64,000 bases of DNA from NCBI GenBank assembly GCA_963765815.1, contig CAVXXT010000008.1, positions 178,666-242,665 on the forward strand, written 5' to 3'. Positions within the stretch are counted from its first letter, which is position 1, and the number at the start of each line of letters is the position of its first letter. The stretch is from an uncultured Actinomycetota bacterium. Lineage in GTDB: Bacteria > Actinomycetota > Actinomycetes > BP-191. Shown one piece after another: positions 1 to 64,000 of this stretch. Made by a program: the position numbers and the translations under genes. The notes under the pieces are model-generated. The model did not search any database. It was given only the letters and a program-made list of their open reading frames with translations, and was not told the origin of the DNA.

Positions 1-591
1 GCTGAAGCCGGTCGCCGCGGGACGCGCGTCGAGTGCCATCCGCACGTTGTCGGCCAGGGCCCGCCAGGAGGAAGTGGCCGCGGTCGCCACCGACTCGGCA
101 GCGCAGGTCGCGGCCACGATCCCGAGCAGCTCCTCCTCGACCTCGTCGCCGATCGGACGCACCGCGTTGTACGGCGGGGTGAGACCGGCGAGCAGCAGAC
201 GCACGCGGGCGTACGTCGCGTCGGTGGTCGGCAGTGTCCGCCAGCCCGGCGTCAGGGTGATCTCCGCGACGAGGGCCGGGCTCAGCCGGACGAACACGCA
301 GTGGTCACCGGCCGGGTGCACGAGCGTGCGCCGGTAGGTCTGGCCGTCGGCGTACAGCACGGCCTGGTTGCGGTCGGCGACGATCTGCTCCCGGCCGCGG
401 CGGAGCAAGACGCAGGTCCCGGGGAAGACGAGCAGGTCGCCTTGCGCGACGACGTTGTCGGTCTGCCACAGCGGGTCGTCGGGGAGGCAGCGGAACCGGC
501 CGAGCACGACGTCGACGCCGGCGTGCAACACGGTGCTGTTGCCGCCCGGCGGCGTCTGCGTTGACCACGGCACGCGCCCAGCATGGCCCAC
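1..591 (-). CDS. AraC-family transcriptional regulator, N-terminal effector-binding half (3' end lies beyond window start)
   Basis: The minus-strand frame is open to the window edge, so it is absent from the ORF track. Translation ...HAGVDVVLGRFRCLPDDPLWQTDNVVAQGDLLVFPGTCVLLRRGREQIVADRNQAVLYADGQTYRRTLVHPAGDHCVFVRLSPALVAEI... resembles the cupin-like N-terminal half of AraC regulators. The GTG start at 591 is a guess. Confidence 0.5.
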   Translation of the reverse strand, partial: MGHAGRVPWSTQTPPGGNSTVLHAGVDVVLGRFRCLPDDPLWQTDNVVAQGDLLVFPGTCVLLRRGREQIVADRNQAVLYADGQTYRRTLVHPAGDHCVFVRLSPALVAEITLTPGWRTLPTTDATYARVRLLLAGLTPPYNAVRPIGDEVEEELLGIVAATCAAESVATAATSSWRALADNVRMALDARPAATGFS

Positions 592-675
592 CGCGACGTG
601 CCGCACACCAGGTCCGCACGATCGTGACAGCGCTTGTGATGGATCTGTTGCCGCGGCTCGGCAGCGTGACCGGGC

Positions 676-1692
676 ATGAACCGCTGCCTCCGCGCCGGCC
701 TCGCCGCCGCCCTCGCCCTCGTCGGCTGCGCCGGCAGCCCGGCCCGCTCCGAGCTGTCCCCATCAGGCGACCCGTCGCGATCCGCCGACCCGTCGCCGCT
801 GTCGACGCCGCTCCCGGTCGCCGACCCGGCGTACGTCGTGGCGCGCATTCACGTCGGCGCGCAGCCGTGCGGTGTCGTCGCCGAGCCGAGCGCGGTCTGG
901 ATCTCGACCTTCGGCAGCAACGCGCTGCACCGCATCGATCCGCAGACCGACACGGTCACCGACGTCGTCCCGGTCGGCGCGGCGCCGTGCGGGCTCGGGT
1001 ACGGCGCAGGATCGATCTGGACGTCGGACTACCAGGGCAACACGGTCACCCGCGTCGACGTGAAGACCCGCAAAGTCGTCGCCACCATCGCGGTGGGACG
1101 AGCGCCGTACGACGCCGCGTTCGGGCTCGGCAGCGCATGGGTCACCAACGGCACCGACGGCACGGTGAGCCGCATCGACCCGGCGACGAACACGGTCGTC
1201 GCCACGATCGAGGTCGGACCCAACCCGGCCGGCGTCGCCATCGTCGGCGACAGCGCGTGGGTGCCGACCGGGCCGGGTGTCCTCGTGCGGATCGACGGGC
1301 GCACCAACAAGGTCCGCCAGGAGACACAGGTCACCGAGTCGCTGCTCACCTGGACCTCGCACAGCGAGGACGCGCTGTGGGTGTCGGCGCCGCAGGAGGC
1401 GACGGTCTACGAGATCGACACCCGCAGCGGGCGCGTGCTCGGCCAGGCGAAGGCCGGCACCAAGCCGGCCGACGGCGACGTCCTCGGCCCCGATGTGTGG
1501 GTGCCCAACCGCGGGCCCGGCCCGGGCGCGGCCCTGCTGCGGATCGACCGTCGTACGCGCACCGTCACGTCACTGACGCCGCCGCTGCTCGACGGGTTCG
1601 TGGTCGGCACCGGCTTCGGCGACGTGTGGGTGCCTGACTTCGGCGGCACCGACCTCCTGCGGGTCCGCCCGTCGCTGGTGCCGACCGGCTGA
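676..1692 (+). CDS. Secreted lipoprotein with YVTN/YncE-like beta-propeller repeats
   Basis: 338-aa track ORF. The N-terminus MNRCLRAGLAAALALVGCAGS has a signal peptide plus lipobox (LVGC). The body shows repeated RIDxxTxxVxxxIxVGxxPxG...WV units. Confidence 0.75.
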   Translation: MNRCLRAGLAAALALVGCAGSPARSELSPSGDPSRSADPSPLSTPLPVADPAYVVARIHVGAQPCGVVAEPSAVWISTFGSNALHRIDPQTDTVTDVVPVGAAPCGLGYGAGSIWTSDYQGNTVTRVDVKTRKVVATIAVGRAPYDAAFGLGSAWVTNGTDGTVSRIDPATNTVVATIEVGPNPAGVAIVGDSAWVPTGPGVLVRIDGRTNKVRQETQVTESLLTWTSHSEDALWVSAPQEATVYEIDTRSGRVLGQAKAGTKPADGDVLGPDVWVPNRGPGPGAALLRIDRRTRTVTSLTPPLLDGFVVGTGFGDVWVPDFGGTDLLRVRPSLVPTG

Positions 1693-1711
1693 CGATGCGG
1701 TGGAGCAGGCA

Positions 1712-1803
1712 TGGCGGAGGCTCCGGGATTTGAACCCGGGATGGGGGTTAACCCAAACCGCATTAGCAGTGCGGCGCCATAGACCGGACTAGGCGAAGCC
1801 TCC
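1712..1803 (-). tRNA. tRNA-Ser (anticodon GCT), encoded CCA end
   Basis: The reverse complement reads GGAGGCTTCGCCTAGTCCGGTCTATGGCGCCGCACTGCTAATGCGGTTTGGGTTAACCCCCATCCCGGGTTCAAATCCCGGAGCCTCCGCCA. It has a 7-bp acceptor stem, anticodon loop CTGCTAA, a long variable arm and a GGTTCAAATCC T-loop. Confidence 0.9.
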
Positions 1804-1975
1804 AATGAGCACCGGTAGGACACCGACCGGCTTCAGGAGGATAGACGTGCGCCGAGCGGCGCTCCAACCCGGCACGGCGATCGTGACGATCGGCTCCGCA
1901 GTTCTCCGGCGACGCGCGGCGCGCGTCGCCGGACAAGCGCGGAGCTGAGCGGGATCCGCCGCCGCCCGGCCGTGC

Positions 1976-2419
1976 TCAGCCGCCGAGGGGTCGGTCGGTG
2001 GCGTGGCTGCGGCCGCGGAACTCGGCGACCACGGCGTCGCCGCAGCGCACCGTGACGTCGTACAGCCCGGTACGCCGGCCGCGGTGTCGCTCGACCGCGG
2101 TCGCGACCAGCTCGTCGCCGAGCCGAGCGGGGCGGACGAAGACGACGTCGGCGCCGGCCGCGAGGGTCACGACGCCGTAGGTGTTGCAGGCGAAGGCGAA
2201 CGCCGTGTCGGCGAGGGTGAAGACCAGCCCGCCGTGGCAGACGTCGTGGCCGTTGACCATCGTCGCGGTCACCGTCATCCGCGCGTTCGCCCGACCGGGG
2301 GAGACGTCGCTGACCGCGATCCCGAGCGTCTGCGAGGCCAGGTCCGCGGCGTACATCGCCTCGGCGCACCGCTCCGCCAGCGCCCGCACCTCGTCGCCGT
2401 CAGCGTGCACGCTGGGCAC
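1976..2419 (-). CDS. paaI: PaaI-type hotdog-fold thioesterase (hydroxyphenylacetyl-CoA thioesterase)
   Basis: This is the C-terminal part of the 184-aa track ORF. ...MVNGHDVCHGGLVFTLADTAFAFACN... is the PaaI-family core, and the gene is divergent from paaA. The start was set at in-frame GTG 2419 (GTG 2410 is also possible). Confidence 0.7.
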   Translation of the reverse strand: MPSVHADGDEVRALAERCAEAMYAADLASQTLGIAVSDVSPGRANARMTVTATMVNGHDVCHGGLVFTLADTAFAFACNTYGVVTLAAGADVVFVRPARLGDELVATAVERHRGRRTGLYDVTVRCGDAVVAEFRGRSHATDRPLGG

Positions 2420-2438
2420 CCTAGCCGCGTCGTCTCGC

Positions 2439-2491
2439 CTAACTGTGTGGGGCGCTGAACACGGGCGACGTCGTACCCACCACACAGTTCG
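2439..2491. repeat. Palindromic intergenic element, copy A (arms AACTGTGTGG / CCACACAGTT)
   Basis: Inverted arms lie at 2441-2450 and 2480-2489. The centre GGCGCTGAACACGGGCGACGTCGTACCC is related to the other five copies. It sits in the paaI/paaA divergent region. Confidence 0.6.
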
Positions 2492-2590
2492 CCAATCAGA
2501 CCTTCCCGACCGAACGGTCGGACGGTACACTCGGACCTTCTACGCTGGGTACGCCGCAAGTGACTGACCCGAACACCACGAGGCGAGCAG

Positions 2591-3535
2591 ATGACGACTG
2601 AGCTGGAGCTGGGCTTCCAGGAGACCCTGGACGCCGACCTGCGGGTAGAGCCGCGGGACTGGATGCCCGAGGCGTACCGCAAGACGCTGATCCGCCAGAT
2701 CGCGCAGCACGCGCACAGCGAGATCATCGGCATGCAGCCGGAGGGCAACTGGATCACCCGCGCGCCGAGCCTGCGCCGCAAGGCGATCCTGATGGCCAAG
2801 GTGCAGGACGAGGCCGGCCATGGGCTCTACCTCTACAGCGCCGCCGAGACCCTCGGCATGAGCCGCGAGGAGATGGGCGACCTGCTGCTCGCCGGCCGCC
2901 AGCGCTACTCGAGCATCTTCAACTACCCGACCCCGACGTGGGCCGACATGGGCGCGATCGGCTGGCTCGTCGACGGTGCTGCGATCGTCAACCAGGTGCC
3001 GCTGTGCCGCTGCTCCTACGGCCCCTACGCCCGGGCGATGACGCGCATCTGCAAGGAGGAGAGCTTCCACCAGCGGCAGGGCTTCGAGATCCTGCTCCAC
3101 CTCTCGCGGGGAACAGCAGCACAGCACGACATGGCGCAGGACGCGGTCGACCGCTGGTGGTGGCCGAGCCTGATGATGTTCGGCCCGCCGGACGACGAGA
3201 GCCCCAACTCCGCGCAGTCGATGGCCTGGAAGATCAAGCGGCACAGCAACGACGAGCTGCGGCAGAAGTTCGTCGACATGAGCGTCCCGCAGGCCGAGGT
3301 GCTGGGGCTCACGCTGCCCGACCCCGACCTGCGCCTCAACGCCGACACCGGTCACTACGACTTCGGCGAGATCGACTGGAACGAGTTCAACGAGGTGCTG
3401 CGCGGCAACGGCCCGTGCAACCGGGCCCGCATAGAGCACCGGCGTACGGCGCACGCCGAAGGCGCCTGGGTGCGCGACGCCGCGGCGGCGTACGCCGAGA
3501 AGCAGCGCGCTCGCGCAGAGGGCAGTGCCGCATGA
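2591..3535 (+). CDS. paaA: 1,2-phenylacetyl-CoA epoxidase subunit A
   Basis: 314 aa. ...[55 protein letters not shown]... is typical of the di-iron PaaA subunit. It is the first gene of a paaABCDE-order operon. Confidence 0.95.
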
Positions 3536-3822
3536 GCAGCACTCCGCCGACGACGCTGTGGGAGGTCTTCATCCGCAGCAAGCGCGGCCTGTCGCACAAC
3601 CACGTCGGCAGCCTCCACGCGCCGGACGCCGAGATGGCGCTGCGCAACGCGCGCGACGTCTACACCCGCCGGCAGGAGGGCGTGAGCATCTGGGTCGTGC
3701 CCGCGACCGAGATCGTCGCGAGCTCCCCGGACGAGAAGGACTCGTTCTTCGACCCGGCCGCCGACAAGGTCTACCGGCACCCGACGTTCTACGACATCCC
3801 GGCCGAGGTTCAGCACCTGTGA
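3532..3822 (+). CDS. paaB: 1,2-phenylacetyl-CoA epoxidase subunit B
   Basis: ATG 3532 overlaps the paaA stop (ATGA) and is frame-checked. 96 aa: [47 protein letters not shown]... Confidence 0.9.
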
Positions 3823-4586
3823 CCGGTACGCCGGCCGTCCCCGCCGTATCGACGTACGCGCTGCGCCTCGGCGACGACGCGCTGATCCTCGCCCAGCGCC
3901 TGTCCGCGTGGTCCTCCCGCGGCCCGGACCTCGAGGAGGACATCGCGCTGACCAACATCGGCCTCGACCTGCTCGGCCAGGCGCGCAACCTCCTGACGTA
4001 CGCCGGGGAGGCCGAGGGTCGCGGCCGCGACGAGGACGCGCTGGCCTACCTGCGCGAGGAGCGGGAGTTCACCAACCTGCTGCTGGTCGAGCAGCCCAAC
4101 GGCGACTTCGCGCACACCATCGCGCGCCAGCTCTTCTTCTCGACCTACCAGCTCGCGCTGTGGGAGTCGCTGCAGGGCTCCGCCGACGCCACGCTGGCCG
4201 GCATCGCCGGCAAGGCGGTCAAGGAGGCCGACTACCACCGCGACCACGCCGTGCAGTGGACGCTGCGTCTGGGCGACGGCACCGAGGAGAGCCACCGCCG
4301 GATGCAGGACGGCCTTGACGCCATGTGGCCCTACGTCGCTGAGGTCTTCTCGGCGGACGAGCTGGAAACCGGCCTGGTCGCCGCAGGAGTGGCCGCCGAC
4401 ACGGAGAAACTGCGCAGTGGCTGGGACACCTTCGTCGACGGAGTGCTCGCCGAGGCAACGCTGTCCCGACCCGAGGACCTGTGGTCCCCGAGCGGTGGTC
4501 GCCGCGGCATGCACACCGAGTCGATGGGCTACCTGCTGGCCGAGATGCAGCACCTCCATCGATCGCACCCCGGAGCAACCTGGTGA
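3819..4586 (+). CDS. paaC: 1,2-phenylacetyl-CoA epoxidase subunit C
   Basis: GTG 3819 overlaps the paaB stop (GTGA) and is frame-checked. 255 aa: ...YALRLGDDALILAQRLSAW...TNIGLDLLGQAR... Size and position fit PaaC. Confidence 0.85.
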   Translation: MTGTPAVPAVSTYALRLGDDALILAQRLSAWSSRGPDLEEDIALTNIGLDLLGQARNLLTYAGEAEGRGRDEDALAYLREEREFTNLLLVEQPNGDFAHTIARQLFFSTYQLALWESLQGSADATLAGIAGKAVKEADYHRDHAVQWTLRLGDGTEESHRRMQDGLDAMWPYVAEVFSADELETGLVAAGVAADTEKLRSGWDTFVDGVLAEATLSRPEDLWSPSGGRRGMHTESMGYLLAEMQHLHRSHPGATW

Positions 4587-5113
4587 GCAGCAGCTGGACC
4601 GCGACCGACGGTCATGGCGTGCACGAGAGAGCAGCCGACCTCCGGCAGGTCCTGCACGCCGTGACCGACCCGGAGATCCCGGTCCTCACCATCGAGGACC
4701 TCGGGATCCTGCGCGGCCTCGAGGTGCGCGGTGACGGGCACGTGATCGTGACAATCACGCCGACGTACTCCGGCTGCCCCGCGATGCAGGTGATCACCGA
4801 CGAGATCCTGCTCTCGTTGGCCGCCGCCGGATACGCCGACGCCTCCGTCAAGACCGTCCTGGCCCCGGCCTGGACCACCGACTGGATGACCGACGACGGC
4901 CGGCGCAAGCTCAAGGAGTACGGCATCGCGCCGCCCACCGGCCGGATGCCCGCGGGCGCGTCGCAGCCGGTGCCGGTCGGCCTGTCGGTCCGCTGCCCGC
5001 AATGCGGCTCGCCGGACACCCGCGAGATCTCCCGTTTCGGCTCGACCGCGTGCAAGTCGCTGTGGTCGTGCAAGACCTGCCTCGAGCCGTTCGACCACTT
5101 CAAGGCGATCTGA
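4583..5113 (+). CDS. paaD: Phenylacetate-CoA oxygenase subunit PaaD (PaaJ)
   Basis: GTG 4583 overlaps the paaC stop. It has a DPEIPVLTIEDLGILR (MIP18/SUF-like) block and C-terminal CPQCGS...CKTC cysteines. Confidence 0.8.
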   Translation: MSSSWTATDGHGVHERAADLRQVLHAVTDPEIPVLTIEDLGILRGLEVRGDGHVIVTITPTYSGCPAMQVITDEILLSLAAAGYADASVKTVLAPAWTTDWMTDDGRRKLKEYGIAPPTGRMPAGASQPVPVGLSVRCPQCGSPDTREISRFGSTACKSLWSCKTCLEPFDHFKAI

Positions 5114-5117
5114 GCAG

Positions 5118-6233
5118 GTGTCTCCGGCTGACACGACGGCGGCGCCCGCGCGCCGCCACGCGGTCTTCCACCCGTTGCGCGTCGGCGCGATCGAGCGGCT
5201 GGTCGAGGACGCGGTCGCGATCACGTTCGACGTACCGGAGTCGCTGCGTGAGGAGTTCCGCTTCACCCAGGGCCAGCACCTCACGCTGCGTACGACGCTC
5301 GGCGGCGACGAGGTCCGCCGCAACTACTCGATCTGCTCGCCCGCGCCGGACGGCCCGCTGCGGGTCGCCGTGAAACGACTCGAGGGCGGCGTGTTCTCGG
5401 TCTGGGCCAACGACCTGCTCGCGGTCGGCGACGAGGTCGAGGTGATGACGCCGACCGGGCGGTTCAACGTCGCCCTCGACCCGGCACTGGCGCGGCACCA
5501 CGTCTTCATCGCCGCCGGCAGCGGGATCACGCCGGTGCTGTCGCTGCTGTCGACGACGCTGGCGGCCGAGCCGGCGAGCCGCTGCACGCTGGTCTACGGC
5601 AACCGCACCACCAGCTCGATCATGTTCCTCGAGGAGCTCGAGGACCTGAAGAACCGCTACACGACGCGCTTCTCGCTGATCAACGTGCTGTCGCGCGAGG
5701 CGCAGGAGGTCGACCTCTTCAGCGGCCGCATCGACGACGCCAAGCTGGCGCAGCTCTTCGCGACCCTGCTGCCGCCGGGCGACGTCGACGAGTGGTACCT
5801 CTGCGGGCCGTTCGCGCTGGTCGAGTCAGCGCGCGGGGTGCTGCGCGACGTGGGCGTCGAGGCGGCGCGGGTGCACCTCGAGCTGTTCCACGTCGAGGGC
5901 GAGCCGGTGCGCGCCCCCCGTCCGGTCTCCGCCGGCGGTGCCGCCGACGACTCGACCAGCACCGTGACGATCGTGCTCGACGGGCGGTCGACGACGTTCG
6001 AGCTCGCGCCGTACGCCGAGTCGGTCCTCGACGCCGCGCTCAAGGCGCGCGGCGATGCGCCGTACGCGTGCAAGGGCGGCGTCTGCGGCACCTGTCGCGC
6101 GAAGGTCGTCGAGGGCGCGGTCGAGATGGACCGCAACTACGCGCTCGAGGCCGACGAGATCGCCGCCGGCGTCGTACTCGCCTGCCAGTCCCACCCCACG
6201 ACTCCCACCGTGACGTTGGACTTCGACCAGTAG
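5118..6233 (+). CDS. paaE: Phenylacetyl-CoA epoxidase reductase subunit (FNR-like domain plus 2Fe-2S ferredoxin)
   Basis: 371 aa. It has flavin/NAD(P)H motifs (RNYSICS, AAGSGITP) and a C-terminal plant-type cluster motif CKGGVCGTCRAKV...LACQ. Confidence 0.9.
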   Translation: MSPADTTAAPARRHAVFHPLRVGAIERLVEDAVAITFDVPESLREEFRFTQGQHLTLRTTLGGDEVRRNYSICSPAPDGPLRVAVKRLEGGVFSVWANDLLAVGDEVEVMTPTGRFNVALDPALARHHVFIAAGSGITPVLSLLSTTLAAEPASRCTLVYGNRTTSSIMFLEELEDLKNRYTTRFSLINVLSREAQEVDLFSGRIDDAKLAQLFATLLPPGDVDEWYLCGPFALVESARGVLRDVGVEAARVHLELFHVEGEPVRAPRPVSAGGAADDSTSTVTIVLDGRSTTFELAPYAESVLDAALKARGDAPYACKGGVCGTCRAKVVEGAVEMDRNYALEADEIAAGVVLACQSHPTTPTVTLDFDQ

Positions 6234-6245
6234 CCGCCCACCGCC

Positions 6246-6302
6246 CGCGAACTGTGCGGCGTCGGTAGCGGTGCGCGTGCTCAGCCCGTCGCACAGTTCG
6301 CG
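6246..6302. repeat. Palindromic intergenic element, copy B (arms CGCGAACTGTGCG / CGCACAGTTCGCG)
   Basis: 13-bp perfect inverted arms lie at 6246-6258 and 6290-6302. It begins 13 nt after the paaE stop, preceded by CCGCCCACCGCC, between convergent genes. Confidence 0.7.
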
Positions 6303-6314
6303 ACGGGGTAGGCG

Positions 6315-8696
6315 CTAGGACGAGGACGCGGTACGGCGGAGCGCGTGCGCGGGGGCGGTCACGTCGGCGAACGCGGCGATGCGCAGCACGGAGCGCACCA
6401 CCGAGCCCTCGGGCGTCGACATGGCGGAGACGTCGACCGACAGCGCCCGGACGATGGCGAGTCCGCGGCCGTCGAGGCTGTCCGGGTGGGGGAGCTGCAT
6501 GCCGAGCGACGGCAGCCGCGGGTCGCCCGGGCCGTCGTCGCTGACCTCGATGACGATCTCGTCCTCACCGAGCAGTGCCGACAGCGACACCGACGACCGC
6601 GCGACGCGCACGCCGTTGGAGAGCAGCTCGGTCGCGACCAGCGCGAGGTCGTCGCCTTGGACGCCGAGCGCGGCGGCCCACTCGACCAGCTCGCGGCGCA
6701 CGACCGGCACCTCGGCAGGGGTGGGGTCGATCCGCCACCGCCGGGAGGGGGACGGCGCGTCGACCGGCGTACGACGCAGCACCAGGGCGAGAGAGTCGTC
6801 ACGGCGCTCGGCGCCGGCGAGCGACCGCGCCACCAGCTCGGTCGCGAACTCCTCCGGCGGCAGCGGGGCCAGCTCGGCCGCGTGCACGAGCAGCGACTCC
6901 ATGCCCTCGAGGATGTCCTTGCGGGCCTCGACCAGGCCGTCGGTGTAGAGGACGAGCGCGTCTCCGAGGGCGAGCCGGACCGTCGCGACGGAGTCGCTGC
7001 CGGCCCCCGGCCAGCCGACAGCGCCCCCGGTCGCGACGACCTGGTGGACCTCTCCACCCGCGCTGACGACGAGCGCCGGCGGGTGGCCGCCCGACGCGAC
7101 GCGCACGACGCCGGTCATCGGGTCGAAGCGGGCGACGACCACCGTCGCGACGAGGTCGGGGTGCTGCGCGCCGAGCAGCGCGTCGACCCGGCCCACCATC
7201 TCCTCGAGCGGCGTGCCGTCGAAGGCGACCAGCCGCAGCGCGTGCACGACCGACAGTGCGTCCTTGGTGGCCTCGACGCCGTGGCCGATCACGTCGACGA
7301 CGGCGACGTGCAGCTCGCCTGACGGCAGCGTCTGCCAGTCGAAGAGGTCGCCGCCGGTCGGTGAGGTCGGGTCCGACGGCTCGTAGCAGACGCCGAGCTG
7401 CGCACCGGCGACGACCGGCTGGTCGGGCATCACCGCCTGCTGCAGCTGCTCGACGACCACGCGCTGCGCCGCCAACGCCTCGGCGAGGCGCAGGTGCGCG
7501 AGCCGCTCGGAGAGCATCGTCTCGAGCAGCCGCCCCTTGGCCAGGGTGGCGGCGGTCTCTCGCGCAAGTGCCTCGAGCACCGCGAGCTGCCCGGCCGAGA
7601 CGCTCTCCACGCCGACCTGGTCGAGCACCATGATCGCGCCGGAGATCAGCCCGTCGTCCATCAGCGGGGCGTAGAGGCAGTCGCGCCAGCCGGCCTTGGC
7701 CAGCGCCGCCGACAGCGGCGTGTCACCCCCGGCGACGACGTACGCCGGCCACGGCTGCGCGGCGAGCGCCGCCTCGAACGACGGCGTGCCCTCGGGCTCG
7801 GTCGACGAGGTGATCTCGCCGGTCGGGCCGTCGGTCAGCCGGTGGATGTGCAGGCCGTCCTCGCTGCGTACGACGAGAGCCGTGCCCTGCGCGTCGAAGA
7901 CCTCCGCCACCTCGCGGAGGAACGGCCCGATCGCGTCGCGCGGGTCGATCGGCTCGTTGAGCGAGTGCGCCGCGCGGTGCAGGCCGAGCAGGCGGGCGCG
8001 GTCGGACGCGGCCGCCGCGTGGCCGAGGTAGGCCCGGTTGAGGATGACCAGCGGCAGCGCGAAGAGCAGCACCGACGCGGGGTGCGCGTCGTAGGCGAGC
8101 ACGTAGAGGATCCCGAAGAGCGCGTTGACCGAGAACGCGCCGAGCCAGCCGGGCACCAGCACCGGCGCGAGTCCGCCGCGGGTGTTGCCCGACCCCTGCT
8201 GGAGGATGGTCATGAGGCCGCTGAACGCGACCTGGTTGGTGATGCCGATCACCAGCATGCCGGCCAGCAGCGCGGCGAGGTTGCGCCACGACGTGCCGGA
8301 GCCATCGGCGAGCAGGCCGACCGTCAGGCTGCCGAGCGCGGCGGCGAGCGACCACTGCGCGACGTTGAACGCGGCCTTGATCGGCTCGTTGCGCCGGTAC
8401 GCCGCCGCGCCGATCTGGCCGGCCGCGACCGCGGCGACCACGAGCGGGCCGGAGAACGCGAAGACCAGCGGCGCCAGGATCGCCTCGACCAGGTTGAGCG
8501 CGTCGACCTCGTCGCCGTACCGGTAGCGCACCAGCAGGAACTCGGCCAGCCCGACCAGCACGGCGAGCACCGGCAGGGCGAGCCACGCGCGGTGCCCCGG
8601 GGCCGTGCTGCCGAGCTGGGGCTCGGCCATGGTCACGGCCGCCGCGGCGCCCGCGAGGACGGCGACGTAGAGCCAGATCAGGCGAGGGCGCGACAT
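6315..8696 (-). CDS. Membrane-bound sensor phosphatase: polytopic N-terminus, sensory region, PP2C/SpoIIE domain and RsbW-like HATPase domain
   Basis: ATG 8696 (frame-checked) lies inside the 1224-aa track ORF. It has ~250 aa of TM helices, a PP2C block (GGDLFDW...VVDVIGHGVEA...LVLYTDGLVE) and a C-terminal ATELLSNGVRVA...DDGPG...GRGLAIV. Confidence 0.8.
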   Translation of the reverse strand: MSRPRLIWLYVAVLAGAAAAVTMAEPQLGSTAPGHRAWLALPVLAVLVGLAEFLLVRYRYGDEVDALNLVEAILAPLVFAFSGPLVVAAVAAGQIGAAAYRRNEPIKAAFNVAQWSLAAALGSLTVGLLADGSGTSWRNLAALLAGMLVIGITNQVAFSGLMTILQQGSGNTRGGLAPVLVPGWLGAFSVNALFGILYVLAYDAHPASVLLFALPLVILNRAYLGHAAAASDRARLLGLHRAAHSLNEPIDPRDAIGPFLREVAEVFDAQGTALVVRSEDGLHIHRLTDGPTGEITSSTEPEGTPSFEAALAAQPWPAYVVAGGDTPLSAALAKAGWRDCLYAPLMDDGLISGAIMVLDQVGVESVSAGQLAVLEALARETAATLAKGRLLETMLSERLAHLRLAEALAAQRVVVEQLQQAVMPDQPVVAGAQLGVCYEPSDPTSPTGGDLFDWQTLPSGELHVAVVDVIGHGVEATKDALSVVHALRLVAFDGTPLEEMVGRVDALLGAQHPDLVATVVVARFDPMTGVVRVASGGHPPALVVSAGGEVHQVVATGGAVGWPGAGSDSVATVRLALGDALVLYTDGLVEARKDILEGMESLLVHAAELAPLPPEEFATELVARSLAGAERRDDSLALVLRRTPVDAPSPSRRWRIDPTPAEVPVVRRELVEWAAALGVQGDDLALVATELLSNGVRVARSSVSLSALLGEDEIVIEVSDDGPGDPRLPSLGMQLPHPDSLDGRGLAIVRALSVDVSAMSTPEGSVVRSVLRIAAFADVTAPAHALRRTASSS

Positions 8697-8704
8697 CGGT
8701 GCGA

Positions 8705-10372
8705 CTACGCCCAGGCGCCGAGCCAGTCGGAGCCCGGGATCGTCACGCCGTACGGCGCGAGCGGGCCGCCGTCCTTGGTGTACCAGGAGTGGCCGTACCA
8801 CTCGCTGGTGTACCAGGAGTGCCCGACCCACTGGCTGGAGTACCAGGAGTGCCCGGTCCACGGGTCCGTGTAGTCGCCGGCGCTGAAGCTGGTGCCCTGG
8901 CCGGTCTCGGTGCCCTTCACCCGGTCGCACTCGGGGTCGAGCAGCCGCTGGATGTCGTTGCACGGGGCACCGGTCGTGTACACGGTGCCGCGGCTGCCCT
9001 CGATCGTGCCGCGGAGGTCGCCGACCGGGACGACGCCGACGTTCGCCAAGCCCTCGGGCGCCGTGCGCGCGGCGGCGTAGGCATCGATGATGCCCGCCCC
9101 CACGGCAGCTGGGTCGGCGCCCGAGGGCCGGCGAGTGGTGGCCATCAGGGCGAACTTCACCCTGTCTGGGGACCACGTCGGGTTGGCCGCGCGGATCAGC
9201 GCGACCGCGCCGGAGACGACGCCGGTCGACATCGACGTACCGCTGCCCCGCCGGTAGACGCTGTCGATGCCGCCGCCGGGAGCGAGCTGCTCGACGGTCG
9301 AGCCGGGGGAGCGCAGGGACGCGACGCGCACGCCGGGCGCGGCGACGTCGGGCTTGGCGAGCTTGTCGGTCTTGGTCGGGCCACGGCCGGTGAAGGCGGG
9401 TACGAGGTCGTCGCCGACGCCGGTCGTGCTGCGGTCGTCGACCGAGCCGACCGTGATGACCAGCGGGTCGTCGGCCGGCTTGCTGATCGTGCCGGCGGCC
9501 GGGCCGCGGTTGCTGGCGGCGACGACGACCGCCAGGCCCGAGGTCCACGCGCGCTCGACGGCGTAGTTGAGCGGGTCGGTCTTGTAGCTGACCGGGGAGT
9601 CGGTGCCGAGAGAGAGGTTGAGGACCTTGATGTTGTAGTCGTCCTTGAACGACACCGCCCACTGGATCGCGGCCAGCACCTTGGAGACGTCGGCGCTGCC
9701 GTCGCGGCCGGCGATCTTGATGGAGACCAGCTCGGTGCGCGGCGCGACGCCGGGGTAGCGGTAGCCGGACTGCTTGCCGTCGCCGGCGATCAGCCCGGCG
9801 ATGAAGGTGCCGTGGCCGTAGCTGTCGTTGCAGGTCGACTCGCCGGAGAAGTTGACGCAGTCGACGAGGGCGCCGCTGCCGGTGGGTTCGGCGACCTTGA
9901 TGACGCGGCCGGCCAGGTCGGGGGAGGCGGCGATGCCGGTGTCGACGAGCGCGACGCGGACGCCCTGGCCGAGGTTGCCCTCCTTCCACAGCCGGTAGGC
10001 GTTGACCTCGCCGATCATCGGCGCGGCGGAGTTGGACTCCGACGGGCCGGTGGCGGTCTCGGAGACGGTGACCCGCTCGTCGGGGGTGACCGCGCGGATG
10101 CCGGGGGTGCGCTCCAGGCGGCGTACGGCGTCGGCGGGGACGCGGGCGGCGACGCCCCGGACGATCGCGAGCGGCGTCGTGACGCGACCGCCGGCCGCGC
10201 GGACGGCCGCGGCGGCGCCGGCCGGGTCGGTGCCCTGGACGATGACCGAACGCAGCGCGCTGCCGCGCTCCGCGTCAGGCGTGCGGGCGGCGGCGCTGGA
10301 GCCGACGAGGGCGACGGCGCCCAGCGTGGCGGCCGCGATGGCCCGGCGGATCTGCCGGCGCGAGATGGTCAC
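8705..10372 (-). CDS. Secreted S8 (subtilisin-like) serine peptidase with C-terminal GHSWY repeats
   Basis: 555 aa with a signal peptide. Triad motifs are VALVDTGI, HGTFIAGLIAG and GTSMSTGVVSG. GAGGAG lies upstream of GTG 10372. Confidence 0.9.
   Translation of the reverse strand: MTISRRQIRRAIAAATLGAVALVGSSAAARTPDAERGSALRSVIVQGTDPAGAAAAVRAAGGRVTTPLAIVRGVAARVPADAVRRLERTPGIRAVTPDERVTVSETATGPSESNSAAPMIGEVNAYRLWKEGNLGQGVRVALVDTGIAASPDLAGRVIKVAEPTGSGALVDCVNFSGESTCNDSYGHGTFIAGLIAGDGKQSGYRYPGVAPRTELVSIKIAGRDGSADVSKVLAAIQWAVSFKDDYNIKVLNLSLGTDSPVSYKTDPLNYAVERAWTSGLAVVVAASNRGPAAGTISKPADDPLVITVGSVDDRSTTGVGDDLVPAFTGRGPTKTDKLAKPDVAAPGVRVASLRSPGSTVEQLAPGGGIDSVYRRGSGTSMSTGVVSGAVALIRAANPTWSPDRVKFALMATTRRPSGADPAAVGAGIIDAYAAARTAPEGLANVGVVPVGDLRGTIEGSRGTVYTTGAPCNDIQRLLDPECDRVKGTETGQGTSFSAGDYTDPWTGHSWYSSQWVGHSWYTSEWYGHSWYTKDGGPLAPYGVTIPGSDWLGAWA
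8781..8866. repeat. Tandem 30-bp coding repeat (about 2.9 units) in the S8 peptidase 3' end
   Basis: TACCAGGAGTG recurs at 8781, 8811 and 8841. It encodes GHSWYSSQW / VGHSWYTSEW / YGHSWYTKDG on the minus strand. Confidence 0.7.
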
Positions 10373-10490
10373 TCTGCGTCACTCCTCGGTCACACTGGGT
10401 TCTCAATCTGGGCTGGTTACCCACGCTTTCGGAGCGCAAAACGGGTGATCTGAAGGAAAATTCGGGCATGTGGGGCGCGTTCGCACCCAC

Positions 10491-10551
10491 TTCCATGATC
10501 ATGAGCGCCTGGCAGCGCTCTAGGGCGACGCGGACGCTCATGATCATGGAA
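10491..10551. promoter_or_regulatory. Perfect 17-bp inverted repeat carrying two CATGATCATG palindromes, upstream of the S8 peptidase gene
   Basis: TTCCATGATCATGAGCG (10491-10507) and CGCTCATGATCATGGAA (10535-10551) are separated by 27 nt. The site is AT-richer than its surroundings and lies between the DsrE-like stop and the S8 start on the minus strand. Confidence 0.4.
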
Positions 10552-10578
10552 ATGGGGTGAGTGGCCCGAGCCGGGCCC

Positions 10579-10941
10579 CTAGTAGACGAGGGCCTGGGCG
10601 TCGGGTTCGAGCGCCTCGGCGACGAAGGCCTGCGCCCCGGCGACCCGCACCCCGGGCAGCACGTCCGCCTCGCCGATGCCGCGACGGGCCGCGCACTGCG
10701 TGCACAGGGTCACCTGCCCGCCGGCGAGCACCGCGTCGAGCAGGTCGGGCAGCGGCGTCGAGTGCGGCAGCTCGAAGTCCGCCGCCTTCCCGGGCAGCGC
10801 GAACCACGCCGCCTCCCCGGTCAGCCACAGCGACACCGGTACGCCGCTCGCGACCCCGACCGCCGCCACGGTGAACGCCTGCGCGCACCGCTCGGGCGCG
10901 TCGGCGCCGGCCGTCACCTTGATCACCAGGCTGCGTCCCAT
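10579..10941 (-). CDS. DsrE/DsrF-like family protein
   Basis: ATG 10941 (frame-checked) lies within a 325-aa track ORF. 120 aa: MGRSLVIKVTAGADAPERCAQAFTVAAVG...LCTQCAARRGI. The family call is tentative. Confidence 0.6.
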   Translation of the reverse strand: MGRSLVIKVTAGADAPERCAQAFTVAAVGVASGVPVSLWLTGEAAWFALPGKAADFELPHSTPLPDLLDAVLAGGQVTLCTQCAARRGIGEADVLPGVRVAGAQAFVAEALEPDAQALVY

Positions 10942-11026
10942 GCCGCGGAGGGTACGCCGGCACCGTGGTCGCCGGACCGCCAGCGCGGCGGCGTACCGTG
11001 CATCCCCATCGTCGAGGAGGCAGGCA

Positions 11027-12067
11027 GTGACGGCACGGCAGCGGATCCGAGCGGCAGTGGCCGCGGTGGCGCTCGCCGCTGCCTTCGCCCCGGCGAGCCT
11101 CGCGCCGGCCGCCGCCCAGACCCCGACCCCGCCGCCGAGCCAGGCCACGACGCCCGAGCCGGAGGGGATCGCGCTCTCGCCCAAGCCCGGCACACCGGGC
11201 CTCAGCTCGTCGGGAACGCACTTCGAGCTCGGCCAGGTGGGCATCGGCAGGCCGGTGCGCGGCACGCTGATCGCGCGCAACCTCGGCGAGAAGACGGAGA
11301 CGGCCGACCTGTACGGCGCCGACGCCGTCCCGGCCCGTGGCGGCGGCTTCGGCTTCACGCCGCGCGGCGAGGCGCCGATGGATGTCGGCGCGTGGATCCG
11401 GCTCGACACGAAGCGAATCACCTTGGCGCGACGGCAGGAGGCGACGGTCGGCTTCACGGTCGTCGTACCCAACGGCGCCACGGCCGGCGAGCACATCGGC
11501 GGCGTCATCCTCGAGCCGGTCGACCCGGCGTCCGGCGGGGCGGTGTCGATCGGCACCCGCGTCGCCGTCGGCGTCTACCTCACCGTCGGCGGGAGCGGCA
11601 GCGAGGCGCTGCACCCCGGCCTGACGATCACCACGGTGCGGGCCCCGCTGAGAGACGGCCGCGCCTGCCCGCACATCGCCTACACCAACAGCGGTACGTC
11701 GGTGCTCGACCCGACCGCTGAGATCTCGGTCGACCCGCTGCTGCCCGGGAAGACGAAGCGCTACCCCGCCGGCAAGGTCGGCGGAGTCGCGCCGGGCGCG
11801 TCGATCGAGGTCGACCTGCCGTGCGTGAACACCGTGCCGTTCGGCAAGTCGCGGATCACCGTGACCCTGAGGTACCCGGGCGGGTCGGCGGAGCGCGGGA
11901 CCGACGTCAACCGCTGGCCGTTCACCGTCGTGGCCGCCGGCTCGATCCTGCTGCTGCTGCTCCTCGGCCTGCTCTGGCTGTTCTTCCTGCTCAAGCGCCG
12001 GGACAAGGAGGAGGAAGAGGAGGAAGCGGAGGAGGGCGACGTACCGGTCGACGCCGGGACGGACTAG
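11027..12067 (+). CDS. DUF916/DUF3324-like cell-surface protein with C-terminal membrane anchor
   Basis: GTG 11027 is preceded by GAGGAGG (frame-checked). It has a signal peptide, a Pro/Thr linker, a two-part beta-rich body, a C-terminal TM helix ILLLLLLGLLWLFFLL and then KRRDKEEEEEE. Confidence 0.6.
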   Translation: MTARQRIRAAVAAVALAAAFAPASLAPAAAQTPTPPPSQATTPEPEGIALSPKPGTPGLSSSGTHFELGQVGIGRPVRGTLIARNLGEKTETADLYGADAVPARGGGFGFTPRGEAPMDVGAWIRLDTKRITLARRQEATVGFTVVVPNGATAGEHIGGVILEPVDPASGGAVSIGTRVAVGVYLTVGGSGSEALHPGLTITTVRAPLRDGRACPHIAYTNSGTSVLDPTAEISVDPLLPGKTKRYPAGKVGGVAPGASIEVDLPCVNTVPFGKSRITVTLRYPGGSAERGTDVNRWPFTVVAAGSILLLLLLGLLWLFFLLKRRDKEEEEEEAEEGDVPVDAGTD

Positions 12068-12190
12068 CCAAACCCCCCGGGTGGGCCCCTCGAATATGAC
12101 TCTGAGGGGCCATGGGGTTACCGACGGTGAGCACCGATGCTGGTCATCGAGCGCCGAACCGGTGCACAACCCCGCAATGGAGGAATCCCC

Positions 12191-12760
12191 ATGAACCGTC
12201 GTCAGGCCGCGGCCACCGCTGCATCGCTCGCCGCGCTTGCTGCGCTCGCCGCCACCCCCCAGGCCGCGTTCGCCGCGGCCGGCACCGGCTCGGTCACCGA
12301 CGTGCTCGTCGCCTCGGTCCTGCCGGGCGGGCTCACCATCGCCGGCGCGGGCGTCAACGTCGCGCTCAGCTCGACGCCCGGGGCGTTCAGCGACGCGGCG
12401 GGCACCACGCTGCTCACCATGACCGACACGACGGGTACGTCGAACGGCTGGGTCGTGACCGCGGCGTACTCCGTGCCGACCGCGGTGGGCGCCATCGACC
12501 TCGGCGGCGAGAACGTCAAGGTGACCACCAGCAGCGTCATTCCCGACGCCCTGCTCGTGCCGCAGCTCAGCCCGTCCGGCCTGAGCCCGGTGACCGACGC
12601 GGTGCTCACCAGCCCGGTCGCCGTCCTCACCACCGGCACCGCGACCGGCGCAGGCATCTCGACCGCGCGCGTCGGCTACAAGGTGAAGGTCCCGTCGAAC
12701 GCCCAGATCGGCGAGGTGTACGGCGGCAAGGTGACCTACACGATCGCCAGCGTCCGCTAG
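12191..12760 (+). CDS. WxL-domain-like secreted surface protein
   Basis: ATG 12191 follows GGAGGA (frame-checked). 189 aa with a signal peptide. SNGWVVTA and the C-terminal YGGKVTYTIAS resemble the two WxL signature motifs. It lies directly downstream of the DUF916-like gene. Confidence 0.6.
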   Translation: MNRRQAAATAASLAALAALAATPQAAFAAAGTGSVTDVLVASVLPGGLTIAGAGVNVALSSTPGAFSDAAGTTLLTMTDTTGTSNGWVVTAAYSVPTAVGAIDLGGENVKVTTSSVIPDALLVPQLSPSGLSPVTDAVLTSPVAVLTTGTATGAGISTARVGYKVKVPSNAQIGEVYGGKVTYTIASVR

Positions 12761-12918
12761 GACAGTTTCAAAAACCAGCTCGAACGTTGCGGTTGGTGAC
12801 GCTCAGCGGCTGACCGGTGGGCGCTCCGTTCACCGGCGACAGCTTTCCCGCGGGGTCGCCGAAGCGGCGCCGGCGACCGGACCGCCGACCGGTCCGCCAG
12901 ATGGTCCGTGTGGTCCGG

Positions 12919-14073
12919 TCAGTCTTTAAGCAGCTCCCGCGAGATGATCATCTTCTGGATCTCGGTCGTTCCGCCGCCGATCGACGCGAGCTTGGCGTCG
13001 CGCAGGGAGCGCTCGACCGTGAAGTCCTTGGTGTAGCCGTAGCCGCCGTGGATCTGGATCGCCTCGAGCGCGTTCTCCACGGAGACCCGGCCGATGACGG
13101 CCTTGGCGATCGACGCCTCGACCGAGTGCGGCAGCCCGGCCTGCTTGAGCCAGGCCGCGCGATACACCGACATCCGCGCGAGTTCGAGGTTGATCTTCAT
13201 GTCGGCGAGCTTGTGCGCGATCACCTGGAAGTGCGCGATCGGCCGGCCGAACTGCTCGCGCTGCTTCGCGTAGGCGATCGACTCGTTGAGGCCGGCCTGC
13301 ATGCCGCCGACGATGCCGGCGAGCATCACCGTGCGCTCCCAGTCGAAGCACTCGAAGGCGATCTTCCACAGCGCGCTGCCCTCGTCGCCGAGCATCGCCG
13401 AGTGCGGCACCCGGCAGTCGGTCAGCACGATCTCCGCGGTCGGCGACGACCGGCAGCCGAGCTTGTCCAGCTCCCGCGCGACGCCGAACCCCGGCGTGGT
13501 CGTGTCGACGAGGAACGCGCTGCAGCCTTGGCCCGGCCCGCTGTCCGCGTTGGTGCGCGCGAGCACGATGCACAGCCCGGCGATCGAGCCGTTGGTGATG
13601 AAGATCTTCGTGCCGTTGAGCACCCACTCGTCGCCGTCGCGTACGGCGATGGTGCGGATCGAGCCGGCGTCGGAGCCGGCCTCAGGCTCGGTGGACGCCC
13701 AGGAGCCGAGCATGGTGCCGTCGCAGAGCTTCGGCAGCCACTCCTCCTGCTGCTCGGCGGTGCCGTGCAGCCAGATCGGCACCGAGCCGATCACCCAGTG
13801 CGCGCCGAGCGACAGGCCGAGGCCGCCGTCGCGGCCTCCTTCGCCGATCGCCTCGTTGGCCAGGCAGCAGTCGATGATCGATCCGCCGGCGCCGCCGAGC
13901 TCCGCGGGGATGGGCAGCCCGGCGAGTCCCTGGCCGGCGAGCGACGTCCAGACCGCGGGGTCCCAGCGGCCCTCGCGGTCGCGATCCGCGGCGCCGGGCG
14001 CGACGACGTCGCGCGCCCAGGTGAGGACCGATGCGCGAAATGCCGTCTGCTCCGGCGTGATGGTGAAGTCCAC
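12919..14073 (-). CDS. Acyl-CoA dehydrogenase
   Basis: GTG 14073 (frame-checked) lies within a 626-aa track ORF. 384 aa, VDFTITPEQTAFR...WASTEPEAGSDAGS...IHGGYGYTKDFTVERSLRDAKLASIGGGTTEIQ, typical of the ACAD family. Confidence 0.9.
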   Translation of the reverse strand: MDFTITPEQTAFRASVLTWARDVVAPGAADRDREGRWDPAVWTSLAGQGLAGLPIPAELGGAGGSIIDCCLANEAIGEGGRDGGLGLSLGAHWVIGSVPIWLHGTAEQQEEWLPKLCDGTMLGSWASTEPEAGSDAGSIRTIAVRDGDEWVLNGTKIFITNGSIAGLCIVLARTNADSGPGQGCSAFLVDTTTPGFGVARELDKLGCRSSPTAEIVLTDCRVPHSAMLGDEGSALWKIAFECFDWERTVMLAGIVGGMQAGLNESIAYAKQREQFGRPIAHFQVIAHKLADMKINLELARMSVYRAAWLKQAGLPHSVEASIAKAVIGRVSVENALEAIQIHGGYGYTKDFTVERSLRDAKLASIGGGTTEIQKMIISRELLKD

Positions 14074-14123
14074 TGCCCCGCCCCGCTCTCGCCGTACCGG
14101 ATGTGGCGCGCTGCCCGAGGTGA

Positions 14124-14225
14124 CTACTCGCGGTGCCGCAACAGTCGCCAGATGGCGTAGGACGAACCGCCCGCAATCCCCGCGAAGACCGCAACCAGGA
14201 CGAGCGTGCTCGCCCATTGAGCCAT
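14124..14225 (-). CDS. Possible 33-aa small membrane protein (below ORF-track threshold)
   Basis: ATG 14225 to TAG 14124 encodes MAQWASTLVLVAVFAGIAGGSSYAIWRLLRHRE. It has one hydrophobic helix and a basic tail, with high GC3. There is no clear SD. Confidence 0.3.
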   Translation of the reverse strand: MAQWASTLVLVAVFAGIAGGSSYAIWRLLRHRE

Positions 14226-14398
14226 GAAACAACCCTAGTGGAGGACGTGGCAGGCCCGGATTGATCACCCGAAAGATGGGTCGTGGGGGTCTCGAAGATG
14301 GGCCCAGAAGGCTATGCGGTGGTCGGCGATGCGGGACGAAAGTCCTGTCACAAGCGAATCCCCGGGGGGATCGCGCCGCACTCCACGAAGGAGCCCAG

Positions 14399-15025
14399 AT
14401 GTCCTCGCTCAGCCTCAAGGCCAAGGTCCTCGTCACCGTCGCCGCAGTCGGGACTGCTGCCGGTGTTGCCGGGCTCGGCACGTTCGGTACCTTCACCGAC
14501 ACGACGAGCGCCTCCACGTCGGTCGACTCGGGCATCGTGGACCTCAACCTCGGCGCTGTGGGTGCCGCCAACCGGCTGACCGTCGCCGCGACGGACATCG
14601 TCCCGGGCGACACCATCCAGCGCGCCTTCAACCTCTCCAGCGGCACCAGCACCTCGCCGCTCGGCTCCGTCGCCCTGACCAGCGTCGCGTCCACCAGCTC
14701 GCTGCTCGACTCCGACGCCACCAACGGCCTGCAGATGAAGATCGAGAAGTGCTCGCTGGTGACGGGCTGGGTCGAGACCGGCATCTCGCCGGCGTACACC
14801 TACACCTGCCCGCTCGGCACCGTCTCGACCGTCGTCGCCTCCCGTGCCGTGATCGGCAGCGGTGTCGCGGTCACCGGCCTCGACTCGCTCAGCACGGCCG
14901 GCGCGAGCGACGCCCTGAAGATGACGCTGACCTTCCCGAGCACCGCCGGGAACACGCTGCAGGACAAGGCGAGCGTCATCGACTTCACGTTCACCGGCAC
15001 GCAGCGCGCCGCGACGGACAAGTAG
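14399..15025 (+). CDS. TasA/camelysin-like exported protein with SipW-dependent-type signal peptide
   Basis: ATG 14399 follows GAAGGAG (frame-checked). 208 aa. The N-terminus ...AAGVAGLGTFGTFTDTTSAS matches the TasA-class signal ending in G-T-F-x-x-F-T-D. Confidence 0.65.
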   Translation: MSSLSLKAKVLVTVAAVGTAAGVAGLGTFGTFTDTTSASTSVDSGIVDLNLGAVGAANRLTVAATDIVPGDTIQRAFNLSSGTSTSPLGSVALTSVASTSSLLDSDATNGLQMKIEKCSLVTGWVETGISPAYTYTCPLGTVSTVVASRAVIGSGVAVTGLDSLSTAGASDALKMTLTFPSTAGNTLQDKASVIDFTFTGTQRAATDK

Positions 15026-15041
15026 TCCGCTAGCCAGCCAG

Positions 15042-15090
15042 CCCACCGAGGTGGGGGTCGCCCGACAAGGGCGGCCCCCACCTTCGGGGG
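15042..15090 (+). terminator. GC-rich stem-loop(s) after the TasA-like gene
   Basis: GGGGGTCGCCC (15053-63) pairs with GGGCGGCCCCC (15069-79): 11 bp including one G-U, with a 5-nt loop. An alternative CCCCC/GGGGG hairpin follows. There is no U-tract. Confidence 0.4.
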
Positions 15091-15115
15091 TTCGAGACCG
15101 AGGGAGGTGTACGGC

Positions 15116-15775
15116 GTGACCGTGATGCAGCTGCCGGGGCACGGACGGGTCAACCGACCGCCGTCGCTCCGGTTCGGTGTGTCCCGGCTCAGTGTCCGTG
15201 ACCTGCGTGCGCTGGCCCGTGTCCCCGGCCCCGCGCACGGCCTCTTCCGTCCGCGCAAGCGCCCGATGCACGTGCTCGGCGTACTCGGCCTCGACGTCCT
15301 CATGCTGGTCGGCATCGTCGCCTTCGCCGCCCTCGGGATCGGGCCGCACGTCGCCAACTACCGCACGCTGACGATGCTGACCGCGAGCATGCGGCCGTCG
15401 TTCCCGCCCGGCTCGATCGTCGTAGTCACCGAGGCGCCGGTGTCGACCCTGCGCGCGGGCGACGTCATCACCTTCCACGCGCCGATCGAGGACCGCCGGG
15501 TCGTCACGCACCGCGTGGTCGAGGTCAACCGGGTCGGCGACGTGACGAAGGTCATCACCAAGGGCGACGCCAACAACGCCAACGACCCGTGGGGCGAGTT
15601 CGCGATCAAGGGCTCCACCGTCTGGAAGGCGCGCGGCGACGTGCCGCTCGCCGGCCACGCGCTCGCGAGCCTGCGCCGACCCCAGGTGCAGCTCGTCATG
15701 ACGCGCGGGCTGCCGCTCGCGCTGCTGCTCTGGTTGCTCGCTTCCGTCTGGCGGCGAGATGACGCGCCGGCGTGA
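15116..15775 (+). CDS. Signal peptidase I, SipW / archaeal-ER type (S26B)
   Basis: In-frame GTG 15116 lies 8 nt after GGGAGG (the track ORF begins at 15107). Motifs are LTASMRPSFPPGS (Ser box), VTHRVVEV (His box) and TKGDANNANDP. Confidence 0.8.
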   Translation: MTVMQLPGHGRVNRPPSLRFGVSRLSVRDLRALARVPGPAHGLFRPRKRPMHVLGVLGLDVLMLVGIVAFAALGIGPHVANYRTLTMLTASMRPSFPPGSIVVVTEAPVSTLRAGDVITFHAPIEDRRVVTHRVVEVNRVGDVTKVITKGDANNANDPWGEFAIKGSTVWKARGDVPLAGHALASLRRPQVQLVMTRGLPLALLLWLLASVWRRDDAPA

Positions 15776-16199
15776 CATCGGCCGGACGACCGCGGTGCTG
15801 CTCGTCGGCGTCGCGGTCTTCACCGCTGTCCCGGCCTGGGCCGGCTACACCGATCAGACCGCCACCGCGTCGATGAGCGTCACGTCCGGCGTCCTCGCGC
15901 CGCCCACCGCACCGGCTGCCGTCGCGAGCTGCGTCGGGACCATCGTGAAGCTGCCGCGCGTGACCGTCTCGTGGACGGCGACAGCGTCGACGTACGCGAC
16001 GGGCTACGCGATCATGCGGCTGACCGCGGGTGCCTACGTGCAGATCGGCACCGTGAGCGGCCGCACCACGACGTCGTACGCCGACAACACGGTCGCGCTG
16101 GGGACGACGTACACCTACAAGGTGCGCGCGACCTTCCAGAACTGGTACGCCGAGACCACCGGCACAGCGAGCGCCACCACCGCCCTCGTCTGCCTCTAG
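15759..16199 (+). CDS. Exported FnIII-like protein with TasA-class signal region
   Basis: 146 aa, overlapping the peptidase gene by 17 nt. It has a signal anchor, then AWAGYTDQTATASMSVTSG. SWTA...GYAIMR...TSYADNTVALGTTYTYKV looks FnIII-like. Confidence 0.5.
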   Translation: MTRRRDIGRTTAVLLVGVAVFTAVPAWAGYTDQTATASMSVTSGVLAPPTAPAAVASCVGTIVKLPRVTVSWTATASTYATGYAIMRLTAGAYVQIGTVSGRTTTSYADNTVALGTTYTYKVRATFQNWYAETTGTASATTALVCL

Positions 16200-16222
16200 C
16201 CGTCCCCGCCCCGCCCCCTCTC

Positions 16223-16278
16223 CCGAACTGTGCGAGAGCTCGAGCACGCGCACCGTCGGGGGCGACACACAGTTCGCG
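16223..16278. repeat. Palindromic intergenic element, copy C
   Basis: The arms are CCGAACTGTGCG (16223-34) and CACACAGTTCGC (16266-77). The centre GAGCACGCGCACCG is the reverse complement of the copy B centre. It follows a stop codon and a C-rich tract. Confidence 0.65.
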
Positions 16279-16353
16279 GAGCGCGGCCGGGCTCGGTCCA
16301 CAGATCGGCAGCATCGGCGGGGCCCCCACGCCGGTGCGCACGACCATGGCCGG

Positions 16354-17265
16354 ATGGATGCGTTGCTCGCCGCGCTCGGCCGCGGACAGGACGGGGTGTT
16401 CACCCCTGACCAGGCGATGCGATACGGCGGGCTGAGCCGCGCCCAGGTGGACCGCCGGGTGAAGGCCGGCGAGTGGGTCGAGGTGCAGCCGGACGTGCTG
16501 CGCGCTGCGACGACGCCGGTGACCTTCCGCGTGCAGGCGCGCTCCGCACTGCTCTCGATCGGCGGACTGGTCGCTCTGTGCGGGCACGCCGGCGGGTACG
16601 CCGCCGACTTCCCCCGCGTCGACGAGCCGCGTCGGATCGAGCTCGCCGTCGACAGCAGTCGCGCGGACGTAGGGCTCCGCGGCGTCGACATCCGCCGCCG
16701 CCGCGGCTTCGCCCCGGAGCACGTCGTCGAGCACAACGGGCTTGCGGTGCTGGAGCGGCACCTGCTCGTGCTCGACCTGGCTCGATCGCTGAGCCGACGC
16801 GCGCTGCACGCGCTCGTGCATGACGAGCTGTTCCGGGACCGGGTCGACCCGGTGCGGCTCAATGCGGCGCGGGGTCGCGGCCGAGCGGGCTCGGCACTGC
16901 TCGGCGTCGTCTTGTCCGACATCGCCAAGAAGCACGACACGCTCGCCGAGGTCGTGGGCTGCGCGCTGTTGCGAGAGGCCGGCGTGCATGACCTCGAGCC
17001 CAACGAGTCGCCGTACCCGCACCTCACGCCTGCCGACGCGCTCATCCGTGCGGCTCGCCTGGCGATCGACATCAATGGCCCGGTGCACGCGCTGACCGCC
17101 AAGCGCCGCGTCGACGCCGCGAAGGCGGTCGACTACGCCGCCGTCGACTACCTGCTCCTACCCGCGACGAACGAGGACATCTTCCAGGGTGGGATCACCT
17201 GGGCCCGTCGGGTCTACGCGCTGGTCGAGCAGCGCCGCGCCCAGTTCGCCGGTCTCACCGGCTGA
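16354..17265 (+). CDS. AbiEi-like N-terminal HTH / DUF559-like C-terminal domain protein
   Basis: 303 aa: MDALLAALGRGQDGVFTPDQAMRYGGLSRAQVDRRVKAGEWVEV... is an AbiEi_4-type N-terminus. The C-terminal ...ADALIRAARLAIDINGPVHA...DYLLLPATNEDI is endonuclease-like. A paralogue lies at 21481-22391. Confidence 0.6.
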   Translation: MDALLAALGRGQDGVFTPDQAMRYGGLSRAQVDRRVKAGEWVEVQPDVLRAATTPVTFRVQARSALLSIGGLVALCGHAGGYAADFPRVDEPRRIELAVDSSRADVGLRGVDIRRRRGFAPEHVVEHNGLAVLERHLLVLDLARSLSRRALHALVHDELFRDRVDPVRLNAARGRGRAGSALLGVVLSDIAKKHDTLAEVVGCALLREAGVHDLEPNESPYPHLTPADALIRAARLAIDINGPVHALTAKRRVDAAKAVDYAAVDYLLLPATNEDIFQGGITWARRVYALVEQRRAQFAGLTG

Positions 17266-17279
17266 CCCGCGCCCCCCCG

Positions 17280-17334
17280 CCGATCTGTGTGTCGCGCCCG
17301 ACGGTCGGCGTGCTTGCGCTGTCGCACAGTTCGG
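17280..17334. repeat. Palindromic intergenic element, copy D (left arm degenerate)
   Basis: CCGATCTGTGTG ... GTCGCACAGTTCGG, with centre GGCGTGCTTGCGC in the same orientation as copies B and E. It starts 15 nt after the stop, after CCCGCGCCCCCCCGC. Confidence 0.55.
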
Positions 17335-17470
17335 CGAAGTGGTCACGGGCCGCTGACACTCGGCGTACCGTCAGTGACAGCCAGGCCCGACCAGTCCAGC
17401 CTGTGCTGCTGTCGGCCACAAGTCTGGGCACGCGCGCGATCTTGCGACCCATGACGGATCGAGCCCCCTG

Positions 17471-18622
17471 ATGCCCGGCTCTCGACCTGTGCTCTCCCGT
17501 TTCGTCCCGCAGATGCTCGTCGACGCGGTGCTGCTGGCGCAGATCGTGGAGGCGTCGGCCGACGCCATCTTCAGCGAGGACCTGGCCGGCCGGATCACCA
17601 GCTGGAACGCGGCCGCCGAGCGGGTCTACGGCTGCTCGGCCGAGGACATGCTCGGTCAGGCCGCCGCCGACCTGCTGCCCGACGAGACGGCCGCGCAGCT
17701 GCGCTCGTCGCACGAGCTGGCACTCGCGGGGGAGCGGATCGAGCGCTTCGACACGTGGCACCAGCGCCCGGACGGGCGCCACATCGCGGTGTCGATGACG
17801 GTGTCGCCGCTTGTCGGCACGGATGGCGAAGTTGCCGGCCTCGCGACCAGCGTGCAGGAGATCACCGACCGCATCGTGCTCAGTGCCGAGGTCGAGGACG
17901 TTCACCGCACGTTGGAGAAGCAGTACGCCGCCCTCGCTCGGTCCAACCGCGACCTCGAGCAGTTCGCCTACGTTGCGTCCCACGACCTCTCCGAGCCGCT
18001 GCGCGCGATGACCGGCTTCGTGCAGCTGCTCGAGCGGCGCTACGCCGACTCGCTCGACGAGCGAGGGACGCGCTACATCTTCCACGTCGTCGACGGGGCC
18101 GCGCGGATGCGCACCCTGATCGACGACCTGCTCGAGTACTCGCGCTTCCTGCGCAGCGACCGGCAGCGTTGCCGGGTCGACACCGGTGCGGTCGCCGATC
18201 GCGTGCTGCGTGGGATGAAGGTGGACAACGTCCGGGTCGGCGAGCTCGATGCAGTGTGGAGCGACGAGGCGTCGGTGACCGCCGTGCTGCAGAACCTCGT
18301 CAGCAACGCGCTGAAGTTCCATCGGCCGGACGAGGTCGGCGTGGTCGAGATCAGCTCGACCCGCGAAGGCGCCAGAGTCATCCTCACCGTTGACGACGAC
18401 GGGATCGGCATCGCGCCCGAGTACCGGGAGCGCGTCTTCGGGATGTTCGCCCGGCTGCACCTGCGCGAGGAGTACGCCGGCACCGGCATCGGTCTCGCCA
18501 TCGTGCAGCAGATCGCCGAACGCGGCGACGGCCGGGTGTGGGTCGAGGCGTCGCCGCTCGGCGGCAGCCGGTTCAGCATCAGCCTGCCGGCGGCACCCGC
18601 GCCGATCGTGGCCGCGGCGTGA
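17471..18622 (+). CDS. PAS-domain sensor histidine kinase (cytoplasmic)
   Basis: 383 aa. It has PAS (ADAIFSEDLAGRITSWNAAAERVYG), an H-box (FAYVASHDLSEPLR) and HATPase_c (NALKF...DDGIGI...GTGIGLAIV). Confidence 0.85.
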   Translation: MPGSRPVLSRFVPQMLVDAVLLAQIVEASADAIFSEDLAGRITSWNAAAERVYGCSAEDMLGQAAADLLPDETAAQLRSSHELALAGERIERFDTWHQRPDGRHIAVSMTVSPLVGTDGEVAGLATSVQEITDRIVLSAEVEDVHRTLEKQYAALARSNRDLEQFAYVASHDLSEPLRAMTGFVQLLERRYADSLDERGTRYIFHVVDGAARMRTLIDDLLEYSRFLRSDRQRCRVDTGAVADRVLRGMKVDNVRVGELDAVWSDEASVTAVLQNLVSNALKFHRPDEVGVVEISSTREGARVILTVDDDGIGIAPEYRERVFGMFARLHLREEYAGTGIGLAIVQQIAERGDGRVWVEASPLGGSRFSISLPAAPAPIVAAA

Positions 18623-19062
18623 ACGGCACAGCAGGGCCGACCCAGATCCTGCTCGTCGAGGACAGCCTCGCCGACATCGAGCTCACGCTGGACGCGTTGG
18701 GTGACGCGAAGGTGGCCAACGTCGTCACGGTCATCCGCGACGGCGCGTCCGCGATGGCGCACCTGCGATCCGCCGAGCACCCGCTGCCGGACCTGATCAT
18801 CCTCGACCTCAACCTGCCGAGGATGTCCGGCCTTGAGGTCCTCGCCGCAATGCGCGACGTCGAGGAGCTGCGGCGCATCCCGGTCGCGGTCCTGACGACG
18901 TCGATCCTGGACGCCGATGTCGTGCAGACCTACGAGCTGGGCGGCAACTGCTTCCTCACCAAGCCGGTGGACTTCGATGAGTTCCAGCACGTCGTCGAGG
19001 CCATCGACGACTTCTGGCTCAACACTGTCCGGCTTCCGAACACCGTACGGCTCCCGCAGTGA
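18619..19062 (+). CDS. Single-domain response regulator (receiver only)
   Basis: GTG 18619 overlaps the kinase stop (GTGA) and is frame-checked. ILLVEDSLAD...DLIILDLNLPRMSG...CFLTKP. Confidence 0.85.
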   Translation: MNGTAGPTQILLVEDSLADIELTLDALGDAKVANVVTVIRDGASAMAHLRSAEHPLPDLIILDLNLPRMSGLEVLAAMRDVEELRRIPVAVLTTSILDADVVQTYELGGNCFLTKPVDFDEFQHVVEAIDDFWLNTVRLPNTVRLPQ

Positions 19063-21411
19063 GCACCGCGACCGTCGCCGTCGATCCGACGATCGACGGA
19101 GATGCGCCGTTTCGGCTGCTGCTGATCGAGGACTCGACCGCCGACAGCGAGCTGGTGCTCGCCCTGCTCGAGGACGGACTGCCCCAGGCCACGGTCCGCG
19201 TGGTCGCGACTCTTCAGGACGCGCTCGCCGAGCTCGAGGTGAACGACTACGACGCCACGCTGGCTGATCTCTCACTGCCCGACGCCGACGGCCTGGCGGT
19301 CGTCCGCGCCGTCCGGTCCGCCCACCCCGCGACGGCACTGCTCGTGCACACCAGCCGCGTCGACGGTCGCCTCGCCCTGTGGGCGCTGGCCGAAGGGGCG
19401 CAGGACTACCTGGTGAAAGGCGCGCAGGACGGTGCGCATCTGGCCGTGTCCCTGCTCCATGCGCTGCAGCGCCAACGAGCCGAGCAGGAGAAGAACCGCT
19501 ACCTGCAGCTCGCGCGCGGTCTGCTGAACGCGTTGGAGGCAGCCACCTGCGCCGTTGACGGCGACGGCGTGATCATCGCCGCGAACGCGGCGTGGCAGGA
19601 CCTCATCGACTTCACCGAGGGTTCTGCAGCCGACTGCGGTGAGGGGAGCCAGTACGACGAGGTGTGCGGCGCCGCGATGAGGACCGTCGGGCCAGCGGCG
19701 ATCGAGGACGTGGTGCGGGGGCTGCGCGCGGTGCTCGCCCGACGCGTGGACCGCTTCCAGCTCGAGTACCCGTGCCAGGGGTCGGACGGCGCCGAGCGCT
19801 GGTTCAGCGTGCGCATCTCGCCGGGGGACCGCGACGGGGGCTTCGGCGCGGTCGTGAGTCACGTCGACGTGACCGCGATGCGGCTGGTGCAGGAGGAGCT
19901 CTCGCGGCAGACGCTGCACGACGCGCTCACCGGGCTGCCCAACCGGCTGCTCCTCACCGACCGGCTAGGGCAGGCACTGACCGACGCCGAGCGCCGCGGG
20001 TCGAAAGTGGGGGTCGGGTTCCTCGACCTCGACCACTTCAAACGGGTCAACGACAGCCTCGGGCACTCGGCCGGCGACGAGCTGCTCGTCCAGGTCGCCG
20101 CTCGGCTCTCCGCCGCGCTGCGCGCCGGTGACACGCTCGCGAGGTTCGCCGGCGACGAGTTCGTCGTCGTGTGGCGCGACCTCGCGTCGCGGGACGAGGT
20201 CGAGCTGCTCGTCGAGCGGCTTGCCCGCACGTTGGACGATCCCTTTCGGCTCGGGGAGACGTCGGTCACGGTCACGGCCAGCGTGGGTGTCGTCGTCGGC
20301 GCTGCGCCGCAGACGGTCGACGCGCTTCTCGCCGACGCCGATGCGGCGATGTACGACGCGAAGACCCACGCGCGCGGTCGGGCCCGGGTGTTCACCGACG
20401 AGATGCGCCGCGACGCCGCCGACCGGATGAGCACCGAGGTCCTCCTCCGCGCCGCGGTGCAGAAGGACGAGCTGGTGCTGCACTACCAGCCGGTCGTGGA
20501 CCTGGGCACCGGGAAGGTAGTCGGCGTTGAGGCGCTGGTCCGGTGGCAGCACCCCGAGCGAGGTCTCGTGGGCCCGGCGGAGTTCATCCCGATCGCGGAG
20601 GCGAGCGGGCTGATCGTCCCGCTCGGGCGGCTGGGTGCTCGAGCGCGCCTGCCGCGACGCCGCGGCGATCTCGGGGCCGGCGTCGTCGCTCGAGATGGCG
20701 GTCAACCTGTCGGCGTTCGAGCTGACGCAGCCGGACGTGATCAAGAACGTGCAGGACGCGCTGCGGTTCAGCGGGCTCGACCCTGCGCGGCTGCTGATCG
20801 AGGTCACCGAGTCGGCCCTGATGGAGGACGAGGAGGCGGCCGCCCTCGCCCTCGACGAGTTCGCGCGACTCGGCGTCCGCGTCGCGATCGACGACTTCGG
20901 CACCGGCTACAGCTCGCTGCTGTACCTCCGGCGTTACCCGATCCGGGCGATCAAGCTCGATCGCGCCTTCGTCAGCGGCATCGGCTCCAGCGCCGACGAC
21001 GAGGCGATCTGCAAGAGCGTGGTGAGCCTGGCCAAGGCGGTCTGCGCGATCTCGATCGCCGAAGGCGTCGAGACCGCGGAGCAGTACGCCGCACTGCGTT
21101 CCTACGGGTGCCGACTGGCGCAGGGCTACCTGTGGTCGCCCGCGGTGTGCCTCGACGACCTGGCCGAGGCAATCACCCGGTGCGAGCAGGTGCCGGTGCC
21201 CGCGCCGACGTACCGCCAGCGCAAGGCTGGTCCGACGATCGGCGTCGCGACGACGGAGCGGATCCAGAGCCTGTACGCCGACGGCGCGTCGCTGCACACG
21301 ATCGCCAACGTCCTCAACCAGGACGAGGTGCCGTGCCCGACCGGACGGCGCTGGAGCTCCAGCAGCGTGGCGCTGCTCTACTCGAACGCCGGCGCCGCGG
21401 CACCGTCATAG
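19059..21411 (+). pseudogene. REC-PAS-GGDEF-EAL c-di-GMP protein, frameshifted within the EAL domain near 20628-20632, with a recombinase-like C-terminal tail
   Basis: Frame 1 reads REC (LLLIEDSTAD), PAS, GGDEF (RFAGDEFVV) and the EAL start (EALVRWQHP...IVPLGR). The sequence continues in the frame of ORF 20635-21411 (WVLERACRDAA...IEVTESAL...AIDDFGTGYSS). An extra G sits in a short G run. Confidence 0.7.
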
Positions 21412-21424
21412 CCCGCCCCACCGC

Positions 21425-21477
21425 CGAACTGCGCGACCGGCTGAGCACAACGACCGCTACCCCCGCCGCGCAGTTCG
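21425..21477. repeat. Palindromic intergenic element, copy F (arms CGAACTGCGCG / CGCGCAGTTCG)
   Basis: Perfect 11-bp arms lie at 21425-35 and 21467-77. The centre GGCTGAGCACAACGACCGCTACC is the reverse complement of the copy B centre. It sits between convergent gene ends. Confidence 0.7.
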
Positions 21478-21480
21478 AGG

Positions 21481-22391
21481 TCAGGCGGACTCGTCACGGA
21501 ACTGCGCCCGACGGCCATCGGCCAGAGCGGCGATGCGGCGGGCCCACCTGAGCCCGCCGACGAACACCTCCTCGTTGGTCACCGGCAGCAGGAGGTGCTC
21601 GGCGTTGGCGTAGTCGAGAGCTTTCGCCGCGTCGGTACGCCGCTTCGCCGCTGTCGAGTGGACCGACCCGTTGATGTCGAGGGCCAGCCGGGCAGCGCGG
21701 ATCAGGGCGTCGGCGGGCGTGAGCCACGGCTCGGGCGCCGCATTCGGCTCGAGGTCGTGGATGCCCACTTCCCGCAGCAGCGCGCAGCCGACGACCTCCG
21801 CGACGGTGTCGTGCTTGTTCGCGTAGTCGAGGAGGACCCGACCGAGGAGCGCGGAGCCCTCGCGGCCGCGGCGGCGTACCGAGTTGAGCCGCACCGGTTC
21901 GATCCGGTGGTGGAAGGCCTCGTCCTGGACGAGGGTGTGCAGTGCGGTTCGCGACAAGGTGCGGGCCAGATCGAGGACGAGCAGATGGCGTTCGAGGACC
22001 TCGATCCGTTGTGCTCGACGACGTGCGACTCGACGAAGCCGCGGCGGCGGCGGATGGTCACTCCGGGCAGGCCGATGTCCTCCCGGCCGATCGCGACCGC
22101 GACCTCGATGACGTCGGGCTCGCCGAACCTCGCCATCCCGCTCGCCCACGCGCCGGTGCGCCCGCACAGCGCGACGACGCCGCCGACCGCGAAGAGGGCG
22201 GCCCGCGCGCGCAGCCGAGCTGTGACCGGGGTGGTGGCGGCGCGCAGGACGCCTTCGTAGATCTCGACGAGCTCACCCGCGGCGATCCGACGTGAGACCT
22301 GCCACGCCGTGAGGCCGCCGTACTTCATCGCCTGCTCGCGGAGGAACACGCCGTCCTGTCCTCGGCCGAGGCGCGCCAGCGTTGGGTCCAT
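21481..22391 (-). pseudogene. AbiEi/DUF559-like paralogue, frameshifted near 22006
   Basis: The N-terminal part MDPTLARLGRGQDGVFLREQAMKYGG...SHVVEHNG (frame of ORF 21702-22541, ATG 22391) continues as IEVLERHLLVLDLART... in the frame of ORF 21481-22167. There is a one-base deficit in a G/C run relative to the intact copy. Confidence 0.65.
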
Positions 22392-22461
22392 CCACACAGA
22401 TTGCGGCCGGCCCGGGAGCCGCAGGCACTCGCGAGCCGACTCTGTGGACATCGCGCCCGCC

Positions 22462-22516
22462 CGCGAACTGAGCGGCGCGGGTAGCGCTGCGCGTGCTTGC
22501 GCCGTCGCGCAGTTCG
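22462..22516. repeat. Palindromic intergenic element, copy E
   Basis: CGCGAACTGAGCG (22462-74) ... CGCGCAGTTCG (22506-16). The centre GGTAGCGCTGCGCGTGCTTGCGCC is nearly identical to copy B. It is preceded by GCGCCCGCCCG. Confidence 0.7.
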
Positions 22517-22519
22517 GGT

Positions 22520-22837
22520 TTGGGGCCCGAACAGCAGACAACCCCCGGGCGCTTCCTCGTCGCGCCGACCAGATGGTCGGAGCGGGAGGGCCGGCTGGAC
22601 GAGTGCCGGCGCCCGGGGGTGCGGTGTCTGCCTTGGTCTCCGCCGAACGCCAGAAGGGCGCAACAGCAAGATCCGTCAGGCCTTGGTCTGGCGGCTAGCG
22701 GGCAGCCACCTCACGTGTCCTGGCTCTATGCATTAACCGGACCACCTCCTCTCGCGTGTACGACCACGGTAAGCGCGGTTTCCGCTCCCCGCAATGCGAA
22801 TAAGGACTATCAGCGGGTGGTCTTAGGCTTCTGACCC
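22520..22837. other. Non-coding, lower-GC, highly structured region (ncRNA or leader candidate; strand unknown)
   Basis: No credible ORF. A three-tier hairpin spans 22535-22630: CAGACA/TGTCTG, CCCCCGGGCGC/GCGCCCGGGGG, CTCGTC/GACGAG and CCGACC-agat-GGTCGG. GCCTTGGTCT is repeated at 22630 and 22680. Confidence 0.25.
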
Positions 22838-23515
22838 ATGGGCCATCCCGCGCGCGCGCTCGTCGTGCGTCGTACGACGCTGGGTGTGCGCGAGGCGCTG
22901 CGATCGTTGCGCGCAGAGCTGGCGATCCAGAGGCGGCATCGGGCCAGCATGAAGCGCGCGGCCGAGGTCGCAGCGCGGCACCCGGAGCTGCGGCTGCACC
23001 TCGGCTGTGGCCCCAACGTGAAGCAGGGCTGGGTGAACATCGACCTCGACGACCGCGCCGATCTGCAGCTCGACGTGCGCGAGCCGCTGCCCTTCACCGA
23101 CGGGTCGGTGGCCAAGGTCTACAGCGAGCACTTCCTCGAGCACCTCGCCTACCCGGGCGAGCTGGAGCGGGTGCTCGCCGAGATCCGGCGAGTGCTGCGG
23201 CCAGGCGGTGTGATCAGCACCGGCGTACCGCGGGTGGAGAACGCGCTGCGCGACTACGTCAACGGCGAGACCACGTGGTTCGACAACGTGCGGTCGCAGG
23301 GCCAGCACCCGACCTGGTGCACGACGCGCATCGACAACGTCAACTACGTCTTCCACCAGGCCGGCGAGCACAAGTACGCCTACGACCTCGAGACCCTCAC
23401 GCGCCGGCTGACCGACGCGGGCTTCGTCGACGTGCACGAGCGGGCGTTCGACCCAGACCTCGACGACCCCAAGCGCCCAGGAACGCTGTACGTCGACGCA
23501 ATCAAGCCATCCTGA
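22838..23515 (+). CDS. Class I SAM-dependent methyltransferase
   Basis: 225 aa. LHLGCGPNVKQGWVNIDL (motif I), ...VYSEHFLEHL..., LRPGGVIS. The start codon is uncertain and there is no SD. Confidence 0.75.
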   Translation: MGHPARALVVRRTTLGVREALRSLRAELAIQRRHRASMKRAAEVAARHPELRLHLGCGPNVKQGWVNIDLDDRADLQLDVREPLPFTDGSVAKVYSEHFLEHLAYPGELERVLAEIRRVLRPGGVISTGVPRVENALRDYVNGETTWFDNVRSQGQHPTWCTTRIDNVNYVFHQAGEHKYAYDLETLTRRLTDAGFVDVHERAFDPDLDDPKRPGTLYVDAIKPS

Positions 23516-23522
23516 GAGCTGG

Positions 23523-23867
23523 CTAGCGCAGCACCGAAACGCCCTCGTCGGAAAGTCGGTAGGCGACCGCATCGACAGTGGGAGCCGTGTGCTCGTCCCA
23601 ACTCGGAGTGAAGCCGCCGGCGGCGTGGATCGCGGTCCTGATGCTGCTCGTCGCGATGCCCCACGCCGCGCGTTCGTCGTCCTCCCTGACCGTGATGGCG
23701 ATGTCTACCTCGCTGGTGGAGTCCAGGTCGGAGAATCCCCAGCCGCAGTCGAGAAGATCGTCGTGCTGTCGTTCGAGGGAGCCGTATCGGTCGACGACGC
23801 GCTCGAAGTGGGCGGCACGGTCCGGGCCGACCACGGTCAGCCTTACCGTCACGGAGTAGGTCGTCAT
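23523..23867 (-). CDS. Hypothetical protein
   Basis: ATG 23867 follows AGAGG (the track ORF begins at 23909). 114 aa: MTTYSVTVRLTVVGPDRAAHFERVV... No family was recognised. Confidence 0.45.
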   Translation of the reverse strand: MTTYSVTVRLTVVGPDRAAHFERVVDRYGSLERQHDDLLDCGWGFSDLDSTSEVDIAITVREDDERAAWGIATSSIRTAIHAAGGFTPSWDEHTAPTVDAVAYRLSDEGVSVLR

Positions 23868-24004
23868 CCTCTGTTGCCCTTCGCCGTGCACGAGCAGCGC
23901 TCTACCCAACGCCTCAACTCAATGTAGTAGTTCGGATTCGACGGAGTGTCGTGGATCGACACGCGCCGTGGCTTTGCCGCCGGCCTGCCCGACCGGGCTC
24001 GACA

Positions 24005-25786
24005 TCAATCGGGGAGGGTGACCTTCTCCGGTACGGCGAGGGGCTGGACGCGGTAGCGGATCCGTCCCGGCGCGTCTCGCAGCGTCACGACGATCGTGTG
24101 TGTCACGCCGGGCTCGAGGTCCAGGTCAACCGTGACGAACGGGTGGGTCGCCTCGACGCCGGAGGTGAAGCGCGCGGCCTTGCCGTCGATGGTCACGGTG
24201 GAGAACGTGGCGGACGGTCCGGCGTAGACGCTCACCAGCTCGCGCGTCGAGCCCAGCACCGCGGCAGCGCGATGGTCGTCGAGGCGCAGGGTCTGCGTCG
24301 GCGACAGCGAGCTCACCGCGGGCGGTCGGTTGGTGAGTCGGACGGTCACCGATGTCTCGTCCGCAGCGCGAGCGACGGCGACGTCTCGACGGATGAACGC
24401 GTCCATCTTCCCGCCGCCGATGTTCTGCGTGGTGACCTGCACGAAGGGCCCGGTGCGCGGAAGCACGCTGCCGATCGCGGTCTCGTCGAGGAGGCGCTGC
24501 TCGTCGGCATGTGTGCTGGCGAGCTGGAAGTCGCCGGCCTTCAGGCCACCGGCCGCGATCGACTGCAGGTCGTTGAGCGAGAGCTTCGCGGAGATGAGCT
24601 TGTCGAGCGCCTTCTCGGCCAGCTCGGCGTTGGCGGCCTTGCGGGCCGGGTTGCTCTCGGCGAACTGGGAGTACTGCTCCACCTGCATGTAGTGCTCGGC
24701 GTTGGCACCGGTCACCGTCGTCCCGTCCGAGAGCCGCACCGGACCGGTCTCCGTGAGGATCCGTCCGATCGCGCGCGGGTTGAGCCCGAGCACGGCGTCG
24801 ACCCGCTGACCGGTCTGCGCGGTCCACAGCGTCGCCATGCGTGAGCTGGCGATGAGCCAGTCGGGCGTCGCGTTGGATCCTGCCCAGGTCTGCATCGCGG
24901 CCGTGCGGCCGGCACCGCCTGCGGCGAGCTGGGCGTACACCAGCTCGAAGCCGGTCAGGTCGAAGTTGCCGGTCGATGGGGTGAACCGCGCGAGGTCGCG
25001 GTTGATGCCGCTGCGTACGACGTCGATTCGGCCCTTGTCGACCTGGGCGATCGCGTAGCCGGTGACCAGCCCGCCGGTGGCGCGCGCCTCGGCCGGGTTC
25101 TGCACGGCGATGACATACGTCCGTACGCCGTCCGCCCCGAGCATCGGCACCGCGAGCCGCAGCGCGCGGTCTGCCTGGTCCATGCGCGTCCGCAGCCGGC
25201 CGACCTCGCGCAGCAGGTCCGACCGCCCTTGCCGCAGCGTCCCCAGCAGACCGCCGGAGGACATCCCCTCGAGGCGGGACTGGGCCGCGCGCCCGGCCGC
25301 CGCGGCGCGCGTCACCTGGGTGTGCAGCGAGCGGATCGCCGGCAGGTCGACCACTCCCGACTCGAACGGCGGGTCGTCCTCGACGTCGGCGAGCGCGTTG
25401 GACGCGGGGCCGAGCGCGTCGGTGGCGAGGTCGTCGACGACCCCGGTCAGGGTGCGCACCGCCGAGATCTGCCGGCCGAGCAGCGGCACCCTCGACGAGA
25501 TCTTCCAAAGGACACCCGACGTCGCGTCGTGCGCTGACGCCGCCCGCTTCGTGAGCTGCGCGACGTGGTCGCGCGCTCCCGCGATGTCGCCGTCGTCGAG
25601 GTCGCGCTCGAGGATGCGCGCGACCCGCCGGGCCTCCTCCAGGTCGCGTTTCGCGGTCAGCGCGTCGCGCAGGAACAGGCCGCCGACGACGAGTACGACG
25701 GCACCGACCCCGATGCCGATCTGCCGGCGCCGCTTGCGCCGGCCGGCCTTGTTGAGCTTTCCCCGCTTCGAGGAGCGCTCCGTCAC
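24005..25786 (-). CDS. DUF4012 domain membrane protein (polysaccharide-locus associated)
   Basis: GTG 25786 overlaps the upstream stop (GTGA) and is frame-checked. It has an N-terminal basic region plus a TM helix. MLGADGVRTYVIAVQNPAEARATGGLVTGYAIAQVDKGRI matches the DUF4012 core. Confidence 0.75.
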   Translation of the reverse strand: MTERSSKRGKLNKAGRRKRRRQIGIGVGAVVLVVGGLFLRDALTAKRDLEEARRVARILERDLDDGDIAGARDHVAQLTKRAASAHDATSGVLWKISSRVPLLGRQISAVRTLTGVVDDLATDALGPASNALADVEDDPPFESGVVDLPAIRSLHTQVTRAAAAGRAAQSRLEGMSSGGLLGTLRQGRSDLLREVGRLRTRMDQADRALRLAVPMLGADGVRTYVIAVQNPAEARATGGLVTGYAIAQVDKGRIDVVRSGINRDLARFTPSTGNFDLTGFELVYAQLAAGGAGRTAAMQTWAGSNATPDWLIASSRMATLWTAQTGQRVDAVLGLNPRAIGRILTETGPVRLSDGTTVTGANAEHYMQVEQYSQFAESNPARKAANAELAEKALDKLISAKLSLNDLQSIAAGGLKAGDFQLASTHADEQRLLDETAIGSVLPRTGPFVQVTTQNIGGGKMDAFIRRDVAVARAADETSVTVRLTNRPPAVSSLSPTQTLRLDDHRAAAVLGSTRELVSVYAGPSATFSTVTIDGKAARFTSGVEATHPFVTVDLDLEPGVTHTIVVTLRDAPGRIRYRVQPLAVPEKVTLPD

Positions 25787-26847
25787 GAAGCGGACACTGC
25801 GGGAGCAGGTGACGGCGACGCCGACGGCTCGATGGGGTGGAACGGCGGCGGCGGGGAGTCGTCGACCGCCGAGGGCGCGGCGGCGCGGGTCGGCGCCGGC
25901 GACACGGTCTGCCCCGCGTCGTCGAGCCAGTGCACGCCCGCGTCCTTCGTCTCGAGCACGACGAGCCGGCCGGCCTTCAGGCCGATGAGGATCCCCTTGC
26001 CGTCGGCCTGGAAGTCGGCGTCGAAGATCTTCACGACCCCGCCGACGCAGGCCGCCTTCGCCCACTTCAGGCCGCGGTCGGGGGTGATGCGGAGCTCTCC
26101 GGCGGTGCAGCGGTCGCTCTTGCCGATCCGGATCCAGCCGAGCGGGCCGTCGCGGAAGACGAGCGACTCCACGGCCCCGGGGCTGTCGATCCCGCCGGGT
26201 TGGGAGTCGATCCGCCGCTCCCAGCTCGCGCCGGCGTTGATCGTGCGCGCCAGCATGCGCTGCCCCTCCCGGCGCCCCTGGCAGAGGACCCACGCCCGCT
26301 TCGCGTCCAGCGCGGACACCAGCTGGGGCGGGCCGTCGTTGCTGCCGCACGGCGACTTCACGACCCGGCCCTCGACGGCGACCTCGTACGCCGCCGTCAC
26401 CGACGGCCGCGAGATCGTCCAGAGCGCGCCGTTGGCCAGGTCGAGCGCGACCACGCCGGGCGGCGTCTTCGGGGTGCGGATCCAGCTCACCCCGCCGTTG
26501 CTCGAGCTGAGCACGGTACGACGGCAGTCGACGTCGCGGCCGAGCAGCACGGCCTGCCCGCCGGTGTCGATCGAGATCTGGTCGACGGTGACGAGGGGGA
26601 CGGACACCGGCTGCCACGAGATAGCGGTACGCCGCTCGACGACGGTCGTGGCCGCGTTGCGGGTGCAGGCCGCCGGGCCGGTCCAGCGCAGGGCGTCGGT
26701 GCCGGTCGGCGCCAGCGCGACCACTCCTCCCTCGGCCGGCACGACGGTGTCGACCGGGGTGTCGGTCGGGCGGAGGGCCAGGTAGGCGAGCGTCCCCGTT
26801 CCGGCGGCGAGGACGGCGACGCCGGCCGCGGCGAGCAGCCGGTTCAC
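25783..26847 (-). CDS. Membrane-anchored BNR/Asp-box beta-propeller protein (copy 1)
   Basis: 354 aa with an N-terminal TM anchor. Asp-box-like repeats are SSSNGGVSW, TINAGASW, TPDRGLKW and TKDAGVHW. It has a Pro/Ala-rich tail. Confidence 0.7.
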   Translation of the reverse strand: MNRLLAAAGVAVLAAGTGTLAYLALRPTDTPVDTVVPAEGGVVALAPTGTDALRWTGPAACTRNAATTVVERRTAISWQPVSVPLVTVDQISIDTGGQAVLLGRDVDCRRTVLSSSNGGVSWIRTPKTPPGVVALDLANGALWTISRPSVTAAYEVAVEGRVVKSPCGSNDGPPQLVSALDAKRAWVLCQGRREGQRMLARTINAGASWERRIDSQPGGIDSPGAVESLVFRDGPLGWIRIGKSDRCTAGELRITPDRGLKWAKAACVGGVVKIFDADFQADGKGILIGLKAGRLVVLETKDAGVHWLDDAGQTVSPAPTRAAAPSAVDDSPPPPFHPIEPSASPSPAPAVSAS

Positions 26848-27116
26848 GCGTCGACCTCCGCCAGCAGGTCGCGCGCGAGCAGGTCCTCGATCAGCGGCTC
26901 GACGTCACGCGCGATGGTGACCGGCTCGACGTCGTACCGCTCGGCGAGCGTCGTGACGACGAGATCCGGGTCACCGGACTCCATCAGCAGCTGCCACACC
27001 TGGGCGGCGTGCGCGGACAGTCCGATCCACTCCCCGGTGCCGAGGTGCATGACGATCGCGGACTCGCCGTCGAGCACCCACCCCACGTGGTCGGGCTTGG
27101 CGTAGCGAGCGCTCAT
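26844..27116 (-). CDS. PqqD-family (RRE-like) small protein, copy 1
   Basis: ATG 27116 (frame-checked). 90 aa: ...VLDGESAIVMHLGTGEWIGLSAHAAQVWQLL...LAERYDVEPVTIARDVEPLIEDLLARDLL. Its stop overlaps the propeller start by 4 nt. Confidence 0.7.
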   Translation of the reverse strand: MSARYAKPDHVGWVLDGESAIVMHLGTGEWIGLSAHAAQVWQLLMESGDPDLVVTTLAERYDVEPVTIARDVEPLIEDLLARDLLAEVDA

Positions 27117-27192
27117 GTCCGGTCCCCGGGGGTGTGTCACACTCGGGATGTTCGCAGGCACGTTCATCCGCGCATTCTCCCTTGGACGGCTA

Positions 27193-28656
27193 GTGGATCT
27201 TCGCGATTACGTCCGACTTCTTCGTGTCCGTCGGCTGCTGATCATCACCTGCACGCTGCTCGGCCTGGCCGCAGCGGCCGCAGTGACGCTCGCCGCGACG
27301 CCTATCTATCAGGCGAAGGCGCGGCTGTTCGTGTCCTCGTCGGACAGCGGCAGCCTCGGCGCGGCCTACACCGGGTCGCTCTTCACCCAGGCCCGGGTGA
27401 AGTCCTACGTCACCTTGATCGACAGCCCGCCGGTGCTGCAGCCGGTCATCGAGGACCTCGGGCTCAACCTCACCACCTCCCAGCTCGCGGCGAAGGTCTC
27501 CGGCGACGCGCCGCTGGACACCGTGCTGATGACCGTCAGCGCCAACGACGAGTCGCCGGCGCAGGCGCAGCGGATCGCCAATGGCGTCTCCGACCAGCTC
27601 ACCGAGGTCATCAACAAGCTCGACACCACCGGCGCCGGGTCGCTGGTCAAGATCACCGTCGTGCAGCCGGCCCAGCTGCCCGGCTCGCCGATCACCCCGC
27701 GACGCAACCTCAACCTCGCGCTCGGCCTGCTGGTCGGCCTCGCGGTCGGCGTCGGCGCGGCGGTGGCCAAGGAGGCGCTCGACACGACGGTGAAGAGCGT
27801 CGAGGAGCTTCAGGAGTCCTTCGGGGTGAGCACACTCGGTGTCATCGCCAGTGACCCCGACACGCCGAAGCGCCCGCTGATCGTCCACGCGTCACCCCAC
27901 GCGCCACGGGCTGAGGCGTTCCGCCAGCTCCGCACCAACCTGCAGTTCGTCAACGTCGACGCCGAGCCGCGGTCGATCGTGGTGACCAGCGCGGTGCCCG
28001 GCGAGGGCAAGAGCACCACCGCCTGCAACCTGGCGATCACCATCGCCCACTCCGGCGTGCCGGTGATCCTGGTCGAGGGCGACCTGCGCCGGCCCAAGGT
28101 CGCGGAGTACATGGGACTGGAGGGCGCGGTCGGCCTCACCGACCTGCTCATCGGCCGCGCCGAGGTCGAGGATGTGCTGCAGCCGTGGGGCGGCGACGGG
28201 CGCCTGCAGGTGCTGCTGTCCGGTGCGCTGCCGCCGAATCCGTCGGAGGTGCTCGGCTCGCACCACATGGTGGAGATCCTGCGTGAGCTCGAGTCGCGGG
28301 CGCTGGTCATCATCGACGCTCCGCCTCTCCTGCCGGTGACCGACGCTGCGGTCCTGTCGACCGTGGTGAGCGGAACCCTGGTCGTGGTCGCGGCGAACCG
28401 GACCCGCCGTGACCAGCTGAACCACGCGGTGGAGGCGATCCGCAGCGTCGGCGGGGTGGTCTTCGGCGCGGTGCTGAACATGGTGCCGAGCAAGGGCCCG
28501 GACGCCTACCGCTACGGCTACGGGTACGGCGCCGACTACGCCTACGGCCCGGACGAGCAGGCCGCGGCCCGCAAGAAGCGTCCGAAGCGGCTCGACGCGC
28601 CGGTGCCGGTGCGCGCCGGCACTCCCGGCGCGCGCTCCAGCTCAGCCGGCGAGTAG
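27193..28656 (+). CDS. Polysaccharide co-polymerase / BY tyrosine autokinase (Wzz domain plus CpsD-like ATPase), copy 1
   Basis: Walker A SAVPGEGKSTTACNLA, A' VILVEGDLRRP, B LVIIDAPPLL, and a Tyr-rich tail YRYGYGYGADYAYG. The start is GTG 27193 or ATG 27148 (the track ORF begins at 27115). Confidence 0.85.
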   Translation: MDLRDYVRLLRVRRLLIITCTLLGLAAAAAVTLAATPIYQAKARLFVSSSDSGSLGAAYTGSLFTQARVKSYVTLIDSPPVLQPVIEDLGLNLTTSQLAAKVSGDAPLDTVLMTVSANDESPAQAQRIANGVSDQLTEVINKLDTTGAGSLVKITVVQPAQLPGSPITPRRNLNLALGLLVGLAVGVGAAVAKEALDTTVKSVEELQESFGVSTLGVIASDPDTPKRPLIVHASPHAPRAEAFRQLRTNLQFVNVDAEPRSIVVTSAVPGEGKSTTACNLAITIAHSGVPVILVEGDLRRPKVAEYMGLEGAVGLTDLLIGRAEVEDVLQPWGGDGRLQVLLSGALPPNPSEVLGSHHMVEILRELESRALVIIDAPPLLPVTDAAVLSTVVSGTLVVVAANRTRRDQLNHAVEAIRSVGGVVFGAVLNMVPSKGPDAYRYGYGYGADYAYGPDEQAAARKKRPKRLDAPVPVRAGTPGARSSSAGE

Positions 28657-28911
28657 CCCGCGGGCGGCGAAGTCCGCGAGCAGCACGTCCACCTCGATCA
28701 CGATCTGCTGCGGGTCGACGTCGTACCGCTCGGCCAGCACCGCCGCCACCTCGGCCGGCCCGCGCTCGCCGTCGAGCAGGTCGAACACCTCGACCGCGCG
28801 TACGTCGAGCAGGTTGAGCCGCTCCCCGTCGAACGTGACGATCTCGCCGTCGATGCGGGCGATCTCGATCGCCGGGTTGGGCCTCACACCATCGTCTCGA
28901 TCGCGTCGCAT
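28642..28911 (-). CDS. PqqD-family (RRE-like) small protein, copy 2
   Basis: 89 aa: ...IARIDGEIVTFDGERLNLLDVRAVEVFDLL...LAERYDVDPQQIVIEVDVLLADFAARGLLAG. It is a paralogue of copy 1 and overlaps the kinase-like gene by 28 nt. Confidence 0.7.
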   Translation of the reverse strand: MRRDRDDGVRPNPAIEIARIDGEIVTFDGERLNLLDVRAVEVFDLLDGERGPAEVAAVLAERYDVDPQQIVIEVDVLLADFAARGLLAG

Positions 28912-29699
28912 GCCGCGTCGAGGTCGCCGAAGACAAGCCGACCGGTGGCGCAGCCCTCAGTCGCGCCGGCGATCGCGTCGAGGGCATGGGGGAACAGGTG
29001 ACCGAGGCGGCTGGTGTTCTGGCCCAGCGCCATCATCGCGGTGGCCCGTGACACGGCGTCGACCGACGCCGTCGCCGACGCGTCGTACCGCGGCAGCAGG
29101 ACGTGCGTCGGGGTGCACTCGTCGTGCCGGACGACGCAGCCTGCCCGGATCTGCGAGGCCGGGACCTGCCAGGTCGGCTCGGCGTAGCGGCTCGGGACCG
29201 GCGCGTAGGCCGCGAGGACCGGCTGGGAGCCGGCCTTGACCGTCAGCGGCTTCGGGTACGGCGTGATTCGGCGGGTCGTCGGATCGACGACCACGGCCTC
29301 GTCGCTCAGGTAGTCCCAGCCACGAGCGATCAGCCCGGCGGTCAGGGTGGTCTTCCCCGAGCCGGACGTGCCGGAGAGCACGACCGTCCGGTCGCCCTTC
29401 GAGAGCCCCGCCGCGTGGAATATCAGCTTTCCCGTCGATGCGGTCACGACCGCGAGGTTGAGGAACTGGACGAGCAGCACCCCGGGCATGGCGCCGGTGT
29501 AGTCGGCCTCGGCGATCAGCTCGCCAGCACGAAAGAGGCCGCAGCGCGTCCCCTCGACCCGGAGGTCGAGAGGAGCTGCTGCGGCCTCTTCCGTGGCTAG
29601 CAGGTCCTGCAGGATGGTGCTGAGGTACGCCGTGTGCTCGGCGTCGAGTCCCCGAACAGCGGTGAGGGGACCCAGCGCGTTGGTCAGCGAACCGTCGTG
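28884..29699 (-). CDS. HPr-kinase-like P-loop protein (HprK-related kinase); start codon unresolved
   Basis: The track ORF starts at ATG 29489 (P-loop LSGTSGSGKTT). The frame stays open with coding-like GC3 for 70 more codons up to the in-frame TAG at 29700-29702. No ATG/GTG/TTG occurs in that stretch. Confidence 0.6.
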   Translation of the reverse strand, partial: HDGSLTNALGPLTAVRGLDAEHTAYLSTILQDLLATEEAAAAPLDLRVEGTRCGLFRAGELIAEADYTGAMPGVLLVQFLNLAVVTASTGKLIFHAAGLSKGDRTVVLSGTSGSGKTTLTAGLIARGWDYLSDEAVVVDPTTRRITPYPKPLTVKAGSQPVLAAYAPVPSRYAEPTWQVPASQIRAGCVVRHDECTPTHVLLPRYDASATASVDAVSRATAMMALGQNTSRLGHLFPHALDAIAGATEGCATGRLVFGDLDAACDAIETMV

Positions 29700-30350
29700 C
29701 TAGAGCAGGCCGGTGACGCTGTCGACCACGTGCTCGACGACGTCGAGCAGGTCCTCGACGATGCCGCCGTCCTCGGGGTTGCCGAACGGGAGGCAGATGT
29801 TCTGTCCGGCGTGGCACTCGAGCGGGGTCGGCCCGTCCTGCTTGCAGTCCGCGGTGGAGCCGCACTGCCCGCCGAGCTTGCTGCGCTGGCAGTAGCCGAA
29901 CTGGCAGCGGCCGGAGGAGCAGTCGTCGTTGGCGCTGCAGCTCGTGCCGTAGTTGCTGCCGGTGCAGACGCCGCCGGTGCAGCGGTTGGAGTGGCAGTCG
30001 GAGTTGGACGCGCACACGGAGCCGACGACGGCCCGCGAGCACACGCCGTCGACGCACGCGCCGCTGAAGCAGTCAGTGTTGTTGGCGCAGGTCTTGCCCG
30101 CGTTGCACTGGGTGCAGTTGGGGCCGCCGCACTGGGCGGCAGGGTCGGTCGGCGACGGACACAGCTGGTTGCTGGCGGCGAAGGCCGGCGCAGCAACGGA
30201 CTGAATGACCGGAACGGCCCAGACCGCTGCGCCGACGACGCCGGCCCGCTTGATCATGTCGCGGCGGTTGATGCCCCCGAGCTCGGCGACCTCCGCAGCA
30301 GAGTCCTTGCGTGCGGCGCGCTTCGCCCATCCATCGATCCAGTCGCTCAC
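29700..30350 (-). CDS. Tat-signal secreted cysteine-rich repeat protein (20 Cys)
   Basis: 216 aa. The twin-arginine motif is INRRDMIKRAGVVGAAVWAV...APAFAAS. Four repeats of the type C-x5-C-x4-C-x4-C are present (CANNTDCFSGACVDGVC, CASNSDCHSNRCTGGVC, CSANDDCSSGRCQFGYC and a looser fourth). It has an acidic C-terminal tail. GGAAGG lies 9 nt before GTG 30350. Confidence 0.7.
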   Translation of the reverse strand: MSDWIDGWAKRAARKDSAAEVAELGGINRRDMIKRAGVVGAAVWAVPVIQSVAAPAFAASNQLCPSPTDPAAQCGGPNCTQCNAGKTCANNTDCFSGACVDGVCSRAVVGSVCASNSDCHSNRCTGGVCTGSNYGTSCSANDDCSSGRCQFGYCQRSKLGGQCGSTADCKQDGPTPLECHAGQNICLPFGNPEDGGIVEDLLDVVEHVVDSVTGLL

Positions 30351-30550
30351 GGTGTGATGCCTTCCGGTCTGGGCCTCTTACCGCGATCTGCTGGAGAGAT
30401 CTTGGATGAGCCAGGTTTAGGGGTTCACTACGCAGGGTAGCCGACTAGTTCCGCTCTGTCACTACCTCTAGTCAGAAAGAGCTAGTTAACTTTTAGTTAC
30501 GCAAGGTGACACGCCCGTCTTTGTCCCGTTTCACCCGTTTGGCTTCAGGC
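30351..30550 (-). promoter_or_regulatory. AT-richer intergenic region with short repeats, upstream of the Cys-rich gene
   Basis: TCACTAC occurs at 30425 and 30459, CTAGT at 30445, 30468 and 30482, and TAGTTA(A)C at 30483 and 30494. This is the only sizeable gap in the minus-strand string. Confidence 0.3.
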
Positions 30551-31978
30551 TCACGCGTGCGGGTCAGAGTATCGGCGTACCAGGTCGAGGACTTCAGGCC
30601 CGCCCTGGGCGAGGTCGGACGCGATCCGGCCTTCGTGCACGGCGATCGCGCACGGCGTGCCCGGGGCGCCGAACGCATCGCCGACGGCGAAGCGCGGGTC
30701 CGTGAAGAGCGGGGCGGTGAGGCCGGAGCGGCGTACGGCCTCGGGATCGCCCTTGGACACCAGCACCAGGCCGTGCGCGGTGTCCTGCAGCGCGACGAGG
30801 TCGTCGGTGATCTGGGAGCAGTAGCCGCAGGTCGGGTCCCAGAAGACGAGTACGCCGGAGTGGACCGACCTGGCCGGGTCCACCGGCGTGCCCGAGCCGT
30901 CGTCGAGCAGCACCTCCGGCGCGGGGTCCCCTTCGCGCAGCGGCGGCGGCCCGACCTGCAGCGCGCCGTGGTCGTGTCCGTGGTGGTGGTCGTGCGCCGG
31001 CTGCTGGACGCCGTTGAGCGCGAACTCGACGAGCGACCCGACCTCGATCGACCCGTGCGCCGGGCCGCCGGAGATCTTGCCGTCGGGGGCGATGAGCACC
31101 GCGGCGGGGGTGCCGTTGACCTTGAAGCTGTCCGACACCGCCCGGTTCTCGTCGAGGAGGACGGTCAGGCCGGAGTCGCCGTACTTCGCGCGCACCTGCG
31201 CCTCGCGGCCCGACGCCACCATCACGAAGTCGAGCCGACCGGCGTGCAGGTCGTGCCAGCCCTTGAAGACCGGCAGCATCTCCTCGCACGGCCCGCAGGT
31301 TGGGCTGGTGTGCAGCAGCAGGACGGGCACGCCCGGCGCGAGCAGGTCGTCGCGCGTGCGGGTGACTCCGTCGAGGTCAGGCAGCTCGAAGTCCGGCGCC
31401 GGGATCCGTGGGTCCTCGCCGCGGGCGAGGATCTCCAGCGTCTCGACCCGGTGGAGGAGCACGCCGTAGCGGGTGAAGAGCTGCCAGCCGGCGAGCAGCA
31501 CGGCGAGCAGGACCAGCGCGAGCACCCCGACCAGCAGCTCGAGCGCGGTCCGGTCGGCGAGCCAGTCGCCCGTGGTGGGACCGACACGGCTCGCGCCGAC
31601 CCCCGCGAGGGCGAGGAAGACGACGTTGCGCACCAGCGAGCGCGTGCTGATCGAGCCCTTGCTCAGCGACCCGAAGCAGTGGCAGTCGGGCTGGCGGCCG
31701 AGGGCGAGGTTGACGCCGATTCCGACGGTGAACGCGGCGAGCATGGCGAGACCGAGGATCGCGCCGTACCGGCCGGCCGTGCCGCCGATGACCAGAAGCA
31801 CTGCCGCCAGCGCCTCCAGGACGGGCAGCGCCGGCGCGATCACGGCGGCGAGCGCCTTGGGTACGCCGAACGCCTGCACCGCATCGCGCGAGCCGTCCCG
31901 GTCGCGCAGCTTGCTGATGGCCGAGAGCGCAAACACCCCGGCCAGCGCCAGGCGGCAGATCACGACGAACGAGTTCAC
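30551..31978 (-). CDS. MauE/DoxX-family membrane domain fused to two thioredoxin-fold (MauD/TlpA-like) domains
   Basis: 475 aa. The N-terminal 4-5 TM region carries DCHCFG. Thioredoxin-fold domain 1 has TCGPC, followed by a His-rich linker AHDHHHGHDHG, and thioredoxin-fold domain 2 has TCGYC. Confidence 0.8.
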   Translation of the reverse strand: MNSFVVICRLALAGVFALSAISKLRDRDGSRDAVQAFGVPKALAAVIAPALPVLEALAAVLLVIGGTAGRYGAILGLAMLAAFTVGIGVNLALGRQPDCHCFGSLSKGSISTRSLVRNVVFLALAGVGASRVGPTTGDWLADRTALELLVGVLALVLLAVLLAGWQLFTRYGVLLHRVETLEILARGEDPRIPAPDFELPDLDGVTRTRDDLLAPGVPVLLLHTSPTCGPCEEMLPVFKGWHDLHAGRLDFVMVASGREAQVRAKYGDSGLTVLLDENRAVSDSFKVNGTPAAVLIAPDGKISGGPAHGSIEVGSLVEFALNGVQQPAHDHHHGHDHGALQVGPPPLREGDPAPEVLLDDGSGTPVDPARSVHSGVLVFWDPTCGYCSQITDDLVALQDTAHGLVLVSKGDPEAVRRSGLTAPLFTDPRFAVGDAFGAPGTPCAIAVHEGRIASDLAQGGPEVLDLVRRYSDPHA

Positions 31979-32047
31979 AAGGACCGGGGGCCTTCCGGAC
32001 GGACGTGCGGTGAGGTCAGCCTCGACATTGTGTCGAACTGCGGGACG

Positions 32048-32974
32048 TCACCTGCGCCGAGCGCTTCTGACCTGGCCGGCAGCCTTCGGCAGCTTGCGCA
32101 GGATCTGACCTGTGCGCTGGAACCACGCGAGGATCAGGCCGATTCCCCGGATCCGGGCGATTGGCCATCCGTATCGGAGGAACGCGGCGGTGGGGAACAC
32201 CTCGCGCAGCAGAAGCCGCGCCTTCTCGCGGCGCGTGGCCGCCGCGAACCGCGCCAGGAAGATGGCCGGGCCGCGCGCCCCTTGTGCTCGCAAGGCCCAC
32301 TCGAGTCCCGCCTCGGCGGTGATGCCGAGCTGATCCAGGACCGCTTGTCCGGCCGGCAGCTGCGACAACCCGCTCGCGAACGGTCGCTCCGCCCCGAGCT
32401 CCCGGGCCAACGTGAGCGCGTCGGCCCATTCCTGCGTGGTTGCGTGGTCGATCGCCCGCCGGAGGTCCTCTACGGACTTCGGCCGCGCTGGTCCTGAGAT
32501 GGCCGCGTGCAAAGCGATGATCAGTGCGCGTCCGGTCACGTCTAGCTGTGTGGCGCTGCCGCTGGCGGCGCTGAACGGCTCCGTGTGCGATGACAGCAGC
32601 GCGAAGGCCTGCTCTGGCGGAACCGCTACCCCGTGAAACGTTGTGTGCAGGTCGACCTCGAACTGGACGTTGTTTCCGGAGAGCGTCGCGGCATGACGTG
32701 GCAGCTCCGACTCGGTCGTGCCTTCCCCGGTGAGGCGCCACCCCATCTGGACGAACGCGTGTATGGCCCGCGTCAGGTCGACGGGCGCCACGAGCAGGTC
32801 GACGTCACCCAGAGCGCGATCTCGGTCCGGGTAGAGCCATCGCACTGTGGAGAGGCCCTTGAGCACGATGCACGACACGCTGGCCGCGTCGAGGAGGTAG
32901 ATAGCTCGGGCGTGTTGCAGCTCGCTCCAGGCGAGAGAGCTGCCCGGGCGCCCTACGACCTCATCCCGATTCAC
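32048..32974 (-). CDS. Uncharacterised nucleotidyltransferase (NTP_transf_5-like)
   Basis: GTG 32974 (frame- and sequence-checked) lies within a 386-aa track ORF. ...CIVLKGLSTVRWLYPDRDRALGDVDLLVAP... carries the pol-beta-type G-x-D-x-D motif. Confidence 0.6.
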   Translation of the reverse strand: MNRDEVVGRPGSSLAWSELQHARAIYLLDAASVSCIVLKGLSTVRWLYPDRDRALGDVDLLVAPVDLTRAIHAFVQMGWRLTGEGTTESELPRHAATLSGNNVQFEVDLHTTFHGVAVPPEQAFALLSSHTEPFSAASGSATQLDVTGRALIIALHAAISGPARPKSVEDLRRAIDHATTQEWADALTLARELGAERPFASGLSQLPAGQAVLDQLGITAEAGLEWALRAQGARGPAIFLARFAAATRREKARLLLREVFPTAAFLRYGWPIARIRGIGLILAWFQRTGQILRKLPKAAGQVRSARRR

Positions 32975-33140
32975 CGCCGCGCTCTCCTCGCTGCACGATC
33001 TTCTCTCGCAACGTACAAGCCGTACACGACGCGATCGCAAGTACGCTGAGTATCTGCACGGGATTGCGGTGGACGCGTGGAACGTGAAACCCGTGGTGCA
33101 AGGGTCACTGCGACAGGAGAAGGGGCTGAGGTCCAGGGCG

Positions 33141-34094
33141 GTGAGTTCTGTGACACTGGGCGTGATCATCGTCACGTACAACAGCTCCGCGGTTCTGCCG
33201 CACTGCATTGAATCGCTCGCAGCCGCGCTCGATCACGCGAACGGATGCGGAATCAGCGCAGATGTCGTGATCGTCGACAACGCCTCGAGGGAGCCACCCT
33301 CGAATTCACTCGGACTCTCGTTCGAGTTGATCCAGCTAGCGGAGAACCTCGGGTTCGCGCCTGCGGTCAACATCGGCTTGGCGCGTCTTGCCGAGACAGA
33401 CTTCGTCCTCCTTCTCAACCCGGACACACGCATCGAGGCTGACTCGATCGCTCGAATGGTGTCCCTTGCGCGTGATCGGAACGCGGCGCTCGTCGGGCCA
33501 CTGCTGGTCGACGAGCTCGGGAAGCCAAACGGCTACTCGGAGAGGCCCTTCCACTCGGTGCGGTGGGAGATCGCTCGGCAGTGGATCGGCAGGACTCCTC
33601 CGATTCCGGCTGGGAAGGTCGCGCTACGTACAGGTGCCGCTCGGTGTCTCACCGGTGCATGCCTGCTCGTAGACGGCCCATTCTTTCGGCGCGTAGGCGG
33701 ACTCGATGCTGTCATTCCGATGTACCTGGAGGATGTCGAGCTCGCAGCCAGTGCCCATCGCGAGGGCTTGCCAGTCCTGCTGGACGTGAAGTCGCGATGT
33801 GTTCATGCCCTGGGTGGAAGCAGCGAGGGCAAGAGCTTCGCCACTGCGATCGGCCTGCGACTCATGCTGCTCGCCGCGCGCGTCGAGTTCGTGCGTCGAC
33901 GTTCGCACGTGCGTTCCTCGCTGCTGAGAGTGGTCATCCTCACTGGTGCACTGTCGAGGTGGTTCGTCGAAACTGCGCGGCGCAAGAGACTGGCAGCAAG
34001 CACTCATCTCGCCGTGGCTCGTTGGGCGCTGACCTCCGGGCTGCCACCCCAGTGGCCGTTGGCGGATACGGCTGACGAGCGCACCTCATCGTGA
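33141..34094 (+). CDS. Family 2 glycosyltransferase
   Basis: VTLGVIIVTYNS, VIVDNAS and LLLNPDTRI motifs. The start is uncertain (in-frame GTGs at 33069, 33141 and 33150). Confidence 0.8.
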   Translation: MSSVTLGVIIVTYNSSAVLPHCIESLAAALDHANGCGISADVVIVDNASREPPSNSLGLSFELIQLAENLGFAPAVNIGLARLAETDFVLLLNPDTRIEADSIARMVSLARDRNAALVGPLLVDELGKPNGYSERPFHSVRWEIARQWIGRTPPIPAGKVALRTGAARCLTGACLLVDGPFFRRVGGLDAVIPMYLEDVELAASAHREGLPVLLDVKSRCVHALGGSSEGKSFATAIGLRLMLLAARVEFVRRRSHVRSSLLRVVILTGALSRWFVETARRKRLAASTHLAVARWALTSGLPPQWPLADTADERTSS

Positions 34095-35647
34095 GCGTGG
34101 ACACCGAACATCAAGAAGATGCGCGGAGACTGCGCCGGCGGACAGTGTCGTTCGGACTCGGAATCCTGCTCAGCCGAGTAACCGGCCTCCTGAGGGAGGT
34201 GCTGCTCTCCCGGAGCCTCGGAACCTCTCCTGCGGCGAGTGCCATCGTCGTGGCACAGGTCTTTCCGTCCCTGCTCCGGGGTCTCTTCGCCGATGACGTC
34301 GCTCAGGGTGCACTCGCACCGGTGCTGGGCAGGCATCATTCAAGGTCGGCTCAACGTGCAGTGGTGCAGATCACGCGGTGGTCGGCAGTCGCATCAACGG
34401 TGCTCGCGGTAGCGCTCGCCCTGGTCGCATTGCCGAGCACCGGCGTCCTCATCGGAGTCGCCGGGCCTGGACTCGACGCCGGAACGTCCCTGATGGCCGA
34501 GCACTTTCTGCGCCTTCTTCTGCCTGTGGTTGCAGTGAGCGGCCTGGCTGCGTCCGGGTCCGCATTGCTAGTAGTTCGAGGTCGGGTCGGCACGATCGCA
34601 GTCCTCAATACGGTGTCGAACCTCCCGATGGTGCTCGGCCTGATCTTCCTCACACCGTCGGCGGACGGGATCACGAAGCTCCTGACTGCCGGTCTTGTCC
34701 TTCAGGCGATCGGTCTATTCCTCACGTCCGGCGCCCTTTCGCTCCGAGCGGACCTTGAGTCCGATGAGGCAATGCCGAGGGAGGAGGTGCGCAGGGAGGG
34801 GTGGAGTGCGGCGCGGCTGGCCTTGCCGGTTGCGCTCTCACTCGGCGCGGCCAACCTCTCGGGGGTCGTGGACGTCGCGTTCGCGTCGGCGATCTCGAGT
34901 GCGGCGCCGGCGGCGCTCGACAAGGCGTTCCGACTCATGCTGCTGCCGTACGGCATTCTTGGGCTTGCGGTGACCGTCGCGGCCGTACCAGCGCTTGTCG
35001 CTGCGGCGGACGGCACGGATCACGATTACCAGTTGCACCTGCGACGTGCCGTCAAGCTCCAGGTGCTCCTGCTACTCCCGGCCGCGGCCTTCCTCTTGGC
35101 CCTTGCCGAGCCGATCGTCCGCCTCGTCTATCAACGAGGCGCATTCGACGAGGGCAGCGTCCAGATCGTCACTCATGCCGTCAGGGGGTCAGCCCCACTG
35201 CTGATCGCTCTGGGGCTGAGCGCGTTGGGAACGCGAGCGTGGACAGTGCGCCGGCGACCGTGGCTCCCCGCCGCCGCGGGTGTTGTCGGTGTGGCGTTCA
35301 ACGCAGGCTTCGACGCCCTCCTCGTAGGCCCACTAGGGGTGGCGGGGATCGCCTTGGCGACGGCGCTCGTTCATGGTGCTCTGGGCGGCTTCCTTCTTGT
35401 CCGGGCCGGGCTGCTCAATCAGGGAATCTCACCGGGTCGCGTTCTGCGCTCGATGGCTCCCGGACTCTTGGGGGGTGCATTCGTCCTTCCTCTGGTCGCC
35501 GGTCCATCTCAGGTGGACCGACCGCTGGCGGCCGTGGGGCTCGGGGCGGTAGCGATTGCGCTCGGAACGTTGACTGGCGCCCGTCTCTTCCGGGTCGACG
35601 AGTATCTTGACTTTCTTCGGATCCGCCGTGGCCGCGCAGCTGCTTGA
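34091..35647 (+). CDS. MurJ/MviN-like (MOP superfamily) flippase
   Basis: GTG 34091 overlaps the GT2 stop (GTGA). 518 aa and polytopic. The N-terminus ...FGLGILLSRVTGLLREVLLSRSLGTS is MurJ-like. Confidence 0.7.
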   Translation: MSVDTEHQEDARRLRRRTVSFGLGILLSRVTGLLREVLLSRSLGTSPAASAIVVAQVFPSLLRGLFADDVAQGALAPVLGRHHSRSAQRAVVQITRWSAVASTVLAVALALVALPSTGVLIGVAGPGLDAGTSLMAEHFLRLLLPVVAVSGLAASGSALLVVRGRVGTIAVLNTVSNLPMVLGLIFLTPSADGITKLLTAGLVLQAIGLFLTSGALSLRADLESDEAMPREEVRREGWSAARLALPVALSLGAANLSGVVDVAFASAISSAAPAALDKAFRLMLLPYGILGLAVTVAAVPALVAAADGTDHDYQLHLRRAVKLQVLLLLPAAAFLLALAEPIVRLVYQRGAFDEGSVQIVTHAVRGSAPLLIALGLSALGTRAWTVRRRPWLPAAAGVVGVAFNAGFDALLVGPLGVAGIALATALVHGALGGFLLVRAGLLNQGISPGRVLRSMAPGLLGGAFVLPLVAGPSQVDRPLAAVGLGAVAIALGTLTGARLFRVDEYLDFLRIRRGRAAA

Positions 35648-35662
35648 GGTCAGAGGAACACT

Positions 35663-37156
35663 GTGAATCGCAGGTCCGCTCCGTTCGCGGCAGGCGCCGC
35701 GACGATCGTGATCGCGGTGTTGCTCGCATACTTCGCGACGCAGGCTGCGGCTGTTCTCGCCGAAGGACAGGCGCCGCTCATCACCTTTCGGTGGATCTTC
35801 CTGCTGCTCGGAGCGGGGTCGCTCGGGTTGACCGCGTACGGCTTGGTTTGGGCTCCGAGATCCAGGCAGCTCCCAGTCGTCATGCTCGGCGGATTCGCCT
35901 CGCTCATCACGTTGGGGCTTTGGAGCGACTTGTCGCTCGAACGCTACCGAAGCCTTGCCTACCCGATCGCGGCGTATTTGCCGCTTCCGACCGCCTCGCA
36001 GATCGGCACCGTCATTCTTCGGGACGGGGTCGCGTTTCTCGCTTGGGCCTACGGCATGGCGCTTGTGGGTGGTCGGATGAAGCGTCGTCAGGTGTTGGAA
36101 CCCGCGCGCGCGCAGTCGCTCGATGAGCAGTCGCACCGTCTCCGCATCGCCGCGCATGTGTTGTTCGCGATCGGATTCGTCGGCTCTGCGGTCCTTGTTG
36201 CCAGTACCCGCACGATCGCAATCTTCGAGAGGGACATCGACACGGTCCGATACGCGCAGGGGAGCAGCCTCGGTTTCGCGACGTTGCTCCAGTTCTGCCT
36301 TGTTCCTACGTGCGTGCTCTACCTCGTGGTGTTCTTCATGCGTGGTCGCAGAGACGTCGTCGCTCTTCTCCTTGGCCTGGCCGCCATTACCTTGCTTGTC
36401 ATGACTCGTGCCGAGCGAAGTCCTCTGATCCTTGTGGCATTGGGAGCGCTGTTTTTCGCCCGACGAGATGAGATCAAGCTGAACGTGCGGTCGCTTGGCG
36501 TCGTCGTCATTCTGCTAGTGGTTCTGAGCCAGCTGCTCGGACTTCTGCGCCTGCAGTCCGAGCGCACGGAACGCGATCCGCGGGAAGGTACGGTTCGTGC
36601 ACTTCTCGATGTGTCCCCCGAACTTCGGGAGCGAGCGTTCCTCTACGAGTTCGTGCCGGACCGCAAGGATCATCTGGGCTTCGACGCGGTTCCCGCACTC
36701 ACGTTGTCAGTTCTTCCAGGCCGAGTGCTATCCCTCGTCGGTGTCCAGAAGAAGGAGTCCTACACGGACTCGTCTCGCATCTACTCCCAGATGATGAGAG
36801 ATCTCGGCTACTACGAGACAGTGAAGCCCATTCGGGTCGGCATCACCGGCGAGCTGTGGCTAGATGGAGGGTGGCTTGCGCTGATCGTGGGGATGTTCTT
36901 CTTCGGCACCTTGGTGTCGTGGCTCAACAGTCTCAATCCCGCGGATCCGATTCTGCGGGCGGCAGCTGCGTTGGCATCGGCCTACGTCGTCTTTGCTCTC
37001 ATCACCCCGCTGGGGGCGCTCCTGCCGATTGCCATGGTCACGTTGTTGTCGATGATGGGCATCGCAGGACTGGTGAGTCGTCGCGTCGAGCGCGCGGCCC
37101 CCTACAGGCTGCGGAACACGCGTTCCGTCTCCTCGGCGATGCGGGGCCATGTGTAA
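35663..37156 (+). CDS. Polytopic membrane protein, probable oligosaccharide repeat-unit polymerase (Wzy-like)
   Basis: 497 aa with more than 10 predicted TM helices and a central loop, in a GT/flippase context. Its GC is low relative to the window. No diagnostic motif was recognised. Confidence 0.5.
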   Translation: MNRRSAPFAAGAATIVIAVLLAYFATQAAAVLAEGQAPLITFRWIFLLLGAGSLGLTAYGLVWAPRSRQLPVVMLGGFASLITLGLWSDLSLERYRSLAYPIAAYLPLPTASQIGTVILRDGVAFLAWAYGMALVGGRMKRRQVLEPARAQSLDEQSHRLRIAAHVLFAIGFVGSAVLVASTRTIAIFERDIDTVRYAQGSSLGFATLLQFCLVPTCVLYLVVFFMRGRRDVVALLLGLAAITLLVMTRAERSPLILVALGALFFARRDEIKLNVRSLGVVVILLVVLSQLLGLLRLQSERTERDPREGTVRALLDVSPELRERAFLYEFVPDRKDHLGFDAVPALTLSVLPGRVLSLVGVQKKESYTDSSRIYSQMMRDLGYYETVKPIRVGITGELWLDGGWLALIVGMFFFGTLVSWLNSLNPADPILRAAAALASAYVVFALITPLGALLPIAMVTLLSMMGIAGLVSRRVERAAPYRLRNTRSVSSAMRGHV

Positions 37157-38193
37157 TCGGTCTCTACCCGAATGCGCCCCGCCTTCCCGATCCGGGCCGA
37201 GGCTGGCTCATCCGCCAGCACCTCGCCGAGCACCCTCGCCAAGTCGGCTGCATCACGCGTCCGGAACGTCCGGCCGGCATCGCCCCTCGTGACCTCCTCG
37301 CACTCTGGAATGGCGGAGTGGATCACTGGTCGCGAGTGACTCATCGCTTCCAGCAGGCTCAGGGGGAGGCCCTCCATCACGGATGGCAGGACGTACGCGC
37401 GGCAGTGGGCGAAGAGCTCCTGTAGCGCGACTCCAGTGCGGAAGCCGGCGAAGATGACGCCGGGCGGTGCCGACTGCCGAAGCGATTGTTCGTAATCGTC
37501 GGCGTACGAGGCCCCGCCGGATCCGGCGATGACCAGCGGGATGTTCGAGCCGAGCTCCCGATATGCGTCGAGTAGGTAATGCGCGCCTTTCTCGGGAACG
37601 AGCCGGGCGGCGAACAAGACGTACTCGTTCGGCTTGACGTGCAACTCTTCGAGGACCGTGGTGGTCGTGACCGCGTCGGGAATGCGCACGCCGTTAGGGA
37701 TGTAATGCGATTCGATGCCGAGCCTCGAACGCAGCGCGTCCCGCAGCGTCTGGCTGACGGCGATGACGGCGTCAGCACGTCCTAGCGACAGGCGCACGCC
37801 CATTCCGAAACTGCGGCTCGCAGCGCGGCTCCACTTGTCGCGCTCCCAGTCGAGTCCCTGGACAGTCACGACCGTGGGGACACCGCGAAAGCGTGGAACC
37901 ACGCCAAGCATGCCCGGTCCTACGCCGTGGAAATGGGCGATGTCGGGCCGGTCGCGAACCACGAGCGGGAGGGACGCAAGCGTCTGGGTGATGGTGTGGA
38001 GGTGCTTGGTGCGAACGCACCGGACGCCGCGGACCCGCACGCCCTGATGCTCACGCCACAGCCCTGGGCCGTCGACGATCGCGCGAACCTCGTGGCCCCG
38101 CCGGGCGAGCTCAACCGAGAGCTGCTCGGCGGCGACCTCGAGCCCGCCGTGCTGGGCCGGGACGCTGCGCGCCCCTAGCATGTCAATCCGCAC
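37102..38193 (-). CDS. Family 4 glycosyltransferase
   Basis: 363 aa. ...GGLEVAAEQLSVELARRGHEV...FAARLVPEKG...VLPSVMEGLPLSLLEAM (E-x7-E). Confidence 0.85.
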   Translation of the reverse strand: MRIDMLGARSVPAQHGGLEVAAEQLSVELARRGHEVRAIVDGPGLWREHQGVRVRGVRCVRTKHLHTITQTLASLPLVVRDRPDIAHFHGVGPGMLGVVPRFRGVPTVVTVQGLDWERDKWSRAASRSFGMGVRLSLGRADAVIAVSQTLRDALRSRLGIESHYIPNGVRIPDAVTTTTVLEELHVKPNEYVLFAARLVPEKGAHYLLDAYRELGSNIPLVIAGSGGASYADDYEQSLRQSAPPGVIFAGFRTGVALQELFAHCRAYVLPSVMEGLPLSLLEAMSHSRPVIHSAIPECEEVTRGDAGRTFRTRDAADLARVLGEVLADEPASARIGKAGRIRVETDYTWPRIAEETERVFRSL

Positions 38194-39394
38194 GTGCCGT
38201 CCCCCCGTAGTGCCGCAGCAGCGCTGCGAGGTGCGTGTCCCAGCTCAGGTCGGCGGCGAGCCGCGTCACGTCAGCCGGTTCTACCGCTCCCGCGGCGAAG
38301 GCCTGGAGCGCAGCCACTGTCGCACGTTCGTCGCGTGGAGGCACCAGACGCCCGCCGCCGTACACGTTGATCAGCTCCGGCAGGCCGCCCACGTCGCTGA
38401 GCAGGGCCGGCAAGCCGCGAACGAGCGCCTCGAGCAGCGCAAGCGGCGCGTTCTCGGGCCAGGTCGACGTCATGACGAAGAACCCGGCTTCGGCGAAGCG
38501 TGCCTCCAGCTCGGCGCCGCCGAGGAACCCGGTGAACGTGACCGGCGCCCCGACCTCTGTCGCGATCGTTTCGAGTGCTGCCCGCTCGGGACCGTCCCCG
38601 ACGATCGTGACCGGCACCCCGGCGGCGGCGCTCGCCCGGATCGTCACGTCGAGGCCCTTCTCCGCGGACAGCCGCCCGACGTAGAGGCCGGACGGGCGTA
38701 CGGTCGATCGCGCCGAGACAGCTTCCGCGGGCATCGCGATCGGGTTGCGGAGGGTGTGCACGACGGTGCCGACCGACTTGAGCCAGCTCTCCGACATCCG
38801 ATCGGCCATGTACTGCGACGGCGCGAGCAGCGTGTGGGGGACTCGGCGGTCACGCCCCGCGCGCACGAAGGTCGCTTCGGCTGCGGCGACCGTGCTCCAT
38901 GCCAGCGACCCGTGCAGGCAGCGCCCGCCGATGCAGTGCGTCGGGTTCCCCGGCGCGCACCGGAAGCACTCTCGGCCGTCGCGCACCGCTGTGTACGCCG
39001 GGCAGATCAGCTTGTAGTCGTGCAGCGTGGCAAACGTCCGCACCCGCGCCTCGTGTGCGGCGGCGACGACGCTGCTCGACAGCTGGTGGGCGTAGTTGTG
39101 CAGGTGCACGACGTCGGGCCGGAAGGTACGAAGTGCGTCTGTCATCACCCGCTCAGCCGTGCGGGACCACATCACCCGCGCAGCGGCCGCGGCCTGGGCC
39201 CGAGGCCCTTCCACTCCGTGGAAGTCGATGTCGGGCACCTCGAAGACCGGAGCTGCCGGGGGGACGGCGCTCGGGCGCATGCACACGACCGCGACGTCGT
39301 GCCCGGCATCAGCCAGCCGCGCGGTCACATCGAGGAAGTAGTTGTCCGCCCCGCTCGTGCGCGTCCCGAACTTGTTGACCTGCAAGACCCTCAC
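38183..39394 (-). CDS. Family 4 glycosyltransferase
   Basis: GTG 39394 overlaps the upstream stop (GTGA) and is frame-checked. VRVLQVNKF...YVGRLSAEKG...TSTWPENAPLALLEAL. Confidence 0.85.
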   Translation of the reverse strand: MRVLQVNKFGTRTSGADNYFLDVTARLADAGHDVAVVCMRPSAVPPAAPVFEVPDIDFHGVEGPRAQAAAAARVMWSRTAERVMTDALRTFRPDVVHLHNYAHQLSSSVVAAAHEARVRTFATLHDYKLICPAYTAVRDGRECFRCAPGNPTHCIGGRCLHGSLAWSTVAAAEATFVRAGRDRRVPHTLLAPSQYMADRMSESWLKSVGTVVHTLRNPIAMPAEAVSARSTVRPSGLYVGRLSAEKGLDVTIRASAAAGVPVTIVGDGPERAALETIATEVGAPVTFTGFLGGAELEARFAEAGFFVMTSTWPENAPLALLEALVRGLPALLSDVGGLPELINVYGGGRLVPPRDERATVAALQAFAAGAVEPADVTRLAADLSWDTHLAALLRHYGGTARAD

Positions 39395-40794
39395 TGACGT
39401 GCGCAGATCTCTCGCAGCCCGGCGTGCACGCCGCGGCTGTCGGCCGGCGGGGTCGAGACGGGTCGGCTCGACGCGAAGACCGAGCGTCGGGTGTGACCGC
39501 CGGACAGCCGGCGCCGGGTGATGATCGGCGCGAAGACCGGCCCGTACATGTTCCACGTCGGCGCGTAAGCCGGGTCGAGCTCGAACAGCACCTCGGGGTA
39601 GTGGTCACCGCCGGTCGTGGTGCCGAGGACCTCCTCGCGCGGCCGTACCCACTTCACCACCTTCCGACCGCGATGGGTGAGGCCGTCGAGCAGGTCGACG
39701 GCGCGCTGGGTGATCGCGTCGTCATTGCCGGTCCGGATGCCGCCGAACGGGTTGGAGCCGGCGAGGTCCGGAACTCGCACCGATCCGTCGGCCGGCCGGC
39801 CCGCGAGCTTGCCGCTCTTCAGCGCGGCCTTGCCTGGCATGCGCCGCGCCAGCCAGATCACTGGGTCCTCGGCGTGACAGCGCGGCGCGTACGACAGCAT
39901 CGCGGTCTTCGCGGTCTCGATCGCCCGGCGGGCTGGGGTCGAGCCGGCGACGACGTACAGGCCCTCGCGCCGGAACAGCTCCTGCATGTTCACGCCGACC
40001 GAGGCGCGCGGGCCGTGGCCGTGATCGGAGAAGACGACGACCTCGTGGTCGTCGGCGCAGGCAGCGCGCGCCTCGTCGAGGAAGGCGTCGAGCTGGCGAT
40101 GCGCGGCGGGCACCAGGTCGGCGTGCTCGCTACCCGGGTAAGTCGGGTCGGTGGGGTCGAAATGACGCCAGGCGAAGTGCTCGATGCGGTCGACCGTCAG
40201 GTTGGTGTTGAAGACGGCGTCCCAGCGGTCGGCCTCGATCTGGCGCACGGCGTACCGATACTGCGCCTCGGCGACGGCCGCGGTGCTCGCCGCGAACTCG
40301 TCGATGTCGTCCTGCTTCGGAATGGTGGTGAAACCGCCCATCCGCGCCGGCGGTTCGCCGACCAGCCGGCCGTCCGGGTCGACAACCTGCGGCGGCAGCT
40401 CGCTGAACGACGGGCCCGAGACCATCGCACCGCCGGGCAGCGGCTCGAACGGCGGGTAGGCGAGGAACGGGTTGAGAACGGCGAGGCGCGTCCCTCGTGG
40501 CAGCGCCTGCCAGAAGCAGCGGTCCTCGAGACCGGCCAGGCTGGCGACCTCCGGGCCATCGGAGTTGTCGTCGAGGATGTAGTTCTTCGAGTGCAGCTGG
40601 CCGTGCTCCCAGGCCGGCACCCCGGTGAGCATCGTCGTCCACGAGGGGACCGAGTCCGGCGGGAAGGTCGACGCGTGCGGGGTCGAATCGGCGACCAGCG
40701 GGTGCAGGTTCGGCAGCTGCTCGGCACCGAGCCGCAGGACGACGTCGTGGTCGAGGCCGTCCACGCCGAGGACGAGGAGGCGGGTCCGGGTCAT
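39391..40794 (-). CDS. Alkaline phosphatase superfamily protein (type I phosphodiesterase / nucleotide pyrophosphatase-like)
   Basis: 467 aa. LVLGVDGLDHD, DSVPSWTTMLTG and VVFSDHGHG metal and nucleophile motifs. Confidence 0.7.
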   Translation of the reverse strand: MTRTRLLVLGVDGLDHDVVLRLGAEQLPNLHPLVADSTPHASTFPPDSVPSWTTMLTGVPAWEHGQLHSKNYILDDNSDGPEVASLAGLEDRCFWQALPRGTRLAVLNPFLAYPPFEPLPGGAMVSGPSFSELPPQVVDPDGRLVGEPPARMGGFTTIPKQDDIDEFAASTAAVAEAQYRYAVRQIEADRWDAVFNTNLTVDRIEHFAWRHFDPTDPTYPGSEHADLVPAAHRQLDAFLDEARAACADDHEVVVFSDHGHGPRASVGVNMQELFRREGLYVVAGSTPARRAIETAKTAMLSYAPRCHAEDPVIWLARRMPGKAALKSGKLAGRPADGSVRVPDLAGSNPFGGIRTGNDDAITQRAVDLLDGLTHRGRKVVKWVRPREEVLGTTTGGDHYPEVLFELDPAYAPTWNMYGPVFAPIITRRRLSGGHTRRSVFASSRPVSTPPADSRGVHAGLREICARQ

Positions 40795-41396
40795 CGCGCG
40801 GCCGTCACGATCGACGTGACGACGACGTCGAGGTCGTCGTCGCGGCGGCCGTCCAGCCGGCGCATCCCGAGGCGCTGAGCGGCGTCGCGGTAGCGCGCCG
40901 CTTGCCCGATGACCCGGTCGCCGTCGTCACCCGGCTTGAGCCTCCGGAGCAGCTCGTCGTCCTCCACGTCGAGATGCACCGCGAGGTCTGCGGTCGGCAG
41001 CCGGGACGCAGCGGCGGCGACCTGGTCGACTTTCAGCAGGCCGGCCGCCAGCTGGTCCACCACGAAGTCCAGGACGAACCGGTCCGCGATCACCACGTCG
41101 AGGTGCTGCGCCGCCCCGAGCTGCCACGAGAGCTGGCGTCGGTAAAGCGCTGTGTTCGCGCGGACCCACACCGGCGAGAGCCCTGATCGCCGCAGGACGC
41201 GCTTGACCGGGTGACCCCGGTGGCTCGACGAGACTGTGCTTGAGACCGTGCCCGCCGGCAGCTGCTTCGGGGCGTACCGCAGCCAGAGTCGGGCGACCGC
41301 GAGGTCAGGCGCCTCGCTCTCGAGTCGGTCGATGACCCGGCCGGCGAAGGTCGACTTGCCCGACCCGTCGACGCCGCTGATCGCACAGAGGAACAC
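40791..41396 (-). CDS. P-loop kinase-like protein (thymidylate-kinase-like fold)
   Basis: 201 aa with N-terminal ISGVDGSGKSTFA. It is 4-nt overlapped with its downstream neighbour. The substrate is unknown. Confidence 0.5.
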   Translation of the reverse strand: MFLCAISGVDGSGKSTFAGRVIDRLESEAPDLAVARLWLRYAPKQLPAGTVSSTVSSSHRGHPVKRVLRRSGLSPVWVRANTALYRRQLSWQLGAAQHLDVVIADRFVLDFVVDQLAAGLLKVDQVAAAASRLPTADLAVHLDVEDDELLRRLKPGDDGDRVIGQAARYRDAAQRLGMRRLDGRRDDDLDVVVTSIVTAAR

Positions 41397-41405
41397 CCGC
41401 AGAGA

Positions 41406-42410
41406 CTACCGGCCGGTGCACGGGGTGAGGTCACCGAGGCACTCGGCCTGACGAGCGAGGGGTGGCGCGTCGGTGCCGTCCGTCGAAGCGAGGTGCTCAG
41501 CCACCCGGATCAGCTCGTCATCGGTGTCGGTGAGGTGCAACCCCTCGAGATGGGACCACCGCTCGAGCGCCTCGCTGCGCCGCGCAGCGACCGGTGTGCC
41601 GTTGGCGAGTGACTCGAACACCGACATCGGCAGGCCGATGACCTCGGACATCCGCGTCGTGGGGAAGACGTAGGCGTGCGCGGCGCGGTACATCGTCGAC
41701 AGCTCGGGGCGGTCGCCGCGGTGTACGACGACGCGTGGGGCATCCGGCAGCGCGCCCGGCTCCTCGGCCCGGTAGCCGCTGACAACAATGTCGACGACGC
41801 CGTCGGAGGCGAGCGGCACCAACGCCGCCAGGTTGCGCCCAGTCCGCGCGTGGCCGACGTGGAGGTAGTGGGGAAGGTCTGTCCAGCCCAGGTCGTCCCT
41901 CGCCGCGCTCTTCGAGCGGGGGCTGACCTTCGACGCGGGGACGCGCGGTTGCAGTGCCGACGTCAGGATGCCCGCCTGGCGGAACACCCGCTCCTGCTCG
42001 GCGGTGGCGACGACCGCGACCCACCGCGCCGAGCCGAGCAGCCGCATCCAGCGCGCCGGGCGCCGGTAGTGCTGCAGCACGACGAGGTCGAGTCGGCTCG
42101 GGTTCAGCGCCAGGCGGAGAATCGCGCAGCGGACCGCGGTAGCGGTCGTGAACCCGTTCTGCGGGAGGAAGACGCAGTGCGCGCCGCGGTGCCGCCGTAG
42201 GCGCCGGACGGCCGCGGCGCCGAAGAACCGTCCGCGAAGCACCGACTCGGCGTACGAGAGCGGTTCCGACGCCGGTCCCAGGACCGCGGCGCCGTGAGCC
42301 TGCGCGCAGTGCAGGGCAATCTCGCGAGCGAGCACCTGCGCCCCTTCGTGCGGCGACTCCTTGAGGGCGTCGCTGACTACCACGACAGGCGAGGGCTCGA
42401 GTCGGCGCAT
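41406..42410 (-). CDS. Glycosyltransferase (GT-B fold, GT4-like)
   Basis: The C-terminal YVFPTTRMSEVIGLPMSVFESLANGTPV resembles the GT4 E-x7-E region. The start is ATG 42410 or 42422. Confidence 0.55.
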   Translation of the reverse strand: MRRLEPSPVVVVSDALKESPHEGAQVLAREIALHCAQAHGAAVLGPASEPLSYAESVLRGRFFGAAAVRRLRRHRGAHCVFLPQNGFTTATAVRCAILRLALNPSRLDLVVLQHYRRPARWMRLLGSARWVAVVATAEQERVFRQAGILTSALQPRVPASKVSPRSKSAARDDLGWTDLPHYLHVGHARTGRNLAALVPLASDGVVDIVVSGYRAEEPGALPDAPRVVVHRGDRPELSTMYRAAHAYVFPTTRMSEVIGLPMSVFESLANGTPVAARRSEALERWSHLEGLHLTDTDDELIRVAEHLASTDGTDAPPLARQAECLGDLTPCTGR

Positions 42411-42448
42411 GACCGCTCCCACGCTACCGGCCGATCTATCCTCATCGG

Positions 42449-43936
42449 GTGTCCAACTCCACAGACCACCGCAAGACGGTGGTCGCGACCGAACGCCGGC
42501 GCGCCCCGCGCCGCTTCGAGTCGGTAGGCCGGCCTGCGTGGGAGCGGCAATACTCGCTCGCGCTGGTCGGCGTGGACCTCGCGGCCGTCACTCTCGCCGC
42601 CGCGCTGTCGTTCCTCATCCGGTTCAGCGCTGGGGGCGGAACCTTCCTCGGTGTCTCCTATGTCCGGCTCGGCGCAGCTCTCGTCGCTGTCTGGGTGCCG
42701 TTCCTCGGGCTGAGCCGGGCCTACGAGGCGCGGTTCGTCGGCGCGGGTTCGGAGGAGTTCCGGCGGGTCTTTGACGCGTCCGTCCGGCTGCTCGCTGTGA
42801 TCACGACGATCGCATTCGCCTTTCAGCTGCCGCTGGCACGTGGCTACTTCGGTCTGGCTTTCCCGCTGGGGACGGTGTTCTTGCTTCTCGGCCGGTTCAT
42901 CGCCCGGCGCGTGCTCTACCGGATGCGAAGGTCGGGTCGGGCGTGCCATCGAGTACTCGTCGTTGGGTCTCGGTCTGCCTCGATCGAGCTGATCAGGGAG
43001 GCCGCCTCCGCGCCTAACGCCGGCCTCAGCGTCGTCGGCGCCTGCGTGCCGGGGACCGAGCCGCTCGTGGTGGGTGATCGCGAGATCCCCGTGCTCGGTG
43101 AGCCGCGAGACGCCGTGACATGCCTCGACCAATGCGGCGCCGACACCGTCGCGGTGACCGGGACGGGGCTCATGGGCACGGACGGCGTACGACGGCTGGG
43201 CTGGGAGCTCGAGGGCTCGGGCGTCGACCTCGTCGTAGCCCCTTCGGTCACCAACGTGGCCGGCCCGCGCATCACCATCCGCCCCGTCGCGGGCCTATCG
43301 CTGCTGCACGTCGAGGAGCCGGCGTTCACCGGCGTGCGGCGGATCTTCAAGACCGGGTTCGACAAGGTCGTCGCGTTCACCGTGCTGCTGGTCGCCTCAC
43401 CCCTGCTCCTGGCGACCGCGGTCGCCATCAAGCTGGACAGTCACGGACCGGTCTTCTTCCGGCAGACGCGGGTCGGGATCCACGGTCGGCAGTTCAAGGT
43501 CTGGAAGTTCCGCAGCATGCTGTCGGGTGCGGAGGCGATGCGGGCTGAGCTGGAGAACATCAACGAGAACGCCGACGGGCTCCTCTTCAAGATCAAGGAG
43601 GACCCGCGGATCACTCGCATCGGCAAGCACATCCGGCGCTTCAGCATCGACGAGCTGCCGCAGCTGCTGAACGTGCTGCGCGGGGACATGTCACTCGTGG
43701 GGCCTCGCCCCCCGCTGCCCAGCGAGGTTGCTGAGTACGGCACCGACGTCTACCGGCGACTGCTCGTCAAGCCCGGACTGACCGGGCTGTGGCAGGTCAG
43801 CGGGCGATCCAACCTCTCGTGGGAGGAGAGCGTCCGGCTCGACCTGCGGTACGTCGAGAACTGGTCGGTCGCGATGGACTTCATGATCCTCTGGAAGACG
43901 GTCGGCGCTGTCGTCCATGGCCGCGGGGCGTACTGA
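42449..43936 (+). CDS. Polyprenyl-phosphate glycosyl-1-phosphate (priming) transferase, WbaP/EpsB type
   Basis: 495 aa. ...FKVWKFRSM...DELPQLLNVLRGDMSLVGPRPPLPSEV...KPGLTGLWQVSGRS... Confidence 0.9.
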   Translation: MSNSTDHRKTVVATERRRAPRRFESVGRPAWERQYSLALVGVDLAAVTLAAALSFLIRFSAGGGTFLGVSYVRLGAALVAVWVPFLGLSRAYEARFVGAGSEEFRRVFDASVRLLAVITTIAFAFQLPLARGYFGLAFPLGTVFLLLGRFIARRVLYRMRRSGRACHRVLVVGSRSASIELIREAASAPNAGLSVVGACVPGTEPLVVGDREIPVLGEPRDAVTCLDQCGADTVAVTGTGLMGTDGVRRLGWELEGSGVDLVVAPSVTNVAGPRITIRPVAGLSLLHVEEPAFTGVRRIFKTGFDKVVAFTVLLVASPLLLATAVAIKLDSHGPVFFRQTRVGIHGRQFKVWKFRSMLSGAEAMRAELENINENADGLLFKIKEDPRITRIGKHIRRFSIDELPQLLNVLRGDMSLVGPRPPLPSEVAEYGTDVYRRLLVKPGLTGLWQVSGRSNLSWEESVRLDLRYVENWSVAMDFMILWKTVGAVVHGRGAY

Positions 43937-45188
43937 CGTGGAGCTGCTGCGCTTCGCCACGGCCGGGTCGGTCGACGACGGCAAGTCGACGCTGATCGGC
44001 CGGCTGCTGCTCGACTCCAAGGCGATCTTCGAGGACCAGCTCGCCGCGGTGGAGCGGGCCTCGGCCGATCACGGTGACGACTACACCAACCTCGCGCTGC
44101 TCACCGACGGCCTCCGTGCGGAGCGCGAGCAGGGCATCACCATCGACGTGGCCTACCGCTACTTCGCGACGCCGCGGCGGAAGTTCATCATCGCGGACAC
44201 CCCGGGGCACGTGCAGTACACGCGCAACATGGTCACCGGTGCCTCGACCGCCGACGTCGCTCTGATCCTCGTCGACGCGCGCAAGGGGGTGCTCGAGCAG
44301 ACCCGACGGCACTCGTTCCTCTCCACGCTGCTGCGGGTGCCGCACCTCGTGCTCTGCGTCAACAAGATGGACCTCGTCGACTGGTCGCAGGAGCGCTTCG
44401 AGGAGATCGCGACCGAGTTCCGGCACTTCGCGGCCAAGCTCGACGTCACCGACCTCGCGGTCATCCCGGTGTCAGCGCTGCTCGGCGACAACATCATCAA
44501 GCGGTCAGCCGCGATGCCCTGGTACGAAGGCGCGTCGCTGCTGCACCACCTCGAGGAGGTGCACATCGCGTCGGACCGCAACCTCATCGACGCGCGCTTC
44601 CCGGTGCAGTACGTCGTCCGCCCGATGTCCGGCAAGTGGCACGACTACCGCGGCTACGCCGGCCATGTCGCCTCGGGCACGTTCAAGGTGGGCGACGAGG
44701 TGCTGGTCCTTCCGTCGGGGCTGTCCACGACGATCGCCGGCATCGACACCTACGACGGGCCGGTCGACGAGGCTTTTCCGCCGATGTCGGTCACGCTCCG
44801 CCTCGCCGACGACCTCGACGTCTCGCGCGGCGACATGATCGCCCGGCCGCACAACGCGCCCGCGCCGATGCAGGACATCGACGCGATGGTCTGCTGGATG
44901 ACCGACGACGTCGCGCTCAACCCGCAGACGACGTTCTCGATGAAGCACACGACCAGGTCGACCCGCTGCCTGGTCAAGGACGTGCAGTACCGGCTCGACG
45001 TCAACACCCTGCACCGTGACCTCGACGCGCACTCGCTGGGGCTCAACGAGATCGGCCGCGTCACGCTCCGCTCGACGACGCCGCTCTTCGCCGACCCCTA
45101 CCGGCGCAACCGGACCACCGGCTCGTTCATCCTCATCGACGAGGCGACCGGTACGACGGCCGGCGCCGGAATGATCCTCGAGCGATGA
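43917..45188 (+). CDS. cysN: Sulfate adenylyltransferase subunit 1 (GTPase)
   Basis: LLRFATAGSVDDGKSTLIGRLL, DTPGH, NKMDL. An alternative in-frame GTG start lies at 43938, 2 nt after the upstream stop. There is no fused APS-kinase domain. Confidence 0.9.
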   Translation: MAAGRTDVELLRFATAGSVDDGKSTLIGRLLLDSKAIFEDQLAAVERASADHGDDYTNLALLTDGLRAEREQGITIDVAYRYFATPRRKFIIADTPGHVQYTRNMVTGASTADVALILVDARKGVLEQTRRHSFLSTLLRVPHLVLCVNKMDLVDWSQERFEEIATEFRHFAAKLDVTDLAVIPVSALLGDNIIKRSAAMPWYEGASLLHHLEEVHIASDRNLIDARFPVQYVVRPMSGKWHDYRGYAGHVASGTFKVGDEVLVLPSGLSTTIAGIDTYDGPVDEAFPPMSVTLRLADDLDVSRGDMIARPHNAPAPMQDIDAMVCWMTDDVALNPQTTFSMKHTTRSTRCLVKDVQYRLDVNTLHRDLDAHSLGLNEIGRVTLRSTTPLFADPYRRNRTTGSFILIDEATGTTAGAGMILER

Positions 45189-46432
45189 CCGCGCCGCAGT
45201 CGGTCTGCGTCGTCGGGCTCGGGTACATCGGGCTGCCGACCGCGGCGGCGTTCGCGACCCAGGGCCTGACCGTCCTTGGCGTCGACGTCAACGACCGCAC
45301 CATCGCGTGCATCAACGCCGGCGAGGCGCCCTTCGCCGAGCCCGACCTCGCGGTCGCCATCAGCGGCGCGGTGTCGCTGGGCCGGCTCACCGCGAGCCGT
45401 ACGCCGGCGACGTCGGACGCGTTCATCCTCGCGGTGCCGACGCCCTTCCAGGCCGACCGCACCGCCGACCTGTCCTTCGTCCGCGCGGCCGCTGAGTCGA
45501 TCGCGCCGGTGCTCAAGGCGGGCGACCTCGTCGTGCTCGAGTCGACGTCGCCGCCGGGCACGACCGTGCAGCTGTCGGGCTGGCTGGCCGAGCTGCGGCC
45601 CGACCTCACCTGGCCGCACCACATGGGGGAGCGGGCCGACGTCTTCGTCGCGCACTGCCCGGAGCGGGTGCTGCCCGGCCGGATCATGTTCGAGCTGGTC
45701 AGCAACGACCGGGTGATCGGCGGGGTGAGCCCGGCGTGTGCGGAGCGGGCTCGCGACCTCTACGCGACCTTCGTCCAGGGCGAGTTGTTCCTCACCGACG
45801 CCACCACCGCCGAGCTGGTGAAGCTCAGCGAGAACGCCTACCGCGACGTCAACATCGCCTTCGCCAACGAGCTGTCGCTGATCAGCGAGCGGCTCGGCGT
45901 CGACGTGCACACGGTGATCGAGCTGGCCAGCCGGCACCCGCGGGTCAACATCCTCAGCCCTGGCCCCGGGGTGGGTGGCCACTGCATCGCGGTGGACCCC
46001 TGGTTCATCGTCAGCGCCGCGCCCGAGGAGGCGCGGCTCATCCGCACCGCCCGCGAGGTCAACGACGCGAAGCCGGGCCACGTCGTCGACGACGTCGCGC
46101 GCGCGGCGGCGGCGTACGAGCGGCCGGTGATCGCCGCGCTCGGGCTGAGCTACAAGGCCAACGTCGACGACCTGCGCGAGAGCCCGGCGGTGGAGATCGT
46201 CGCGCGGATCCTCGCCGCCGAGCTCGGTCAGGTGCTGGTCGTCGAGCCGCATGTCGAGACGCTGCCGGCCGCGCTCGCCGACGCCGGCGACGTCGAGCTG
46301 ACGACCTTGCCTGACGCGCTCAAGCGAGCCGACGTGCTGCTGCTGCTCGTCGACCACGACGCGTTCCGCGCGGTGCCGAGCTCCGCGCGGGCGGGCAAGT
46401 CAGTGATCGACACCCGCGGCATCTGGCGCTAG
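45185..46432 (+). CDS. wecC: UDP-N-acetyl-D-mannosamine dehydrogenase-type nucleotide-sugar dehydrogenase
   Basis: ATG overlaps the cysN stop (ATGA). VCVVGLGYIGLPTAAAFA Rossmann motif and GVGGHCIAVDP catalytic Cys motif. wecB is nearby. Confidence 0.8.
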   Translation: MTAPQSVCVVGLGYIGLPTAAAFATQGLTVLGVDVNDRTIACINAGEAPFAEPDLAVAISGAVSLGRLTASRTPATSDAFILAVPTPFQADRTADLSFVRAAAESIAPVLKAGDLVVLESTSPPGTTVQLSGWLAELRPDLTWPHHMGERADVFVAHCPERVLPGRIMFELVSNDRVIGGVSPACAERARDLYATFVQGELFLTDATTAELVKLSENAYRDVNIAFANELSLISERLGVDVHTVIELASRHPRVNILSPGPGVGGHCIAVDPWFIVSAAPEEARLIRTAREVNDAKPGHVVDDVARAAAAYERPVIAALGLSYKANVDDLRESPAVEIVARILAAELGQVLVVEPHVETLPAALADAGDVELTTLPDALKRADVLLLLVDHDAFRAVPSSARAGKSVIDTRGIWR

Positions 46433-46499
46433 ACGCGGAGGACGCTGCGCGCCACCTGACGCCGTTGCCGGTTATGCCACCGGTCGGCTGAGGGGCGCC

Positions 46500-46853
46500 T
46501 CAGGTGTTGAGTCCGAGCGCGATCTTCAGCGCGATGTCGACTCTCTTCATGGTCGCGGGTGTGAGCGCCCCGCTGTCTTCGACGACGTCGTCTGGGTAGA
46601 TCGGTCCAAGATCGTCACAGACGACGCGGCCGGTGAACGGCTGGTCCGACGGACCGAGCTCGACGACCGTCGCGATGCGGGGCTTCGAGGCCGTCGTCAG
46701 GCGGACAGCGATGAACTCGCCGAGCGCGCGGTTGCGGGTGTTGTTCGACACGCACACCCAGTACTTCTTGCCGACCTCGCCGAGCGGTGCCAGGTAGATG
46801 CGGCCACGAACTGCGACGAAGGGTCTTCCGCCGGCGTCGACGAAGCCCGGCAT
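46500..46853 (-). CDS. PemK/MazF-family toxin
   Basis: 117 aa. ...GRIYLAPLGEVGKKYWVCVSNNTRNRALGEFIAVRLTT... resembles MazF-like toxins. Its start overlaps the upstream stop (TGATG). Confidence 0.65.
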   Translation of the reverse strand: MPGFVDAGGRPFVAVRGRIYLAPLGEVGKKYWVCVSNNTRNRALGEFIAVRLTTASKPRIATVVELGPSDQPFTGRVVCDDLGPIYPDDVVEDSGALTPATMKRVDIALKIALGLNT

Positions 46854-47167
46854 CAGTCGGTGGCCGCGAGCCGACGCATGTTGCGGCGAAGGCCGGCGCT
46901 CACCTCGGGGGTCCCGGCGTCGATCCGCTGGCGGGCGAGCTCGGCGTACCCCTGGGCGAGGTCGGAGTCTGCGGCGACCTGCTCGCGGACGTAGCGCATG
47001 CCGAGGACGGTTAGCGCCCGCAGCGTCGCCCCTTCGCTGTTGCTGCGCAGCGGCACGGGGGAGACCCGCTGGAGCGCATCGCGCTCCGGGCTGTCGCGGG
47101 TGAACGCCGCGACCTGCGCCAACTCGTCGTCGCTGAGCGGCATGGACTTGCGCGAAGGGCTGGCCAT
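46853..47167 (-). CDS. Putative cognate antitoxin
   Basis: ATG 47167 (the track ORF begins at 47197). ~104 aa. Position and coupling to the MazF-like gene are the only evidence. Confidence 0.45.
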   Translation of the reverse strand: MASPSRKSMPLSDDELAQVAAFTRDSPERDALQRVSPVPLRSNSEGATLRALTVLGMRYVREQVAADSDLAQGYAELARQRIDAGTPEVSAGLRRNMRRLAATD

Positions 47168-47233
47168 GAGGGCATTCTGCTGCAGAAAATGCTGCACTTC
47201 AAGGTGCGCAATCGTTGGGGATGGCCCGAGACG

Positions 47234-48379
47234 TCAGCTGACGAACTCCTCCGGCCGCGGCCCGCCGAGGAGCAGGTGCCGGATCGACGTGACCGTGCGC
47301 TCGACCGCGCGGCCGTCGCCGTAGGGGTTCACCGCGCGGGCCATCTCGTCGTACGCCGCCGGATCGGCCCAGAGCCGTCGTACCGCGTCTTCCACCACGG
47401 CCGCGTCGGTGCCCACCAGCCGGACGGTGCCCGCCTCGACCGCCTCCGGCCGCTCGGTGTTGTCGCGCAGGACGAGGACCGGCTTGCCGAGACTCGGCGC
47501 CTCCTCCTGCACGCCGCCGCTGTCGCTGAGGACGACGTGCGCCCGCTGCAGGCACCAGGCGAAGTCGTCGTAGTCGAGCGGCTCGAGGACCAGCACGTTG
47601 TCGAGTCCGTCGAACGACGGGAGCAGCGCCTCGCGGACCACCGGGTTCCGATGGATCGGGAAGACCACGAGCATGTCCGGGTGTGACTGCGCGAGCGCGC
47701 GCAGCGCGGCGCCGACCTGACGCAGCGGCTCGCCCCACGACTCCCGACGGTGCGCGGTGACGAGCAGCACCCGGCGCGGGTCGTCTGCGACCGCCGCCAG
47801 CTCCGGGTGGCGGGGCGTCGTGACGCGCGCGACCACCCACTGCAGCGCGTCGATGACCGTGTTGCCGGTGACGACCACCCGCTCCGCGGGCACGCCTTCG
47901 CGCAGCAGGTTGGCCCGGCTCGTCGACGTCGGCGCGAGGTGCAGGGTCGTGAGCTGCGACGTGAGCCGGCGGTTCATCTCCTCCGGGTAGGGCGAGTAGA
48001 CGTCGCCGGTGCGCAGCCCCGCCTCGACGTGCACGACGGGGACCCGCTGGTAGAACGCGCCGAGCGCCGCGCCGAACGTCGTCGTCGTGTCGCCCTGCAC
48101 GACGACACAGGCTGGTCGGACCTCCTCCAGCACCCGCTCGATGCCCTCGAGCACCGCCGACGTCACGTGGGTCAGCGTCTGCCGCTCGCGCAGCAGGTCG
48201 AGGTCGTACGCCGGCGTGATCCCGAAGAGCGCGTTGAACTGGTCGAGCATCTGCCGGTGCTGCGCGGTGACGCAGACCACGGGGTCGAGGTCGGCGGCCT
48301 CCTGCAGGGCCAGCACGACCGGCGCGAGCTTCACCGCCTCGGGGCGCGTGCCGTACACGACCAGGACTTTCTCGGCCAT
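47234..48379 (-). CDS. wecB: UDP-N-acetylglucosamine 2-epimerase (non-hydrolysing)
   Basis: 381 aa. KVLVVYGTRPEAVKLAPVV...VTAQHRQMLDQ...VQGDTTT...VLSDSGGVQEEAPSLGKPVLVLR. Confidence 0.95.
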   Translation of the reverse strand: MAEKVLVVYGTRPEAVKLAPVVLALQEAADLDPVVCVTAQHRQMLDQFNALFGITPAYDLDLLRERQTLTHVTSAVLEGIERVLEEVRPACVVVQGDTTTTFGAALGAFYQRVPVVHVEAGLRTGDVYSPYPEEMNRRLTSQLTTLHLAPTSTSRANLLREGVPAERVVVTGNTVIDALQWVVARVTTPRHPELAAVADDPRRVLLVTAHRRESWGEPLRQVGAALRALAQSHPDMLVVFPIHRNPVVREALLPSFDGLDNVLVLEPLDYDDFAWCLQRAHVVLSDSGGVQEEAPSLGKPVLVLRDNTERPEAVEAGTVRLVGTDAAVVEDAVRRLWADPAAYDEMARAVNPYGDGRAVERTVTSIRHLLLGGPRPEEFVS

Positions 48380-48468
48380 GTACGTCGCCCTCCCCTCGCC
48401 CGTCGAGCGGCGGAGGTCCCCGCCGGAGCGGCCATCTTCCCGCGTGCGAAATATCTTGGCAAAAGTAG

Positions 48469-48497
48469 TTGACGACCAGCAGAAACGGGCACATAAT
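48469..48497 (+). promoter_or_regulatory. Sigma-70-like promoter candidate for the DUF222/HNH gene
   Basis: TTGACG (48469-74), a 17-nt spacer and CATAAT (48492-97), about 40 nt upstream of ATG 48537. Confidence 0.4.
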
Positions 48498-48536
48498 CGA
48501 ACGTGAGTTCGAGTAACGATCGCGAAGGTAGGGCCG

Positions 48537-49874
48537 ATGACACCGCTAGGTGAGGCGCTTCCTTGGTCGGAGTTCGACGTGGACTTCTACGACGACATCG
48601 ACCCCGACTTCCAGCCGACCAGCGCCAACGCCGCGGCCATGGCGATGTGGCCGTTGATGCCGCTGATCCCCTCGACCGACCGCGTGACCGAGCTCCGCGA
48701 GATGCGCTCGCGCCTGGCGTCGGCCGACGAGAAGCTCAGCGCTCTCGAGCTGATTCACCAGCAGATCGCGATGCTGCACTACCAGGCGACGCAGCTGGCA
48801 GTCGACCTGTGCGACGCCATGCCGGCACCCAAGGGCCAGCAGGGTGATGAGGAGTGGGGCCGCGAGGAGATCGCCGCCGCGCTCCACAACGGCTTCTACG
48901 CCGCCGACGAGCTGGTCACGGTCGGCCGCGCCGTACGCCGGTCGATGCCGACGCTCGGCCGGGCGCTCGCCGACGGCGAGATCTCCTACCGCCACGTCGC
49001 GAAGATCGTCGACGGGCTCGGCAAGTACGACCTCGACGACGAGACGCTCGACCGGCTGTCCTCGGATCTCGTGGAAGACGCCAAGAGGTGCGCCCCCGCG
49101 ACCCTGGAGAAGAAGGTGCGGGCCGCGGCGATCGCGGCAGCGCCAGACCTGGCCGAGGCGGCCGCCAAGGCGACCAAGAAGGGTCGTAAAGTCGATCTCT
49201 ACCCGGGGTCGGCGGGGGACCAGACCCTCGCCGCGACCGGGCCCGCAGCCGAGGTGCAGCTGATCTGGACCGCGCTCGACGCCTGTGCCACCCCGCGCGG
49301 ATCAGACGACGACCGCGGGATCGACGCCCGCCGCTTCGACACCCTGGTCAGCTGGGCGCGCGACGCGCTCGCCGACCCGAGTGCGCCGCGACGCAAGGGC
49401 CGTCCGGTTCAGGTCAACGTGACGATGTCGTTCGGCACTGCGTTCGCCCTGGCCAGCCGCGCTGCCGAGCTGCACGGATACGGGCCGATCACGCCCGAGG
49501 TCGCCCGTGAGCTCGCCCGCGACGCGAAGTGGCGGGTGCTCATCGTCGACGCCGTCACGGGCGCCCTCCAGGGGCTCGGCACCGAGAGCTACACGCCGAC
49601 CGACCGGATCAACGACTTCATCACGACCCGAAGTCAGACCTGCACTCATCCCGACTGCAACCAGCCGGCGTCAAAGTGCGACACCGACCACGCGATCCCC
49701 TGGCCCGACGGTCCGACCTGCACCTGCAACCTCGGTCCCGACTGCCGACGACATCACCGGTGCAAGCACGAGGGCGGCTGGTCGGTGGAGCAGCTGCCCG
49801 ACGGCACCCGCATCTCGACCAGCCCGCTCGGCCGCACCTACGTCACCGAGCCGCACGCCTACCCCGTCGACTGA
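48537..49874 (+). CDS. DUF222 / HNH endonuclease (13E12-repeat-family-like)
   Basis: 445 aa. The C-terminal ...CTHPDCNQPASKCDTDHAIPWPDGPTCTCNLGPDCRRHHRCKH... is the HNH signature typical of this actinobacterial family. Confidence 0.85.
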   Translation: MTPLGEALPWSEFDVDFYDDIDPDFQPTSANAAAMAMWPLMPLIPSTDRVTELREMRSRLASADEKLSALELIHQQIAMLHYQATQLAVDLCDAMPAPKGQQGDEEWGREEIAAALHNGFYAADELVTVGRAVRRSMPTLGRALADGEISYRHVAKIVDGLGKYDLDDETLDRLSSDLVEDAKRCAPATLEKKVRAAAIAAAPDLAEAAAKATKKGRKVDLYPGSAGDQTLAATGPAAEVQLIWTALDACATPRGSDDDRGIDARRFDTLVSWARDALADPSAPRRKGRPVQVNVTMSFGTAFALASRAAELHGYGPITPEVARELARDAKWRVLIVDAVTGALQGLGTESYTPTDRINDFITTRSQTCTHPDCNQPASKCDTDHAIPWPDGPTCTCNLGPDCRRHHRCKHEGGWSVEQLPDGTRISTSPLGRTYVTEPHAYPVD

Positions 49875-49912
49875 TCACGTATGCGCGGTATCATGACTAC
49901 ATGGAGAAGCCC

Positions 49913-50110
49913 ATGACTGTCCGCCTGTCCGACGAGCAGCGAGCGGATCTCGCCGCTGTTGCGCGAGCGGACGGGACGTCCGTCGCGGACACCGTCCGCG
50001 CCGCGATCGACGAGCACATCGCCGCGCGGCGTGGGGATTCGGAGTTCCAGAAGCGGCTTGCCGCGATCATCGAACGCGATCGTGAGCTGCTCGACCGCTT
50101 GGCCAAGTGA
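49913..50110 (+). CDS. Ribbon-helix-helix antitoxin (Phd-role partner of Doc)
   Basis: ATG 49913 follows GGAG (in-frame ATG 49901 is also possible). 65 aa: MTVRLSDEQRADLAAVARADGTSVADTVRAAIDEHI... Confidence 0.65.
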   Translation: MTVRLSDEQRADLAAVARADGTSVADTVRAAIDEHIAARRGDSEFQKRLAAIIERDRELLDRLAK

Positions 50111-50499
50111 CGCAGTACCTCGACCTCGCCGACTACCTCCTCATCGCCGAGGCGGTCACCGGAGTCTCCGCGCAGACGTTCGCCAGATTGCCGAGTCTCG
50201 ACCTCGCGGAGTCCGCACTCCACGTACCTCAATCGGAATTCGATGGAGTCGAGTTCTATCCGGACTTCGCCATGAAGGCAGCGGTCCTCTGCGCGCGCCT
50301 GCTGCGCAACCATCCCCTGCCTGATGGCAACAAGCGTGCGGCGTGGGTCTCGCTCCAAGAGTTCATCGAACGAAACGGCTTCCGCTGGGAGCCGCCGCCG
50401 GTGGACGAAGCAGAGTCGACGGTCGTCGCAGTCGCGAGCTCCACGATGTCGGAGTCCGACTTCGCCGATTGGCTACGAGGTCGGATCGTCGCGCGGTAG
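50107..50499 (+). CDS. doc: Fic/Doc-family toxin (death-on-curing type)
   Basis: GTG overlaps the antitoxin stop (GTGA). 130 aa with the Doc-type Fic motif HPLPDGNKR. Confidence 0.8.
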   Translation: MTQYLDLADYLLIAEAVTGVSAQTFARLPSLDLAESALHVPQSEFDGVEFYPDFAMKAAVLCARLLRNHPLPDGNKRAAWVSLQEFIERNGFRWEPPPVDEAESTVVAVASSTMSESDFADWLRGRIVAR

Positions 50500-50536
50500 T
50501 CGATCAACGGTCGAGTCGACGGCCTGGAAACGGACG

Positions 50537-51646
50537 TCATCCCCGGCGCAGGGTCTCCGCCACCGCGGCGTACGCCGGCTTGGGGGCGTAGCTCTCGTCG
50601 AGCAGCAGCGGCATCTCGCCGGGCTTCCAGGTGTGCCCGTCGGACACGCCCCACGTGACGACCGTGTCGCAGCGGCGTACCCGCAGGCAGGCCTCGACGA
50701 CGGCCCGGTAGATCGCCGCCTGCCGGTCCCGCCAGCCGCCCGGCCCCTCGCCGAAGCGGGCCCGGGTGGGCGGCGCGGCGGCGACGTCGAGCTCGGTCAC
50801 CGCGACCTCGAGGCCGAGGTCGGCGAAGCGGTTCATGGTCGCCATCACCCGGCCGACCGCGGGTGGGTAGTCGGCGGTGAGGTGCGCCTGCATCCCGATC
50901 CCGTGCAGCGGTACGCCGGAAGCCAGCAGCCGGCGGGCCAGCGCGACGTAGGCGTCAGCGCGCGGACCGCCCTCCTCGAAGCCGTAGTCGTTGAGGAAGA
51001 GCCGCGCGTCCGGGTCGGCCTCGTGGGCGGCGCGCAGCGCGATGTCGATGTAGTCGGGCCCGATCCGGTCGAGCCACACGGAGCGGCGCAGCGACCCGTC
51101 CGCCTCGATCGGCTCGTTGACGACGTCCCACTCGGTGACCCGGCCGCGGAAGTGGCTGACCACCGCGGTGACGTGCCGCCGCAGTACGTCGATCATCTCG
51201 TCGCGGCTGCGCTCCGGCGCCGTCGCCCAGTCGGGCACCCGCAGGTGCCAGACCAGGGGCGTGCCGCGCACGGTCATGTCATTGGCCTCGGCGAAGGACG
51301 CCAGCAGGTTGGCGTCGCAGAAGTTGAAGACGCCTTCGACGCCCTGGACGACCTCCATCTTCATCGCGTTCTCGGGCGTGAGTACGGCGTACTCCCGGGC
51401 CAGTGCGTCGCGATACGCCTGCTCGTCGCGCAGCGGGCCGGCCGCGGCCGCGGCTCCCACCTGCAGCCGTGCGCCTGCCGTGCCCTTGAGCGCGCCAGGT
51501 GCGCTCGGCGTCACCGGCAGGGCGCCGAGCGGGCAGCTGATGACGACCGGCTCGGGGAGCAGCGGCTCGGCGACGGCGCTCGACGCCGCCAGGGCGACGG
51601 CGAGCAGCGTCAGCCCGAGTGCGCGCCGCGGCGAGAGTCCCCCCAT
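50537..51646 (-). CDS. Glycoside hydrolase family 10 (xylanase-like), secreted
   Basis: ATG 51646 (frame-checked) lies within a 695-aa track ORF. It has a signal peptide, TPENAMKME, WDVVNEP (acid/base Glu) and VAVTELDV (nucleophile Glu). Confidence 0.8.
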   Translation of the reverse strand: MGGLSPRRALGLTLLAVALAASSAVAEPLLPEPVVISCPLGALPVTPSAPGALKGTAGARLQVGAAAAAGPLRDEQAYRDALAREYAVLTPENAMKMEVVQGVEGVFNFCDANLLASFAEANDMTVRGTPLVWHLRVPDWATAPERSRDEMIDVLRRHVTAVVSHFRGRVTEWDVVNEPIEADGSLRRSVWLDRIGPDYIDIALRAAHEADPDARLFLNDYGFEEGGPRADAYVALARRLLASGVPLHGIGMQAHLTADYPPAVGRVMATMNRFADLGLEVAVTELDVAAAPPTRARFGEGPGGWRDRQAAIYRAVVEACLRVRRCDTVVTWGVSDGHTWKPGEMPLLLDESYAPKPAYAAVAETLRRG

Positions 51647-51687
51647 GAGGGATGAAGGCTTCGGCGCCGCGCCGCCCGATCCTGCGG

Positions 51688-52890
51688 TCAGTCGTCGATC
51701 ACGTCGTCCGGCAGGGCGGCCAGGACGATCTGCACGGCGTCGTCGACCGAGCCGGTGCTGGTGTCGACGACCACCTCGGCGTCGGTCGGCGCCTCGTAGG
51801 GGTCGCTCACCCCGGTGAAGCCGGGCAGCCCGCCGGCCCGCGCCTTGGCGTAGAGGCCCTTGCGGTCGCGCGCCTCGCACACCTCGATCGGAGTCGCGAC
51901 GTGCACGAGCACGAAGCGGGCGCCGACCTCCGCCGCCATCGCGCGCACCGCGGCGCGCGCGGCGGCGTACGGCGCGATCGGGCAGGCCACCGCGATGCCG
52001 CCGTGCCGCGCTACCTCGACCGCGGTCCAGCCGATCCGGCGCACGTTGATGTCGCGGTGCTCCGCGGAGAAGCCGAGCTCGCTCGACAGGTGCCGGCGTA
52101 CTACGTCGCCGTCGAGCAGTGTCACCGTGCGCCCAGACTCGACCAGCCGCGCCGTCACCGACCGGGCGATCGTCGACTTGCCCGACCCGGAGAGCCCGGT
52201 GAAGAGGACCACCAGCCCGCCGCTGTCCGGCCGGGCGGCCGGCGCCGACTCGACGTCCATGTGCCGGTCGCCGTACGACGCGGCCACCTGCTCGCGCAGC
52301 CGCGGCGTGCCGGCGTCGGGCACCGCCACCGCGCGCACCCGCTCTGCGCCGAGCTGCTCCCCGAGCAGCGCGGCCGAGACGCGCAGGTCGTCGGCGCGCG
52401 CGTACCAGCTCGAGTCGGTCACGTCGTGCGGCCCGAGCAGGCCGAGCAGGACGACACACGAGCCTTCGGCGGCCATCGTCCGCAGCACGCCCGCACCGCG
52501 CTCGGTCAGCGCCCCGGCGTACGCCGTCACGACGTGCCGGCCCGCGGCCCACGCCCGGATCTCCGCCGGGGTGGCGCGCAGGTCGGCGGCGTCGACGTGG
52601 CCGACCGACTCGACCCGCACCCACGTGCCGGACGCGCCGTCGTCGCCCACCGACTCCACCCGCAGCCCCGCGACCACGACGCCCTCGGGATCGGCGAGGG
52701 CGACGGTCGCCGCGACCTCGACGTCACCGAGGGGCAGCGGCTGCGGGGGCAGCGAACCGGCGAGCACCAGCTCGACCAGGCCGAGCTCGCGCGGGCCGAG
52801 CACGCGCTGCGGCCAGGCGGCGGCCTCAACGGGAGTCGCGGTCTCGAGCACGTGCCGCAGCGTAGCGACCGGCACGTAGGCTTCCCGCAT
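51688..52890 (-). CDS. cysC: Adenylyl-sulfate kinase with N-terminal ATP-sulfurylase-like (apparently degenerate) domain
   Basis: ATG 52890 (frame-checked; an alternative GTG lies at 52875). The C-terminal half has LFTGLSGSGKSTIA and LDGDVVR. No HxxH motif is seen in the N-terminal half. Confidence 0.8.
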   Translation of the reverse strand: MREAYVPVATLRHVLETATPVEAAAWPQRVLGPRELGLVELVLAGSLPPQPLPLGDVEVAATVALADPEGVVVAGLRVESVGDDGASGTWVRVESVGHVDAADLRATPAEIRAWAAGRHVVTAYAGALTERGAGVLRTMAAEGSCVVLLGLLGPHDVTDSSWYARADDLRVSAALLGEQLGAERVRAVAVPDAGTPRLREQVAASYGDRHMDVESAPAARPDSGGLVVLFTGLSGSGKSTIARSVTARLVESGRTVTLLDGDVVRRHLSSELGFSAEHRDINVRRIGWTAVEVARHGGIAVACPIAPYAAARAAVRAMAAEVGARFVLVHVATPIEVCEARDRKGLYAKARAGGLPGFTGVSDPYEAPTDAEVVVDTSTGSVDDAVQIVLAALPDDVIDD

Positions 52891-53794
52891 GGTCACGACG
52901 TACGAGCTGTCGCACCTCGACGCGCTCGAGGCGGAGTCGGTGCACATCGTGCGCGAGGTCGCCGCCGAGTTCGAGCGCCCGTGCCTGCTGTTCTCCGGCG
53001 GCAAGGACTCGATCGTCATGCTCCGGCTCGCCGAGAAGGCGTTCTGGCCGGCCGGCATCCCCTTCGCCGTCATGCACGTCGACACCGGTCACAACTTCCC
53101 CGAGGTGCTGGCCTTCCGCGACAAGCGGGTCGCCGAGCTCGGCGTCCGCCTGGTCGTCGCCAGCGTCGAGGACTCGATCGCCAAGGGCCGGGTCCGTGAG
53201 CGCCCCGACGGCGTGCGCAACCCGCTGCAGACGGTCACCCTGCTCGACGCGATCAACGAGCACCGGTACGACGCGGTCTTCGGCGGCGCCCGTCGTGACG
53301 AGGAGAAGGCGCGGGCGAAGGAGCGGGTCTTCTCCTTCCGCGACGAGTTCGGCCAGTGGGACCCGAAGAACCAGCGTCCCGAGCTGTGGTCGCTCTACAA
53401 CGGCCGGCACTTCCCGGGCGAGCACATCCGGGTCTTCCCGCTGTCCAACTGGACCGAGCTCGACATCTGGCACTACCTCGCGCGCGAGCAGCTCGAGATC
53501 CCGTCGATCTACTTCGCCCATCACCGCGAGGTGTTCCTCCGCGACGGCATGTGGTTCGCGGTCGGCGAGCACACGCCGCCGCGCGACGGCGAGGAGGTCG
53601 AGACGCGGATGGTGCGCTACCGCACCGTCGGCGACATGACCTGCACCGGCGCCGTCGAGTCCACCGCTGCGTCGTACGACGACGTCGTGGTCGAGGTCGC
53701 GACCGCGCGCACCACCGAGCGCGGCGCGAGCCGCGCCGACGACCGGATGAGCGAGGCCGCGATGGAGGACCGCAAGCGCCAGGGCTACTTCTAG
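52889..53794 (+). CDS. cysD: Sulfate adenylyltransferase subunit 2
   Basis: 301 aa. ...LSHLDALEAESVHIVREVAAEFERPCLLFSGGKDS (PP-loop)... Confidence 0.95.
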   Translation: MVTTYELSHLDALEAESVHIVREVAAEFERPCLLFSGGKDSIVMLRLAEKAFWPAGIPFAVMHVDTGHNFPEVLAFRDKRVAELGVRLVVASVEDSIAKGRVRERPDGVRNPLQTVTLLDAINEHRYDAVFGGARRDEEKARAKERVFSFRDEFGQWDPKNQRPELWSLYNGRHFPGEHIRVFPLSNWTELDIWHYLAREQLEIPSIYFAHHREVFLRDGMWFAVGEHTPPRDGEEVETRMVRYRTVGDMTCTGAVESTAASYDDVVVEVATARTTERGASRADDRMSEAAMEDRKRQGYF

Positions 53795-53807
53795 TCCTCG
53801 CCCGAGC

Positions 53808-54929
53808 TCAGCTCTCCTGGACCAGCTGCCAGGTGGCGCCGCCGTCGGCGGTGACCAGGCCACGCAGCTGTGACCCCCACGCGACCAGGCCGAACCCGCG
53901 GCCCGCGGTCGAGAAGCCGACGCCGAGCCAGCCGTCGTGCTCGATCTCCGCCGAGACGCACGGCGTCGCGGTCCACGTGCGGCCGCCGTCGCGCGACCGG
54001 CGCAGCTCGCCCTCGGGGCAACCGCCCTTGCTGATCGCCACCAGCAGCTCGTCGCCGACGCGGTCCAGCGACAGCAGCCGCCCGGCCCCGCCCAGCCCGT
54101 CCGCGCCGGGCGCCACGCCGCGCGCCGAGCGGGTCATGGCCGTCCACGACGCGCCGCCGTTCGTCGTCCGGTAGACCCCACGCGCCTGCCCGGCGCTCGT
54201 CACGTCGCCCTCGCAGGTGACGATCGCCTCGCTGGTCGACACCGCGACGACGCGGCGCGGCGGACTCGCTGTGCCGCCGCAGGGCGTGCTGGTCGGCGTC
54301 AGGCTCGTCCCGCCGCCGGTCACGCGAGCGATGCCCGCCGGTATGCGGGTGACCGCCCAGCCGTCGTTCTCGGTGACCAGGTCGAGATCGATCACCGGTC
54401 TCGCGGGGCTGGCGATCGGGTGCCACGACGCCCCGGCGTCCGACGTGTTCCACGCACCGACCTTGCAGTTCTTCGTCCAGCCGACGACCGTCCCGTGCCG
54501 CGCATCGGCGAAGGACATCGCGGTCAGCCCGATCAGCGGCACGTCGAGCCGCAGCCAGCTGCGGCCGGCGTTCGCGGTCGCCAGCAGCGCGGGCGCCGGC
54601 CGGACGCACGAGAGGTCGACCGGCGCGCGGTAGACGACGTCGTCGTTGACCACGTCGAGCAGCCAGGTGTCCGGCGGGGGCGGACCAGTCGGCCGCACCC
54701 CCGTCACCGACGACTCCGACGGCACCGGCAGCAGGCCGGAGATCGTCACCCGCGGCCGCGGTGCGCCGACGACGGCGGCGGGCGGCGCTTTCTCGATCGT
54801 CAGCGCGATGACCAGATGACGCACCGCCCAGCCGGCGAGGGCGAGGACGGCCAGGTTCAGCACGATCCGGCCCCACCGGCTCCGGTCGCGCAGCGCGCGC
54901 CTCGCGGAGCGCCGCAGGTCGGTGGGCAC
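53808..54929 (-). CDS. Membrane-anchored BNR/Asp-box beta-propeller protein (copy 2)
   Basis: 373 aa with a TM anchor. Asp-box-like repeats are TANAGRSW, TSDAGASW, TTNGGASW, SRDGGRTW and TADGGATW. Confidence 0.7.
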   Translation of the reverse strand: MPTDLRRSARRALRDRSRWGRIVLNLAVLALAGWAVRHLVIALTIEKAPPAAVVGAPRPRVTISGLLPVPSESSVTGVRPTGPPPPDTWLLDVVNDDVVYRAPVDLSCVRPAPALLATANAGRSWLRLDVPLIGLTAMSFADARHGTVVGWTKNCKVGAWNTSDAGASWHPIASPARPVIDLDLVTENDGWAVTRIPAGIARVTGGGTSLTPTSTPCGGTASPPRRVVAVSTSEAIVTCEGDVTSAGQARGVYRTTNGGASWTAMTRSARGVAPGADGLGGAGRLLSLDRVGDELLVAISKGGCPEGELRRSRDGGRTWTATPCVSAEIEHDGWLGVGFSTAGRGFGLVAWGSQLRGLVTADGGATWQLVQES

Positions 54930-54949
54930 AGGGGGCGTCGGCAGGGCGA

Positions 54950-56658
54950 CTAGTCCTCGGACCGGGGGAGAGGCTCTCCCACCCGGGAGCGAACTCGCCG
55001 GGAGCCAGCTGCTCCGCCGCCGCGCGGCGCATCCAGCGGCTGCGCTGCGCCTGCACGGTCTTGAACGCGCGCTCGGACACGTTGGGGTCGATCTCGCGCA
55101 GGCCGCGCGATCCCACTCGGGGCTTCGGCGCGGGTGCGGGCGGCGGTGGCGTCAGCTCGGGCGCCGCCACGACCCGGGTCATCGCCGACGGCGCGCGCAC
55201 GGGTACGGCGGGCGGGTCGACGACCGCGGCGGCCACCTTGCGGTCCGCGCTGCGCCGCCGCGGGGTCGCCGGCGTGATGACGTCGCGGGTGACTGAGATC
55301 TCCTCCGGCTGCCCGCGGAAATACGCGTAGTTGTCGGCGTAGCTGTCGCCGCCGCGGTCCTGTGCGAAGTTCAGGCTCGGGCCGAGCAGCCGCGCGCCGA
55401 CCGTGGTCAGCAGCTGGCGGGAGCGGCGCAGCTGGTCGCGCGACGTCTTGCCGCTGCGCACGACCAGGATCACGCCGCTGACCGACGCCGCGAGGATCGC
55501 CGCGTCGGTGACCGGCAGCAGCGGCGGGGTGTCGAACAGCACGACGTCGTACCGCGCCTCGAGGCCCGCGATGACCTCGAGCATGCCCTGCGAGCCGAGC
55601 ACCTCGCTCGGGTTCGGCGGCAGCGGGCCGGTGGCCAGCACGTCGAGCCGGCCGCCCTGCCAGCTCTGGATCGCGTCGTCGAGCGGGGTCAGGCCGAGCA
55701 GCACGCTGGTGAGCCCGACCGCCGGCTCGACGCCGAGGTAGTCCTCGAGCGACGGGCTGCGCAGGTCGGCGTCGACCAGGCAGACCCGCTGCCCGCCGTC
55801 GGCGAACGTGACCGCGAGGTTGCACGCCATCCGCGACTTGCCCTCGCTCGGCACCGAGCTGGTGACGACGAGGGAGCGCACCGGGTCGTCCACGCCGAGG
55901 AACGACACGTTGGTCCGCAGCTGCCGGTACTGCTCGGCGACCCTCGACCGCGGGTTGCTCACCGAGACCAGCCGGCTCGCCGCCGCCTCGCCGTCGAAGC
56001 TGATGTGGCCGATGACGCCGGCGCCCTCGAGCACGCCGATCAGGTCCTCCTCGTTCTTCACGCTCTGGTCGAGCAGGTCGGCGATGAAGGCGAACGCGGT
56101 GCCGACGAGCAGGCCGAGCAGGACCGCGAGGGTGATGTTGACCCGGGTGCGCGGGACGAACGGCTCCACCGGCAGCGACGCCGGCTCGATGACGCTGACC
56201 GTGACCGGTGACTGATCGGCCGCCCGCGGGCTCTCGATCTGGTCGACGATGCCGGGGAAGATCTCCCCGACCGCCTTCGCGACCGCCTGCGCGCGGACCG
56301 GGCTGACGTCGACGACGGAGACGTCCATGAGGGTCGTCTCCGCCCGCTGCCGGGCGCGCAGGATCGGGGTGCCGGGAAGGCCGAGGGTGCCCACCGCGTC
56401 GAGGACCGGGTCCTTCACCCGGCGGGTGCCGACCAGGTCGGCGTAGCTGCTGACGCGCTGCTCGGAGAGCTGGCCGCTCTGGATGGCGTTGCCGACGTCG
56501 GTGGAGCCCTGACCGGAGATGAACAGCGTGAGCGTCGAGCGGTAGAGGCGGGTCTGCTGCGCCGAGTAGAACGCGGCCGAGCCGACGCACACGAGCAGCA
56601 CCAGGGCCAGCCAGCGCCAGCGCTTGATCAGGATCTTCAGGTAGCTCTGGATCTCCAC
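54950..56658 (-). CDS. Polysaccharide co-polymerase / BY tyrosine autokinase, copy 2 (3' end unresolved)
   Basis: GTG 56658. Walker A SSVPSEGKSRMACNLA, A' VCLVDADLRSP, B VVLFDTPPLL, Tyr-rich DSYADNYAYF. The reading frame has no stop until 53791 and runs through the next gene. The end at 54950 is taken from a stop in another frame. Confidence 0.75.
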
Positions 56659-56701
56659 GTGGCCCTCTCGGCGCAGATGAGGCGCCCAGGATATCCGCGG
56701 G

Positions 56702-57807
56702 TCAGCGCGGGAGGTCGTGGCAGCGGGCGGCCTCGGCGCGGATCCGCTCGATGAAGCGCTCTTCCGAGAACGTCTCGGCGTGTGTGCGGATGGCGTCGGC
56801 GTCCCAGGTGGCGTGGTCGGCCTCGACGATGGCCTTGGCGAAGCTGTCCGGGCTCGCAGCGTCGGAGAACAGGCCGCTGCTGCCCTCGTCGATCGTGTCG
56901 AGGTAGCCGCCGCTGCGCAGTGCGACCACCGGCACGCCGAACGTGTTCGCCTCGAGCGGGGTCAGGCCGAAGTCCTCGTACGACGGCGCCAGCACCAGCC
57001 GCGCGTTGCGGTAGAGCCAGCGCAGCTGCCGTCGTCGCGCACCCGGCTCAGCATGGTGATCCGCGGCGTGGCCTGCGCGCGCAGCTCGCCCTCCAGCGGC
57101 CCGCTGCCGACGACGACGAGCCGGTTGCCGGTCGCCTCGGCGGCGGCGATGGCGACGTCGACGTTCTTGTACGGCATCAGCCGGCTCACCACGAGCAGGT
57201 AGCCGCGCTCCAGGCCCGGCACCGGGTCCTCGGGCCCCTCGGCGCGCAGGGCCGGCGGCGGCGGCACGATCGTCGCGCCTCGATGCCGTAGATGGCCCAG
57301 ATCGCGTCGCGCACGGCGCGTGAGTTGCAGAGGTAGCCCGCCGCCCGGCACGCGCTGCGCCGGTCCCACTCGCGCAGCACCGGGCCGAGTGTGGCGAGCG
57401 CCGGCCCGCGCCGCGCGCCCGGGATCGCGGCCGAGGTACTGCCGCGGCTGGTAGAGCCACCGGGCCGGCGCGTGGCAGTAGACGAGCTTGACGCGCGCGT
57501 CGGTGCGGACGCCGTGCGCCCAGCCGCTCGCTGCTGCAGAGACCAGGTCCGCGTCGTCGATGCGGCAGGCCGGGCCAACGTCGGCGCGTAGAAGGGCAGC
57601 GCGAGGCGGTGGTCCCGGCGCAGTCGGGCCTGGCGATTGAGCGCAGCTCGGCCGCACGTCGACGTCGCGGAACTCGGGGAACGTCTCGCCCGGCTCGTAC
57701 AGCGACGTGTAGAGCGGCGCGTCGGGGAACGCGCGGGACAGCGACAGCGCGACCCGCTCCGCGCCGCCCAGCTGGGTCAGGTAGTCGTGGACCAGCGCGA
57801 CCCTCAT
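56702..57807 (-). pseudogene. Family 4 glycosyltransferase with multiple frameshifts
   Basis: Conserved GT4 segments lie in all three frames: MRVALVHDYLTQLGGAERV..., LNRQARLRRDHRLALPFYAP, SGWAHGVRTDARVKLVYCHAPARWLYQP, LREWDRRSA...NSRAVRDAIWAIYGIEA, LLVVSRLMPYKNVD... and LRWLYRNARLVLAPSYEDFGLTPLEA... Confidence 0.65.
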
Positions 57808-58933
57808 CGCGCCGCCAGGACGGCGTCGTACACGGCGCGCAACTGCGGCGCGATCGCCGCGGCGGTGTAGCGCTCGGCGGTGGTGACCGCCGCGTCGCCG
57901 AGCCGAGCGCAGAGGTCCGGGTCGTCGGCGAGCCGGCGCAGCGCGGCCGCCAGCGCGGGCGACGTCACCGGGCGGGACGAGCAGCCCGTCGACACCGTCG
58001 GTGACGACCTCGGCGGGGCCGCCGACCGTCGAGGTGACGACCGCGGCGCCGGCGGCCATCGCCTCGACGCACGACCTGGCCGAAGGGCTCGGGGATGACC
58101 GAGCAGTGGACGAGCGACGTCGAGCTCGGCGAGCTCGCCGGCACGTCGGCCGCGGAAGCCGCGGAAGTCACCCGGTCGGCGATGCCGAGCCGGTCGGCGT
58201 CGGCGCGCAGCCGGGCCGCGTAGTCGTCCTCGCCGAAGAGCGGCTCGCCGTGCAGCACCAGCCGCTCGGGGTCGCCGGACCCGCCGAACGCCTCCCCGAA
58301 CGCCGCCAGCAGCACGTGCTGACCCTTCCACGGTGCGAGGCGGCCCATGCCCCCGACCACGATCGGACGCCCGGTACCTCTCGCTCGGCGCCATGCGGGA
58401 CGACCGCTCCCACGCTCGGAATCGCCGTGCCGGGGCGCCGTCGCAGCTCCAGCGTGGCCAGCGCGATCCGGGAGCAGGCGATGACGGCGTCGGGGACCCG
58501 GTCCGCCATCCGCCGCGGCACGGAGGCCGTCCGGGCCGGCAGGTAGTCGGCGGCGAGCCGGTCGTGCTGGTGCCACACGACGGGTACGCCGGCCAGCCGC
58601 GCAGCGACGCCGCCGTACAGGTTGGCCTTGAGCGAGTTGGTGTGCACGAGGTCCGGCCGCAGCTCGCGCAGCCGCCGGGCCAGCCGCCGAGTCGCCGGGG
58701 CGACCGCGAGCGCCGCGGCCGGGCCGGCGCCGCTCTCGCGGGACCGTCGGCCGGCGGCGCCGAGCGGCAGCACCTCGACGCTGATGCCGGCCCGCCGCAG
58801 CTCGCCGACGAGCGGGCCGTCGGCGCCGAGGATCACGTGCGCGTCGACGTCGTCGAGCGCCGGGATGAGCCGCAGCAGCGCCAGCTCGGCACCGGAGAGC
58901 ACGGCGCGTGTGGTCGACGTACACGACCTTCAG
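57804..58933 (-). pseudogene. Family 4 glycosyltransferase with multiple frameshifts
   Basis: The segments KVVYVDHT, LSGAELALLRLIPALDD...LVHTNSLKANLYGG, MGRLAPWKGQHVLL..., LVHCSVIPEPFGQVV, MAAGAAVVTSTVGGPAEVV... and ...LRRLADDPDLCARLG...AVYDAVLAAR alternate between frames. The expected start position reads CTG. Confidence 0.6.
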
Positions 58934-60085
58934 CCGCCGACCCGCGGGCGCTCCGCCGGCCGCGGCCGCGCGGTAGACCTCGAGGTGCCGCCCGACGACC
59001 GACGGCCAGGCGAAGCGCTCGCTCGCCGCGCGGCACGCCGCGCGGGTCGGCAGCGGCTGCGCGCCGGAGAACGCACCGGTCAGCCGGCGCGCCAGGGCGC
59101 CGACGTCCCCGGGTGGCACCAGCAGGTCGGCGGGCAGCCCGTGCAGCGCGTCCGGCAGTCCGCCGAGGTCGCTCGCGACGACCGGCGTACCGCAGGCGAG
59201 TGCCTCGACGGCGACCAGGCCGAACCCCTCGAGCGCGACCGTCGGCACGACGACGACGTCCGCGCCGCGGTAGCAGTCGGCGAGCGACGCGTCGCCGTCG
59301 ACCCGGCCGACCAGCTGCACCCGGCCGGTGAGGCCGAGCTCGGCGACCAGCCGCTCGAGTCGCCCGCGCTCCGGGCCGTCGCCGGCGATGACCAGGCGCG
59401 CGTCGTCCGGCGTCACCTCCGGCCATGCGCGCACCAGCACGTCGAGACCCATGCGCGGCACGAGGCGGCGAACGGTGAACGCGGTCGGCACGTCGGCCGT
59501 CCAGCCGAGTCGCCGTCGCGCGGCGTCCCGGTCGCCAGGGGCGAAGGCGTCGCGGTCGACGCCGGGCGGGATCACCTCGACGCGGTGCGCCGCGACGCCG
59601 TACTCCTCGACCAGCAGGTCGCGGAACGCCGCCGACAGGACGACGACGCGCGCCGCCCGGCGGTAGACAGCCCGCTCGACCCGGCGCTTCACGGCGAGGC
59701 CGAGCTGCCCGCTGGTGCCGGCCGCGGCGCTCTCGGCGGACCAGGGCCCGTGGAAGTGCACGACGAGCGGGCGGCCGCGCAGACCGCCGAGCACCACCGG
59801 TCCCAGTGCGGACAGCGCGAAGTGCGCGTCCACGACGTCGGCGTACGCCGATGCCGTCGCGCGCGACCACGCGCGAAGCCGCGCGGGGAGTGGGCGCGCG
59901 GTCGAGCCGACCGAGGTGACGCCGGCGGGTGCGGCCCGGAGCTCGCCCTCGACCAGCGTCGCCGACGTCGCGCCTGCACGAACCAGCTCGCGGTGCAGGT
60001 CGGCGACGTAGCGGTTCAGCCCGCCGGGCGCGACGCCCTGCCACTCGAGGCCGAGCAGGACGACCGAGGGATCAGGCCGGGTCAT
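58931..60085 (-). CDS. Family 4 glycosyltransferase (3' end uncertain)
   Basis: MTRPDPSVVLLGLEWQGVAPGGLNRYV...VRRLVPRMGLDVL...VVPTVALEGFGLVAVEALACGTPVV. There is no in-frame stop before the ORF runs into the next gene. Confidence 0.65.
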
Positions 60086-61544
60086 CGTCGAGGTGGCAGT
60101 ACCGCCGGTCGAGCCAGCCCATCGCCAGCCACGGCAGCGGGGCGACGGCGTAGTTGCCGCCGGTGAACCAGCCGAGCAGCGTGCCCAGCATCAGGGCGAG
60201 CGCGGCGAAGGGCAGCAGGCCGCCCTCGCGCCCGGCCAGCCGGATCGCCCGGGTCATCGCGACGCTCGTGAGCAGCAGGAACGCCGCCATCCCCGGGTAG
60301 CCCCACGCGACCGCCACGTTGCTCACGTCCGCCTCGGTGACCGTCTGGGCCCCCGTGCCGCTGTCGCCGCCGAACGTGCTCGACGCGATCGTGGTGGCAC
60401 CGCTGCCGACGCCGAGCGGGTGGATCGGCAGGTAGTGCAGCCCGACGAAGATGAGCGATGCGTGCTGGTCCGCCGTCGACGACTCGTTGTCGAACGGGTT
60501 GGCCAGTCCGTCGATCTGGTGCCGGAGCAGGTTCCCGGTCTTCGAGCCCGTGTCGTAGCGCTGGGTCGGCCGGACCATCGTGGCGACGAAGGTCACGAGA
60601 ACCAGGCCGCATGCGCCCATCGCGATGGCGCCGAACACCCCCAGCTTGAGCCGGATCGCGGCGAGCACCCCGAGCATGAGGAAGAGGATGAACACCGCGC
60701 CGCGGATCGACTCGAGGATCAGCGCCCAGAACAGCACTGTCGCCAGCACGACCGCGATCGACTGGAACCGCGGGATGAGGATGACCCACAGCACGATGCA
60801 GATCGCGAGGAACGTGCCGTACTCCGCGGCCGACACGAATGACGCGAACGGCCGGATCGTGCCGCCGACGCTGAGCGACGAGTAGCCGAAGTTGTCGATC
60901 CACTTGGTGTCCCACGACGGGAAGCCGGCGTAGGTCTGGATCAGCCCGTAGCCGCCGACGACGACGCCGATGACGGCCAGCATGACGACGATCCGGGTGA
61001 ACATCCGGTCGTCGACGTACGCGCGAGCCACCCAGAACCACAGCACCGGGACCAGGGTGAAGAGCAGCCCGCTGATCCCGATGGTGACCTTGCCCTGGAT
61101 CGGGTTGAACGCGCCGAGCAGGATGATGTAGCACATCGCCAGCACGGCGTTGGAGAGCAGGCCGAGCCGCGCGAACGCGCCGCTGCGGATCCCGGCGACG
61201 ATTAGGATGCCGACGACGAGCGGCGCGACGAGCAGCAGCGGGTCGCGCTCCGGCGCCGACGTGGTCGACGCCAGCCGCCGGAACATCCCGAGGAACGGCA
61301 GGAACGCGAGCAGCACCACCATGACCTGGCGCGGCCGGGTTAGGCCGACGATGACGACCGGCAGGACCAGGGCCGCGGCGACGAACGGCCGGACGTGCGC
61401 AGGCCGTGACGCCACCGCGCCGAGGTAGCGAGCGACGTAGAACGCGGCGTAGGCGAGCAGGCCGCGCGCCACCCAGGGCTTGAGGTCGTTCCACCGCATC
61501 GCGCGCGCGGCGCGCGCCGCGAACGCCGTGGTCACGGTGGTCAT
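60072..61544 (-). CDS. O-antigen ligase / polymerase-like polytopic membrane protein (Wzy_C-like)
   Basis: ATG 61544 overlaps the upstream stop (ATGA) and is frame-checked. 490 aa with more than 10 TM helices and a large periplasm-side loop, in a GT operon context. Confidence 0.6.
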   Translation of the reverse strand: MTTVTTAFAARAARAMRWNDLKPWVARGLLAYAAFYVARYLGAVASRPAHVRPFVAAALVLPVVIVGLTRPRQVMVVLLAFLPFLGMFRRLASTTSAPERDPLLLVAPLVVGILIVAGIRSGAFARLGLLSNAVLAMCYIILLGAFNPIQGKVTIGISGLLFTLVPVLWFWVARAYVDDRMFTRIVVMLAVIGVVVGGYGLIQTYAGFPSWDTKWIDNFGYSSLSVGGTIRPFASFVSAAEYGTFLAICIVLWVILIPRFQSIAVVLATVLFWALILESIRGAVFILFLMLGVLAAIRLKLGVFGAIAMGACGLVLVTFVATMVRPTQRYDTGSKTGNLLRHQIDGLANPFDNESSTADQHASLIFVGLHYLPIHPLGVGSGATTIASSTFGGDSGTGAQTVTEADVSNVAVAWGYPGMAAFLLLTSVAMTRAIRLAGREGGLLPFAALALMLGTLLGWFTGGNYAVAPLPWLAMGWLDRRYCHLDDDPA

Positions 61545-62692
61545 GCCGCGGCTTCGTAGACGCCGGCGACGGTCTCGTAGCTGCGCTGCCAGGTCAGCCC
61601 GAGCGCGCGCTCGCGCACCGCGGCGCCGAGGTGCGCGCGCAGGTCGGGCTCGGCGACCAGCCGGTCGATCGCTGCCGCGATGGACGCCGGGGCCCGGTCG
61701 ACGATCAGCCCGGTCTCCCCGTCGGCCACCACGTCGGTCGCGCCGTTGACCGCCGTCGCGACGATCGCCAGGCCCGCGGCCGCCGCCTCCAGCACCACCA
61801 GCGGCGCGGCTTCGTAGCGGCTCGGCAGCGCGAAGACGTCGGCCGCCGCGTAGAAGGCCGGGGTGTCGTCGCGCCGGCCGAAGCAGCGCACCCGATCGGC
61901 GACGCCCAGCTGCGCGGCCTGCCGCTCGACCTCGCTCTGGTCGCCTCCGCCGACGACCCACAGCCGCGCCGCCGGCGTGCTGGTCCGCGCGAGCGCGGCC
62001 ACCAGCTCGGGCACCCCCTTGCGCAGCCAGTCGCCGCCGACGAAGAGCACCACCACGTCGTCGTCGCCCACCTGCTCGGCCGCGCGCAACGCGCGGCGCG
62101 CCTCGGGGTCCGGGGCGAAGCGAGCGGCGTCGACGCCGTTGGGCGTCACCACGACGGGCACGTCGGGGTAGTGCCGCTGCAGCTCGTCCGCGATGCCGCC
62201 GGACACCGCGGCGAGCGTCCCGAGCCGTCGCGGCCGGTAGCACCACCGCTCGGCGAGGATCGACAGCACGCGAGTGATCGCGGTGTTGAGCCCGCGGGCG
62301 TCGACCCGCCGTCGGTCGGCGCGCTCCACCTCGGCGTACGCCGCGTGGCAGAAGTGGACGCTCGCGACGTCGACGCGGTTCGGCACGATCGCGCCGCAGG
62401 TGTGCCGGATCTCCGCGCGCACCCGCCGCAGCCGCACTCCGGCGACGACGAAGAAGAGCACGAAGCGCAGCGGGAACGGCCGGCTCGGCACCCGGACCCT
62501 GTGCCACTCGACGAGCGGTCGGAGCTCGGGCGCGAGCGTCGCGGAGACGACCACCCACTGCCACCGCTCGGCACCGGCGCGCAGCAGCTGCGCGGTGACC
62601 TTCTCCATGCCGCCGCCGTCGTGCACGTCGTGCGCGACCACGACGACCCGCCGCCGGGCGAGCGGCTCGGTGTCGTGCGCAGCGGAGTGCAC
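61541..62692 (-). CDS. Family 4 glycosyltransferase
   Basis: GTG 62692 (frame-checked; GAGGAG upstream). ...VVVVAHDVHDGGGMEKV...LFVGGDWLRKG...ALPSRYEAAPLVVLEAAAAGLAIV. Confidence 0.8.
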   Translation of the reverse strand: MHSAAHDTEPLARRRVVVVAHDVHDGGGMEKVTAQLLRAGAERWQWVVVSATLAPELRPLVEWHRVRVPSRPFPLRFVLFFVVAGVRLRRVRAEIRHTCGAIVPNRVDVASVHFCHAAYAEVERADRRRVDARGLNTAITRVLSILAERWCYRPRRLGTLAAVSGGIADELQRHYPDVPVVVTPNGVDAARFAPDPEARRALRAAEQVGDDDVVVLFVGGDWLRKGVPELVAALARTSTPAARLWVVGGGDQSEVERQAAQLGVADRVRCFGRRDDTPAFYAAADVFALPSRYEAAPLVVLEAAAAGLAIVATAVNGATDVVADGETGLIVDRAPASIAAAIDRLVAEPDLRAHLGAAVRERALGLTWQRSYETVAGVYEAAA

Positions 62693-62788
62693 GTGGAGGT
62701 CACTCCTCGTCGTCGCGGGACGTCGATCGTACGTCGGCGGCCGAGGTCGCCCATGCCATGATGTCAGCACCGCCAGCACGGGAGGGCC

Positions 62789-64000
62789 GTGTCCACTGCA
62801 CCGCCCGACGCCCCCCGTCGTGGCCGCGCCGTCGGGCACCTCGCGCTCCTCAACGCGGGCATCGCCGCGTCCGGCCTGATCACCGGCCCCTTGCTCGCCC
62901 GTGGCCTCGGCGCGCGTGGCCGCGGCGACCTGGCCGCGATCGTCGTCATCCTCTCGGTCGTCGCCCTGGCGACCGAGTTCGGCCTGCCGAGCTTCGTGTC
63001 CCGTGAGGCCGCGCGCGGCACCCCGCTGCGGCTGCTCGCCGGCTCCATCGGGCCCCTGCTGCTGGCGAGCGGGCTCGCGGTGGGACTGGTGGGGATCGTC
63101 CTGGCCGATCGGCTCGCGTCGGGCGACCACGAGCAGGTGGTGCGCCTGTGGCTGCAGGTCGGCCTGGCGATCCTGCCGGTGTCGATGCTGGTCGCGATGC
63201 TCGGCGCGACCGCTCGAGGTCTCGAGGACTGGTCCCGGTTCATCCGCTACCGCCTCGTCTCACCGGTGCTGTACGTCGTCGTCGTGGTCGCCCTCGCGCT
63301 CACCGACCGGATCACCGTCGGCCGGGTCGCCGCGCTGCTGACGGTCACCGCCGTCATCTCCGCGCTGCCGCTCTTCGCGATCGTCCGCGAGTCGCTGCCG
63401 CCGACGTTCGACCGCACGGTCGCGCGGGCCGGCGTCGCGTTCGGCGCGCGCAACTGGTTCGGCACCCTGAGCAGCATCGCCAACCAGCGGCTCGACCAGG
63501 TGCTGATGGTCCACCTGGTGAGCCGACCCGACCTCGGCCGGTACGCCGCCGTGGTCGCGATCTCGGTCGCTCCCGGCGCGCTCTCGGGCGCGCTCGGCAC
63601 GACGGTGCTGCCGCGGGCCGCGCGCGGCGACGCCGGCGCCGTGGCGATGTCGCTGCGCGCCGTCGTCGCGGTGTGCGGCGCGGCCGCTCTCGTCCTCGGC
63701 CTGCTCGCCGAGCCGATCGTGCGGATCCTGCTCGGCGCGGACTTCGCCGCGGCCATCCCCATCCTGCGGGTGCTGCTCGTCGCCGTCGTCCCGCTCGCCA
63801 CCACCCACCTGCTTCAGCAGAGCCTGATCGGCGCAGGCCATCCGGCCGAGGCGTCGTGGGCGGAAGCCCTCGCGCTGGTCATCACCGTGCCCAGCCTCCT
63901 GGTCACCCTGCCGCGCTACGGCGCGATCGCGGCTGCGTGGGTGAGCCTCGCGGCGTACACGGCGTCGCTGGCCTACCTGCTGGTCATCGCACGGCGCGTG
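62789..64000 (+). CDS. Wzx-like polysaccharide flippase (MOP superfamily), 3' end beyond window
   Basis: The frame opens after TGA 62759-61. GTG 62789 follows GGGAGGG. Translation ...LLNAGIAASGLITGPLLARGLGARGRGDLAAIVV...FGARNWFGTLSSIANQRLDQVLMV... is polytopic. It is absent from the track because it runs off the edge. Confidence 0.6.
   Translation, partial: MSTAPPDAPRRGRAVGHLALLNAGIAASGLITGPLLARGLGARGRGDLAAIVVILSVVALATEFGLPSFVSREAARGTPLRLLAGSIGPLLLASGLAVGLVGIVLADRLASGDHEQVVRLWLQVGLAILPVSMLVAMLGATARGLEDWSRFIRYRLVSPVLYVVVVVALALTDRITVGRVAALLTVTAVISALPLFAIVRESLPPTFDRTVARAGVAFGARNWFGTLSSIANQRLDQVLMVHLVSRPDLGRYAAVVAISVAPGALSGALGTTVLPRAARGDAGAVAMSLRAVVAVCGAAALVLGLLAEPIVRILLGADFAAAIPILRVLLVAVVPLATTHLLQQSLIGAGHPAEASWAEALALVITVPSLLVTLPRYGAIAAAWVSLAAYTASLAYLLVIARRV

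Follow-up and report, generated by a model that had tools for sequence, protein, structure and literature searches.

Three of five consecutive genes within a 64-kb stretch of DNA, which was analysed whole and is referred to here as the window, belong to families that are clustered in lasso-peptide tailoring sets, and the other two encode a membrane protein with thioredoxin folds and a Cys-rich protein with a Tat-type signal. The question raised by this locus is whether the five genes serve a common substrate and, if so, which. The original prediction placed all five on the minus strand and assigned each to a family; the open reading frames were found at the positions listed here, and the family assignments were borne out by profile searches.

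28642-32974, minus strand: five-gene set (PqqD2, HPr-kinase-like protein, Cys-rich protein, MauE-thioredoxin fusion and NTP_transf_5)
32048-32974, minus strand: NTP_transf_5 nucleotidyltransferase, 308 aa, with the motif GDVDLLV
30551-31978, minus strand: MauE membrane domain with two extracytoplasmic thioredoxin-fold domains, 475 aa
29700-30350, minus strand: Cys-rich putative precursor protein, 216 aa with 20 Cys; GTG start codon with GGAAGG upstream
30171-30350, minus strand: leader or Tat-type signal of the Cys-rich protein (residues 1-60), recognised by conserved motifs and weak Tat profile matches
29523-29598, minus strand: long near-perfect RNA hairpin between the Cys-rich gene and the kinase gene
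28884-29489, minus strand: HPr-kinase-like P-loop protein, short form, 201 aa, with GTSGSGKTT
28642-28911, minus strand: PqqD2, a PqqD-family RRE-type peptide chaperone, 89 aa
25783-27167, minus strand: possibly associated pair, PqqD1 and a 354-aa protein
26844-27167, minus strand: PqqD1, the second PqqD protein (PF05402, E 2.8e-14)
25783-26847, minus strand: 354-aa membrane-anchored or exported protein, translationally coupled to PqqD1

The surroundings of the five-gene set are a Wzx/Wzy polysaccharide locus. As originally described, the set is convergent with a BY-kinase gene (27115-28656, plus strand), which overlaps the PqqD2 gene by 15 nt. The position of PqqD1 and the 354-aa protein, divergent from the BY-kinase gene, was kept in three related loci (L002, L003 and L023), and the pair is possibly associated with the set.

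The best-scoring curated family for the P-loop protein was TIGR04352 (HprK_rel_A; E 2.6e-31, 108.8 bits; cut-off 200, reached by none of ten related kinases tested). The match covered model positions 85-280 only, indicating that the kinase lacks the N-terminal domain typical of most relatives. Residues H25, G45, K46, T48, D63 and E64 were conserved among 14 relatives. An HMM of the kinase clade returned E values of ~1e-60 within the clade and 1e-12 to 1e-16 for lasso-linked kinases. PqqD2, whose gene overlaps the kinase gene by the predicted 28 nt, matched PF05402 (E 1e-8, 35.8 bits; cut-off 23.4), and TIGR04353 was among its further matches (17.3 bits; cut-off 35). Natural fusions of the two proteins were found in P0006, P0014, P0015, L009, L046 and a neighbour of P0026.

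The nucleotidyltransferase matched PF14907 (E 2e-17, 64.1 bits; cut-off 31.2), and its 308-aa start is also that of the public gene call. Its AF2 model (pLDDT 91) had MenT1/MenT3, LnuA, ANT(2'')-Ia and FKRP as fold neighbours in the PDB. Its closest relatives, 33-36% identical, adjoin kinase-containing lasso clusters that are intact and actinobacterial and encode Asn_synthase, Transglut_core3, PqqD and precursors of 54-55 aa; one homologue (P0176) is fused to a lasso protease domain. The original association of kinase, PqqD and nucleotidyltransferase with lasso tailoring agrees with these contexts and with the literature, in which HPr-kinase homologues phosphorylate linear, leader-bearing lasso precursors and a nucleotidyltransferase adds a hexose to that phosphate (PMC8498205). 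No gene for an asparagine synthetase-like cyclase, transglutaminase-like protease, radical SAM enzyme or MNIO enzyme was found in 12.9-46.4 kb of the window, and a check just beyond the five genes for a canonical RiPP enzyme or short precursor yielded none.

The substrate named in the original prediction is the Cys-rich protein. After a first four-Cys segment it has four repeats of 25 residues each (G..C.....DC....C....C), and residues 198-213 are predicted to form an acidic helix at the C-terminus. The AF2 model reached pLDDT values of 81-93 across the Cys region (residues 61-190) and had no significant fold match in the PDB. A search of 1.84 billion representatives returned 507 relatives at E<=1e-3, and the whole architecture is common to ~30 small proteins. 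The leader combines an N-terminal MxxW[ILF]DxxA[KR] element, a Tat-like signal sequence (NRRDMIKRAG..., with the twin arginine R29-R30), WxxP (W44, P47) and a cleavage-type site, AFA|AS. Its Tat profile scores were slightly under the curated cut-offs (14.1 vs 22.7 and 15.1 vs 16.7). Among 17 sequences that are ~40% identical, W4, D6, A9, R29, R30 and P55 were invariant and W44 and P47 nearly so. Motifs of the WxxP/YxxP type have been validated as sites that RREs recognise (PMC12710340). A Tat-leader HMM had no match in the window besides the Cys-rich protein. No conserved Ser/Thr acceptor was identified in this protein; its C-terminal residue is Leu and varies in relatives, whereas the target of lasso kinases is a Ser at the C-terminus.

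The fusion protein matched MauE (E 6.6e-30), AhpC-TSA (E 4e-16), MauD (E 2e-13) and Redoxin profiles, with TM-like segments at residues 3-21, 46-64, 73-91 and 145-163. A CHC-FG motif is located at residue 99, CGPC at 228 and CGYC at 384, with a His-rich linker at residues 329-337, and oxidoreductases of the ResA/TlpA type are its nearest sequences in the PDB. MauE is a DsbB-like disulfide oxidase that complements dsbB via its CXC(FG) site, and a thioredoxin-fold fusion is present in 8.2% of MauE proteins (bioRxiv 10.64898/2026.03.05.709764). Either the fusion or a split MauE and thioredoxin pair adjoins Cys-rich Tat proteins in seven loci (L001, L002, L003, L019, L023, L045 and L046). Among the closest MauE-type relatives, L002, L003, L023 and the shorter L046 contig yielded no NTP_transf_5 gene; of the closest relatives, L019 carries one.

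The survey of co-conservation from the kinase side covered L002, L003 and 40 genome loci, and the genes recurred together in related loci. Of the 24 loci that extend 4 kb or more to either side of the HPr-kinase-like gene, 21 had a PqqD gene within 1.5 kb of it, 15 (~60%) an NTP_transf_5 gene, 14 a Tat-type ORF, nine a BY-kinase and seven a thioredoxin; ~40% showed no Tat-type ORF. Of 38 Tat-type ORFs, 33 were located within 1.5 kb of the core, a zone that makes up just 26% of the DNA available (binomial P 9e-15), and 31 share the strand of the kinase gene, although these statistics overstate independence because the loci are partly related phylogenetically. The ORFs derive from at least ten lineages within Actinomycetota, Acidobacteriota, Pseudomonadota, Planctomycetota and Chloroflexota, and the related gene sets span at least five bacterial phyla. 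The Tat-type ORFs are precursor-like: their leader is conserved, their C-terminal part is hypervariable and each locus has two to four copies. Since the Tat-leader HMM also picks up ordinary Tat signals, the link outside Actinomycetota is one of position and size, not homology. In Acidobacteriota the order is NTP_transf_5, short Tat-like peptides and an MNIO RiPP enzyme (PF05114, E 3e-31), then PqqD and kinase. From the precursor side, a kinase(-PqqD) or MauE-thioredoxin gene was directly adjacent in all five informative contigs. The recurrence of Tat-signal ORFs beside the kinase/PqqD core strengthens the case for the Cys-rich protein as the probable substrate.

With moderate confidence, the locus is read as a cassette in which a leader guides the maturation of its protein substrate, the 216-aa Cys-rich protein. 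In the proposed order of steps, PqqD2 would bind the conserved precursor leader in the cytoplasm, with the N-terminal W-x-D and/or WxxP within the Tat-type signal as candidate contacts, and would hand the precursor to the HPr-kinase-like enzyme for phosphorylation of a hydroxyl side chain. NTP_transf_5 may then add a nucleotide-derived or sugar/phospho-alcohol group at the phosphorylated site, in parallel with phosphoglycosylation of the lasso peptide pseudomycoidin. The Tat-type signal would direct export as well as act as leader: the modified protein would leave via Tat and signal peptidase would cut the leader, so that a dedicated protease or ABC exporter would be unnecessary. Outside the membrane, the MauE domain, as a DsbB-like, quinone-linked CXC oxidase, would reoxidise the two fused thioredoxin domains, which would form and shuffle ten disulfides of the four-repeat module. 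The product would be a secreted, disulfide-rich and probably phospho-decorated protein, perhaps made alongside the surrounding polysaccharide.

A possible but doubtful alternative is that two independent modules are neighbours: the Cys-rich protein with a private MauE-thioredoxin folding enzyme, and a kinase/PqqD/nucleotidyltransferase module for another substrate in the polysaccharide locus, e.g. a glycan intermediate or a small peptide that went unrecognised. A separate, AT-richer region lies upstream of the Cys-rich gene and the very strong hairpin downstream, and the gene may therefore have a transcript of its own. Folding of 29480-29710 gave an MFE of -127.7 kcal/mol (z -6.8 vs shuffles); ~100 nt around the hairpin match L001 exactly, with divergent flanks, no second copy was found in the window and no Rfam family matched. 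A terminator, attenuator or stabiliser is a candidate role. Consistent with separate modules, the GC3 of NTP_transf_5 (0.82) is below the 0.91-0.94 of the core genes but above that of the neighbouring polysaccharide island of lower GC, at whose border the gene stands. Furthermore, NTP_transf_5 overlaps an epimerase gene in L058 and is divergent from glycosyltransferase genes in L054 and L056, sugar genes or a BY-kinase recur near the core, and kinase, PqqD and NTP_transf_5 occur with no detectable Tat ORF in L004, L006, L034-L037 and L043. Against this, Tat-type ORFs adjoin the kinase/PqqD core in many MauE-free lineages, and a kinase-PqqD fusion is the immediate neighbour of the Cys-rich family even on short contigs. 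The WxxP motif in the leader is of RRE type, and a PqqD RRE implies a peptide, not a glycan, as substrate.

It is less probable still that the function is regulatory, with PqqD2 as a signal-peptide-binding adaptor through which the kinase phosphorylates Tat precursors or a partner protein, gating export or coupling it to polysaccharide production in the manner of HprK/P and BY-kinases. The kinase family is related to regulatory HPr kinase/phosphorylase, the cluster converges and overlaps with a BY-kinase gene, the substrates are conserved in the signal region and not in the mature part, and a functional analogy to Tat proofreading chaperones may be drawn. However, the characterised homologues closest by context are biosynthetic lasso-tailoring kinases, short peptides and an MNIO RiPP enzyme accompany the same core in Acidobacteriota, and NTP_transf_5 has no obvious regulatory role. 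A decayed lasso cluster with no current function, its tailoring genes having outlived cyclase, protease and precursor, would account for the lasso contexts of the nucleotidyltransferase and weaker kinase homologues and for the P0176 fusion, but is very improbable, given that every ORF is intact, that GC3 is high (0.82-0.94) and the catalytic motifs are conserved, that the lasso-free arrangement is kept in dozens of loci across phyla and that the kinase clade differs from the lasso-linked one.

The maturation cassette favoured here may be compared with several known systems. The lasso tailoring set (paeninodin PadeK and related kinases, the pseudomycoidin nucleotidyltransferase and PqqD-like B1) clusters the same three families. 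In contrast, the window has neither cyclase nor lasso-type protease, its candidate substrate is a 216-aa Tat-signal protein not ending in Ser where lasso precursors have ~40-55 aa, its kinase belongs to another clade without the N-terminal domain, and a MauE-thioredoxin module is added.

Maturation of MauA, the methylamine dehydrogenase small subunit, likewise places a Cys-rich small protein beside MauE and a MauD-like CxxC thioredoxin-fold protein, and MauA has a twin-arginine signal. Unlike that system, the window has no MauA, MauB or MauG and no quinone cofactor chemistry, and MauE and two thioredoxin domains form one protein, coupled to a cytoplasmic kinase/RRE module. The CXC-FG active-site motif also resembles that of MauE as a general DsbB-like oxidase, in which fusion to thioredoxin domains is frequent (bioRxiv 10.64898/2026.03.05.709764).

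Bufferins (DUF2282 precursors with Sec signals, an MNIO enzyme and a DUF2063 RRE partner) use a general secretion signal as leader. With the decRiPPter MauE/MauD candidate families of Streptomyces, they share the replacement of a dedicated leader and protease by an export signal, an RRE-type partner and Cys-rich substrates, and MNIO is present in the Acidobacteriota relatives of the cassette. In the window the signal is Tat-type rather than Sec-type, and the core is kinase plus nucleotidyltransferase with no MNIO. The Tat proofreading chaperones TorD, DmsD and NapD are cytoplasmic, bind the twin-arginine signal and hold the substrate until maturation is done. The logic proposed for PqqD2 would be the same, but its winged-helix RRE fold is unrelated and covalent side-chain modification is proposed instead of cofactor insertion.

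The NCBIfam 'HPr-rel-A system' (TIGR04352 kinase A and TIGR04353 PqqD chaperone), on which no paper was found and which has no described substrate or function, shows the same pairing, with the window proteins far under both equivalog cut-offs. The description of the system as undescribed accordingly does not extend to this already named pairing. The DsbB-like oxidase activity of MauE and lasso tailoring by kinase and nucleotidyltransferase are also known already, while the combination of these parts with Tat-leader substrates appears to be undescribed.

The five consecutive minus-strand genes of the original prediction were recovered exactly at their positions by ORF listing with a GC3 filter, in DNA with a GC content of about 0.70-0.73, and profile searches backed each family assignment made for the PqqD2, kinase-like, MauE-thioredoxin and NTP_transf_5 genes. 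The cassette comprises the following genes:

28642-28911 (-), PqqD2, a PqqD-type leader-binding domain (RRE)
28884-29489 (-), 201-aa P-loop protein, HPr-kinase-like
29700-30350 (-), 216-aa Cys-rich protein, the putative precursor
30551-31978 (-), 475-aa MauE-thioredoxin fusion (MauE-Trx-Trx)
32048-32974 (-), 308-aa NTP_transf_5 nucleotidyltransferase

Two window proteins, PqqD2 and a second one (PqqD1), matched PF05402 above its cut-off, as expected of the PqqD-like RRE of the lasso B1 protein, and both scored below the lasso_PqqD NCBIfam cut-offs. The top match of the P-loop protein was TIGR04352 ('HprK-related kinase A', E 2.6e-31), at 108.8 bits versus the equivalog cut-off of 200, which none of ten related kinases reached either (42-132 bits or no score); PqqD2 scored 17.3 bits versus the cut-off of 35 for the TIGR04353 chaperone. 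The kinase and PqqD2 calls hold at the family level, with the corrections that both proteins fall short of the equivalog thresholds set for the NCBIfam 'HPr-rel-A system', which names the kinase-PqqD pair, and that the kinase is without the ~90-residue N-terminal domain of most relatives. The window kinase did not qualify as an HPr kinase/phosphorylase proper (TIGR00679, 15.6 bits versus 240; PF07475, 18.2 versus 33.3), its alignment to these models being confined to the P-loop region, and an exact look-up of its sequence returned no record. Encoding of the missing N-terminal domain upstream in another frame was rejected, as the 210-nt gap holds a hairpin and no start codon.

The 475-aa protein matched MauE (PF07291, 104.5 bits versus 27) plus AhpC-TSA/Redoxin/MauD. 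Its MauE domain carries C99-H-C-F-G in the loop after TM3 (TM segment 73-91), and beyond it come another TM segment, the fifth, and a pair of ResA/TlpA-like domains bearing CGPC and CGYC; PF07291 together with CXC and then F-G between TM3 and TM4 identifies it as a predicted MauE/DsbB-like oxidase. The NTP_transf_5 protein (PF14907, 64.1 bits versus 31.2) has a Pol-beta-type G-x-D-x-D signature in which D57 and D59 do not vary across 19 homologues. Its AF2 model (pLDDT 91) resembles minimal nucleotidyltransferases acting on hydroxyl groups (LnuA, ANT(2'')-Ia), as well as MenT toxins and the phospho-alcohol transferase FKRP, and a PDB sequence search with the protein gave zero hits.

The Cys-rich protein contains 20 Cys, the first four in a segment of their own and the rest in four 25-residue repeats of 4 Cys each, and an acidic helix at its C-terminus. 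Its signal has an N-R-R-D-M-I-K twin-arginine motif and ends in AFA|AS, to be read against a Tat criterion of S/T-R-R-x-F-L-K, a moderately hydrophobic h-region and an AxA site. Scores were just under the cut-offs of the Tat profiles PF10518 (14.1 versus 22.7) and TIGR01409 (15.1 versus 16.7), the latter being passed by one relative, from locus L030 (17.9 bits). A word-index search with only 2 hits had cast the protein as an orphan; this was overturned when HMMER was run exhaustively against 1.84 billion representatives and gave 507 relatives at E<=1e-3, among them about 30 small proteins with the whole precursor architecture in common. No curated family exists for the precursors, and a fold search with the Cys-rich protein model found nothing better than E = 4. 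Across 17 aligned proteins of this architecture (about 40% identity), W4, D6, A9, R29, R30 and P55 of the leader were invariant, and W44 and P47 (WxxP) nearly so; such conservation ahead of and within a signal peptide is unusual. WxxP is a validated type of RRE recognition motif, found in StsA, where StsC binds it, with YxxP the form in lasso leaders (PMC12710340). Judged by sequence, the cassette fits the general description of an RRE-dependent RiPP (an RRE with co-encoded precursors, a conserved leader and a variable core), because it combines PqqD2, conserved leaders with variable, often multi-copy C-terminal parts, and WxxP.

Co-conservation was examined from the kinase side by an alignment scan, one genome per species, which yielded 40 loci in Actinomycetota, Planctomycetota, Acidobacteriota, Pseudomonadota, Chloroflexota and Bacteroidota MAGs, the relatives of the window being Actinomycetota MAGs. 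Every related locus comes from a MAG or a metagenome contig, with frameshifts in several long-read contigs. Matches were counted in the 24 loci with at least 4 kb on either side of the kinase gene, using an HMM per window domain built by iteration on six-frame ORFs of the 40 loci, so that the HMMs derive from the same loci in which matches were counted. PqqD lay within 1.5 kb of the kinase gene in 21 of the 24; NTP_transf_5 (15/24), an ORF with a match to residues 1-62 of the Cys-rich protein (14/24), a BY-kinase (9/24) and a thioredoxin-fold protein (7/24) were also found near it. The window architecture was reproduced in locus L019 (NTP_transf_5, MauE, Trx, kinase, PqqD, Cys-rich Tat protein) and in L023 (MauE-Trx, Tat-Cys, Tat-Cys, kinase, PqqD, Tat-Cys, convergent BY-kinase, PqqD and a homologue of a 354-aa window protein), and NTP_transf_5 was missing from several close relatives. 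Two kinase-homologue contigs hold MauE, a thioredoxin protein, small ORFs, kinase, Wzz, PqqD with a ~300-aa protein, and DUF4012. Furthermore, kinase-PqqD fusions (proteins P0006, P0014 and P0015; loci L009 and L046) tie those two proteins together. In the closest MauE-type relatives, the thioredoxin gene and the Tat ORFs are separated by a gene for a conserved protein of 99 aa (MTDEWEVRLTLAVEPPPDEG...; L002 8045-8344, L003 8077-8376, L046 3119-3418), which has no Pfam hit and no apparent equivalent in the window.

Leader-HMM matches clustered around the core genes, 33 of 38 lying within 1.5 kb of kinase, PqqD or NTP_transf_5 genes, where only 26% of non-core DNA is that near (binomial P 9e-15, many of the loci being phylogenetically related to each other); 31 of 38 were on the strand of the kinase, and the Cys-rich gene was the sole match in the 64-kb window. 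These Tat-type ORFs behave like precursors: the N-terminal region is conserved, the C-terminal part is hypervariable, and a locus often has 2-4 copies. Those of Actinomycetota measure 100-300 aa and are mostly Cys-rich; the length is just 50-90 aa in Acidobacteriota, Rhizomicrobium, Sedimenticola, a Phycisphaerae MAG and others, where a signal such as RREFLxxxGKAAVTAPAVALLL...AAAQ precedes a 5-30-residue tail. A metagenome scan with the leader-only alignment gave 6 loci. In four (L050-L053), the Tat-type signal belonged to a larger ORF and the other cassette genes were absent from the contig; judged by eye, these larger ORFs are ordinary Tat substrates. The leader HMM is thus not family-specific and detects ordinary Tat signals too, so that outside Actinomycetota the argument is one of Tat-likeness, size and position, not homology.

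From the precursor side, a kinase(-PqqD) or MauE-Trx gene adjoined a precursor-family member in all five informative contigs:

contig of protein P0026, kinase-PqqD fusion directly upstream
L046, MauE, Trx, two Tat ORFs and a kinase-PqqD fusion
L045, MauE-Trx-Trx upstream
L047, kinase 13 nt downstream
L001, MauE-Trx upstream

In Acidobacteriota loci, short Tat-like genes lie between NTP_transf_5 and an MNIO gene (PF05114, E 3e-31), followed by PqqD and kinase, an order of genes that is recognisable as a RiPP cluster layout. Four such MNIO-type clusters (L025, L028, L029 and L032; e.g. L029 6885-10558) encode one or two peptides each, with Arg/Pro-rich or Gly-Asn-repeat tails, and a full-length HprK-like kinase last in order after PqqD; they form a candidate RiPP class of which no description was found in the literature. 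Another locus (L049 767-1255, +) has one open frame with a PqqD domain, a Tat-like signal and a 6-Cys tail of knottin-like spacing (C-x6-C-x5-CC-x3-C-x4-C), either an RRE-precursor fusion or two genes in the same frame.

The most likely reading is a scheme in which PqqD2, in the cytoplasm, would bind the Cys-rich precursor by its leader; the kinase would phosphorylate the precursor and NTP_transf_5 would then extend the phosphate. Tat would export the modified protein, with signal peptidase removing the leader, and ten disulfides would be formed outside the membrane by MauE-Trx-Trx. Gene families, linkage, fusions and motif conservation were observed directly, and we infer the binding, chemistry, acceptor residue and any polysaccharide link. 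The scheme would explain the absence of a protease and ABC exporter, and why the signal region is the conserved part of the substrates. Against it stand the lack of an identified conserved acceptor residue in the precursors, C-termini that are not Ser, the absence of NTP_transf_5 from several close relatives and possible separate transcription of the precursor. This last point follows from an upstream region of the gene's own with a higher AT content, and from a near-perfect long hairpin of high stability between the Cys-rich and kinase genes (29523-29598, -; z -6.8). About 100 nt around the hairpin are 100% identical in L001, an 82%-identical relative, with diverging flanks. The hairpin is unique in the window and a local feature, since strong hairpins are not the rule after Tat ORFs (median best 80-nt MFE -35.4, versus -32 to -35 after other genes). 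An Rfam search of 28-33.5 kb gave only a chance miRNA hit and no family for the hairpin, and a promoter/terminator consensus scan of 26.5-34.5 kb found none above shuffled expectation. In the same interval (29490-29702, -), the Cys-rich and kinase genes share one reading frame, split by one TAG and 70 codons without ATG, GTG or TTG, probably a coincidence because a 2-nt indel in L001 breaks it. Separate transcription would sit readily with two juxtaposed modules, the kinase set acting on another substrate; set beside the fusions and the 5/5 adjacency, this reading is a rival that we consider unlikely.

The cassette neighbours a Wzx/Wzy-type polysaccharide locus with a BY-kinase, DUF4012, a GT2 glycosyltransferase, a MurJ-like flippase, a Wzy-like polymerase, three GT1/GT4 glycosyltransferases, Bac_transf, UDP-glucose dehydrogenase, a phosphodiesterase, a P-loop kinase and a CysN-like GTPase. 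Positioned features are:

25783-27167 (-), pair of a 354-aa membrane or exported protein and PqqD1 (26844-27167), translationally coupled and divergent from the BY-kinase
27115-28656 (+), BY-kinase, convergent with the cassette
39391-40794, type I phosphodiesterase/nucleotide pyrophosphatase
40791-41396, small P-loop kinase
43917-45188, CysN-like GTPase

The last three suggest that the glycan may be decorated with sulfate or phosphate. The segment 32000-38000, with GT2, MurJ-like flippase, Wzy-like polymerase and one GT1 gene, has a lower GC (0.64-0.66; GC3 0.73-0.76) and resembles a polysaccharide island gained by lateral transfer, at whose edge NTP_transf_5 is intermediate (GC3 0.82). The 354-aa protein has a hydrophobic segment at the N-terminus and gave a weak BNR/Ycf48-like hit; its pairing with PqqD1 beside the BY-kinase is kept in L002, L003 and L023, and a PqqD-thioredoxin pair takes its position in L005 and L010. 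A regulatory role of the cassette in export or polysaccharide control appears improbable. AbiEi-like antitoxin/regulator genes recur ~10-12 kb or nearer to the cassette in the window (16354-17265) and two relatives (L002 19398-20324; L003 5491-6450), and an ORF at 20635-21411 (+), with a truncated EAL domain (profile positions 67-235) and then a short Recombinase-domain match, may be a disrupted or chimeric gene.

Beyond the leader-guided Tat scheme, we tentatively suggest, with less than even confidence, an unrecognised widespread class of leader-guided modified peptides and proteins with a Tat-signal leader. Here a PqqD-type RRE would bind the signal peptide as a proofreading chaperone, so that Tat export would be coupled to phosphorylation in the cytoplasm and to transfer of a nucleotidyl or phospho-sugar group, with MNIO (Acidobacteriota) and MauE-thioredoxin (Actinomycetota) as lineage-specific add-ons and phospho-decorated secreted peptides or mini-proteins functionally tied to exopolysaccharide loci. 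If true, RiPP-type leader-guided chemistry would reach from short peptides to folded secreted mini-proteins, and the Tat signal would be both recognition leader and export tag, making a dedicated protease and transporter unnecessary. Two large name-only families, HprK-related kinases and NTP_transf_5, would gain a function, and the newly recognised MauE oxidative-folding pathway a defined client. A Tat-signal ORF adjoining a kinase-PqqD pair would offer a genome-mining handle in soil Actinomycetota, Acidobacteriota and others, and the recurrent siting in polysaccharide loci hints that the matrix of the cell envelope has a protein component or decoration yet to be recognised.

Among the nearest known systems are lasso clusters, whose HPr-kinase homologues phosphorylate the C-terminal Ser of the linear precursor; in the pseudomycoidin cluster a nucleotidyltransferase puts hexose on that phosphate (PMC8498205). 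Cassette precursors differ in that their C-termini are not Ser. The window NTP_transf_5 shares 33-36% identity with proteins whose genes lie between sugar genes and lasso clusters of actinobacteria; these clusters include HprK-like genes, PqqD, Transglut_core3, Asn_synthase and 54-55-aa precursors, and one homologue is fused to a lasso protease domain. In four of these contigs (L054, L056, L057, L058), the lasso cluster, GerE regulator included, lies directly beside glycosyltransferase and flippase genes with NTP_transf_5 at the junction, overlapping an epimerase gene in L058. Unlike these contexts, the window had no Asn_synthase hit in any protein at 12.9-46.4 kb and no Transglut_core3 hit (lasso B2 protease, PF13471) among the proteins scanned, and the expectation that canonical RiPP enzymes would be missing was borne out there for asparagine synthetase, transglutaminase-like protease, radical SAM and MNIO. 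A decayed lasso cluster is hardly credible despite this kinship, being contradicted by the intact genes and wide conservation of the lasso-free arrangement. MauE substitutes for DsbB via a CXC motif then F-G, and 8.2% of MauE entries have thioredoxin-fold fusions (bioRxiv 10.64898/2026.03.05.709764); decRiPPter had earlier picked out MauE/MauD beside Streptomyces precursors containing 8 or more Cys (PMC7794033). No paper was found on kinase/PqqD/NTP_transf_5 sets with Tat-leader precursors. Every part of the cassette belongs to a known family, and the role of MauE is now known; what appears new is the application of leader-guided, RRE-dependent maturation to Tat-signal substrates, including a 20-Cys mini-protein.

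Follow-up and report, generated by a model that had tools for sequence, protein, structure and literature searches.

The window, by which we mean the whole stretch of 64,000 nucleotides that was analysed, comes from an uncultured soil actinobacterium that hosts a conserved five-gene set around the gene for a Cys-rich protein. The five genes encode an NTP_transf_5 nucleotidyltransferase, a MauE–thioredoxin (Trx) protein, one or more precursors, an HprK-like kinase and a PqqD-type recognition element (Table 1). Since homologues of the nucleotidyltransferase are about 300 residues long, its true start probably lies downstream of 33208. The stretch that separates the fusion and precursor genes is the sole sizeable gap within the gene string, and a simple scan of this gap found no sigma-70-like promoter. 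The surrounding genes code for a Wzz/BY-kinase, a glycosyltransferase, MurJ and Wzy. The Wzz/BY-kinase gene is convergent with the cassette and divergent from the operon of the second PqqD gene (PqqD2), and polysaccharide loci with Wzz/BY-kinase often adjoin the cassette, this gene being kept beside it in many loci.

Table 1. Positions of genes, motifs and other elements in the window.
Feature	Position	Strand	Remarks
DUF4012	24005..25786	-	
BNR-like protein, membrane-anchored	25783..26847	-	
Second PqqD gene	26844..27167	-	PF05402, 53.6 bits (cut-off 23.4)
Wzz + P-loop ATPase (BY-kinase type)	27115..28656	+	
PqqD-family RiPP recognition element, discrete	28642..28911	-	PF05402, 35.8 bits (cut-off 23.4); overlaps kinase gene end
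HprK-related P-loop kinase	28884..29699	-	Walker A GTSGSGKTT
RNA hairpin, ~30 bp	29505..29630	-	~70 nt downstream of precursor stop; MFE -82.3 kcal/mol, z -8.45
Cys-rich precursor	29700..30350	-	216 aa, GTG start
Cys-rich core, four tandem ~25-residue modules	29793..30161	-	AlphaFold pLDDT 85-94
WAVPVI (W44-A-V-P47-V-I), W-x-x-P-x-[LVI] within signal peptide	30204..30221	-	Candidate RRE docking site
Intergenic gap, fusion gene to precursor gene	30351..30550	.	200 bp
MauE (4 TM) + TM5 + Trx1 (CGPC) + His-rich linker + Trx2 (CGYC)	30551..31978	-	
HDHHHGHDH linker between both Trx domains	30968..30994	-	
CHC, MauE CxC active-site motif	31676..31684	-	Residues 99-101
NTP_transf_5 (PF14907) nucleotidyltransferase, cassette gene 1	32048..33208	-	Pfam, 64.1 bits (cut-off 31.2)

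The kinase frame is open from the TAG of the precursor gene onward, and its first canonical start is the ATG at 29489. The first 70 codons of the kinase contain no canonical start, yet they align with homologues that begin just past their own precursor gene. Read-through of the TAG from the precursor into the kinase was considered and rejected, since the stop codon in the close relative L001 is TAA and a 2-nt indel there shifts the kinase frame. The best NCBIfam matches of the kinase are to the HPr-rel-A system, which pairs the HprK-related kinase A (TIGR04352) with a PqqD family chaperone (TIGR04353); the PqqD-type protein encoded next to the kinase matches the latter weakly. Since both scores lie under the cut-offs (108.8 bits, E 2.6e-31, against 200 for the kinase and 17.3 against 35 for PqqD), the two proteins are relatives of HPr-rel-A and not members of it. 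We know of no defined substrate of the HPr-rel-A system.

The MauE–Trx–Trx fusion and the Cys-rich precursor

The original prediction had described a single polypeptide with a MauE domain and two Trx folds, and such a protein is present, carrying CHCFG, CGPC, CGYC and a His-rich linker. The 475-residue fusion has DCHCFG at residue 98, CGPC at 228, HDHHHGHDH at 329 and CGYC at 384. Residues 1–129 match the Pfam MauE family PF07291 with 104.5 bits against a cut-off of 27, and the protein contains two AhpC-TSA/Redoxin stretches. TM5 and Trx1 (residues 153–317) match the NCBIfam MauD equivalog model TIGR02661 with 50 bits, far under its cut-off of 188.6. Judged by this domain content, the fusion is equivalent to MauE plus MauD with one extra Trx domain. 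It also carries the MauE signature, consisting of C99-H-C101-F-G, Lys K23 in TM1 and Glu E55 in TM2. The search for homologues of the fusion found 91. CxCFG is universal, and F[ST]DPxCGPC of Trx1 and FWNPGCGFC of Trx2 are widely conserved; K23, E55, C99, C101, C228 and C231 are invariant in an alignment (A4) of 18 homologues. The His-rich linker, in which a hint of metal binding had been seen, occurs only in the fusion and in its 82%-identical L001 relative, and has been discarded as a family feature. Experiments have shown that MauE is an oxidase of the DsbB type: E. coli dsbB is complemented by two MauE proteins, in both of which the CXC motif is essential, and Trx-fold fusions make up 8.2% of MauE entries (Gonzalez et al., bioRxiv 10.64898/2026.03.05.709764).

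The precursor begins with an N-terminal helix, DWIDGWAKRAARK, and its N-terminus, INRRDMIKRAGVVGAAVWAVPVIQSVAAPAFA/AS, has the features of a good twin-arginine signal, including an AxA site for cleavage. The arrangement N-R-R-D-M-I-K ... A-F-A with a moderately hydrophobic h-region predicts Tat export, and TatC is encoded in the host genome (208 bits). As predicted, the protein contains exactly 20 Cys residues, spaced by 9,4,2,5,5,4,4,8,5,4,4,8,5,4,4,8,5,9,6, and three identical C-x5-C-x4-C-x4-C units (Cys 88–104, 113–129 and 138–154) separated by 8 residues. Four additional Cys residues lie upstream of the repeats and a looser fourth unit follows them. The core spans residues 64–186 and is followed by an acidic C-terminal helix. 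The original prediction could name no family for the protein, and no Pfam or NCBIfam match was obtained. A Foldseek search against the PDB gave no significant match to the precursor; weak matches of the core to knottin toxins (best E 0.26, TM 0.72–0.76, rmsd 1.8–1.9 Å) cover about 36 residues, the toxins being 34–35 residues long.

A word-indexed search with the precursor alone found one relative, and the family was collected by an exhaustive HMMER search. Some 40 small proteins can be aligned from the first residue on; their leader is conserved, whereas the Cys cores vary and form Cys-rich proteins of 100–300 residues. The N-terminal amphipathic helix has the consensus W-[LFI]-D-x-[WL]-A-[KR]-R-A-A. 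Arg-29 is invariant in the family alignment and Arg-30 is kept in at least 90% of it, as are Trp-44 and Pro-47 in alignment A2. Of 65 unique leaders, 63 have RR followed by W-x-x-P-x-[LVIFAM], the latter lying in the hydrophobic part of the twin-arginine signal; around the two leaders without the motif, the DNA examined contains neither a kinase nor a PqqD gene. The published RRE-binding motif is [Y/W]xxPx[L/V/I/F/A] (PMC13381572), and the W-x-x-P-x-[LVI] of the leader matches this PqqD/RRE docking motif, suggesting putative RRE binding. Like an RRE-dependent, RiPP-type precursor, the protein has this motif in a conserved leader followed by a hypervariable core.

Recurrence of the cassette and comparison with known systems

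Further copies of the cassette lie in L001, L002 (from a Mycobacteriales MAG in the same genus), L003/L004, L005 and L081, and the NTP_transf_5 gene adjoins the fusion in L002, L003, L005 and L095. What the sequences themselves show is the domain content, a conserved synteny, the leader motifs and several precursor copies that differ in their cores. A systematic set of MauE–Trx–Trx loci from species-representative genomes comprised 13 loci, 11 of which were informative, having a full-length fusion. The original prediction had been staked beforehand on a conserved adjacency of the two genes, and the adjacency is conserved: a Tat-signal, Cys-rich gene adjoins the fusion in 10 of these 11 loci; 8 of the 11 contain one to four leader-family precursors together with kinase and PqqD. 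In the other two, L094 and L093, a different Cys-rich gene lies directly upstream of the fusion; its product is a WFDRFA/RR protein with 49 Cys in L094 and has an RR signal and 62 Cys in L093. The fusion of L087 has no Cys-rich neighbour, nor has the three-Trx relative from Thermomicrobiales, L008. Across Actinomycetota, the constant partners of the precursor family are kinase and PqqD, not MauE: in other classes of the phylum the precursors occur with kinase and PqqD and without MauE, and in L082 the N-terminal helix is present and MauE was not found within 8 kb.

Gene fusions connect several of these components. HprK–PqqD fusions occur in L081, L088, L089 and L091, MauE–Trx–PqqD fusions in P0073, P0076 and P0089, and PqqD–Trx fusions in L041, L043, L050, L053 and L061. 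MauE–Trx is fused to Cys-rich domains in P0083 and in a Streptomyces plasmid protein (NZ_CP109358), and a GT4 glycosyltransferase is fused to NTP_transf_5 in L082. Its joining with PqqD and with Cys-rich domains ties the MauE–Trx enzyme to the Cys-rich class of substrates.

The likeness to mau clusters, for which that of Paracoccus methylovorus was used, lies in a MauE with CxC and a TM-anchored MauD-type Trx beside a small Tat-signal protein that is dense in disulfides and has an unusually long leader. Here, however, MauE and MauD form one polypeptide with a second Trx, and the putative substrate, a repeat protein, is unrelated; MauA, MauB, MauG and amicyanin were not found nearby, and MauA and MauB domains are absent from the 14 neighbouring proteins scanned. 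Leaders were compared by a PSSM of the N-terminal helix, a 15-residue HMM having proved too weak. With this PSSM the L094 protein clearly belongs to the leader family, the Rubrivirga PLA2 and a Nonomuraea peptide are borderline (corrected p 0.04 and 0.06, respectively), and the MauA leader is not significant (about 0.14), so that its resemblance is one of architecture only. The proposed analogy with mau maturation is partly supported, by the conserved adjacency, the MauE-plus-MauD architecture and the natural Cys-rich fusions. It is qualified in that the pair is only part of a five-gene cassette, that MauE is not the constant partner across the phylum, that the His-rich linker lacks conservation and that the leaders resemble that of MauA in architecture only. 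The MauE proteins of Gonzalez et al., whose study includes MauE–Trx and VKOR–Trx fusions (bioRxiv 10.64898/2026.03.05.709764), have in common with the present fusion CxC-F-G, the TM1 Lys, the TM2 Glu and the joining to a Trx-fold partner; these authors treat MauE as a generalist and describe no dedicated substrates, Tat-signal Cys-rich neighbours or PqqD/HprK/NTP-transferase links.

The tailoring genes resemble a different group of systems. The LPP core set consists of an RRE, an HprK-like kinase and an NTP transferase in glycosyltransferase-rich loci, and LPP precursors are conserved at the N-terminus and vary at the C-terminus (PMC13381572). PsmK phosphorylates a lasso precursor, and hexose addition to the phosphate needs PsmN (PMC6993621). 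The present cassette is like the LPP and paeninodin/pseudomycoidin systems in its discrete RRE, HprK-like kinase and uncharacterised NTP transferase within glycosyltransferase-rich loci (PMC13381572, PMC6993621). It also has one to several precursors with conserved N-termini, variable C-termini and a [Y/W]xxPx[LVI] leader motif. By this analogy, the RRE-guided kinase/nucleotidyltransferase set is most likely related to lasso and LPP tailoring; we take PF14907 to be the family of PsmN and LppN. Lasso cyclase and B2 protease were not found among the neighbouring genes scanned, and the SpI-like leader peptidase and MsbA-type exporter of the LPP core set are absent from the 14 neighbouring proteins scanned. 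Unlike in LPP systems, the leader is a twin-arginine signal, which replaces the LPP peptidase and exporter, the set includes a MauE/Trx redox enzyme as well, the cores are Cys-rich proteins of 100–300 residues, and the hosts are Actinomycetota and not Bacillota. The literature, searched by gene combination and by PF14907/TIGR04352, yielded no paper on such a cassette.

Proposed maturation pathway and its alternatives

As far as the sequences tell, the five genes probably form a cassette that matures small exported proteins rich in disulfides, in which a RiPP-like build and a Tat substrate are combined with RRE-guided tailoring and a dedicated MauE–Trx oxidase. We infer the catalytic steps, their order and the membrane side of the thiol chemistry as follows. 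The cytoplasmic PqqD-type RRE would bind the WxxP strand of the precursor signal peptide and hand its cargo on for phosphorylation of Ser/Thr residues by the HprK-like kinase. The NTP_transf_5 enzyme may then add a group onto the phosphate, as with PsmK/PsmN in pseudomycoidin and LppK/LppN in LPPs. The precursor protein would leave through the Tat system, and the MauE–Trx–Trx fusion would make or shuffle about ten disulfides, the MauE CxC loop passing electrons to quinone and the MauD-like Trx domains serving as dedicated DsbA/DsbC equivalents. The product probably acts at the cell surface with the polysaccharide made by the surrounding genes. If this pathway is correct, the constant Wzz/BY-kinase and glycosyltransferase neighbours and the GT4–NTP_transf_5 fusion would point to a protein that takes part in the assembly of actinobacterial surface polysaccharides and is possibly phospho-glycosylated. 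The precursors would then define a family, new and apparently large, of exported bacterial mini-proteins that are hypervariable and disulfide-knotted, and a Tat signal that doubles as an RRE-docking leader would link RiPP-style tailoring with protein export. The newly recognised MauE oxidase would have a dedicated natural substrate class beyond methylamine metabolism, and the cassette would offer a tractable system for studying the membrane side of MauE/MauD action. Peptide engineers may likewise take an interest in the variable knottin-like cores, which come with their own kit for folding and export.

The same cassette can be read with the CxC loop and the Trx domains in the cytoplasm, the core being oxidised or redox-held while the RRE grips the leader and the folded protein leaving through Tat; we consider this unlikely. 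The numbers of Lys and Arg residues per sequence in 89 fusion homologues (N-terminus 0.01, loop 1 4.17, loop 2 0.28, loop 3 with PDCHCFG 3.65, loop 4 0.7), the positive residues kept just past TM5 and the same charge pattern in Paracoccus MauE and MauD point to the cytoplasmic side. Consistently, the three MauE–Trx–PqqD fusions lack a TM segment between Trx and PqqD, and the PqqD–Trx (CGFC) proteins, having neither signal nor TM segment, are predicted to be cytoplasmic. In the two independent MauE–Trx–Cys-rich fusions, RR and a hydrophobic helix precede the Cys-rich domain, which would be outside only if Trx is inside, and a Tat signal on a protein that folds by disulfides only is consistent with folding before export. 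However, complementation of E. coli dsbB by the two MauE proteins needs periplasmic DsbA oxidation, and TOPCONS places their CXC motifs in the periplasm (bioRxiv 10.64898/2026.03.05.709764). Moreover, thioredoxins of the TlpA/ResA/MauD type are classically found outside the cytoplasm, the positive-inside rule is a statistical one, and the fusions may have arisen through errors in assembly or annotation or have hydrophobic linkers that skip membrane insertion. We give a low probability to the reading that a quinone-linked thiol oxidase at the cytoplasmic face, tethered to the substrate signal peptide directly or via PqqD, folds a disulfide-only protein for acceptance by Tat. If it did, the twin-arginine signal would be an RRE-binding leader, an export gate and a quality checkpoint at once, and this logic might extend to MauA of methylamine dehydrogenase; to our knowledge, the compartment in which the MauA disulfides form has not been established. 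Such a system, which we do not expect to be the actual one, would parallel in nature the engineered systems in which disulfides are formed in the cytoplasm and export by Tat follows.

The dedicated role of the oxidase has to be weighed against the proposal of MauE as a generalist disulfide-forming protein (bioRxiv 10.64898/2026.03.05.709764), by which the fusion, lying in a polysaccharide locus, would serve the envelope as an oxidase of general scope, or act as a TlpA/ResA-like reductase/isomerase, and would have nothing specific to do with its Cys-rich neighbour. Since DsbB and VKOR were not detected in the host genome (84% complete), a MauE protein may be the general oxidase of the host, which does not require substrate specificity of the fusion, and the missing Cys-rich neighbours in L008 and L087 agree with this. 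However, the host genome carries two further stand-alone MauE genes that could cover general needs, the adjacency is kept in 10 of the 11 informative loci of the clade, and the PqqD and Cys-rich fusions link the enzyme to Cys-rich substrates; even the Rubrivirga fusion comes after a Cys-rich PLA2-like protein. We regard a fusion without specific relation to its neighbour as improbable. That the cysteines do not mainly form disulfides is very improbable indeed, whether kinase-driven activation of Ser/Thr leads to lanthionine-like thioethers or the repeats and the His-rich linker bind metal. Class III/IV lanthipeptides use kinase-based dehydration, and Ser/Thr is conserved 2–3 residues past Cys in many repeats (DC[FLH]S[GN]xC), but no lyase or cyclase domain was found with Pfam and NCBIfam. 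The metal variant draws on the His-rich linker of the fusion, which lacks conservation. Against both, a thiol–disulfide enzyme recurs with the precursors and the modules are compact knottin-like units in the AlphaFold model.

Other elements beside the cassette

The very stable hairpin downstream of the precursor stop codon is absent from relatives more distant than L001, in which it is 100% identical, the two loci being 87% identical overall. It is present in a single copy in the genome, which rejects a dispersed REP/MITE-like element. The trio of PqqD2, BNR-like and DUF4012 genes recurs in L002, L003, L088, L091 and L092.

Leader family of the Cys-rich precursor

The original prediction set a MauE domain fused to two thioredoxin (Trx) folds beside a Tat-exported protein dense in cysteines. 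The fusion does carry DCHCFG at residue 98, CGPC at 228, HDHHHGHDH at 329 and CGYC at 384, and its neighbour contains exactly 20 Cys, arranged in three identical C-x5-C-x4-C-x4-C units with a spacing of 8 residues and a fourth, less strict unit; four further Cys complete the set. The N-terminus of the neighbour (NRRDMIK ... AFA/AS) reads as a good twin-arginine signal, and a TatC gene was found in the window's genome. The His-rich linker, taken as a hint of metal binding, is present but private to the fusion and its closest relative; the nearest relatives (P0004-P0006, P0022) have CGFA at the second Trx site. Likeness to mau-type substrates holds for the layout of the MauA leader (MLGNFRFDAMVERLSRRVAGRTSRRGAIG), an N-terminal extension and then RR, but the PSSM score was not significant.

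Cassette genes and neighbouring features (window positions)
Feature	Position	Strand	Remark
NTP_transf_5 nucleotidyltransferase	32048-33208	(-)	
MauE + thioredoxin + thioredoxin fusion, 475 aa	30551-31978	(-)	
Gap between fusion gene and Cys-rich gene			200 bp
Cys-rich protein, 216 aa	29700-30350	(-)	
HprK-related P-loop kinase	28884-29699	(-)	
PqqD-family protein	28642-28911	(-)	
Wzz/BY-kinase gene	27115-28656	(+)	convergent with cassette
Second PqqD gene, BNR-like membrane-anchored protein and DUF4012 protein, coupled	24005-27167	(-)	beyond Wzz/BY-kinase

Neither Pfam nor NCBIfam recognises the Cys-rich protein. An exhaustive HMMER search returned 507 matches of two kinds: large multi-repeat proteins, which have only the Cys repeat in common with the query and give weak Pfam DUF7107, Dickkopf_N and EB scores, and about 40 small proteins of 110-360 aa with an alignment that begins at residue 1. 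Common to the small proteins are an N-terminal helix W-[LFI]-D-x-[WL]-A-[KR]-R-A-A, a linker that varies and the signal S-R-R-D-F-L-K-K-A-G-x-V-G-x-x-x-W-x-x-P-V-[IL]-Q-[ST]-V-x-A-P-A-x-A, and their Cys patterns downstream of the signal vary widely. The leader marks the Cys-rich protein as a member of a real family, and the combination of a constant leader and a hypervariable core is the hallmark of ribosomal peptide precursors. AlphaFold predicts helices at 3-13 and 29-52 and a core of tandem modules of about 25 residues each (pLDDT 85-94); Foldseek matches the model weakly to knottin toxins and to nothing stronger. An acidic C-terminal helix (EDGGIVEDLLDVVEHVVDSVTGLL) follows the core at precursor residues 194-216 (window 29700-29770, minus strand; helix predicted at 197-213) only in the precursor and its 82% identical relative P0002, and is absent from all other family members.

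Conserved pairing and the wider cassette

Leader-family members occupy the position of the Cys-rich gene in loci L002, L003 and L005 of other genomes, and the gene order is the same in L001 (82% identical). Adjacency was assessed at 13 full-length MauE-Trx-Trx loci of species-representative genomes, all uncultured Actinomycetota, annotated with HMMs made from the cassette proteins; two contigs were too short, leaving 11 informative loci. Eight of these have one to four leader-family precursors together with the kinase and PqqD. Directly upstream of the fusion lie a 49-Cys protein ('HWFDRFAAQAA...SRRGFLTK') in L094 and an RR-signal protein with 62 Cys in L093, and HMM annotation recognised no Cys-rich partner or cassette gene at the fusion in L087. 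Since a precursor or RR/Cys-rich gene is found at 10 of the 11 informative loci and in Rubrivirga marina, a Cys-rich gene recurs beside the fusion, and the lack of conserved adjacency that would refute the prediction was not observed.

The R. marina protein directly upstream of the MauE-Trx-Trx fusion (L007, 7438-7989) is PLA2G12-like, with 18 Cys and the N-terminus MTHRLDRFARALGA; the kinase and PqqD are absent from this locus of a Bacteroidota-related genome outside the phylum. In L081, four paralogous precursors adjoin a single fusion and a gene that joins HprK to PqqD, and the second paralogue (7926-8684) appears frameshifted, with its WLDRWAKRA N-terminus in another frame (8080-8220). Small ORFs beside split MauE and Trx genes in Micromonospora sp. 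MP36 (L097, 6565-6798) and Nonomuraea sp. (L098, 7727-7906) encode 6-8-Cys peptides with N-termini ...ALADRFLAL... and ...GLVDRLLARV..., and these may be miniature substrate-enzyme pairings of the same kind.

A family-profile scan of 401 genomes of the phylum gave matches in 31, and 34 loci were fetched. The HprK-like kinase is the commonest neighbour of the precursor family (about 22 of the 34), PqqD comes next, and Wzz/BY-kinase genes occur often. Full MauE-Trx fusions are limited to the window's clade among these loci; other classes have soluble PqqD-Trx (CGFC) fusions in their place. Natural fusions HprK-PqqD, MauE-Trx-PqqD (P0073, P0076, P0089), MauE-Trx-Cys-rich (P0083 and a Streptomyces plasmid protein) and GT4-NTP_transf_5 (L082) tie all five cassette functions together. 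The Streptomyces protein (510 aa; sp. NBC_01562, plasmid NZ_CP109358, L121 6001-7533; also H1 and H2) runs from MauE-Trx through RR and a hydrophobic segment to a Cys-rich C-terminal domain and looks like an enzyme-substrate fusion. Its host is in culture and would offer convenient access for laboratory work.

In linear polyphosphorylated peptide (LPP) clusters of Bacillota, a discrete RiPP recognition element (RRE), an HprK-like kinase and an uncharacterised NTP transferase form the core, and the clusters lie in glycosyltransferase-rich loci; the N-terminus of the precursors is conserved, their C-terminus varies, and a single Ser is poly-phosphorylated by LppK (PMC13381572). The pseudomycoidin precursor is phosphorylated by PsmK, and PsmN is required for hexose addition to the phosphate (PMC6993621). 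MauE substitutes for DsbB in E. coli, with the CXC motif required and quinone probably used, and 8.2% of MauE entries have a thioredoxin-fold fusion (bioRxiv 10.64898/2026.03.05.709764). In contrast to these systems, the cassette unites both toolkits on a Tat substrate, apparently coupling a MauE-type disulfide enzyme and a Tat leader with RRE/kinase/NTP-transferase tailoring. The original reading of fusion and Cys-rich protein thus survives as a conserved pairing but was too narrow: the pair belongs in a wider cassette, which appears to be a conserved maturation set for exported Cys-rich proteins. No description of this gene combination or precursor family was found in the literature searched on the gene set and families.

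Proposed leader recognition and side of disulfide formation

PqqD-type RREs bind [Y/W]xxPx[L/V/I/F/A] in lasso, PQQ and LPP leaders (PMC13381572). At least 90% of the family alignment retains W44 and P47 of the precursor, and 63 of 65 unique leader matches from all fetched loci have W-x-x-P-x-[LVIFAM] within 8-26 residues after RR; the DNA fetched around the two leaders without W-x-x-P holds no kinase or PqqD gene. Because the motif in the precursor signal is the published RRE-binding motif, we infer that the PqqD protein would bind the hydrophobic stretch of the Tat signal.

TOPCONS puts the MauE CXC motif in the periplasm, and dsbB complementation implies likewise (bioRxiv 10.64898/2026.03.05.709764). 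Together with five transmembrane segments, this placement argues for Trx domains outside the membrane and disulfides formed after export, an arrangement that is more likely because it is based on experiment. A cytoplasmic placement of the CXC loop and Trx domains is less likely, but sequence evidence points to it. K+R values over 89 homologues are 4.2 in loop 1 and 3.7 in loop 3 (with PDCHCFG) and 0.01 at the N-terminus, 0.3 in loop 2 and 0.7 in loop 4, with conserved positive residues after TM5. Paracoccus MauE and MauD have the same charge pattern. Also in favour of the cytoplasmic side, three proteins carry PqqD immediately after Trx, PqqD-Trx proteins lack a signal peptide, and two MauE-Trx proteins run on via RR and a hydrophobic segment to a Cys-rich domain.

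DsbB and VKOR were not found in the window's genome (84% complete), which has three MauE-family genes, two of them stand-alone; therefore, MauE proteins may be the organism's sole membrane thiol oxidases. General needs could fall to the two stand-alone copies, with the fusion remaining with the cassette.

Genomic setting and kinase 5' region

The window (G+C 64-78%) comes from an uncultured Mycobacteriales-type actinobacterium with a same-genus genome, G410 (MAG GCA_035536235). Since the cassette is flanked by the Wzz/BY-kinase gene and, on its other side, by GT2, MurJ-like, Wzy-like and GT4 genes, its setting is a surface-polysaccharide locus. The G+C content drops to 0.64-0.66 across 32001-38000, against 0.69-0.78 elsewhere; this stretch covers the nucleotidyltransferase, GT2, MurJ-like, Wzy-like and GT4 genes and fits an exchanged polysaccharide-specificity segment with its edge at the cassette. 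The second-PqqD, BNR-like and DUF4012 trio is without a modifying enzyme and is kept beside the Wzz gene in L002, L003, L088, L091 and L092.

A hairpin with about 30 bp of almost perfect pairing (29505-29630, minus strand; MFE -82.3 kcal/mol, z -8.45) begins about 70 nt past the precursor stop, within the 5' portion of the kinase frame. Its sequence is 100% identical in L001, against 87% identity of the loci overall; the genome has one copy and more distant relatives have none. The hairpin could tune how much precursor transcript is made relative to enzyme transcript. Over its first 70 codons (29490-29699, minus strand), the HprK-like frame aligns with homologue N-termini yet includes no ATG, GTG or TTG, and the kinase may have a non-canonical start or be an N-terminally shortened protein from ATG 29489; L001 shares the CTG codons at positions 5 and 9 past the TAG.
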